In this document: positions 1 to 16,539 of the stretch, one piece after another
Layout of the letters: every line of letters begins with the position of its first letter
How positions within the stretch are numbered: the first letter of the stretch is position 1
Assembly: GCA_964387795.1 (NCBI GenBank)
Contig: CAYLYP010000071.1
Location: 1-16,539 of the forward strand
Direction: 5' to 3'
DNA: 16,539 nucleotides
From: an uncultured Bacteroidales bacterium
Lineage (GTDB): Bacteria; Bacteroidota; Bacteroidia; Bacteroidales; UBA7960
Notes under the pieces: generated by a model
What the model was told of the DNA's origin: nothing
Database searches by the model: none
The model's input: only the letters and a program-made list of their open reading frames with translations
Made by a program: the position numbers and the translations under genes

Positions 1-1001
1 GGAGTAAGGTCAAAGCCTCCGGGGCAAGCCCTGTGCCGTTTAAGCCCTGTGTTTCTTAAAAGAATGCTGTTGACATCAATACCATATTTCTTTCCAAGCC
101 TGCGTGCTTCGAAGAAGCCTTTTGTATATGACGAATAAAAATCTTTTAAGTCTGTATTGTTTGAAGCAAGCTTTTCATCAATTACCGGGTCAAAGCTTAA
201 GCGTTCAAGGCCGGGGTATTTGGAAGCAATCTCTAAAACCATTTCCTCTTGTCTGAATACATTAGCCGGGGTGATAATGGTATTCAGCGATGGCTTGATA
301 TTGGAGGCTAAAAGACTGATGATGTTTGTGCTTACCAATGAATGGTTTTTGCGTTGCAGGTTTTGAATATCTTCAAGGATATCAAACGAAATATTGGCTT
401 TGACATTATTGTGTTTTATCGTATCAATAATTTCTTTTGAAATCACTGAGCCATTGGAAGCAAAAGAGAAATGGATTGTAAACCCAAACTTATTGGCTTT
501 TTGGGATGCATAATCCAGCGCATGTTTCATGATATCCCAGGAGAGAAAAGGTTCGCCTCCGCCCCCAAAAGAGATATATAAATTACGGTTTGAAGTTCTT
601 TTTGGGTCAATAAAAAAATCAATGGTTTTTTCAAGCTTGAAAATACTCAGCTCCTCACCAGTGTGGCCTTTGGATGCATAACAATAGCTACATGAGAAAT
701 TGCATTTTGAATTGGGCAATATTGTAAGGGAGCAGGTTTCATGAGGCGATTGGATAATGTCATTTGGGTATTGATCGGGTATAGCTGTTAAAGCCTGCAC
801 TGCTTCAATGATGTCCCCATTATTGTTGATTTGAGGGGCATGAATAGCCTGGTGCAGGGTGTTTGCTTCTTCAGCAGATGCTATCAGCATATAGCCATTC
901 AGGGGTGCATAAATTAAATATGAGCTTGCTTCCTCCTGAGGTGTTGTATTTTCAAGGGGGATGAAAAAAATGTCGGAAAGTTCATTCTGAAAAGGTTTCA
1001 A
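1..1001 (-). CDS. Radical SAM/SPASM-domain peptide-maturase paralog, 3' partial (C-terminus lies beyond window position 1); starts with TTG at 999-1001; not in the supplied ORF track
   Basis: Manual minus-strand translation is open from 1001 to 1. It reads MKPFQNELSDIFFIPLENTTPQEEASSYLIYAPLNGYML...CNFSCSYCYASKGH...FGGGGEPFLSWD...ACPGGFDLTP. The CX3CX2C radical SAM motif and a GGEP motif are present. The protein is colinear with, and clearly paralogous to, the 1019..2389 protein (MKPFQNELSDIFFIP aligns with MKSSFVLENADIYPIP). The only in-frame ATG is at codon 36, so TTG at 999-1001 is the best start, 17 nt after the upstream gene's stop. Confidence 0.75.
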   Translation of the reverse strand, partial: MKPFQNELSDIFFIPLENTTPQEEASSYLIYAPLNGYMLIASAEEANTLHQAIHAPQINNNGDIIEAVQALTAIPDQYPNDIIQSPHETCSLTILPNSKCNFSCSYCYASKGHTGEELSIFKLEKTIDFFIDPKRTSNRNLYISFGGGGEPFLSWDIMKHALDYASQKANKFGFTIHFSFASNGSVISKEIIDTIKHNNVKANISFDILEDIQNLQRKNHSLVSTNIISLLASNIKPSLNTIITPANVFRQEEMVLEIASKYPGLERLSFDPVIDEKLASNNTDLKDFYSSYTKGFFEARRLGKKYGIDVNSILLRNTGLKRHRACPGGFDLT

Positions 1002-1018
1002 GGTGGCAATAGATTTGG

Positions 1019-2389
1019 TTATTCACAAATCCCTGTTGCACTCAACACGCTTTCTTTTAAGCTAAGCCCGGATTCTTTGAGATACTGTTGGTTTAATTTT
1101 TCAAGGATCATCCTTTTTGTAAAGTTCCTTGTAAACTCACATATTTCTTCAAGCGCCTCAGGCTGATAAACATATTTCCAGGCCATACAGCCACCCCCGC
1201 ATTGCCATTTTGCAAAACAGTATTTACATTTTTCTTTGCTGTAAACATTATCATCTGCAAGGCTTTGAAACTGGAGTTCATCTATGATGAGTTTATAATC
1301 CTTGTCAAAAAAACCATAAATGCTCTCTGAAAAGCCAGGATCGGCAGGAGCAGTGATACGTGTACACATACTAATCAAGCCATCAGGTGTGAGTGCAAAT
1401 TCACCGGGACAAAAGCGTTCAATCAGAAGGTTGAAATTGCGTGAAGCAGAGCATTCTACATTTTTACCATGTTCAAGACCTATCTTCCATGCTTTGAAAA
1501 AATGATTGATATATTGATTATAGAAATCCCTGAAATCCTGAGAGTTTTTAAATGACTCAGCATCCGTAACTGCCTCTGTCATAATGTCCGTTACCTTAGG
1601 ATAAACGGAAATCACTTCCTGGATCATTTGTTCCTGTAACAGGACGTTTTCAGGGGTAATGGTAGCCCTTAGCTTTGGAATTATCCCATTATCTATTAAT
1701 TGTTTGATGTTTCGGGAGACAATCTGGTAACTTCCCCTTTGCATGTTTTGGATGCTTTCAAGGATCTCGAATGAAACAGAAACCGTAACATTGTATTTTT
1801 TTAATACACTAATGATTTCATCATTAATGACAGAACCATTGGTGACAAGTGAAAAATCAGTCTTAAAGCCATGCGCATCAGCTAAAGCCTGCCCATATTC
1901 GAGGATGAATTTTACATGATCCCATGACAGCATAGGTTCTCCCCCTCCTAATATTGCAATAAAAAGCATTGGCGCCTTGATCCTTTTAGAATCTATAAAA
2001 TGCTCCAAGGTTTTTTTAAGGATTTCCTTATCAATGATTTTTCCTGATCTTCCCTGAGCCGAATAGCAATAGCTACATGAGAAATTACAAACATTATTGG
2101 GAAGTATGGCAAGACGGGTAAAATCGTTTGGAGATACGAGCCTGGCTGCTTTTTTCTCAGGGTCTTTCTCTGATAAAGCAATCATTGCCCCATGTATTTC
2201 TTCATCGGTGCAAGACCCTGGTGCTTTTATCCAATCTTCCATCTTTTGCACATAATCGGGGCTAACAATCATTGCATTGTCTGACCAGGGAGCATACATT
2301 AATACATAATCCTCTTCAGGGGCATCAAACCAACTGCCAACAGGGATTGGATAAATATCAGCATTTTCTAATACAAAGGAAGATTTCAT
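1019..2389 (-). CDS. Radical SAM enzyme with C-terminal SPASM domain; predicted peptide-modifying (RiPP) maturase carrying a ~100-aa N-terminal extension
   Basis: 456-aa ORF. CNFSCSYC (CX3CX2C) lies at residues 101-108. The C-terminal CKYCFAKWQCGGGC fits the SPASM CX2CX5CX3C signature, and CPGEF...MC upstream supplies further auxiliary-cluster cysteines. The N-terminal 100 residues precede the radical SAM core. No sulfatase is nearby, so this is not a sulfatase-maturase context. Confidence 0.85.
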   Translation of the reverse strand: MKSSFVLENADIYPIPVGSWFDAPEEDYVLMYAPWSDNAMIVSPDYVQKMEDWIKAPGSCTDEEIHGAMIALSEKDPEKKAARLVSPNDFTRLAILPNNVCNFSCSYCYSAQGRSGKIIDKEILKKTLEHFIDSKRIKAPMLFIAILGGGEPMLSWDHVKFILEYGQALADAHGFKTDFSLVTNGSVINDEIISVLKKYNVTVSVSFEILESIQNMQRGSYQIVSRNIKQLIDNGIIPKLRATITPENVLLQEQMIQEVISVYPKVTDIMTEAVTDAESFKNSQDFRDFYNQYINHFFKAWKIGLEHGKNVECSASRNFNLLIERFCPGEFALTPDGLISMCTRITAPADPGFSESIYGFFDKDYKLIIDELQFQSLADDNVYSKEKCKYCFAKWQCGGGCMAWKYVYQPEALEEICEFTRNFTKRMILEKLNQQYLKESGLSLKESVLSATGICE

Positions 2390-2415
2390 AAATGGGGACT
2401 TAAAATCATTAAAAA

Positions 2416-2459
2416 AATGGCACCACTGAATTCAATCTTTTGTATTCAATGGCACCACT
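2416..2459. repeat. Tandem direct repeats AATGGCACCACT (2416-2427 and 2448-2459; minus-strand reading AGTGGTGCCATT) in the precursor-maturase intergenic region, ending in a T7 run on the transcribed strand
   Basis: Seen directly. Two 12-nt identical copies 32 nt apart, each with an adjacent TTCAAT/GAATTC-containing sequence. Confidence 0.5.
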
Positions 2460-2473
2460 TAACTTTTCACCTT

Positions 2474-2631
2474 GGCGAAATTAGTTATTGCATTTGCAGC
2501 CACCACAATGGTCACAGCATCCATAACTGTTTTTCTTGGTGTCTTTCACTTTTACAACTTTTGTAAGCATAACTCCTTTTTTTAGTGGTAATGGTTTACT
2601 TAAATTGCGACTCAGTTGGGCGAAATTAGTT
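2474..2631. repeat. Direct repeat TTGG(G)CGAAATTAGTT (2471-2486 and 2615-2631) bracketing the Cys-peptide gene
   Basis: Seen directly. The downstream copy (relative to minus-strand transcription) covers the last two codons and stop of the peptide gene. The second copy sits about 50 nt upstream of the peptide ATG. Confidence 0.5.
2481..2570 (-). CDS. Small Cys-rich peptide, candidate RiPP precursor (29 aa: MLTKVVKVKDTKKNSYGCCDHCGGCKCNN)
   Basis: ATG at 2568-2570 and TAA at 2481-2483 on the minus strand. The ORF is too short for the supplied track. It has a Lys-rich N-terminal half and five Cys within the last 12 residues (CCDHCGGCKCNN). It sits 91 nt upstream of, and co-oriented with, the two tandem radical SAM/SPASM genes. 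A purine-rich AAAAAAAGGAG precedes the ATG. The nearest in-frame upstream codon that could matter is a TAG stop, with no alternative ATG. Confidence 0.6.
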   Translation of the reverse strand: MLTKVVKVKDTKKNSYGCCDHCGGCKCNN

Positions 2632-2708
2632 TCTATCCAATGAATACTCTGCTAAGGTAAAAAAATATTTAAATAACCAAAAAGAATTATAATAAAAATC
2701 ACTTTTTT

Positions 2709-2840
2709 ATGAAAGATGCACCTGCAACAGATGCTTTGCAGCAATATAGCCGTATCAGTAAATTAAGAAAGATTTTAATGGGTGTTGAAGAAGTAATAAC
2801 CTCCATTAAATGTCCAGTAAGACAGGTATTTGTGTTTTGA
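2709..2840 (+). CDS. Hypothetical 43-aa ORF (MKDAPATDALQQYSRISKLRKILMGVEEVITSIKCPVRQVFVF), divergent from the Cys-peptide/rSAM operon
   Basis: ATG-initiated ORF found by manual translation. It lies in the ~350-nt gap between the precursor gene and the permease gene. No recognizable motif; may be spurious. Confidence 0.2.
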   Translation: MKDAPATDALQQYSRISKLRKILMGVEEVITSIKCPVRQVFVF

Positions 2841-2893
2841 GTTGTTTCCTTAAGATACAATTGAGACAGTAGTTAAATACGATGCTATTTTTT

Positions 2894-2901
2894 CTAATTT
2901 T
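2894..2901 (+). promoter_or_regulatory. TAATTTTG, a match to the Bacteroidetes sigmaA -7 consensus TAnnTTTG, 20 nt upstream of the permease ATG
   Basis: Exact octamer match to TAnnTTTG. No well-spaced -33 TTTG was found. Confidence 0.3.
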
Positions 2902-2921
2902 GTATCCTTATCTTCAATCAG

Positions 2922-3851
2922 ATGGAAAAGAAGCCGGCAAACACGTTTGTGTATTATTCATTGCTTTGTGTTTTGATGCTTATATGGGGCTCGTCCTTTA
3001 TATTAATGAAAAAAGGCCTGATCAGCTTTACAGGCTTTCAATTAGGGGCATTGCGCATCAGTATAAGTTTTTTTGTTTTATTGCCTTTTGCGGTCATGCG
3101 AATATCAAAGGTATGGCATCAACACCGTAAGAGCCTGCTTTATTTCTTTCTGGCAGGATTAATAGGTAATGGGATCCCTGCATTTTTGTTTGCCATTGCC
3201 CAGACACGGATTGATAGTCTGTTGGCAGGGATTTTAAATTCTTTGACTCCTTTGTTTACAGTGATTGTAGGTGTTTCCCTTTTTGGGGCAAAGACCCGCT
3301 GGGCTAATGTAGCAGGTGTCCTTACGGGCCTGGTAGGGGCTATTGGTTTGATGGTTGCAAGCAGTGGGCAAAGTTTTTCAATCAATTCTGCTTATGGCTT
3401 GTTGATTGTAGCTGCCACAGTGTTATATGCATTTAACCTGAATATCATCAAACGCTTTTTATCTGCCTTTGATGCAATCACTATAACATCAGTGGCATTT
3501 TTAAGTTTTGCAATACCTTTTGTAATCTATTTATTTACAACTGATTTTATAAGCCGAATGGAAACAATGCCCCAGGCCTGGAGTAGCTTTGGATATATTG
3601 TACTGCTTTCGGTACTTGGAACAGCGATGGCAGTGATATTGCAAAACTGGCTTATCAAACAGACCTCGCCTTTGTTTGTTGCAAGTGTGACCTATCTGAT
3701 TCCTATTGTGGCAATATTTTGGGGCATTATTGATGGGGAACGTTTTGAAGCAGTTTATATCTTTTGGGTGGGTCTGATATTGGCTGGTGTCTATCTGGCT
3801 AACAGGCCTGATGGGGGATTTATTAAAAAACGGCTGGGGAAAAAAGTGTAG
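2922..3851 (+). CDS. DMT-superfamily (EamA-like) permease, about 10 predicted TM helices
   Basis: The 309-aa protein is hydrophobic throughout with two similar halves. This is the typical duplicated EamA architecture (e.g. LMLIWGSSFILMKKGL..., ...ILNSLTPLFTVIVGVSLFGAK...). Confidence 0.7.
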   Translation: MEKKPANTFVYYSLLCVLMLIWGSSFILMKKGLISFTGFQLGALRISISFFVLLPFAVMRISKVWHQHRKSLLYFFLAGLIGNGIPAFLFAIAQTRIDSLLAGILNSLTPLFTVIVGVSLFGAKTRWANVAGVLTGLVGAIGLMVASSGQSFSINSAYGLLIVAATVLYAFNLNIIKRFLSAFDAITITSVAFLSFAIPFVIYLFTTDFISRMETMPQAWSSFGYIVLLSVLGTAMAVILQNWLIKQTSPLFVASVTYLIPIVAIFWGIIDGERFEAVYIFWVGLILAGVYLANRPDGGFIKKRLGKKV

Positions 3852-4026
3852 TTGATCTTTTTGTTTTTCTGATATATACTTTCCCGGAGATTTCTTGAAA
3901 GGCTGATAATGAAGGAGAATAAGTGGTTTGGTGACTTGAAAGGCATAATAGTTCGGAGAGCAGGTGATGTATTCGTTTTTTTGGAATAATAATGGATAAA
4001 AAAGTTTGAATTACGAAAATAATTTT

Positions 4027-4034
4027 TAACTTTG
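4027..4034 (+). promoter_or_regulatory. TAACTTTG -7-type promoter element upstream of rplU (TTTG at 4005-4008 is a possible -33)
   Basis: Exact match to the TAnnTTTG consensus, 42 nt upstream of the rplU ATG. A TTTG lies 18 nt further upstream. Confidence 0.4.
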
Positions 4035-4076
4035 CAGCCCTAATTAAAAGAGTTCATATTTAAAACCTGGTAAACG

Positions 4077-4391
4077 ATGTATGCAATTGTTGACATAGCA
4101 GGCAGGCAATTCAAAGTAAGCAAAGACCAGAAGATTTTTGTTAACCGTTTGGACGCTGAAGAAGGCTCACAAGTGAGTTTTGATAAAGTGTATTTATTAG
4201 CAAACGAAAGCAAAATCGACGTAGGCGCCCCTGTTGTAACTGGTGCACAAGTTAAAGCCAAAGTGCTTTCGCACCCCAAAGCTGACAAAGTAACAATCTT
4301 CAAAAAGAAGAGAAGAAAGTCTTATCAAAAAAGGACTGGTCACCGTCAGCCTTTAACCCAGATTTTGATTGAAGAAATCATTTTGGGTTAA
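4077..4391 (+). CDS. rplU: 50S ribosomal protein L21
   Basis: MYAIVDIAGRQFKVSKDQKIFVNRLDAEEG... is a characteristic L21 N-terminus and length (104 aa). rpmA follows immediately. Confidence 0.95.
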   Translation: MYAIVDIAGRQFKVSKDQKIFVNRLDAEEGSQVSFDKVYLLANESKIDVGAPVVTGAQVKAKVLSHPKADKVTIFKKKRRKSYQKRTGHRQPLTQILIEEIILG

Positions 4392-4431
4392 TTAATGAAC
4401 CGTTTTTTGTTATAAAGAAAATTGAAATAAC

Positions 4432-4698
4432 ATGGCACACAAGAAAGGAGTCGGTAGTTCCAAGAACGGTAGGGAATCGCACAGTAAACGACTTGGTATT
4501 AAAATATTTGGCGGGCAGGCAGCCATTGCCGGAAATATTATTGTTAGACAAAGGGGTACCGTTCACAACCCTGGCGTTAATGTTGGTATCGGCAAAGACC
4601 ACACCTTATTTGCTACTTCAGATGGCATCGTGGTGTTCAGAAAAGGCAAAAACGATAAGTCTTTTGTTTCAGTGCTTCCAAAAGAAGCTCAGGCATAA
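4432..4698 (+). CDS. rpmA: 50S ribosomal protein L27
   Basis: [29 protein letters not shown]... is a canonical L27 N-terminus; 88 aa. Confidence 0.95.
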
Positions 4699-4733
4699 GA
4701 AATCCAACAAGCCTTCGGGCATTAAAAGCATAA

Positions 4734-4771
4734 AAATCTCCCGCCAGTTAAGGTTGGGAGATTTTTGTTTA
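4734..4771 (+). terminator. Rho-independent terminator after rpmA
   Basis: AAAATCTCCC-(gccagttaaggtt)-GGGAGATTTT stem-loop followed by TGTTT, about 35 nt after the rpmA stop. Confidence 0.55.
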
Positions 4772-4782
4772 AAAGAATTCCT

Positions 4783-4790
4783 AACTTTGT
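4783..4790 (+). promoter_or_regulatory. TAACTTTG -7-type element upstream of serS, the same octamer as upstream of rplU
   Basis: Exact TAnnTTTG match 50 nt upstream of the serS ATG. The nearest upstream TTTG (4765-4768) is only 14 nt away, which is short spacing. Confidence 0.3.
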
Positions 4791-4839
4791 AAAGGAAAAA
4801 TAAATTCATCATATTAATGTTCAATAAACCTGTTTTCAA

Positions 4840-6111
4840 ATGCTTCAAATTAGCTTAATCCGCGAGAACCCCCAAGAGGTGATTGAAAGGCTCAAAATAA
4901 AAAATTTTGATGCAGCCCCACTGGTAAATCAACTTCTTGAAACTGATAAGCAACGTCGTGAGACCCAAAAATCCCTTGATGACCTTTTGGCTGAATCCAA
5001 CCAACTGGCAAAAGAAATTGGTCAGCTTTTTAAATCGGGAAAGACTTCGGAAGCCAATGAGAAGAAAGAAAGAACATTTGTGCTAAAACAACAGGTTAAG
5101 GAATTGGAAGACAAGTTGAATGTGCTTAAGGAAAGCTTCGACAATGCCCTTGTGTTGCTTCCCAATATCCCCCATTCATCTGTTCCGGCTGGCAGGACAG
5201 CTGAAGATAATGAGATTGTCCTTCAGGATGGTAGTATTCCTGTATTATTCGAAGGTGCCGTGCCTCATTGGGAACTTACTTCAAAGTATGATATCATAGA
5301 TTTTGAACTGGGCACCAAGATTACCGGTGCAGGTTTCCCTGTTTATAAGGGCAAAGGGGCAAAGCTTCAACGCGCATTGATAAATTTCTTTTTGGATTGT
5401 GCCGAGCAGGCAGGATATACCGAGTATCAGCCCCCTTTGATGGTGAATGAGGCTTCGGCTTATGGTACAGGCCAATTACCGGATAAAGAAGGGCAGATGT
5501 ACCATGCAACAATTGATAACCTGTATTTGATTCCCACTGCTGAAGTTCCTGTAACAAATATTTTCCGTGATGTAATATTACGCGAACAGGATTTACCTGT
5601 TAAGAGCACCGCTTACTCAGCTTGTTTCAGGCGTGAAGCAGGTTCTTATGGAAAAGATGTCAGGGGACTTAACAGGCTCCACCAGTTTGATAAAGTAGAA
5701 ATTGTTCAGGTTACACGCCCTGATAAATCCTATGAGACCCTTGAAGTTATGAGGGATTATGTGGCAGGGATACTTCGCAAACTTGAACTTCCATTTCGCA
5801 TTGTAAGACTTTGTGGGGGTGATATGAGCTTCGCTTCCGCACTGACTTATGATATGGAGGTCTTTTCTGCTGCACAAAAACGTTGGCTTGAAGTGAGCTC
5901 TGTATCAAACTTTGAATCATTCCAATCAAACAGGATGAAGCTTCGCATTAAAGGCAATGATGGAAAAACAGAACTTGCACATACCCTTAATGGTAGTGCC
6001 CTGGCTTTGCCCCGTATCGTAGCCTCTATCCTTGAAAACAATCAAACCCCCGAAGGTATACGTATTCCTAAAGCATTGGTGAAATTCACCGGCTTTGAAT
6101 ACATCAATTAA
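4840..6111 (+). CDS. serS: Seryl-tRNA synthetase (class II)
   Basis: 423 aa. The N-terminal coiled-coil arm (MLQISLIRENPQEV...LKELEDKLN) and class-II catalytic motifs (...YSACFRREAGSYGKDVRGLNRLHQFDKVE..., ...GSALALPRIVASILENNQ) match SerRS. Confidence 0.95.
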   Translation: MLQISLIRENPQEVIERLKIKNFDAAPLVNQLLETDKQRRETQKSLDDLLAESNQLAKEIGQLFKSGKTSEANEKKERTFVLKQQVKELEDKLNVLKESFDNALVLLPNIPHSSVPAGRTAEDNEIVLQDGSIPVLFEGAVPHWELTSKYDIIDFELGTKITGAGFPVYKGKGAKLQRALINFFLDCAEQAGYTEYQPPLMVNEASAYGTGQLPDKEGQMYHATIDNLYLIPTAEVPVTNIFRDVILREQDLPVKSTAYSACFRREAGSYGKDVRGLNRLHQFDKVEIVQVTRPDKSYETLEVMRDYVAGILRKLELPFRIVRLCGGDMSFASALTYDMEVFSAAQKRWLEVSSVSNFESFQSNRMKLRIKGNDGKTELAHTLNGSALALPRIVASILENNQTPEGIRIPKALVKFTGFEYIN

Positions 6112-6120
6112 CATAAAAAT

Positions 6121-6178
6121 ACCCGTTGTGATTTTGATATCGCTTTCTATGACTCAAATCACAACGGGTTTGCTTTTA
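6121..6178 (+). terminator. Stem-loop terminator after serS
   Basis: ACCCGTTGTGATTT ... AAATCACAACGGGT is a 14-bp perfect stem with a 22-nt loop, followed by TTGCTTTTAT. It begins 10 nt after the serS stop. Confidence 0.55.
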
Positions 6179-6227
6179 TATAGTTTAAACATTCTTTTCC
6201 CTTTTGACTTTTTAACTCATTTGTAAT

Positions 6228-6791
6228 ATGAAAACATCCTTCTGCCTCGTTTCATCATCTATTGTGTTTGTTTCTTTTTTCTTATTTTCCTGTAGTTCCC
6301 AACTTGAAAAAACAGATGCACAAAGAGTTGATAGCCTTATTACTGTTTTGGATTCTGCCTATTTTTATTCCTCTCAGATTGATACCATTGAGGTAAATAA
6401 GGTCTTTGATGATTTTAAAATTCATCTTGATGATATGCAAAAGTATATGTTTGATAAACCGGATAAAGAAGAAGATGCTCAGCTTATTACCCGTTATAGC
6501 CAAATAAGAAAACCTTTAAGGGACTACAAGAAAAATGCAAAACAAATACGAAAAAGCATTGATGAACAAAAACAACAATTGCTTGCTCTGAAAAAAGAAA
6601 GACTTAAAGGCATTATCAATGATTCGGATTTTGTGATTTTTTTCCATCAGGAAAAAGATCTTGCTAAGCAAAATTTTTTAGAAGCACACAATTTACACCA
6701 AAGGACCAAAGAGTCATTAAATACCTATTATGAACTCAATGAACGGATGATTGAGTATATGGATAGTGTGATTCAAAATAGTAAACATTAA
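6228..6791 (+). CDS. Hypothetical lipoprotein (signal peptide plus lipobox Cys), K/E/D-rich
   Basis: The N-terminus MKTSFCLVSSSIVFVSFFLFSCSS has a hydrophobic signal followed by LFSC, a lipobox-like Cys. No recognizable catalytic motif. Confidence 0.55.
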   Translation: MKTSFCLVSSSIVFVSFFLFSCSSQLEKTDAQRVDSLITVLDSAYFYSSQIDTIEVNKVFDDFKIHLDDMQKYMFDKPDKEEDAQLITRYSQIRKPLRDYKKNAKQIRKSIDEQKQQLLALKKERLKGIINDSDFVIFFHQEKDLAKQNFLEAHNLHQRTKESLNTYYELNERMIEYMDSVIQNSKH

Positions 6792-6863
6792 TCACCGGGA
6801 AACGTTTGCGTTCATGGCAAAGTGATTTGTTTTTTTTCTTAATTTTTATTATTCTGAACGCCT

Positions 6864-8696
6864 ATGAAACCTGCTATTAAACAAATCCTGCTCTTTGGGG
6901 CCTTTATGCTTGGGCTTTATTGTAATATGCCGGGACAGAACCGCAGCACTGAAGAAATGCTTGCTGCGCAGTATCTTCAGAATGGCGAGTATGATAAAGC
7001 TGTTATTCTTTATGAAGAGCTTTTTGAAAAAAAACAGGATCCTGTTAATTATAATGCGCTCCTTAATTGTTATATTGGCCTTAATGATTATGAAAGGGCA
7101 GAACGCTTTATAAAGAAACTGATTAAACAAAACCCGGGTAACTATAGATATGAGGTTGACCTGGGTTGGGTATATGAACGTTCGGGCGATATAAATAAGG
7201 CCGAGAAACAATTCAAGGGTTTAATAAATAAATTGCCTGCCGAACCCAACAGGGTCATTGATTTATCAAATGCATTTCGCATCAGGGGCAAAATAGATTA
7301 CCAGTTGCAGACATTTCTAAAAGGACGTAGCCTGTTGAAAAACAGTATGCCTTTCAATGTTCAGATTGCCCAGATTTATGAGTTTCAGGGGAATTACCCT
7401 GAGATGATGAATGAGTATATTGATTTTGTTGATCTTTCCGGGAATAACATTGATATGGTGCAGGGCATTTTGCAAAGTGCTTTGCAAAATGACCCCGAAG
7501 GAGGAAAAGCTGAAGCTTTACGCCAGGTATTATTGTTTCGCACCCAAAAGAATGCATCCAATACATTATATGTTGAAATGCTTTTATGGCTTTCATTACA
7601 ACAAAAGGATTTTGAGACTGCACTCATTCAGGCTAAAGCTCTTGACAGGCGCCTTGGCAGGGATGGATATCTTGTTTTTTCTGTTGGTTCCCTTAGCCTT
7701 TCAAACCAGAATTTTGATGTTGCCATTAAGGCATTTAATATTATTGTTGAAAAGGGTATTGATAACCCTTATTACACCGATGGCCGCATTGGCTTACTTA
7801 ATGCCAATTTCCAAAAGTTAAACTCTTTATATGAGCGCGATAAAGCTGCATTTGTAAAACTAGAGGAAGATTACAATGCCACACTTGATGAACTTGGTTA
7901 TCATAGTGGCACGATTGGCCTTGTAAGGAATCTTGCAAGGATTAAAGCAGTTTATCTGGATAAGGTTGATGAATCTATTGAATTACTCAATAAGGCAATA
8001 AAACTACCCGGGGCTACACCGCGGATGCAGGCTGAATGTAAAATTGAACTGGCTGATGTTTACCTGATCCAGGGGGAGGTATGGGAAGCTGCACTTCTTT
8101 ATGGGCAGGTTGATAAAGCTTTCAAGGAAGACCCACTTGGTCATGAAGCAAAATTTAAAAATGCCCGTTTGTCTTTTTATATCGGTGAATTTGAATGGGC
8201 CAAAGCGCAACTGGATGTCCTTAAGGCTGCTACCAGTAAACTTATTGCAAATGATGCCATGGAACTCAGCCTCCTGATACAGGACCATACTTCATATAAT
8301 GGGGAACCCGAAGCTCTTAAAATATTTGCCAGGGCTGATATGCTTCAGGTCATGATGCTCTATGATAAAGCATTGGTAACCCTGGATTCCATCCCTGCCA
8401 AATATCCTTTTATTGACCTTAATGCCAATGTACTGTTCCGTAAGGCTGAGATTGCATTAAAAACTGGGGACTATAAAAAAGCTGACGAATGTCTTGAAGC
8501 TTTATTACAAAAACATCCTTCAAGTGTCCTGGCTGACCTGTCCTTATTTAAACGTGCCGAAATTAATGAAACACTTCTGGACAATAAGCCCTTGGCAATG
8601 GAACTCTATCAAAAACTTATGACTGATTTCCCGGGAAGTCTATATGTGACCCAGGCAAGGATCCGCTTCAGGAGCCTTAGGGGTGATGTATTATAA
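6864..8696 (+). CDS. Secreted tetratricopeptide-repeat (TPR) protein, function unknown
   Basis: An N-terminal signal peptide (MKPAIKQILLFGAFMLGLYC). The protein carries several repeated ~34-residue helical stretches with the W/LG/Y-x-Y...A...F...A...P pattern typical of TPR units (e.g. AAQYLQNGEYDKAVILYEELFEKKQDPVNYNALLNCYIGLNDYERAERFIKKLIKQNPGN). Confidence 0.65.
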   Translation: MKPAIKQILLFGAFMLGLYCNMPGQNRSTEEMLAAQYLQNGEYDKAVILYEELFEKKQDPVNYNALLNCYIGLNDYERAERFIKKLIKQNPGNYRYEVDLGWVYERSGDINKAEKQFKGLINKLPAEPNRVIDLSNAFRIRGKIDYQLQTFLKGRSLLKNSMPFNVQIAQIYEFQGNYPEMMNEYIDFVDLSGNNIDMVQGILQSALQNDPEGGKAEALRQVLLFRTQKNASNTLYVEMLLWLSLQQKDFETALIQAKALDRRLGRDGYLVFSVGSLSLSNQNFDVAIKAFNIIVEKGIDNPYYTDGRIGLLNANFQKLNSLYERDKAAFVKLEEDYNATLDELGYHSGTIGLVRNLARIKAVYLDKVDESIELLNKAIKLPGATPRMQAECKIELADVYLIQGEVWEAALLYGQVDKAFKEDPLGHEAKFKNARLSFYIGEFEWAKAQLDVLKAATSKLIANDAMELSLLIQDHTSYNGEPEALKIFARADMLQVMMLYDKALVTLDSIPAKYPFIDLNANVLFRKAEIALKTGDYKKADECLEALLQKHPSSVLADLSLFKRAEINETLLDNKPLAMELYQKLMTDFPGSLYVTQARIRFRSLRGDVL

Positions 8697-8786
8697 TTCT
8701 TGCCTATTGGAAATGATTTATTATCAAAGAAGTAAATCCATTAATCATTAACCTTATTTTAAATCCTTAAGGATACATCAATCTTT

Positions 8787-8807
8787 TCCATTTTCAGGTG
8801 AAAATGA
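8787..8807. terminator. Weak AT-rich hairpin (TCATTTTC-aggt-GAAAATGA) in the convergent gap between the TPR gene and the thioesterase gene; possible bidirectional terminator
   Basis: An 8-bp perfect inverted repeat with a 4-nt loop, sitting between two convergent stop codons. Low GC, so low confidence. Confidence 0.25.
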
Positions 8808-8866
8808 TATTATGCCAAAACTGATATGGTTTATGATGCGTGCTTAATTGAAATGCCAAAGTGGTG

Positions 8867-9616
8867 TCAGTCTTTTTCCCAATAACTTGCAAGGATACAT
8901 GATTCATTGTCCTGCTTATCAAGGATGCGATGTTTGCATAATAAACCGTTTTCATTCGTTTCCAATTGAACCTGAGATGTGATTTTCATCCCATAATGGT
9001 TTTCTTTTTTAAACATCACCTGGATACGCTTCAATGTATATGCCTCATGAACTTCAACAGGGATTGCTTCCATGGCCCATTCAACATATTTTACATTATT
9101 GACATGTTTGTTGAAATCAATATCGGAATACCTTACCTGAAATTCTTTTTGATATTGACATTCTTTAAATTCCGGTATTGGTTCAAAATCTTCTTTGGTG
9201 TCATTATTAAGGGGCAAGCCATAAGCCAGTGTGATCTCATCATGGATTTTTGTCGGTCTTTTGTTTTCTGTATTGACAAATAACCATGAAGAGTGGGCGG
9301 TGATTAATTCATTGTTCTGCTGATCAAAAACATGAAAATAACGGTATCCAAAGAACCTGAAAAAACCGGAAGGCTGGGTAACTACTTTAATGTTTTGAAG
9401 AAACTGAGGCGGATTATGCAATCGGATATCAAACTGGTAAAGCATCCAGGCAACTTTGTGTTTCGTATAATAATCAAGCCCGACCTGTTTTGATTCGCTT
9501 TGAAGCAATGCCATTTCTTCAAAAAAACAAAGCAGGGAACTGATGTTTAGCTTCTGGTCCTTGCCTGTTTCATAATAATGAATAGAATAGTCTTTCTCGA
9601 ATGAAGTGCCTCTCAT
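8867..9616 (-). CDS. Acyl-ACP thioesterase (hotdog-fold, FatA/B-like bacterial family)
   Basis: 249 aa. The N-terminus ...FEKDYSIHYYETGKDQKLNISSLLCFFEEMALLQSESKQVG... and the second half ...QVRYSDIDFNKHVNNVKYVEWAMEAIP... resemble the double hotdog acyl-ACP thioesterase family. Recognized by eye only. Confidence 0.6.
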   Translation of the reverse strand: MRGTSFEKDYSIHYYETGKDQKLNISSLLCFFEEMALLQSESKQVGLDYYTKHKVAWMLYQFDIRLHNPPQFLQNIKVVTQPSGFFRFFGYRYFHVFDQQNNELITAHSSWLFVNTENKRPTKIHDEITLAYGLPLNNDTKEDFEPIPEFKECQYQKEFQVRYSDIDFNKHVNNVKYVEWAMEAIPVEVHEAYTLKRIQVMFKKENHYGMKITSQVQLETNENGLLCKHRILDKQDNESCILASYWEKD

Positions 9617-9795
9617 AGAACATGATTTAATCGAACAAATATGGATAAAAAAAACGAGGATGACATATAATTTCTGATTTTTTGGCGAATAAACATTAAG
9701 GAATTCATGCTTTTCATTTGTTAAGGATATAATCCAATATGGAAATAATTCAACTTGTATCAGGGTGATTATTTCGCTGGTAATATTTAAAGGCT

Positions 9796-9803
9796 TACAT
9801 TTG
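9796..9803 (+). promoter_or_regulatory. TACATTTG -7-type element about 70 nt upstream of rsmA
   Basis: Exact TAnnTTTG match. No clear -33 TTTG. Confidence 0.25.
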
Positions 9804-9873
9804 TGGATGTAATAAAAAGATTGCTGGAAGGGAATCTGTTAGTTAAACAATAAACAAGAAAAAAGCGTAAAGA

Positions 9874-10656
9874 ATGTCAGATTTTGTAAGGGCCAAAAAA
9901 CACCTGGGGCAGCATTTTCTTAGAGATGAGGGTATTGCCATGAAAACTGCCGAAAGCCTAAGTTGGCATCAGGGCTATAAGCAATTGCTGGAAATAGGGC
10001 CTGGCACAGGTATGCTGACAAAATACCTTATTAAAATCCCTGATGTCAGCTTTTATGTGATTGAGGTAGATACAGAAAGCATCAGCTATTTAAATGAAAA
10101 TTTCCCAGTCCTTCATGGCCGGATAATTGAAGAGGATTTTTTGCGTTTTAACCCAGAGACAATCTTTCAGGGACCTTTTGGTATTGTCGGTAATTTCCCT
10201 TACAATATCTCGACCCAGATTTTGTTCAGGGTAATGGAATACAGGAACCAAATCCCTGAGGTGGTAGGGATGTTTCAAAAAGAAGTAGCAGAGCGCTTAG
10301 CCGAAAAACCTGGTTCGAAGACTTATGGCATCACTAGTGTATTGCTCCAGGCTTTTTATGATATTGAGTATTTGTTTACTGTTGGTGAAGGGGTTTTTGT
10401 CCCTCCCCCAAAAGTTAAGTCTGCCGTGATTCGTTTAAAACGGAACAGCAGAGAACATTTGGATTGTAATGAAAAAATGTTTTTTACTGTAGTGAAAACA
10501 GCATTCAATCAAAGACGTAAGACTTTAAGAAATTCATTGAAACCGTTATTGAAAAGCGGTCATGGCATTTCACCACAACTTCTTGAGCTTCGCCCTGAAA
10601 GGCTTAGTGTTGAGGATTTTATTGGATTAACTTTGTTAATTGAACAACAACAATAA
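9874..10656 (+). CDS. rsmA: 16S rRNA (adenine1518/1519-N6)-dimethyltransferase RsmA/KsgA
   Basis: KKHLGQHFL near the N-terminus, the SAM-binding [11 protein letters not shown], the NFPYNIST catalytic motif, and a 260-aa length. Confidence 0.9.
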
Positions 10657-10668
10657 TCGACAACAACA

Positions 10669-11190
10669 ATGAGAACCTTAATATTCGTTTTTTTGTTAAT
10701 TTGTACCCTTACGGGGATACATGCCCAGGATGTTAACCGGGTTATCAGGGATGAAACGATAGATAAAGATGTTTTGTATGGCCTGTGTAATGTGGAAGGG
10801 TTAAAAGGTGAAGTGTTTGGTGAAGCTTTTCAGAGCGAATACCAGTCCTACGAGCCCCAATCGGATGTTTTGCTCAGGTTAAGGATTATACCTGATATTG
10901 ATGAACTGGAAGTAATCATTGTTTTTGGGCCATGGTGCGGTGATTCAAAGCGTGAAGTCCCGAGGTTTGTCAAACTGGCAGAACAGATAGGTATTCAGGA
11001 ATCTCAGATAAAAATGTATGCCACAAACAGGGAGAAGAAATGTGGGGAAGCTATCATCGACAGCTTGTTAACCGAATTGGTGCCAACATTTTATGTTTAT
11101 AGGGGAGGGAAGTTCATTGGAAGCATTGTAGAGTTCCCCATCAACAGTCTGGAAGAAGATCTATTGGCTATTTTGTTAAAAGATGAATAG
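10669..11190 (+). CDS. Secreted thioredoxin-fold protein with a CxxS (WCGDS) variant active site
   Basis: Signal peptide MRTLIFVFLLICTLTGIHAQ. ...IVFGPWCGDSKREVPRFVKLA... looks like a thioredoxin-fold active-site region with Ser in place of the second Cys. The start lies 12 nt after the rsmA stop. Confidence 0.5.
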   Translation: MRTLIFVFLLICTLTGIHAQDVNRVIRDETIDKDVLYGLCNVEGLKGEVFGEAFQSEYQSYEPQSDVLLRLRIIPDIDELEVIIVFGPWCGDSKREVPRFVKLAEQIGIQESQIKMYATNREKKCGEAIIDSLLTELVPTFYVYRGGKFIGSIVEFPINSLEEDLLAILLKDE

Positions 11191-11244
11191 CCCTTTTCCA
11201 AGGATATTTTCAAAAATTGACAACAAATTATTTTCAGGTAAAAG

Positions 11245-12381
11245 ATGTCAGATAAGGAAAGCAATCAAAACGAAATACCTTCGGCTCTAAAGGTGAATAA
11301 AGGGATACCCCAGCCCCCTTCAATAAACGAGGCTGCTTTGGAGCATTTGCGTAAGCACAAGAGGAAGACCTTTTCGTTGGATGAATATGTGAGTGCAATA
11401 CTTAGCGGCAACAGGGTAATGCTAAGTAGGGCTATTACCTTGATCGAAAGCCAGTTGAATGAGGATTTTATATTGTCACAACAAATTGTGGAGCAGTGCA
11501 TCCCTCATTCAGGAAAATCATTGCGTGTTGGGATTACCGGTGTCCCTGGTGTTGGGAAAAGCACTTTTATTGAAGCATTTGGGACTTTCCTTACCTCAAT
11601 GGGCCATAAGGTTGCTGTATTGGCTGTTGACCCTAGCAGTGAGATAAGTAAAGGAAGTATCTTGGGTGATAAAACAAGGATGGAGAAGCTGGGCACTGAC
11701 CCAAACGCCTTTGTAAGACCTTCCCCTTCAGCAGGATCTTTAGGCGGAGTTGCCAGAAAAACCAGGGAAATCATTTTGCTTTGCGAAGCATCTGGCTTTG
11801 ATGTGATACTTGTTGAAACAGTTGGTGTTGGACAATCTGAAACGGCTGTCCATTCAATGGTTGACTTTTTTCTGCTGCTCATGCTAAGTGGGGCAGGGGA
11901 TGAGCTTCAGGGAATTAAACGCGGGATTATTGAAATGTGCGATGGTATGGTTATTAACAAAGCTGATGGTGACAATATCAATAAAGCCAAGGCTGCACGT
12001 ATTCAATACCAGAATGCACTTCATCTGTTTCCGCCTTCTTCTTCCGGCTGGGCTCCAAAGGTTGAAACCTGCTCATCAATCAGTCGGGATGGGATAGATA
12101 AAGTTTGGGAAATGATTTCTGAATATAAATCCCAGACCCAATCCAATGGTTTTTTTAATTTCAGACGCAATGAACAAAAGAAATACCATTTGTTTGAAAC
12201 CATCAACCAGGCCCTGACTGATAATTTTTATCAGCACCCCGACGTGTCTGCTTTGATGCCTAAGGTCGAGCTTGACCTTATTGCCAATAGAATTACCTCT
12301 TATAAAGCGGCAGCTAATTTGCTTGAGGCTTTTTATAAGGCTTTAGATAAAATAAATAAAAAGACCAATCCTTATGACTAA
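11245..12381 (+). CDS. meaB: MeaB/ArgK-family G3E GTPase (methylmalonyl-CoA-mutase-associated chaperone-like)
   Basis: P-loop GITGVPGVGKST. ...LAVDPSS...GSILGDKTRM..., ...ETVGVGQSE... and NKADGDN are the ordered motifs of the MeaB/ArgK family; 378 aa. Confidence 0.75.
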   Translation: MSDKESNQNEIPSALKVNKGIPQPPSINEAALEHLRKHKRKTFSLDEYVSAILSGNRVMLSRAITLIESQLNEDFILSQQIVEQCIPHSGKSLRVGITGVPGVGKSTFIEAFGTFLTSMGHKVAVLAVDPSSEISKGSILGDKTRMEKLGTDPNAFVRPSPSAGSLGGVARKTREIILLCEASGFDVILVETVGVGQSETAVHSMVDFFLLLMLSGAGDELQGIKRGIIEMCDGMVINKADGDNINKAKAARIQYQNALHLFPPSSSGWAPKVETCSSISRDGIDKVWEMISEYKSQTQSNGFFNFRRNEQKKYHLFETINQALTDNFYQHPDVSALMPKVELDLIANRITSYKAAANLLEAFYKALDKINKKTNPYD

Positions 12382-13207
12382 TATCAGACTGATTGCAGTG
12401 TCCCTTTTGTTTTTAATGTTATTCCCTTTTTCTGCCAAACCCATTGGAAAGAAAAAGGAAGCCCCCTTATACAGGTTTGAATATGGGATTTCGCTTGGCG
12501 GGTATTTTGCCAACCGAAACACTGCTTCTTACTATGATGGTAGTGGTGATGAAGTTACCGATAATTCTATTTCAAGAGTGCTTTTACTAGACTATAATTA
12601 CCAGAGGTTAAGGAATGTATTGGGAACTGATTTTATATTATATGAACTACCAGGAGCTATGCGATATAATCCAGCTTTTAAGGTAGGCTTTTTTGGAACT
12701 GTAAATATTACAAATAAAACCGGGATTATTGCTGAGTGCAATTACGCAAAACTGAAGGTAGAAGATGGTTTTACAATCAAACTTGATCAGTATAGCGGGA
12801 CTTCTGAACCCGTTTTAAAAGTCGGGTCTATAAGGGGCACTGAGGAAAGAATTGATATCCGTCTGGGCATCACACATGTGTTTAGAAAAAAAGATGCCTA
12901 TATAAACCCTTTTATTGAAATAGGTGGTAATCTTGTAGATACTAAGGTTGTTAACAACAAGATTAATGTTGAAGGCATCGAAATGAGCATCCTTAGTACT
13001 TCAAATCAATATTATCAGGTGGAGGATTATGGTATCGGTTATGGGGGCTACGTCACCGCAGGCCTTGTTTTTGATGTAAGTGAATCATTCGCATTCAGGT
13101 TGGGAGGCAGCGCCAATGTATGCAAGATTAATCTTGGTGAAAATAAAGATATGAAACCCCAATACAGCGTTTTTATTAGGATTATGCTTAATCCTGTTGT
13201 GAGTTAG
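12374..13207 (+). CDS. Hypothetical secreted protein, possibly an outer-membrane beta-barrel
   Basis: Signal peptide MTNIRLIAVSLLFLMLFPFSA. The sequence has alternating hydrophobic/polar beta-like segments and is Gly/Tyr-rich. The start overlaps the meaB stop (ATGACTAA), and the 3' end overlaps the convergent acyltransferase gene by 20 nt. Confidence 0.45.
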   Translation: MTNIRLIAVSLLFLMLFPFSAKPIGKKKEAPLYRFEYGISLGGYFANRNTASYYDGSGDEVTDNSISRVLLLDYNYQRLRNVLGTDFILYELPGAMRYNPAFKVGFFGTVNITNKTGIIAECNYAKLKVEDGFTIKLDQYSGTSEPVLKVGSIRGTEERIDIRLGITHVFRKKDAYINPFIEIGGNLVDTKVVNNKINVEGIEMSILSTSNQYYQVEDYGIGYGGYVTAGLVFDVSESFAFRLGGSANVCKINLGENKDMKPQYSVFIRIMLNPVVS

Positions 13208-13805
13208 GTTTTTGTTTATTAAGCTTGTCCTTTTCCCTTTGTTCCTTATACATTGGGGATAGGTAATAATCTTCTGGGAATTTTGCTGTAAAATTATTTT
13301 GGATATAGAAATCCTGAATTGTTTCAATATCTTTTTCATAATCACCTGTAGGATAAAAAAGCATTCCCAGTCCGGTTTCCTTTTTCTTATAGTCAATATA
13401 GCCTGTATAGATTGGAATATTGGCTTTAACAGCAATAAAATAGAACCCTTTTTTCCAATGCTTTGTAAGTTTGCGGGTGCCTTCAGGGGTAATAACAAGG
13501 TACATCCTTTCTTTTTCAGCAAACATATCGGTGATTTTTTTAATAGCATTCTGACTGTTAAGCCTGTCAACCGGAACGCCTCCCCACCATTTAAGGAAAA
13601 TCCCCAAAGGAAAGTAAAACGATTCTTTTTTTATCATTATATTGGGTTTAATCCCTTTAATAAAAAACGAAAGCCTGCCCCAGATAAAGTCCTTGGTGCT
13701 TGTATGCGGAGCTGAAAGGATGATCGCTTTTTTGATATCTTTTGGAAGTACGGCAGTTGTCTTCCAGCCTGCCAGACGCATTATAATCCACGCAATATAT
13801 TTCAT
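13188..13805 (-). CDS. 1-acyl-sn-glycerol-3-phosphate (lysophospholipid) acyltransferase, PlsC-like
   Basis: ...ILSAPHTSTKDFIW... carries the HX4D acyltransferase motif, and ...VITPEGTRK... carries the PEGTR motif; 205 aa. Confidence 0.65.
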   Translation of the reverse strand: MKYIAWIIMRLAGWKTTAVLPKDIKKAIILSAPHTSTKDFIWGRLSFFIKGIKPNIMIKKESFYFPLGIFLKWWGGVPVDRLNSQNAIKKITDMFAEKERMYLVITPEGTRKLTKHWKKGFYFIAVKANIPIYTGYIDYKKKETGLGMLFYPTGDYEKDIETIQDFYIQNNFTAKFPEDYYLSPMYKEQREKDKLNKQKPNSQQD

Positions 13806-14103
13806 TATGTAATTTGATTTTCTGGTTAAAGATTTGCCATTGCCATCTTTTGCCCAAACTTGTTATGCAAAATTCCGGTTTTGACATTTTAAATAAATTA
13901 CAAAATTAGGCTGTTTTTATTAACATAAATACAGATGGGATGCAATTTTTTTATTTATGACCCATGTATCGCAATGATACCAGCGTTTTATCCCGTGCAT
14001 TGTGAAATATAGAAAATAGAAGATGTTGTAATAACAAATTTGATTGAATTGTCCTTAGGCTTTTTGAATAATGTCGGTTAGGGGGGCTTATTTTTACCGG
14101 AAC

Positions 14104-14121
14104 AAATGCATTTTTGCATTT
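14104..14121. promoter_or_regulatory. Perfect palindrome AAATGCA-tttt-TGCATTT in the 470-nt intergenic region upstream of the NfeD/flotillin operon
   Basis: A 7-bp perfect inverted repeat with a 4-nt spacer, about 155 nt upstream of the NfeD-like gene start. Candidate operator for a dimeric regulator. Confidence 0.3.
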
Positions 14122-14276
14122 ATAAGACCATAGAAGGAACACAAATACATGCCTGAAGTCTAAAATCCGTCATTTAATAATTAATTATCGTCTTTCATTG
14201 AAGTTTTAAATTGTCGTGAATTATATTTTGCATAAATTCGCTTTAAACAAATGAACAAAAACTAAAATAAAAAACA

Positions 14277-14846
14277 ATGGAAACATGGTGGAGTTCGCTT
14301 GAACTTTTTCAAAAAGTAGTATGGCTTATCGCAATACCATCCAGCTTGATATTTATTATCCAGATGATTGCAACATTTGTTGGAATGGATTCAGATGGCG
14401 GTATGGTTGATAGTGCTGATATGGATGGAAGTATTGGGGATTTCCCATTTCAATTATTCACCTTCAGAAATTTTGTAAACTTCTTCCTGGGCTTTGGTTG
14501 GACTGGAATACTGTTTTATAACACTATTGAATCAAGGTTCTGGCTGGTGTTTTTAGCCACAGTAATTGGCCTGGGATTGGTGATAGGGGTAATGGCAATC
14601 TTCTATTTCTTAAGTAGGATGGTACAATCCGGAAACATTGATGTGAAAAGTGCCGTTGGGCTTCATGCCAATGTCTATTTAACAATCCCTTCAGAACGAA
14701 AGGGACAGGGAAAAATTCAAATCAGCATTCAAAATGCTGTCAGGGAATATGATGCAATCACTGATGGGGAAGAAATACGAACTGGTGGCTCTGTTATCGT
14801 GAAAGACATCATCAATTCCAATCTTGTTTTGGTAGAAAAACTCTAA
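14277..14846 (+). CDS. NfeD-like membrane protein (short YuaF-type partner of flotillin)
   Basis: 189 aa. N-terminal TM segments (VVWLIAIPSSLIFIIQMIATFVG; FLATVIGLGLVIGVMAIFYFL) are followed by a C-terminal beta-rich soluble domain (GQGKIQISIQNAVREYDAITDGEEIRTGGSVIVKDI) resembling the NfeD OB-fold. It lies directly upstream of an SPFH/flotillin gene, which is the conserved nfeD-floT arrangement. Confidence 0.6.
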   Translation: METWWSSLELFQKVVWLIAIPSSLIFIIQMIATFVGMDSDGGMVDSADMDGSIGDFPFQLFTFRNFVNFFLGFGWTGILFYNTIESRFWLVFLATVIGLGLVIGVMAIFYFLSRMVQSGNIDVKSAVGLHANVYLTIPSERKGQGKIQISIQNAVREYDAITDGEEIRTGGSVIVKDIINSNLVLVEKL

Positions 14847-14876
14847 AACCTAATTATAAATTCAAATTCATACAAT

Positions 14877-16319
14877 ATGGAACCTTTAGTATTGGCCGTC
14901 ATTGGCGTAGTAGTGTTTTTTGTAACTTTTGCTGCAATCCTGGCACGTTATAAACGTTGCCCATCCGACAAGGTACTTGTAGTATATGGAAAGACTGGTA
15001 AGAACCTGCAGGGAGCTGTGAGTTCAGCCCGATGTATCCATGGTGGGGCTGCCTTTATCTGGCCTGTTTTCCAGAGCTATTCATTTTTAGATTTAACCCC
15101 GATATCTATTGAATGCAACCTTACAAATGCATTGAGTAAACAGAATATCAGGGTCGATGTACCTTGCCGTTTCACAGTGGGTATCTCGACAGAGGCCGAT
15201 AGCATGACCAATGCTGCTGAGCGTTTGCTTGGCTTAAAGCTGGATCATATCCAGGAACTGGCCAAGGACATCCTTTTTGGACAGTTGCGTTTGGTTATTG
15301 CAACAATGGATATTGAAGAAATCAATGCCGATCGCGATAAATTCCTTGCCAATGTGAGTGCCAACGTTGAAGCAGAATTGCGTAAAATTGGTTTGAAACT
15401 GATCAACGTTAACGTTACAGATATCCGCGATGAATCAGGGTATATCGAGGCTCTTGGTAAAGAAGCTGCTGCAAAGGCTATCAACGAAGCCAAGAAAAGT
15501 GTTGCCGAACAGGAACGCTTTGGTGAAATTGGTAAGGCCGAAGCCGACAGGGACAAAGATATCCGTATTGCTGAAACACAAAGGGATACCCGTGTTAAGA
15601 CAGCCGATGCCAATGCTACTGCTGTTGAAGGTGAAAACAAAGCTAAAATTGCTATTGCAATGTCTGATTCTGAACGTCGTGAGCGTGAAGCTGAAGCTTT
15701 AAAACGTGCAGTATCGGCAGAAAAAATCCAGCAGGCCAAAGCACTCGAAGAAGCTTACCATGCAGAAAGAGAAGCTGAAACTGCCAGGGCTGAACGTGAA
15801 AAAGCTACACAGGTTGCAAATATCGTTGTTCCTGCCCAGATTGACAAAGAAAAGGTTATCATTGATGCAGAAGCCGAAGCTGAAAAACTACGCCGCAGGG
15901 CTAAAGGTGAGGCTGATGCCATATTTGCTAAAATGGATGCCGAAGCCAGGGGTATTTATGAAGTGCTTTCAAAACAAGCCAAAGGTTATCAACAAATCGT
16001 TGAAGCTTCAGGTAATGATCCTCAGAAAGCCGTTACATTCCTTATTGCTGATAAATTACCTGAATTGGTTAAGACCCAGGTTGAAGCTGTTAAGAATATT
16101 AAAATTGACAAAATCACTGTTTGGGATGGCCAGAATAATGCTTCAGGACAAACATCAACTGCCAATTTTATTTCAGGGATGATGAAATCTGTTCCTCCTT
16201 TAAATGAATTGTTCCAGATGGCTGGGCTCGAGCTTCCTAAGTTCCTCAAAGGAGAAGAAAAAGATCCTTTGAAGGCTGATGATGCCCGGATTGATGAAAC
16301 AGAAACAGATACTAAATAA
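14877..16319 (+). CDS. Flotillin-like SPFH/band-7 protein (FloT/YuaG-type)
   Basis: 480 aa. An N-terminal membrane anchor (LVLAVIGVVVFFVTFAAIL) is followed by an SPFH domain, then a long Ala/Glu/Lys-rich coiled-coil region (EAEALKRAVSAEKIQQAKALEEAYHAEREAETARAEREKA...) typical of flotillins. Confidence 0.8.
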   Translation: MEPLVLAVIGVVVFFVTFAAILARYKRCPSDKVLVVYGKTGKNLQGAVSSARCIHGGAAFIWPVFQSYSFLDLTPISIECNLTNALSKQNIRVDVPCRFTVGISTEADSMTNAAERLLGLKLDHIQELAKDILFGQLRLVIATMDIEEINADRDKFLANVSANVEAELRKIGLKLINVNVTDIRDESGYIEALGKEAAAKAINEAKKSVAEQERFGEIGKAEADRDKDIRIAETQRDTRVKTADANATAVEGENKAKIAIAMSDSERREREAEALKRAVSAEKIQQAKALEEAYHAEREAETARAEREKATQVANIVVPAQIDKEKVIIDAEAEAEKLRRRAKGEADAIFAKMDAEARGIYEVLSKQAKGYQQIVEASGNDPQKAVTFLIADKLPELVKTQVEAVKNIKIDKITVWDGQNNASGQTSTANFISGMMKSVPPLNELFQMAGLELPKFLKGEEKDPLKADDARIDETETDTK

Positions 16320-16360
16320 TTGTTTTGGTTGATGGCTCTTTTATAGGGCGATTTTTTCAG

Positions 16361-16425
16361 GACTGCAAAGGAATTTTTTATAAAAGGATAGAATCTTTTA
16401 AAAAAAATACTACCTTTGCAGTCCA
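16361..16425. repeat. Perfect 12-bp inverted repeat GGACTGCAAAGG ... CCTTTGCAGTCC with a 41-nt AT-rich spacer, between flotillin and rpsF
   Basis: Seen directly. The arms are at 16361-16372 and 16414-16425. The right arm contains TACCTTTG (16412-16419), a TAnnTTTG -7 match 54 nt upstream of the rpsF ATG. The element is followed by ATTTTAAT. Confidence 0.5.
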
Positions 16426-16472
16426 TTTTAATAAATGGTCAAATCATTGATTACAAATAAAATTTTACAAAA

Positions 16473-16539
16473 ATGTTGAAACAGTACGAAACCGTTTTCA
16501 TTATGACTCCCGTTTTGTCTGATGAACAGATGAAGGAAA
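16473..16539 (+). CDS. rpsF: 30S ribosomal protein S6, 5' partial (first 22 codons only)
   Basis: MLKQYETVFIMTPVLSDEQMKE matches the conserved S6 N-terminus (M..YE.VFI..P..S.EQ). It runs off the right edge. Confidence 0.65.
   Translation, partial: MLKQYETVFIMTPVLSDEQMKE

Follow-up and report, generated by a model that had tools for sequence, protein, structure and literature searches.

A short Cys-rich peptide gene at the head of a conserved array of radical SAM/SPASM paralogs in uncultured Bacteroidales: a candidate multi-maturase RiPP family

The locus and its transcription unit

The window, 16,539 nucleotides of contig CAYLYP010000071.1 (GCA_964387795.1, positions 1-16,539) from an uncultured Bacteroidales bacterium, carries at its left end a compact set of minus-strand genes (Table 1): a 29-aa peptide, a radical SAM (rSAM)/SPASM enzyme (R1) and a paralogous one (R2) that is cut by the window edge. 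This layout, with gaps of 91 nt between peptide and R1 and 17 nt between R1 and R2, was given by an earlier sequence-only reading and is reproduced here, as is its general idea of a RiPP-like, co-oriented unit in which a Cys-rich precursor is accompanied by rSAM/SPASM maturases with N-terminal extensions. Its two tandem paralogs, on the other hand, are an artefact of the window edge. The same contig taken further (locus L001, 11.8 kb; overlap with the window 2823/2823 identical) has five rSAMs, an orphan protein and an SDR, in the order peptide, R1, R2, R3, R4, X184, R5, SDR. The R1-R5 operon is tight, with partly overlapping genes, and its genes are translationally coupled behind one precursor.

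Table 1. Features of the operon start, in window coordinates
Feature	Position	Strand	Basis
Precursor peptide gene, 29 aa	2481..2570	-	Open reading frame; conserved upstream of rSAM arrays; purifying selection
R1, 456-aa radical SAM/SPASM peptide maturase	1019..2389	-	Pfam Radical_SAM, SPASM TIGR04085
R2, first 333 codons of paralogous rSAM/SPASM maturase, TTG start	1..1001	-	Translation; cut by window edge
Terminator/attenuator-like hairpin	2411..2460	-	RNA fold; position shared with related loci
Intergenic region, precursor gene to divergent DMT/EamA transporter gene	2571..2921		Presumed site of operon promoter

The peptide gene encodes MLTKVVKVKDTKKNSYGCCDHCGGCKCNN, with five Cys within the last 12 residues. 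We divide it into a leader, MLTKVVKVKDTKKNSYG, and a core, CCDHCGGCKCNN, in which the Cys are spaced as CC-x2-C-x2-C-x-C. The small ORF is a genuine gene under strong purifying selection and by no means a chance reading frame: a comparison of 10 orthologous loci gives pS = 0.69 versus pN = 0.13, and DNA identity is 78% within the ORF versus ∼30% for the 90-nt flanks. It always accompanies the array, in whichever direction the search is run. All 19 of 19 metagenome matches to the core DNA pattern encode an intact 29-aa peptide, and 18 of 18 testable metagenome matches to the peptide DNA have an rSAM array downstream on the same strand. Conserved linked peptides of 28–34 aa lie just upstream of rSAM arrays in Bacteroidales, Akkermansia, Victivallales and Lentisphaeria; the peptide of this locus has no match among NCBIfam peptide models, SCIFF included, and no Pfam family at cutoff. 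The core is near-invariant, CCD[HQ]CGGC[KQR]CNN, across genera whose R1 proteins are only ∼50% identical, and where CCD is changed to CCE (L049) the carboxylate is kept.

Between precursor and R1 lies a hairpin that resembles an intrinsic terminator or an attenuator. It has 20 pairs (a 17-pair stem and three capping pairs), with a seven-U run that ends and trails the stem. The region 2385-2485(-) folds at -28.5 kcal/mol (z = -4.57), none of 200 shuffles folding as well. Of 28 related loci that were folded, most have a strong hairpin at the equivalent position, though its sequence is not conserved. The hairpin of this locus is absent from the list of a simple terminator scan because its stem/loop form exceeds the rules of the scan. 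The operon promoter presumably lies on the other side of the peptide gene, in the intergenic region of Table 1. A sigma-70-like consensus match there (2713-2686(-)) is no better than in shuffled sequence, no Bacteroidetes-type TAnnTTTG motif was found upstream of the operon in this locus, and the region has no Rfam family; Rfam and tRNA scans of the whole window gave no features.

The SDR lies directly 3′ of the array in 11 loci and belongs to the cluster, while the PMT_2/TPR gene that follows it is lacking in other loci and is not part of the system. The DMT/EamA gene beside the peptide, a candidate exporter by position, is not counted either, because none of 58 related loci has a homolog of it nearby. 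A protease or exporter had been suggested to lie past the left edge of the window; there is none there in this contig, and among the genes of L001 exporters, leader proteases and immunity genes are all missing.

The enzymes and their relatives

The R2 frame is open from its TTG to base 2, and the full gene (L001 1823-3127) encodes 434 aa. R2 is 39.5% identical to R1, its N-terminus aligns with the other paralogs from residue 1, and pairwise identity among R1-R5 is 36–40%. The Radical_SAM model PF04055 scores 59.8 bits on R1 and 43.1 bits on R2. The SPASM assignment proposed from the letters alone is borne out for R1, whose C-terminus scores 35.4 bits with TIGR04085 against a cutoff of 27. All five paralogs retain CX3CX2C (as CNFSCSYC), GGGEP and the seven Cys by which the SPASM motif is defined (CX9-15GX4C ... 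CX2CX5CX3C ... C); across 21 R1 orthologs, C101, C105, C108 and all seven Cys of the SPASM motif are invariant. The earlier suggestion of one active enzyme plus one scaffold is thus disfavoured, because all five paralogs retain every cluster-binding Cys. With each ligand Cys and the GGGEP motif present, a dead scaffold paralog was rejected. As the Cys ligands are complete, none of the five is a pseudo-rSAM.

R1 starts with an acidic N-terminal domain of ∼95 aa. The net charge of this domain is -7 to -11 across the paralogs, and the leader is Lys-rich. In the AF2 model of R1 (pLDDT 87.5) residues 13-73 form three strands followed by helices (pLDDT ∼90), and by Foldseek the model aligns over 450–480 columns to CteB, an RRE-bearing enzyme. 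The best PDB matches by fold are CteB (5WHY/5WGG), TigE and anSME. The R1 sequence profile also matches CteB (E = 1.2e-25), aligned only from residue 68, and residues 1-95 have no Pfam, NCBIfam or RRE-family sequence match.

By fold and sequence, the best matches are CteB, PapB and the SCIFF maturases. They likewise consist of an N-terminal domain (of peptide-binding type, putatively so in R1-R5), an rSAM core and a 7-Cys SPASM, and their substrates are likewise Cys-rich precursors. The best curated matches are always peptide maturases (PapB, SCIFF, nif11, QhpD), nif11 and PapB being the best NCBIfam matches of R2. In the NCBIfam and Pfam scans none of R1-R5 reaches a curated peptide-maturase cutoff: PapB (NF047865) scores 84–119 bits versus 340, SCIFF maturase (TIGR03974) 66–94 versus 425, and the nearest relatives overall 84–119 versus 340–519. 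QhpD (TIGR03906), an rSAM/SPASM enzyme by which a small polypeptide rich in Cys acquires several Cys-to-Asp/Glu thioethers, matches most fully in R3 (92.8 bits over residues 11-404, cutoff 453). However, no qhp genes are found nearby, and QhpD acts on an enzyme subunit, not on a free peptide such as the 29-aa one of this locus. Among the matches listed, sactisynthases give 37–49 bits versus 625 (StsB) and 31.6–37.4 versus 720 (RumMC).

Systems of the type described by Haft and Basu occur in the same phylum and likewise pair rSAMs with short Cys-containing peptides. The link to their CXXX-repeat system made in the sequence-only reading nevertheless fails (TIGR04115, 34–46 bits versus 350), and the GG-Bacteroidales system is rejected as well (TIGR04148, 32–40 bits versus 300 in three of five paralogs, among the matches listed). 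Unlike the CXXX-repeat and GG-Bacteroidales systems (TIGR04148-04150), the cluster has no CXXX repeat, GG leader, pseudo-rSAM or PCAT exporter. Mycofactocin and PQQ pathways share with it a short conserved precursor, an rSAM/SPASM enzyme, an accessory peptidase or oxidoreductase and the lack of an exporter, but the MftC and PqqE models score low here (34–58 bits, versus 265 for mycofactocin), a stand-alone chaperone of the MftB/PqqD type is missing, and the chemistry of a five-Cys core is unrelated to theirs.

Given that no curated peptide-maturase cutoff is reached and that anSME appears among the structural matches, it might be argued that the cluster does not modify a peptide at all: the rSAMs would be of anSME-like or another non-RiPP type, and the small ORF would be there by coincidence. 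We consider this highly improbable. The anSME model (TIGR03942) gives 43–57 bits versus 349, below PapB, SCIFF and nif11 in every paralog; anSME is without the N-terminal extension and aligns by Foldseek over ∼380 columns versus 450–480 for CteB; and the 11.8 kb of L001 contain no sulfatase, a gene whose presence just outside the window the earlier reading had named as grounds for refutation. An anSME assignment was therefore rejected, and the purifying selection on the small ORF, as well as its constant association with the array in both search directions, speaks against an incidental peptide.

Array variants and the number of enzymes

Each paralog position forms its own clade over 8–11 loci by clustering, and best-hit analysis agrees. 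At the level of these sequence comparisons, each paralog is shown to be a separate, old orthologous lineage, with gene order fixed across genera. The number of enzymes is more variable. The same core is found with 4 (L013), 5 or 6 (L005) rSAMs, and five-Cys cores occur with 1 to 7 of them. The rSAM number does not track the core, and a simple one-enzyme-per-Cys model is therefore unlikely and was rejected.

The system is widespread in uncultured gut and digester Bacteroidales, with related forms in Akkermansia, Victivallales and Lentisphaeria. Close relatives all come from uncultured MAGs, and a look-up of cluster members found no window-type cluster in a cultured host. Window-type loci have a single precursor per array, Akkermansia loci have 2–3 diverging copies, and sister clusters carry peptidases (M42, S9).

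X184, the orphan 184-aa protein between R4 and R5, is found in all window-type loci and in the minimal loci (L014-L017), which consist of the peptide, one rSAM and X184. It is fused to rSAMs in four loci (L004, L009, L039, L049), so that X184 is shown to be co-inherited with the system and sometimes joined to its enzymes. The family has only about two dozen members among 1.8 billion clustered proteins. X184 is weakly GNAT-like; it reaches no NCBIfam or Pfam family at cutoff, and Foldseek against PDB returned nothing significant. Homologs of 640–790 aa from the protein search were also checked as X184 fusions and proved to be double-rSAM fusions.

The minimal loci raise the question of whether R1 alone, with X184, modifies the peptide, R2-R5 serving precursors elsewhere or being partly redundant spares. 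That a peptide, one R1-like rSAM and X184 can stand alone fits this idea, as do the occurrence of 4, 5 and 6 rSAMs with an identical core and the three Akkermansia loci (L042, L051, L055) in which precursor copies roughly equal the rSAM number. We find it quite improbable nonetheless. There is one precursor per window-type array, the enzyme genes follow it in a single operon with translational coupling, and every paralog retains an acidic N-terminal domain of putative leader-binding type. The minimal-system core, CCDHACGCDDR, is unlike the five-enzyme core beyond CCD. Finally, the fact that R2-R5 are kept as 1:1 orthologs, singly precursor-linked and in a fixed order across genera, speaks for a common pathway in which their roles are non-redundant.

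A predicted pathway and the cofactor alternative

We best read the cluster, by analogy with its nearest relatives, as a putative new multi-maturase, ranthipeptide-like RiPP family with predicted chemistry. The window would contain the 5′ part of a conserved operon of RiPP type (precursor-R1-R4-X184-R5-SDR), and this placement jointly with the mechanism outlined below seems to us probable, though well short of certain. Phrase and core-sequence string searches, together with mining papers, in literature accessible without subscription gave no description of the cluster, and the operon is apparently undescribed so far.

According to this scheme, the hairpin would keep precursor mRNA above enzyme mRNA. 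The leader (MLTKVVKVK), which is basic and prone to form a beta-strand, may dock on the acidic N-terminal domain of every paralog, after which each enzyme would cleave SAM at its CX3CX2C cluster and take hydrogen from the 12-residue core. The SPASM clusters would then be used to couple Cys sulfur to carbon, giving thioethers of the CteB/PapB/QhpD type; we infer thioether formation from the nearest relatives only. In ranthipeptides the Cys sulfur is joined to a non-alpha carbon of the acceptor residue, in sactipeptides to the alpha-carbon. The links here probably involve the acidic residue in CC(D/E), which is invariant in the core and gives an indirect hint of ranthipeptide-type bonds. PapB and QhpD both link Cys to Asp/Glu; for PapB this linkage is described in PMC9413430. 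Since the paralogs are non-redundant, we assume that every one of them introduces its own link or its own type of modification. X184 might be an obligate partner, either an acyl/aminoacyl transferase or a peptide-handling subunit, and the SDR might reduce or oxidise one modified position. In sister clusters an M42 aminopeptidase would trim the leader, a task that would fall to an unlinked peptidase in the present genome. The expected product is a compact, heavily cross-linked peptide of ∼12 residues.

Clusters with more than one rSAM/SPASM maturase are described in PMC12093266 and PMC8188230, namely thuricin CD (TrnC/TrnD) and ruminococcin C (RumMC1/RumMC2). These are clusters of Firmicutes with two enzymes, several or two-component precursors and at least 30 core residues, in contrast to the five old, non-redundant paralogs found here behind a single 12-residue core. 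Ranthipeptide/SCIFF systems have one maturase per precursor versus five to seven paralogous ones here, and X184 and the SDR are no part of them; compared with the SCIFF and PapB systems, the precursor here has 29 aa with a 12-aa core. To our knowledge, rSAM-modified peptides are served by one maturase, rarely by two. Here, one short core is followed in fixed order by four to seven RRE-like/rSAM/SPASM paralogs that are old and non-redundant. They represent a natural set of closely related SPASM enzymes. With one small substrate in common, they must be distinguished by target site or by reaction, which makes them useful for learning what determines specificity in such enzymes.

The product does not have to be a secreted peptide. 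The rSAMs and SDR might instead remodel the CCD core into an intracellular redox-active or metal-binding cofactor, in the manner of PQQ, mycofactocin or methanobactin. Near-invariance of the core despite R1 identities of ∼50% is typical of cofactor precursors and not of bacteriocins; exporter, immunity gene and leader protease are not conserved; the SDR is conserved beside the array; GC content of the cluster equals that of its flanks in a chromosomal housekeeping-gene setting; and the peptidases of sister clusters (M42, S9) could free a small fragment. We regard this alternative as unlikely but deserving of some weight. No partner enzyme that would use the cofactor is linked, the diverging precursor copies of Akkermansia look more like natural-product diversification, and the nearest characterised enzymes produce cross-linked peptides, as in the preferred ranthipeptide-like reading. 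A bolder version, which we hold as a doubtful speculation, is that the five enzymes with X184 and the SDR make a new peptide-derived cofactor or metal-binder for anaerobic gut Bacteroidales (with a variant in Akkermansia and Lentisphaerae), several of the paralogs carrying out non-thioether chemistry. The cluster points to a gut-anaerobe peptide product or cofactor not yet seen by anyone.

The operon and its precursor gene

Our data show that the finding is real and that the operon is larger than the part visible in the window. The sequence-only reading described a 29-aa peptide, a 456-aa rSAM enzyme and an edge-cut paralog, with gaps of 91 and 17 nt, and this layout is present as stated. Its two tandem paralogs, however, are actually five, since the window edge cuts the unit. 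An exact-protein look-up places the same DNA on a 15.6-kb contig, L001 (Logan SRR5891507; also GCA_012514955.1, a Bacteroidales MAG), which is identical over the overlap (2823/2823). The order there is peptide, R1 (456 aa), R2 (434 aa), R3 (452 aa), R4 (456 aa), the orphan protein X184 (184 aa), R5 (451 aa) and a short-chain dehydrogenase (SDR, 241 aa), the L001 operon genes overlapping or being separated by ≤26 nt. Two genes downstream of SDR, one for a PMT_2/TPR membrane protein and one for a PcrB-like protein, are not common to related loci. The other flank holds a divergent DMT/EamA transporter, with no homolog near any related locus, followed by rplU, rpmA, serS, rsmA and meaB. Cluster and flanks have the same GC content (0.40). 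NCBIfam gave no match at E ≤ 1e-5 for three window ORFs among the housekeeping genes (187, 249 and 173 aa).

The small ORF is a genuine, conserved gene. One genome per species was scanned, giving 58 loci with R1 relatives. In those of the CCD type a small ORF stands just upstream of the array (inside it in Lentimicrobium) and follows the pattern M(L/I)T-x-(V/I)-x-x-V ... CC(D/E), then more Cys. Ten loci of the window type encode a 29-aa peptide with the core CCD[HQ]CGGC[KQR]CNN, and DNA identity over them is 78% in the peptide ORF and about 30% in the 90-nt flanks. The conservation check called for earlier came out in favour of the peptide, which is kept at related loci under selection (pS 0.69 versus pN 0.13 over the ten). 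When the back-translated core was scanned in reverse against metagenome contigs, all 19 matches encoded an intact peptide; 18 have a family rSAM directly behind the peptide in the same orientation, and the 19th runs off its contig on that side. The precursor ATG is preceded, at a distance of 3 nt, by a Shine-Dalgarno-like AGGAG. Such a sequence was not found 5' of nearly all orthologous peptides, GGAG recurring in L039 (Victivallales) and L049 (Lentisphaeria); members of the Bacteroidales are generally regarded as not depending on Shine-Dalgarno sites.

The precursor gene is followed by a hairpin whose 3' end carries a run of seven U, partly inside and partly following the stem; the surrounding 101-nt region folds at –28.5 kcal/mol (z = –4.57). 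Of 28 related loci that were folded, most show a strong hairpin at this position, although its sequence is not conserved. A hairpin after the precursor gene is the usual arrangement of bacteriocin and RiPP operons, yielding excess precursor transcript. By analogy, the hairpin would raise precursor transcript over that of the downstream genes.

Coordinates of features in the window and of related loci
Feature	Sequence	Position	Strand	Remarks
Precursor peptide ORF	window	2481-2570	-	encodes MLTKVVKVKDTKKNSYGCCDHCGGCKCNN
Shine-Dalgarno-like sequence	window	2573-2577	-	
Hairpin	window	2411-2460	-	20 pairs (17-pair stem + 3 further capping pairs); directly 3' of precursor stop codon
R1	window	1019-2389	-	456-aa ORF; Radical_SAM domain
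R2, truncated paralog	window	TTG at 1001 to window edge	-	333 residues in open frame; Radical_SAM domain
187-aa ORF	window	6228-6791	+	
249-aa ORF	window	8867-9616	-	
173-aa ORF	window	10669-11190	+	
Second type	L018, L020, L022-L026, L030, L031, L034, L037			X184 not detected in these loci
Akkermansia type (MAGs)	L038, L040, L042, L051, L053, L055			
Third type	L043 (Bacteroides congonensis)	about 5840-5960		
Third type	L047 (Mediterranea massiliensis)	about 5875-5994		
Further third-type loci	L032, L033, L044, L046, L048, L050, L052, L054, L058, L059			
ThiF/E1-like + SH3 pair	L011/L012	about 2487-9062		also in L033, L043, L052
Two adjacent small ORFs	L041 (Akkermansia MAG)	about 9537-9801		

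The maturase set and X184

R1–R5 share 36–40% pairwise identity. TIGR04085 (SPASM) passes its cutoff on the C-terminal 147 residues of R1 (35.4 bits versus 27). In NCBIfam, peptide maturases are the best matches of every paralog, PapB leading (84–119 bits), then the SCIFF maturase, the nif11 maturase and QhpD. All score far below the curated cutoffs (340–519), so that on score none of R1–R5 belongs to a curated family. The proposed HMM check on the rSAM proteins sets peptide maturases above the anaerobic sulfatase maturase anSME, which reaches only 43–57 bits against a cutoff of 349. Kinship with the Haft/Basu CXXX-repeat systems, suggested earlier, was not borne out (34–46 bits versus 350), and a GG-Bacteroidales model, which appears among the matches of three paralogs out of five, scores 32–40 bits against 300. 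The AlphaFold model of R1 (pLDDT 87.5) best matches CteB (5WHY/5WGG, E about 1e-14, 450–480 aligned columns), followed by TigE, anSME, ChlB and SuiB; a profile of R1 orthologs matches CteB at E = 1.2e-25.

For residues 1 to ∼95 of R1, where the AlphaFold model shows three strands plus helices, no sequence family was found. The N-terminal ∼95 residues are strongly acidic in all five paralogs (net charge –7 to –11), complementing the Lys-rich leader. Fold and charge together make this domain a likely, putative RRE-type leader binder. Seven proteins (P0009, P0012, P0034, P0046, P0050, P0058, P0065; 640–790 aa) are natural fusions of two complete rSAM/SPASM maturases belonging to this family, and in several of them one half lacks the N-terminal extension.

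HMM searches across the 58 loci found tandem arrays with 4–7 paralogs in genera of the Bacteroidales (Lentimicrobium, Dysgonomonas, Odoribacter, Bacteroides, Prevotellaceae, Tannerella, Cryptobacteroides), 2–3 in Akkermansia, seven in a Victivallales MAG, four in a Lentisphaeria MAG and single copies elsewhere. Every array gene of L004, L007–L013 and L029 best matches the window paralog of the same position. In distance clustering of 161 rSAMs each array position forms its own clade over 8–11 loci, and positional clades also occur in the second and Akkermansia cluster types. Judged from sequence, R1–R5 are old and not redundant. In all five, CNFSCSYC, GGGEP and the seven cysteines of the SPASM motif are retained, so that none looks like a dead scaffold, and the earlier suggestion of one active enzyme plus one scaffold is disfavoured. 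One enzyme per cysteine is also unlikely, because enzyme number does not track the core: an identical core occurs with four (L013), five or six (L005) rSAMs, five-Cys cores accompany one to seven, and the three-Cys core ACCDCFSK (L056) has two plus a B12-rSAM. More probably, the paralogs would act at different sites and by different kinds of reaction.

X184 has no match in Pfam or NCBIfam, and a HMMER scan of 1.84 billion representatives gave only 27 matches at E < 1e-3. By iterative search it is present in all window-type loci. It follows the single rSAM in the minimal loci L014–L017 (peptide, one rSAM, X184) and L021, and forms a fusion with an rSAM in L004 (R4-X184), L009 (X184-R5), L039 and L049. 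We rate the system as an rSAM/SPASM RiPP whose paralogous maturases form an unusually large, fixed set, joined by a new partner protein.

Proposed chemistry and precedents

It is probable that R1–R5 modify this peptide. The leader would dock on the N-terminal domain of each enzyme, which would abstract hydrogen by SAM-derived radical chemistry; Cys sulfur would be bonded to carbon in the manner of CteB, PapB and QhpD. Thioether links as the main chemistry are a tentative assignment, with chances a little short of even. As acceptor, the invariant CC(D/E) carboxylate is a likely candidate, since PapB joins Cys to Asp or Glu (PMC9413430). X184 and SDR could be tailoring or handling partners, and an aminopeptidase would remove the leader. 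A cofactor-like or metal-binding role of the product, a rival reading that we consider unlikely, would suit both the near-invariance of the core and the absence of exporter, protease and immunity genes.

Among known systems, the ranthipeptide/SCIFF maturases come closest, with R1–R5 below their curated cutoffs. Multi-enzyme precedents are the thuricin CD and ruminococcin C sactipeptide clusters, with two rSAMs each (PMC12093266, PMC8188230). The cluster was not found in a paper on RiPP mining of Bacteroidales (PMC10352776), in a review of rSAM-RiPPs from the human microbiome (PMC9389541) or in an rSAM-RiPP compendium (PMC10288494). Literature searches by phrase and core-sequence string, with subscription journals outside their scope, gave no description, and the cluster is apparently undescribed in the sense of not found in the literature covered.

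Related cluster types

Behind SDR, window-type clusters often encode an M42 aminopeptidase together with a class I methyltransferase, both missing from the window contig. In the second type, the core CCDCFGGGCRCN(D/H) goes with five or six rSAM/SPASM paralogs. This type also encodes an M42 aminopeptidase, a B12-binding rSAM and a protein with a formyltransferase N domain, whose length is about 160 aa at most loci and greater at a few. The Akkermansia type pairs one to three diverging precursor copies with two or three rSAMs and a B12-rSAM. The leader/CC(D/E) peptide family extends beyond Bacteroidota, to Akkermansia MAGs, L039, whose array has seven rSAMs, and L049, whose core has CCE in place of CCD.

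A third type encodes two SPASM rSAMs, three MiaB-like methylthiotransferases (UPF0004 + rSAM), M42 and S9 peptidases and an uncharacterised protein of about 295 aa. Its 39-aa precursor, MK.INFQVV...NFSE(S/N)GPCDMCWGDLSL, is conserved in most of these loci. The presence of this type in cultured type strains (Bacteroides congonensis, Mediterranea massiliensis) puts it within experimental reach.

Two proteins, a ThiF/E1-like one (411–445 aa) and a membrane protein ending in an SH3 domain, are found repeatedly just 5' of rSAM arrays in two different cluster types, accompanied in L011, L012 and L033 by a 140–150-aa protein. They may be part of the pathway or a separate system. Finally, the two adjacent small ORFs of L041, upstream of a single family rSAM, encode a different Cys-rich core (e.g. 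...GTCDCNCNYGCGNVWDPPCERYTRMD) and may represent another precursor subtype.

Follow-up and report, generated by a model that had tools for sequence, protein, structure and literature searches.

Background

The closest described counterpart of the enzymes reported here is CteB of Clostridium thermocellum (structure 5WGG, model TIGR03974), a thioether (ranthipeptide) maturase which acts on a peptide of the SCIFF family ('six cysteines in forty-five residues'). The PapB family of ranthipeptide maturases (NF047865) likewise comprises radical S-adenosyl-L-methionine (SAM) enzymes with a SPASM domain that mature a cysteine-rich RiPP, and the PapB substrate contains repeated Cys-X3-Asp units. The RiPP cluster of thuricin CD encodes two radical SAM maturases, TrnC and TrnD. 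Two such enzymes, RumMC1 and RumMC2, are also encoded by the ruminococcin C cluster (PMC6779426).

The window analysed here, that is the whole stretch of 16,539 nucleotides from an uncultured Bacteroidales bacterium, contains the beginning of an operon with a short cysteine-rich precursor peptide and several maturases of this type. Its left edge interrupts the second maturase gene, here called B, which has no ATG at its 5' end. The analysis established the domain content of B and the structure of the operon around it. In our reading B is very probably a functional gene of 434 codons starting with TTG, the second of five paralogous radical SAM/SPASM maturases located behind a five-cysteine precursor of 29 amino acids, and it is probably initiated independently. 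The features of the locus are given below; labels such as L001 denote contigs and loci used for comparison.

1 to 1001, minus strand: 5' part of gene B (codons 1-333 of 434), radical SAM/SPASM peptide maturase, interrupted by the window edge
681 to 704, minus strand: CX3CX2C radical SAM cluster motif of B (C100, C104 and C107)
888 to 890, minus strand: internal in-frame ATG, codon 38 of B, the wrong start in several public gene calls
891 to 998, minus strand: codons 2-37 of B, a conserved N-terminal stretch with predicted strands b1 (12-15) and b2 (27-32), Y31 and P33, lost with an ATG start
999 to 1001, minus strand: TTG start codon of B, preceded by an A at -3; the TTG is shared without change by L001-L004, L069 and L070
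1002 to 1018, minus strand: spacer of 17 nt from the stop of gene A to the start of gene B, CCAAATCTATTGCCACC, without a Shine-Dalgarno-like run
1019 to 2389, minus strand: gene A, first radical SAM/SPASM maturase, 456 aa, ATG start, TAA stop at 1021-1019
1023 to 1025, minus strand: in-frame TGA bounding the frame of B upstream
2416 to 2459, minus strand: strong hairpin whose U-run extends to about 2407, in the interval separating the precursor gene from gene A (z = -4.85; none of 200 shuffles folds as well)
2481 to 2570, minus strand: precursor peptide gene, 29 aa with five cysteines, MLTKVVKVKDTKKNSYGCCDHCGGCKCNN, near-invariant in distant clusters
L001:5703-6257: protein of 184 aa between genes D and E, conserved in the clusters and without a Pfam or NCBIfam match

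The operon and its maturases

The region beyond the window edge was recovered from contig L001 (Logan SRR8925774), which is equal to window positions 1-2662 with no mismatch in 2,662 nt and continues for 7.1 kb outside the window. Contigs L069 and L070 are also identical to the window wherever they overlap it. The leftward extension and translation proposed in an earlier note on this DNA could thus be carried out, and gave the complete gene B with 434 codons (L001:1662-2966). The order of the operon is precursor, hairpin with U-run, A, B, C, D, the 184-aa protein, E and, as last gene, a short-chain dehydrogenase/reductase (SDR). The same note had spoken of two maturases; A and B are both present, but the operon holds five paralogous radical SAM genes and is cut by the window.

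The proteins A to E are mutually 37-40% identical. For A and B, which had been proposed to be paralogues, the BLASTP alignment is gapless over 330 residues with 39% identity (E = 4e-79) and leaves the proposal standing. Moreover, each position in the operon is the reciprocal best match of the same position across the Bacteroidales clusters (45-59% identity), which indicates that the duplications are old and that every copy has been retained. A fusion of A and B by frameshift or readthrough was considered and rejected, since A is complete and has a SPASM domain of its own, the TGA at 1025-1023 closes B upstream, and A and B are read in different frames.

The 184-aa protein gave no matches in the Pfam scan nor in the NCBIfam scan at E <= 10. 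A search of PDB sequences returned a SAM synthase as sole match (E = 0.023), which is weak and was treated as noise. In MAG GCA_028698995.1 the gene in the D position (L006:12676-14583) encodes 635 aa and no separate small gene is called there, which suggests a fusion of D with the 184-aa protein and hence a functional partnership of the two.

Gene E (L001:6254-7639) has been called with a GTG start overlapping the preceding gene, and L002 has an ATG at this place. An ATG common to all lineages lies 10-11 codons downstream (MEFEFL...) and fits the N-terminus of the family better; the Logan call for L069, of 451 aa, starts there. E is thereby the second gene of the operon with an ambiguous start. 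The remainder of the window (2922-16319) encodes housekeeping functions apparently unrelated to the operon, namely an EamA transporter, L21, L27, seryl-tRNA synthetase, a TPR protein, an acyl-ACP thioesterase, RsmA/KsgA, a thioredoxin-like protein, a MeaB GTPase, an acyltransferase and an SPFH/Band 7 protein. The EamA gene adjoins the operon only in the closest relatives.

Enzyme class of B

The motifs which the earlier note had read in B (CNFSCSYCYAS, FGGGGEPF and ACPGGFDLT) are all found in the 333 residues translated from the window. B belongs to the radical SAM superfamily, scoring 43.1 bits on Pfam PF04055 against a gathering threshold of 29.5, and its GGGEP (GGE) motif is formed by residues 147-151. 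The full sequence from L001 has the SPASM cysteines C326-X14-C341, C387-X2-C390-X5-C396-X3-C400 and C416, in agreement with the seven-cysteine motif CX9-15GX4C...CX2CX5CX3C...C, of which only C326 is encoded within the window. The Pfam SPASM model gave no match to B at E <= 0.1.

All five radical SAM proteins find their best or nearly best matches among the models for PapB, SCIFF, nif11 or QhpD maturases. On the SCIFF maturase model TIGR03974 the window part of B scores 66 bits and A, C, D and E score 82-94 bits, against a cutoff of 425. On the PapB family model NF047865 (cutoff 340) the window part of B scores 84 bits, its second-best NCBIfam match, and the other four reach 101-119 bits, their best match. 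As every NCBIfam maturase model stays far below its cutoff, the chemistry of B can be given as an analogy and not as an assignment. CteB is the best match of the family profile among solved structures (5WGG, E = 8e-35), with an alignment covering the SPASM region to the C-terminus, and it is also the top Foldseek match for B (E = 8e-14, 322 aligned columns).

By homology with CteB, PapB and QhpD, B would bind a [4Fe-4S] cluster through C100, C104 and C107, and two auxiliary clusters through the seven-cysteine SPASM motif. The enzyme would then cleave SAM to a 5'-deoxyadenosyl radical, which would abstract hydrogen from the core of the precursor. By analogy with the same three enzymes, the most likely product would be a thioether cross-link from cysteine to carbon in the core CCDHCGGCKCNN. 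Each of the five conserved orthogroups would perform its own step.

Translation start of B

The minus-strand frame of B, described earlier as open from 1001 to 1, is in fact open from 1022 to 1. No ATG, GTG or TTG occurs between the TGA at 1025-1023 and the TTG at 1001-999, so that this TTG is the first canonical start, and the TGA closes the frame, which makes a longer open reading frame impossible. The gap of 17 nt to the stop of the upstream gene was confirmed, the spacer lying at 1002-1018 and the TAA of gene A at 1021-1019. The first in-frame ATG is codon 38 (890-888), and a start there would cost B 37 residues rather than the 35 counted before.

The TTG, the upstream TGA, the length of the 17-nt spacer and the indel-free open frame are all kept in L002 (86% amino acid identity) and in L003 and L004 (81%). 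Substitutions in codons 1-37, counted by codon position, were 1, 4 and 8; 5, 7 and 15; and 4, 5 and 17, with a bias towards the third position. The dN/dS of these codons is 0.19-0.29, and that of the entire gene 0.17-0.23. Judged from this pattern of substitution, codons 1-37 are under purifying selection. On a family HMM built without the lineage of the window the full B protein scores 572.1 bits and the ATG-truncated form 545.6 bits; the 37 residues are thus worth 26 bits, whereas 20 shuffles of them reached at most 553.0 bits (a gain of at most 7 bits). In an alignment of 67 homologues Y31 and P33 are the only invariant residues ahead of the radical SAM motif and L34 is nearly invariant, and all three lie inside the 37 N-terminal residues of B. 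Across 174 distinct radical SAM genes of the family in the fetched loci the start ATG is found most commonly 30 codons upstream of the Y-x-P-L motif, and the TTG of B is placed exactly there. The position-2 orthologues in L005 and L006 have an ATG at the residue equivalent to the TTG. Homologues therefore begin at the position of the TTG and not at the equivalent of the internal ATG, a possibility which the earlier note had raised.

The TTG start of B is limited to one shallow lineage. About 6 of the 174 family genes need a non-ATG start, and outside this lineage only about three do so. Three family members apparently have no ATG upstream of the N-terminal motif (L015 near 3170, L023 near 1383 and L066 near 10049); they would need TTG or GTG, and the gene calls may be truncated there too.

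The exact 434-aa protein, M-initiated from TTG, is already present in GenBank as NLF42747.1 (MAG Bacteroidales bacterium, GCA_012514955.1), and the identical protein is found in one Logan gene call; the DNA underlying both entries has the TTG and matches the window without any difference. In contrast, four public gene calls (P0001, P0002, P0003 and P0079) start at the internal ATG and have 397 aa, covering 89% of the query. The view of the earlier note that B is invisible to calling by ATG only goes too far: the gene itself is still detected, with a shortened 5' end as in these 397-aa calls.

The choice made in these four calls, together with the fact that ATG is by far the commoner start codon, would speak for a 397-aa enzyme truly beginning at 890-888, with the 37 upstream codons as an untranslated spacer. 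These codons, however, are open and indel-free in three lineages and under purifying selection, they carry the invariant Y31 and P33, and their contribution to the family match is far above that of shuffled residues. Such a start would moreover drop the predicted strands b1 and b2 of the N-terminal domain and leave a gap of 128 nt, anomalous beside the -8 to +17 nt of the remaining junctions in the operon, and it is very improbable. ATT start codons are very rare. Initiation ahead of the TTG at a near-cognate codon such as the ATT at 1010-1008, which would add three residues, is allowed by the frame being open back to 1022, but this rarity weighs against it, PGAP picked the TTG, and the TTG gives a length typical of the family, with 9 residues before the I-F/Y motif compared with about 10 in homologues. 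We regard it as scarcely credible. Conservation, selection, the family HMM, the starts of the orthologues and the GenBank entry all agree with the proposal that B starts at TTG, and from these comparisons and the predicted fold the TTG at 1001-999 is well supported as the translation start.

This start is not new; it is a routine point of annotation which is right in GenBank already. The case is like the ordinary mis-annotation of the 5' end of non-ATG genes, one caller having taken a downstream ATG and PGAP and one Logan call the TTG, and nothing sets B apart in this respect. In practice, several public entries of B are 37 residues short and miss most of the sheet of the N-terminal domain. 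Cloning from the 397-aa entries would probably give an inactive enzyme.

N-terminal domain of B

The AlphaFold2 model of the window-encoded part of B (mean pLDDT 87.8) has strands spanning residues 12-15, 27-32 and 37-42, then helices spanning 43-54 and 62-72, ahead of the radical SAM barrel. Modelling residues 1-92 on their own recovered the same elements. The first 90 or so residues are thus predicted to form a small domain of three strands and two to three helices. As the strands 12-15 and 27-32 precede codon 38, an ATG start would remove two of the three strands. In the models the domain sits where CteB and similar enzymes carry a domain for binding the leader peptide (an RRE in CteB), and it probably holds the precursor peptide. 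An RRE, which is a PqqD-like winged helix, is recognized by a three-strand sheet with three helices and by resemblance in fold to RREs already described; the isolated N-terminal domain of B, when searched by fold, gave no significant match.

Expression of A and B

The ribosomes of Bacteroidia ignore Shine-Dalgarno sequences, and an A at position -3 favours initiation there (PMC6847099). The RNA structure around the start of B is nothing unusual (z = -0.35). TTG is generally a weaker initiator than ATG. The earlier note had suggested that A and B are translationally coupled and likely co-expressed in stoichiometric amounts, that is, that ribosomes ending at the stop of A reinitiate 17 nt downstream at B and fix a ratio of 1:1. 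The spacer is indeed short, with 16 of its 17 nt identical among the lineages, and the operon is tightly packed. Nevertheless, in the reporter experiments of Huber et al. 2023 in E. coli and Haloferax, intergenic gaps of about 20 nt almost abolished termination-reinitiation, and the genes of a coupled pair typically share 4 or 1 nt (PMC10666635). The stops and starts of C and D, and of the 184-aa gene and E, overlap by 4 nt, but those of A and B do not; their gap of 17 nt falls outside the range of coupled genes (sharing 4 or 1 nt, or almost abutting) as known from E. coli and Haloferax. Coupling of A and B is therefore not supported. Nor is their stoichiometric co-expression, as the weaker start codon and the highest dN/dS among the maturases, both belonging to B, argue against a fixed 1:1 output. 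Reinitiation from A is in our view unlikely.

The same two properties of B could also indicate a paralogue on its way out, with an ancestral ATG decayed to TTG, low expression and little need for the product. B is the least constrained and fastest-evolving of the five maturases (dN/dS 0.17-0.23, compared with 0.08-0.18 in the other four), the rate of evolution in its 37 N-terminal codons is about double that in the remaining codons, and its orthologues elsewhere have ATG. In addition B has seven cysteines in the SPASM region and lacks the extra upstream cysteine present in A (C313), C, D and E. However, a seven-cysteine SPASM domain is the normal state in CteB (PMC10352776). The dN/dS is far below 1 and does not suggest a pseudogene, the catalytic motifs are all intact, and the TTG has been kept across a dS of about 0.3-0.5. 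Position-2 orthologues, moreover, are kept in every five-gene cluster examined, and decay of B thus appears quite improbable. We favour B as a functional gene whose translation probably begins on its own, at an unstructured site with A at -3, rather than by reinitiation coupled to A.

Precursor peptide and surrounding elements

The precursor consists of the leader MLTKVVKVKDTKKNSYG followed by the cysteine-rich core. The peptide is identical in L002 and L003, and nearly so in clusters of Dysgonomonas, Lentimicrobium and further Bacteroidales, where the enzymes share only 40-50% identity, following the pattern M[LI]T.[VI][VF]KVK.[TV]KK...[GA]CCD[HQ]CGGC[KQ]CNN. The same peptide accompanies homologous sets of radical SAM genes in at least 12 distinct loci. 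This is the layout of a RiPP operon, in which a short precursor gene lies beside modifying enzymes, co-oriented and co-conserved with them. The NCBIfam scan of the precursor at E <= 10 gave no matches.

The hairpin at 2416-2459 is placed directly 3' of the precursor stop and has a stem of 16+3 bp (AGUGGUGCCAUUGAAU...AUUCAGUGGUGCCAUU). It was found by folding; the scan for consensus terminators missed it on account of its limits on stem and loop. Hairpins with a U-run, unrelated in sequence, are found at the same place in L003, L005, L006, L007 and L011. The element looks like a terminator or attenuator, and its recurrence looks like that of a conserved attenuator which sets the ratio of precursor to enzyme transcripts.

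About 150 nt upstream of the precursor ATG (2571-2720, minus strand) are almost invariant among the window, L002 and L003. The entire alignment of 345 columns has a mean column identity of 95%, whereas the silent sites of the adjacent radical SAM genes are far more divergent (dS 0.25-0.57). Such conservation could reflect constraint on a promoter or 5' leader element in 2571-2720. Rfam gave no matches in the whole window at gathering thresholds, nor in 2380-2930 at E <= 1. The 12-mer ACTAATTTCGCC occurs twice on the minus strand, at 2619-2630, some 50 nt 5' of the precursor ATG, and at 2474-2485, overlapping its stop codon.

Distribution and interpretation of the system

The cluster of Lentimicrobium saccharophilum has six radical SAM genes with a five-cysteine precursor, and that of a Victivallales MAG (L055) has seven, with the five-cysteine variant precursor MVTPVVKVKTSSANASACCDNCSGCVCKD. 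Homologues of the maturases are also found in MAGs of Akkermansia, Victivallales, Lentisphaeria and Kiritimatiellae from animal guts, usually as two or three tandem copies (L037, L041, L044, L046, L047, L049, L055, L062, L066 and L068). Among GTDB species representatives the best match is a Dysgonomonas MAG with 52% identity. A search of the literature on clusters of several radical SAM genes in Bacteroidales and Lentimicrobium and on cysteine-rich precursors found no description of this operon, and the five-maturase operon appears to be undescribed.

The five orthogroups and the five cysteines of the core point to a single step for each enzyme. A strict pairing of one enzyme with one cysteine is weakened by the clusters with four, six and seven enzymes, since those with six (Lentimicrobium) and seven (Victivallales) also have a five-cysteine precursor. 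A tentative reading of the whole locus, possible but speculative, is that of an undescribed RiPP-like system in which five radical SAM/SPASM orthogroups successively modify the core CCD[HQ]CGGC[KQ]CNN into a cofactor-like or metal-binding product, the TTG of B being one of the controls of enzyme ratio. It would be a system of Bacteroidales of the gut, rumen and anaerobic digesters, with a variant form in Victivallales, in which anciently diverged orthogroups would act in fixed order on one almost invariant core of 12 residues. In the simplest form one enzyme would serve each cysteine, giving a compact and heavily cross-linked peptide which would then be processed by the 184-aa protein and the SDR. 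The ratios of the enzymes would be set by the TTG of B, by the hairpin after the precursor gene and by the overlapping stop/start pairs. An extremely conserved peptide that has no dedicated exporter would be better explained as a cofactor-like or metal-binding product than as an antibiotic. The operon of five maturases around a five-cysteine peptide is more interesting than the start codon, and would make a good target for expression in a heterologous host and for structural work.

Comparison with known systems

B shares with CteB a layout in three parts, in which an N-terminal domain (peptide-binding in CteB and probably in B) precedes a radical SAM core containing CX3CX2C and a seven-cysteine SPASM domain, although the two are only about 19-20% identical. 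They also differ in their setting: CteB is one enzyme acting on a SCIFF peptide, whereas five paralogous enzymes accompany a peptide of 29 aa with five cysteines in the operon described here. The PapB family is similar in architecture and in the kind of substrate, but the scores obtained here are far below 340 and the precursor lacks the repeated Cys-X3-Asp units of the PapB substrate. As in the present operon, the clusters for thuricin CD and ruminococcin C have more than one paralogous radical SAM/SPASM maturase beside small precursor genes. Those clusters, however, have two enzymes and usually several precursors, whereas the system described here has four to seven enzymes, one near-invariant precursor, a protein of 184 aa and an SDR.

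What the first reader, a model, noticed from the sequence alone, without database searches (positions are those of the whole stretch)
2481..2570. Unannotated 29-aa ORF encoding MLTKVVKVKDTKKNSYGCCDHCGGCKCNN
The peptide splits into a basic, Lys-rich N-terminal half (a leader-like MLTKVVKVKDTKKNSYG) and a C-terminal CCDHCGGCKCNN with Cys at 18, 19, 22, 25 and 27. This two-part composition is what leader/core RiPP precursors look like. It is hard to explain as a random ORF directly upstream of two maturase-type genes. The leader is short (~17 aa), so if the N-terminal extensions of the maturases are RREs, the recognition mode may be atypical. An alternative reading is a small metal-binding (metallothionein-like) peptide.
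Basis: seen in the sequence. Interest (0 to 1): 0.85.

Follow-up and report, generated by a model that had tools for sequence, protein, structure and literature searches.

The report
Tiny cysteine-rich precursor of radical-SAM peptide
The 29-codon reading frame is a real, conserved gene for the starting peptide of an undescribed family of heavily modified small peptides in Bacteroidales bacteria, and here it is followed by five related radical-SAM enzymes rather than the two visible in the window.

Summary
Confirmed. The ORF lies on the minus strand (2570→2481) and encodes MLTKVVKVKDTKKNSYGCCDHCGGCKCNN.

Its composition alone is weak evidence: about 11% of shuffled windows contain an equally Cys-dense small ORF. 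Comparative evidence settles it.
- Every locus recovered through the neighbouring radical-SAM (rSAM) gene carries a homologous 28–30-aa ORF immediately upstream on the same strand. These loci had 39–52% enzyme identity.
- Conserved features are a K-[VI]-V-K-V-K leader, an invariant C-C-D, and a C-x-C-[N/D] tail.
- Codon changes are mostly synonymous.
- All 13 loci examined have a strong hairpin right after the stop codon.

A longer contig shows the window truncates the cluster. The full order is precursor, four rSAM/SPASM enzymes, a ~180-aa unknown protein, a fifth rSAM, then a short-chain dehydrogenase. The five paralogues form separate orthologous groups across genomes. All keep the rSAM motif and seven SPASM cysteines. 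They most resemble the thioether-forming enzymes CteB, PapB and QhpD, but fall far below every curated family cut-off.

A minimal three-gene form also exists, with a 4-Cys peptide, one rSAM and the ~180-aa protein.

Most likely this is a densely thioether-cross-linked RiPP. The chemistry and the product's function are inferred, not shown. I found no prior description.

The parts
2481..2570 (-). Precursor peptide gene, 29 codons plus TAA stop: MLTKVVKVKDTKKNSYGCCDHCGGCKCNN
   Evidence: Searches give the ORF. Homologues sit at the same position in all related loci. Codon changes are 9-14 synonymous against 5 non-synonymous.
2520..2570 (-). Leader region, residues 1-17 (MLTKVVKVKDTKKNSYG). The alternating K-V-V-K-V-K is strand-like. 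The leader/core boundary is inferred.
   Evidence: MLTKVVKVK or MK[IV]VKVK is conserved in all three architectural types and V8 is invariant. The boundary is placed where the invariant CCD starts; this is an inference.
2484..2519 (-). Core region, residues 18-29 (CCDHCGGCKCNN), with five Cys
   Evidence: C18, C19, D20, G24 and C25 are invariant across 13 distinct homologues, and the C-x-C-[N/D] tail is kept.
2411..2460 (-). Strong RNA hairpin followed by U7, between the precursor and the first rSAM gene. It looks like an intrinsic terminator or attenuator.
   Evidence: Minimum free energy is -28.5 kcal/mol, z = -4.77, and 0 of 200 shuffles fold as well. All 13 related loci have an analogous hairpin of different sequence, -17 to -33 kcal/mol. 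The simple terminator scan did not flag it, because its stem has many G-U pairs and a long loop.
1019..2389 (-). rSAM/SPASM peptide maturase, paralogue r1 (456 aa), with an N-terminal RRE-like domain
   Evidence: - Pfam PF04055.
- The best NCBIfam hit is PapB at 116.6 bits against a cut-off of 340.
- The best PDB hit is CteB: phmmer 8.4e-18, Foldseek 2.7e-16 over the full length.
- The model has pLDDT 91.
- CX3CX2C and seven SPASM Cys are invariant.
1..1001 (-). rSAM/SPASM maturase, paralogue r2. It starts with TTG at 1001 and is cut by the window edge; it is 434 aa in L001.
   Evidence: Translation of frame 2, the full gene at L001 1823-3127, and PF04055.
2686..2713 (-). Promoter-like site (TTCATA, 16 nt spacer, TATAAT) about 115 nt upstream of the ATG. 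This is weak evidence.
   Evidence: Consensus scan. One site was found against 2.7 expected in shuffles, so it is not significant by itself.
2612..2631 (.). Upstream copy of a 20-nt direct repeat. The other copy (2467-2486) overlaps the stop codon of the precursor.
   Evidence: family D1, 85% identity, spacing 145 nt. It may be a relic of a local duplication. The meaning is unknown.

Best explanation
The ORF is the precursor (leader plus core) gene of an undescribed family of rSAM-modified, cysteine-rich RiPPs found in Bacteroidales.

**Proposed sequence of events**
1. The gene is transcribed ahead of the enzymes. A strong hairpin with a U-tract just after its stop codon probably terminates or stabilises most transcripts, so precursor mRNA exceeds enzyme mRNA.
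2. The conserved, strand-like leader MLTKVVKVK docks on the small beta-strand/helix domain at the N-terminus of each rSAM enzyme.
3. Five paralogous CteB/PapB-like rSAM/SPASM enzymes (r1-r5) act in turn on the 12-residue core CCDHCGGCKCNN. Two lie in the window; the rest are on the extended contig. The most likely chemistry is Cys-sulfur-to-carbon thioether cross-links of the sactipeptide or ranthipeptide type, to acceptors such as the invariant Asp20 and Asn28. r1 would be the ancestral enzyme, because it is the one shared with the one-enzyme minimal system.
4. A conserved ~180-aa partner protein works physically with the rSAM enzymes.
5. A short-chain dehydrogenase tailors the product.
6. 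An aminopeptidase trims the leader. An M42 peptidase is encoded in the cluster in relatives but not in this contig.

**Shown:** the gene is real and under purifying selection. It is strictly linked to the enzymes. The paralogues are conserved as separate orthologous groups with intact cofactor motifs.

**Inferred:** leader docking, thioether chemistry, the order of action, the partner's role, leader removal, and what the product does.
For: **Linkage.** A homologous ORF lies immediately upstream, on the same strand, in every locus retrieved via an rSAM homologue. These are L004-6, L015/16, L017-19, L020-23 and L024-26. A scan using the peptide found six more loci with the same cluster.

**Purifying selection.** Codon differences are 9-14 synonymous against 5 non-synonymous. 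C18, C19, D20, G24, C25 and V8 are invariant.

**Cluster content.** L001 holds genes identical to the window's, in the order r1-r4, a 186-aa protein, r5, SDR.

**Paralogues.**
- The neighbour-joining tree puts r1 to r5 each in its own orthologous group across genomes. The single enzyme of the minimal system groups with r1.
- CX3CX2C and seven SPASM Cys are conserved in 40-41 of 41 rSAM domains.

**Chemistry lead.** For all five paralogues the best family hits include the thioether-forming PapB, SCIFF maturase and QhpD. The closest solved structure is CteB, by sequence and by fold over the full length.

**RNA.** A hairpin follows the stop codon in 13 of 13 loci.

**Partner protein.** It is conserved. 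It is found fused to an rSAM domain in both orders.
Against: - No chemistry was observed. All rSAM hits are far below the curated cut-offs (for example 116.6 against 340 bits for PapB), so the reaction type is only an analogy.
- The number of enzymes does not track the number of Cys. The minimal form has 4 Cys with one rSAM. L020 has 5 Cys with four rSAM domains. The window form has 5 Cys with five. A simple 'one enzyme per cysteine' model therefore fails, and the reason for five paralogues is open.
- Clusters lack a conserved exporter or endoprotease. The product may stay inside the cell, as proposed for SCIFF, and may keep its leader.
- There is no expression or translation evidence.
Confidence: 0.8

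Rival explanations
1. It is a genuine RiPP or cofactor precursor, but the five rSAM enzymes do something other than thioether formation. Candidates are Cys oxidation to formylglycine or a thioaldehyde (anSME-like), C-C cross-links, epimerisation, or conversion of the Cys-rich core into a peptide-derived metal-binding or redox cofactor. Such a cofactor would be used inside the cell, in the manner of mycofactocin or PQQ.
For: - anSME, TigE, ChlB and SuiB are also significant structural neighbours.
- The paralogues differ at a possible eighth cluster ligand, C313. It is present in clade-I r1, r3 and r5, and absent in r2 and in most r4 copies. That hints at different chemistries.
- An SDR is conserved in clade I. 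Clade II instead has a B12-dependent rSAM and a formyltransferase domain.
- There is no conserved exporter.
- Enzyme number does not follow Cys number.
Against: - The top sequence-family and structure matches of every paralogue are thioether formers.
- The core has no conserved aromatic residue for a cyclophane or Trp cross-link.
- An invariant Asp and a near-invariant Asn/Asp next to the Cys residues fit known Cys-Asp and Cys-Asn ranthipeptide links. That last point rests on established knowledge of PapB and NxxcB, not on a test here.
Confidence: 0.15
2. The short ORF is a regulatory leader peptide of the attenuation type. Ribosome stalling at the cluster of Cys codons would control the hairpin terminator that follows, tuning expression of the rSAM operon. 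The peptide itself would not be a substrate.
For: The layout looks like classical attenuation: a tiny ORF with five codons of one amino acid, then immediately a strong hairpin plus U-run upstream of an operon. In 3 of 12 loci (L001, L005, L015) the 3' end of the ORF can pair with the 5' arm of the hairpin.
Against: - Alternative (antiterminator) pairings are weak and inconsistent, with z between +0.5 and -2.7, and most stay inside the ORF.
- Conservation is at the amino-acid level and reaches non-Cys positions (KVVKVK, D20, G24, N28) despite many synonymous changes.
- The operon encodes peptide maturases with leader-binding-type domains, and no other candidate substrate exists. In the minimal form the cluster has only three genes.
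- The two roles could coexist.
Confidence: 0.03
3. It is an unmodified metallothionein-like metal-binding micro-protein, or a chance ORF, that merely sits next to the rSAM genes.
For: There are five Cys in 10 residues. By composition alone, 10.7% of shuffled windows hold a comparably Cys-dense small ORF. The peptide has no Pfam or NCBIfam hit.
Against: - The peptide co-occurs with the rSAM gene, in a fixed position and orientation, in 100% of enzyme-retrieved loci across about 40%-identical clades.
- It is under purifying selection.
- The conserved leader half has no obvious role in a metallothionein.
Confidence: 0.02

Closest known systems
Ranthipeptides: SCIFF/CteA-CteB (thermocellin), freyrasin/PapA-PapB, and the related QhpC-QhpD
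   Same: - The precursor is short, with a Cys-rich C-terminal core.
- The maturase is an rSAM with a 7-Cys SPASM domain and an N-terminal leader-binding-type domain.
- CteB is the closest solved structure and PapB the best NCBIfam hit for four of the five paralogues.
- As with SCIFF, the clusters lack a dedicated exporter or protease.
   Different: - All curated family cut-offs are missed by a wide margin: 100-119 against 340 bits for PapB, and 82-94 against 425 for the SCIFF maturase.
- The precursor is about half the length of SCIFF and has no detectable similarity to it.
- Up to five orthologously conserved paralogous maturases serve one 12-residue core, where known systems use one enzyme for all links.
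- There is an extra conserved ~180-aa partner protein.
- The phylum is Bacteroidota rather than Firmicutes.
Sactipeptides (for example subtilosin A/AlbA, thuricin CD/TrnC+TrnD, ruminococcin C/RumMc1+2)
   Same: rSAM/SPASM enzymes act on a Cys-containing core after leader recognition. Some clusters carry two rSAM paralogues.
   Different: - In those cases the two enzymes serve different precursors.
- Sactipeptide cores are longer hairpins, with Cys donors in one half and acceptors in the other.
- Here five Cys are packed into 10 residues and there is a single precursor gene per locus.
Haft's bioinformatic 'short Cys-rich peptide + rSAM/SPASM' families: TIGR04463 (rSAM_vs_C_rich), CcpM/TIGR04068, CefB/NF038107
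   Same: The concept is the same: a very short Cys-rich peptide next to an rSAM/SPASM maturase, with chemistry unknown.
   Different: Scores are 52-80 bits against cut-offs of 500-600, so this is not a member of any of them. None of them is described with five paralogous maturases; that last point is from my own knowledge.
Leader-peptide transcription attenuators (trpL, hisL type)
   Same: A tiny ORF enriched in one amino acid is followed directly by a terminator-like hairpin upstream of an operon.
   Different: There is no consistent antiterminator alternative. Amino-acid-level conservation extends outside the Cys codons. The operon encodes peptide maturases, not Cys biosynthesis.

Membership tests
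RiPP precursor + rSAM/SPASM maturase system (general class) | A short precursor gene is encoded next to the maturase gene(s) on the same strand, and this is conserved across genomes | tested here: met
   The peptide ORF lies directly upstream in all loci retrieved via the enzyme.
RiPP precursor + rSAM/SPASM maturase system (general class) | The precursor is bipartite: a conserved leader plus a core holding the modified residues | tested here: met
   The leader motif K-[VI]-V-K-V-K is conserved, and the core has an invariant CCD and a C-x-C-[N/D] tail. The cleavage site itself is not known.
RiPP precursor + rSAM/SPASM maturase system (general class) | The maturase has the CX3CX2C rSAM motif, a SPASM auxiliary-cluster domain and a leader-recognition (RRE-like) N-terminal domain | tested here: met
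   CX3CX2C is present in 41 of 41 domains and the seven SPASM Cys in 40-41 of 41. The predicted N-terminal domain is beta-beta-beta-alpha-alpha, and the model aligns over its full length with CteB. Binding of the leader was not tested.
RiPP precursor + rSAM/SPASM maturase system (general class) | The peptide is actually modified by the enzyme(s) | not testable with these tools
   This needs co-expression and mass spectrometry.
Ranthipeptide / SCIFF-PapB families | The maturase scores above the curated cut-off of TIGR03974 (SCIFF maturase) or NF047865 (PapB) | tested here: not met
   r1 scores 93.9 against 425 bits and 116.6 against 340 bits. r2-r5 and the minimal-type enzyme score similarly.
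Ranthipeptide / SCIFF-PapB families | The precursor matches the SCIFF precursor model or carries repeated CX3D/E motifs | tested here: not met
   The peptide has no NCBIfam hit at E up to 1. The window core has no CX3D. It has one CX3N (C25 to N29), and the minimal type has one CX3D.
Ranthipeptide / SCIFF-PapB families | Thioether links run from Cys sulfur to a beta- or gamma-carbon of the acceptor residue | not testable with these tools
   This is a chemical feature and needs MS/NMR of the product.
TIGR04463 / CcpM (TIGR04068) / CefB (NF038107) Cys-rich peptide systems | The maturase scores above the family's curated cut-off | tested here: not met
   Scores are 52.3-79.9 against 525, 58-71.5 against 500, and 65.6-79 against 600 bits.
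Metallothionein-like small metal-binding protein | A Cys-rich peptide functions unmodified and independently of modification enzymes | tested here: not met
   The peptide is strictly linked to rSAM genes in every locus and has no Pfam family hit. Metal binding itself was not testable.
GNAT acyl-CoA N-acyltransferases (for the ~180-aa partner protein) | Significant sequence or fold match to GNAT | tested here: inconclusive
   - There are no Pfam, NCBIfam or PDB-sequence hits.
- The best Foldseek hit is SpeG at E = 0.17, which is not significant.

The most novel reading that the evidence does not exclude
This family makes the most densely rSAM-processed ribosomal peptide known. Four to five dedicated, orthologously conserved SPASM enzymes, helped by a new ~180-aa partner protein, would each perform one site-specific step on a 12-residue core. 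The result would be a cage-like poly-thioether, or a peptide-derived thiolate or metal-binding cofactor. It would be used inside Bacteroidales cells rather than secreted as a bacteriocin.
Probability: 0.3. Interest if true: 0.85.

Novelty: new variant of a known kind. Interest (0 to 1): 0.72.

Why it matters
**Enzymology.** rSAM-modified peptides are a main source of new enzyme chemistry and bioactive scaffolds. Known sactipeptide and ranthipeptide pathways use one enzyme to install all cross-links. This family keeps five distinct paralogues in fixed order across genomes for a 12-residue core, and a one-enzyme ancestral form also exists. It is therefore a natural system for asking how rSAM maturases divide labour and recognise progressively constrained intermediates.

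**Distribution.** The family occurs in gut, rumen and digester Bacteroidales. One variant's peptide was seen on 166 contigs and its first enzyme in 251 collection blocks. RiPP chemistry in this group is poorly known.

**Annotation.** The result gives concrete gene calls for an unnamed peptide and for a protein family with only 37 cluster representatives among 1.8 billion.

Tried and rejected
- **'One rSAM per cysteine' was rejected.** The minimal type has 4 Cys with one enzyme. L020/21 has 5 Cys with four rSAM domains.
- The minimum query is 40 aa. I used a back-translated metagenome scan instead.
- **No family names the parts.** Pfam and NCBIfam give nothing for the peptide or the ~180-aa protein.
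- **GNAT assignment for the partner protein was not adopted.** The similarity is weak only. The afdb50 fold library was unavailable.
- **No RNA families in the window.** Rfam and tRNA scans found nothing.
- **Attenuation model.** I looked for antiterminator pairings in 12 loci. They were inconsistent.
- **Literature.** Five full-text searches found no description of this family. They covered multi-rSAM clusters, ranthipeptides in Bacteroidales, and the peptide strings themselves. Two candidate papers were read. The 2023 Bacteroidales RiPP survey deals with GG-leader peptides and other clusters. Supplementary tables of large rSAM atlases were not checked.
- **Not part of the system.** The EamA transporter next to the ORF (2922-3851, plus strand) is not present at the other loci examined.
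- **Weak local signals.** The Shine-Dalgarno-like AGGAG is only 2 nt from the ATG. The sigma-70-like promoter hit is not above shuffle expectation.

Full report
**1. The observation**

The ORF is real and sits on the minus strand. The ATG is at 2570-2568 and the TAA stop at 2483-2481. It encodes MLTKVVKVKDTKKNSYGCCDHCGGCKCNN.

An AGGAG sits only 2 nt before the ATG, behind an A-rich tract. It is not a convincing Shine-Dalgarno site.

Two genes follow on the same strand:
- A 456-aa radical-SAM (rSAM) gene at 2389-1019.
- A second rSAM gene that starts with TTG at 1001 and runs off the window.

The rest of the window holds ordinary chromosomal genes. These are an EamA transporter on the opposite strand, ribosomal proteins L21 and L27, seryl-tRNA synthetase, an acyl-ACP thioesterase, MeaB and a flotillin-like protein. 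GC content is 38%.

Composition alone does not prove a gene. In 300 dinucleotide-preserving shuffles, 10.7% produced a small ORF with at least 5 Cys in 12 residues.

**2. The window truncates the cluster**

An exact-match look-up of the 456-aa protein found a longer contig, L001, plus L002 and an NCBI Bacteroidales MAG contig, L003. In L001 the gene order is:
- the peptide;
- rSAM r1 (456 aa), r2 (434), r3 (452) and r4 (456);
- a 186-aa protein with no Pfam domain;
- rSAM r5 (451 aa);
- a short-chain dehydrogenase of 241 aa;
- then unrelated-looking genes.

**3. Conservation of the peptide**

*Loci found through the enzyme.* A genome-collection scan with r1 found three loci whose enzymes are 39-41% identical to it. 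They are a Cryptobacteroides MAG, a yak-caecum Bacteroidales MAG and a rumen Prevotellaceae MAG. Each has a tiny ORF immediately upstream of its rSAM array, of the form M(K)[IV]VKVK...GCCDCFGGGCRCN[HD].

Further loci came from r1 homologues of 37-51% identity. Every one of them also has the peptide.

*Loci found through the peptide.* A metagenome scan with the peptide alignment gave six more loci with near-identical cluster order.

*What is conserved.* Thirteen distinct peptides align with V8, C18, C19, D20, G24 and C25 invariant, and with a conserved C-x-C-[N/D] tail. Between the window gene and its closer homologues, 9-14 codons differ synonymously and 5 non-synonymously.

It was therefore run, and it fails to refute.

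**4. Three architectures**

| Type | Loci | Peptide | Core | Other genes |
|---|---|---|---|---|
| Minimal | L015, L016, L024, L025 (two lie on 3.7-4.8-Mb contigs) | 28 aa, 4 Cys | CCD[HF]ACGC[ND]DR | one rSAM and a ~180-aa protein, nothing else conserved |
| Clade I | the window and L001/2, L009-14, L017-21 | 29 aa, 5 Cys | CCD[HQN]C[GS]GC[KQR]CNN | r1-r4, ~180-aa protein, r5, SDR; often an M42 aminopeptidase and a SAM methyltransferase |
| Clade II | L004-6, L022/23, L026 | 28 aa, 5 Cys | CCDCFGGGCRCN[HDN] | five SPASM rSAMs (some fused), a B12-binding rSAM, a truncated formyltransferase domain; often an M42 peptidase |

L020/21 is a clade-I variant with four rSAM domains, r3 and r4 fused, and no r5.

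Enzyme number therefore does not equal Cys number. My first idea, one enzyme per cysteine, is rejected.

**5. The enzymes**

*Paralogue history.* A neighbour-joining tree of 41 rSAM domains puts each clade-I paralogue in its own orthologous group across genomes. The minimal-type enzyme joins the r1 group. The expansion is therefore old and maintained, and r1 is the ancestral type.

*Cofactor motifs.* All domains keep CX3CX2C and seven SPASM cysteines. A possible eighth ligand, C313, is paralogue-specific:
- It is present in r1, r3, r5, the minimal type, and clade-II r2 and r3.
- It is replaced in clade-I r2 and most r4 copies, and in clade-II r1, r4 and r5.

*N-terminal domain.* All carry the conserved N-terminal domain except clade-II r4 in L004 and L005.

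*Family and structure matches.*
- The best NCBIfam hits for every paralogue are PapB, the SCIFF maturase, QhpD and the nif11-type maturase. All fall far below their curated cut-offs.
- The closest solved protein is CteB, with phmmer E = 8.4e-18.
- An AlphaFold model of r1 has pLDDT 91. It shows an N-terminal unit of three strands and two helices.
- That model aligns over its full length with CteB at Foldseek E = 2.7e-16. TigE, anSME, ChlB, SkfB and SuiB follow.

**6. The partner protein**

- The ~180-aa protein is conserved in the minimal and clade-I types, with invariant D59, P62, G113-S114, E119, S125-R126-K127-L128, Y131 and N153.
- It is rare. Only 37 cluster representatives among 1.84 billion proteins match its profile.
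- Several of those are fusions with an rSAM domain, in both orders. This argues for direct cooperation with the enzymes.
- An acyl-transfer role is a lead, not a finding. Clade II lacks this protein and has a formyltransferase domain instead.

**7. RNA features**

*Hairpin after the stop codon.* In the window a stem-loop at 2460-2415 is followed by U7. It has a minimum free energy of -28.5 kcal/mol and z = -4.77. All 13 loci examined have a comparably strong hairpin of unrelated sequence at the same place, often U-rich afterwards. This is the usual arrangement in bacteriocin and RiPP operons and gives excess precursor mRNA. That statement rests on established knowledge.

*Attenuation rival.* The same layout also resembles leader-peptide attenuation, so I looked for antiterminator pairings in 12 loci. 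They are weak and inconsistent. That result, the amino-acid-level conservation outside the Cys codons, and the lack of any other substrate make attenuation as the sole function unlikely.

**8. Mechanism proposed**

The leader docks on the N-terminal domains. The rSAM enzymes then act successively on the core, most likely forming Cys-S-to-carbon thioethers to the invariant Asp and Asn/Asp and possibly to Gly. The partner protein assists. The SDR tailors the product in clade I; the B12-rSAM and formyltransferase do so in clade II. An M42 aminopeptidase, or a housekeeping one in this organism, trims the leader up to the cross-linked core.

Only the genetic architecture and its conservation are shown. 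Every chemical step is inferred.

**9. Comparison and novelty**

The system works like a sactipeptide or ranthipeptide pathway, but it fails the curated membership tests of every named family. The differences are:
- the ultra-short precursor;
- the multiplicity of conserved paralogous maturases for one 12-residue core;
- the partner protein;
- the host phylum.

Five full-text literature searches and two papers read found no description. The peptide carries no name in any source.

I rate it a new variant of a known kind.

Noticed in passing
L004 7132-7162; L005 1895-1925; L006 7168-7198; L010 655-685; L011 8948-8978; L012 3946-3976; L013 9948-9978; L022 7156-7189; L026 1354-1384: A conserved ~31-nt element, GGCGnAnnCCGAAAAGCC..AAyAGAGTAGG, occurs exactly once per locus, 25-60 nt upstream of the precursor ATG, in both clade I and clade II. 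A 3-bp stem shows two compensatory changes (GGC/GCC, GGU/ACC, GGA/UCC). It is absent in canonical form from the window, from L009 and L020, and from the minimal type. It may be a cis-regulatory RNA or a protein-binding site.
   Followed up: partly
L017/L018/L019 8120-8875 (also L013 9012-9767): A NusG-paralogue gene (PF02357) lies directly upstream of the precursor in the most widespread clade-I variant. This suggests dedicated antitermination of the long operon, as with UpxY or LoaP, perhaps acting through the conserved 5' element.
   Followed up: no
window 2467-2486 and 2612-2631: A 20-nt direct repeat (85% identical) brackets the precursor gene. One copy overlaps its stop codon and the other lies about 42 nt upstream of the ATG. 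It may be a relic of a tandem duplication of the precursor gene.
   Followed up: partly
P0226, P0236 (rSAM then partner); P0223, P0239, P0240 (partner then rSAM): The rare ~180-aa partner domain occurs fused to an rSAM domain in both orders. The family has only 37 representatives among 1.84 billion proteins.
   Followed up: partly
L001 r1-r5 and orthologues, alignment position of r1 residue 313: A paralogue-specific cysteine lies 14 residues before the first SPASM Cys. It is present in r1, r3 and r5, and replaced by Ser or Val in r2 and most r4 copies. It could decide whether auxiliary cluster I has an open coordination site, which would mean the paralogues differ in chemistry.
   Followed up: partly
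L010 4943-5308 and 5289-6227; L004 11344-12417; L005 6084-7169: In L010 the fourth rSAM is split into two ORFs of 121 and 312 aa, from either a frameshift or an assembly error. Clade-II paralogue r4 in L004 and L005 lacks the N-terminal leader-binding-type domain altogether.
   Followed up: no
L013/L014 10193-10888 and 2114-2809; L006 11334-13433; L022 11350-14511: Predicted membrane or unknown proteins are inserted into some clusters. One is a 231-aa protein between the precursor and r1. Another is a ~700-aa protein, free in L006 and fused to an rSAM as a 1053-aa protein in L022. They are candidates for export or immunity.
   Followed up: no
protein P0220: A 609-aa protein is listed as a member of the 90%-identity cluster of the 29-aa clade-I peptide. 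It is probably a gene-calling or clustering artefact, or a read-through fusion.
   Followed up: no
window 2922-3851 (+): An EamA-family transporter gene is divergently adjacent to the precursor. It was not seen next to the cluster in the other loci examined, so it is probably unrelated.
   Followed up: partly
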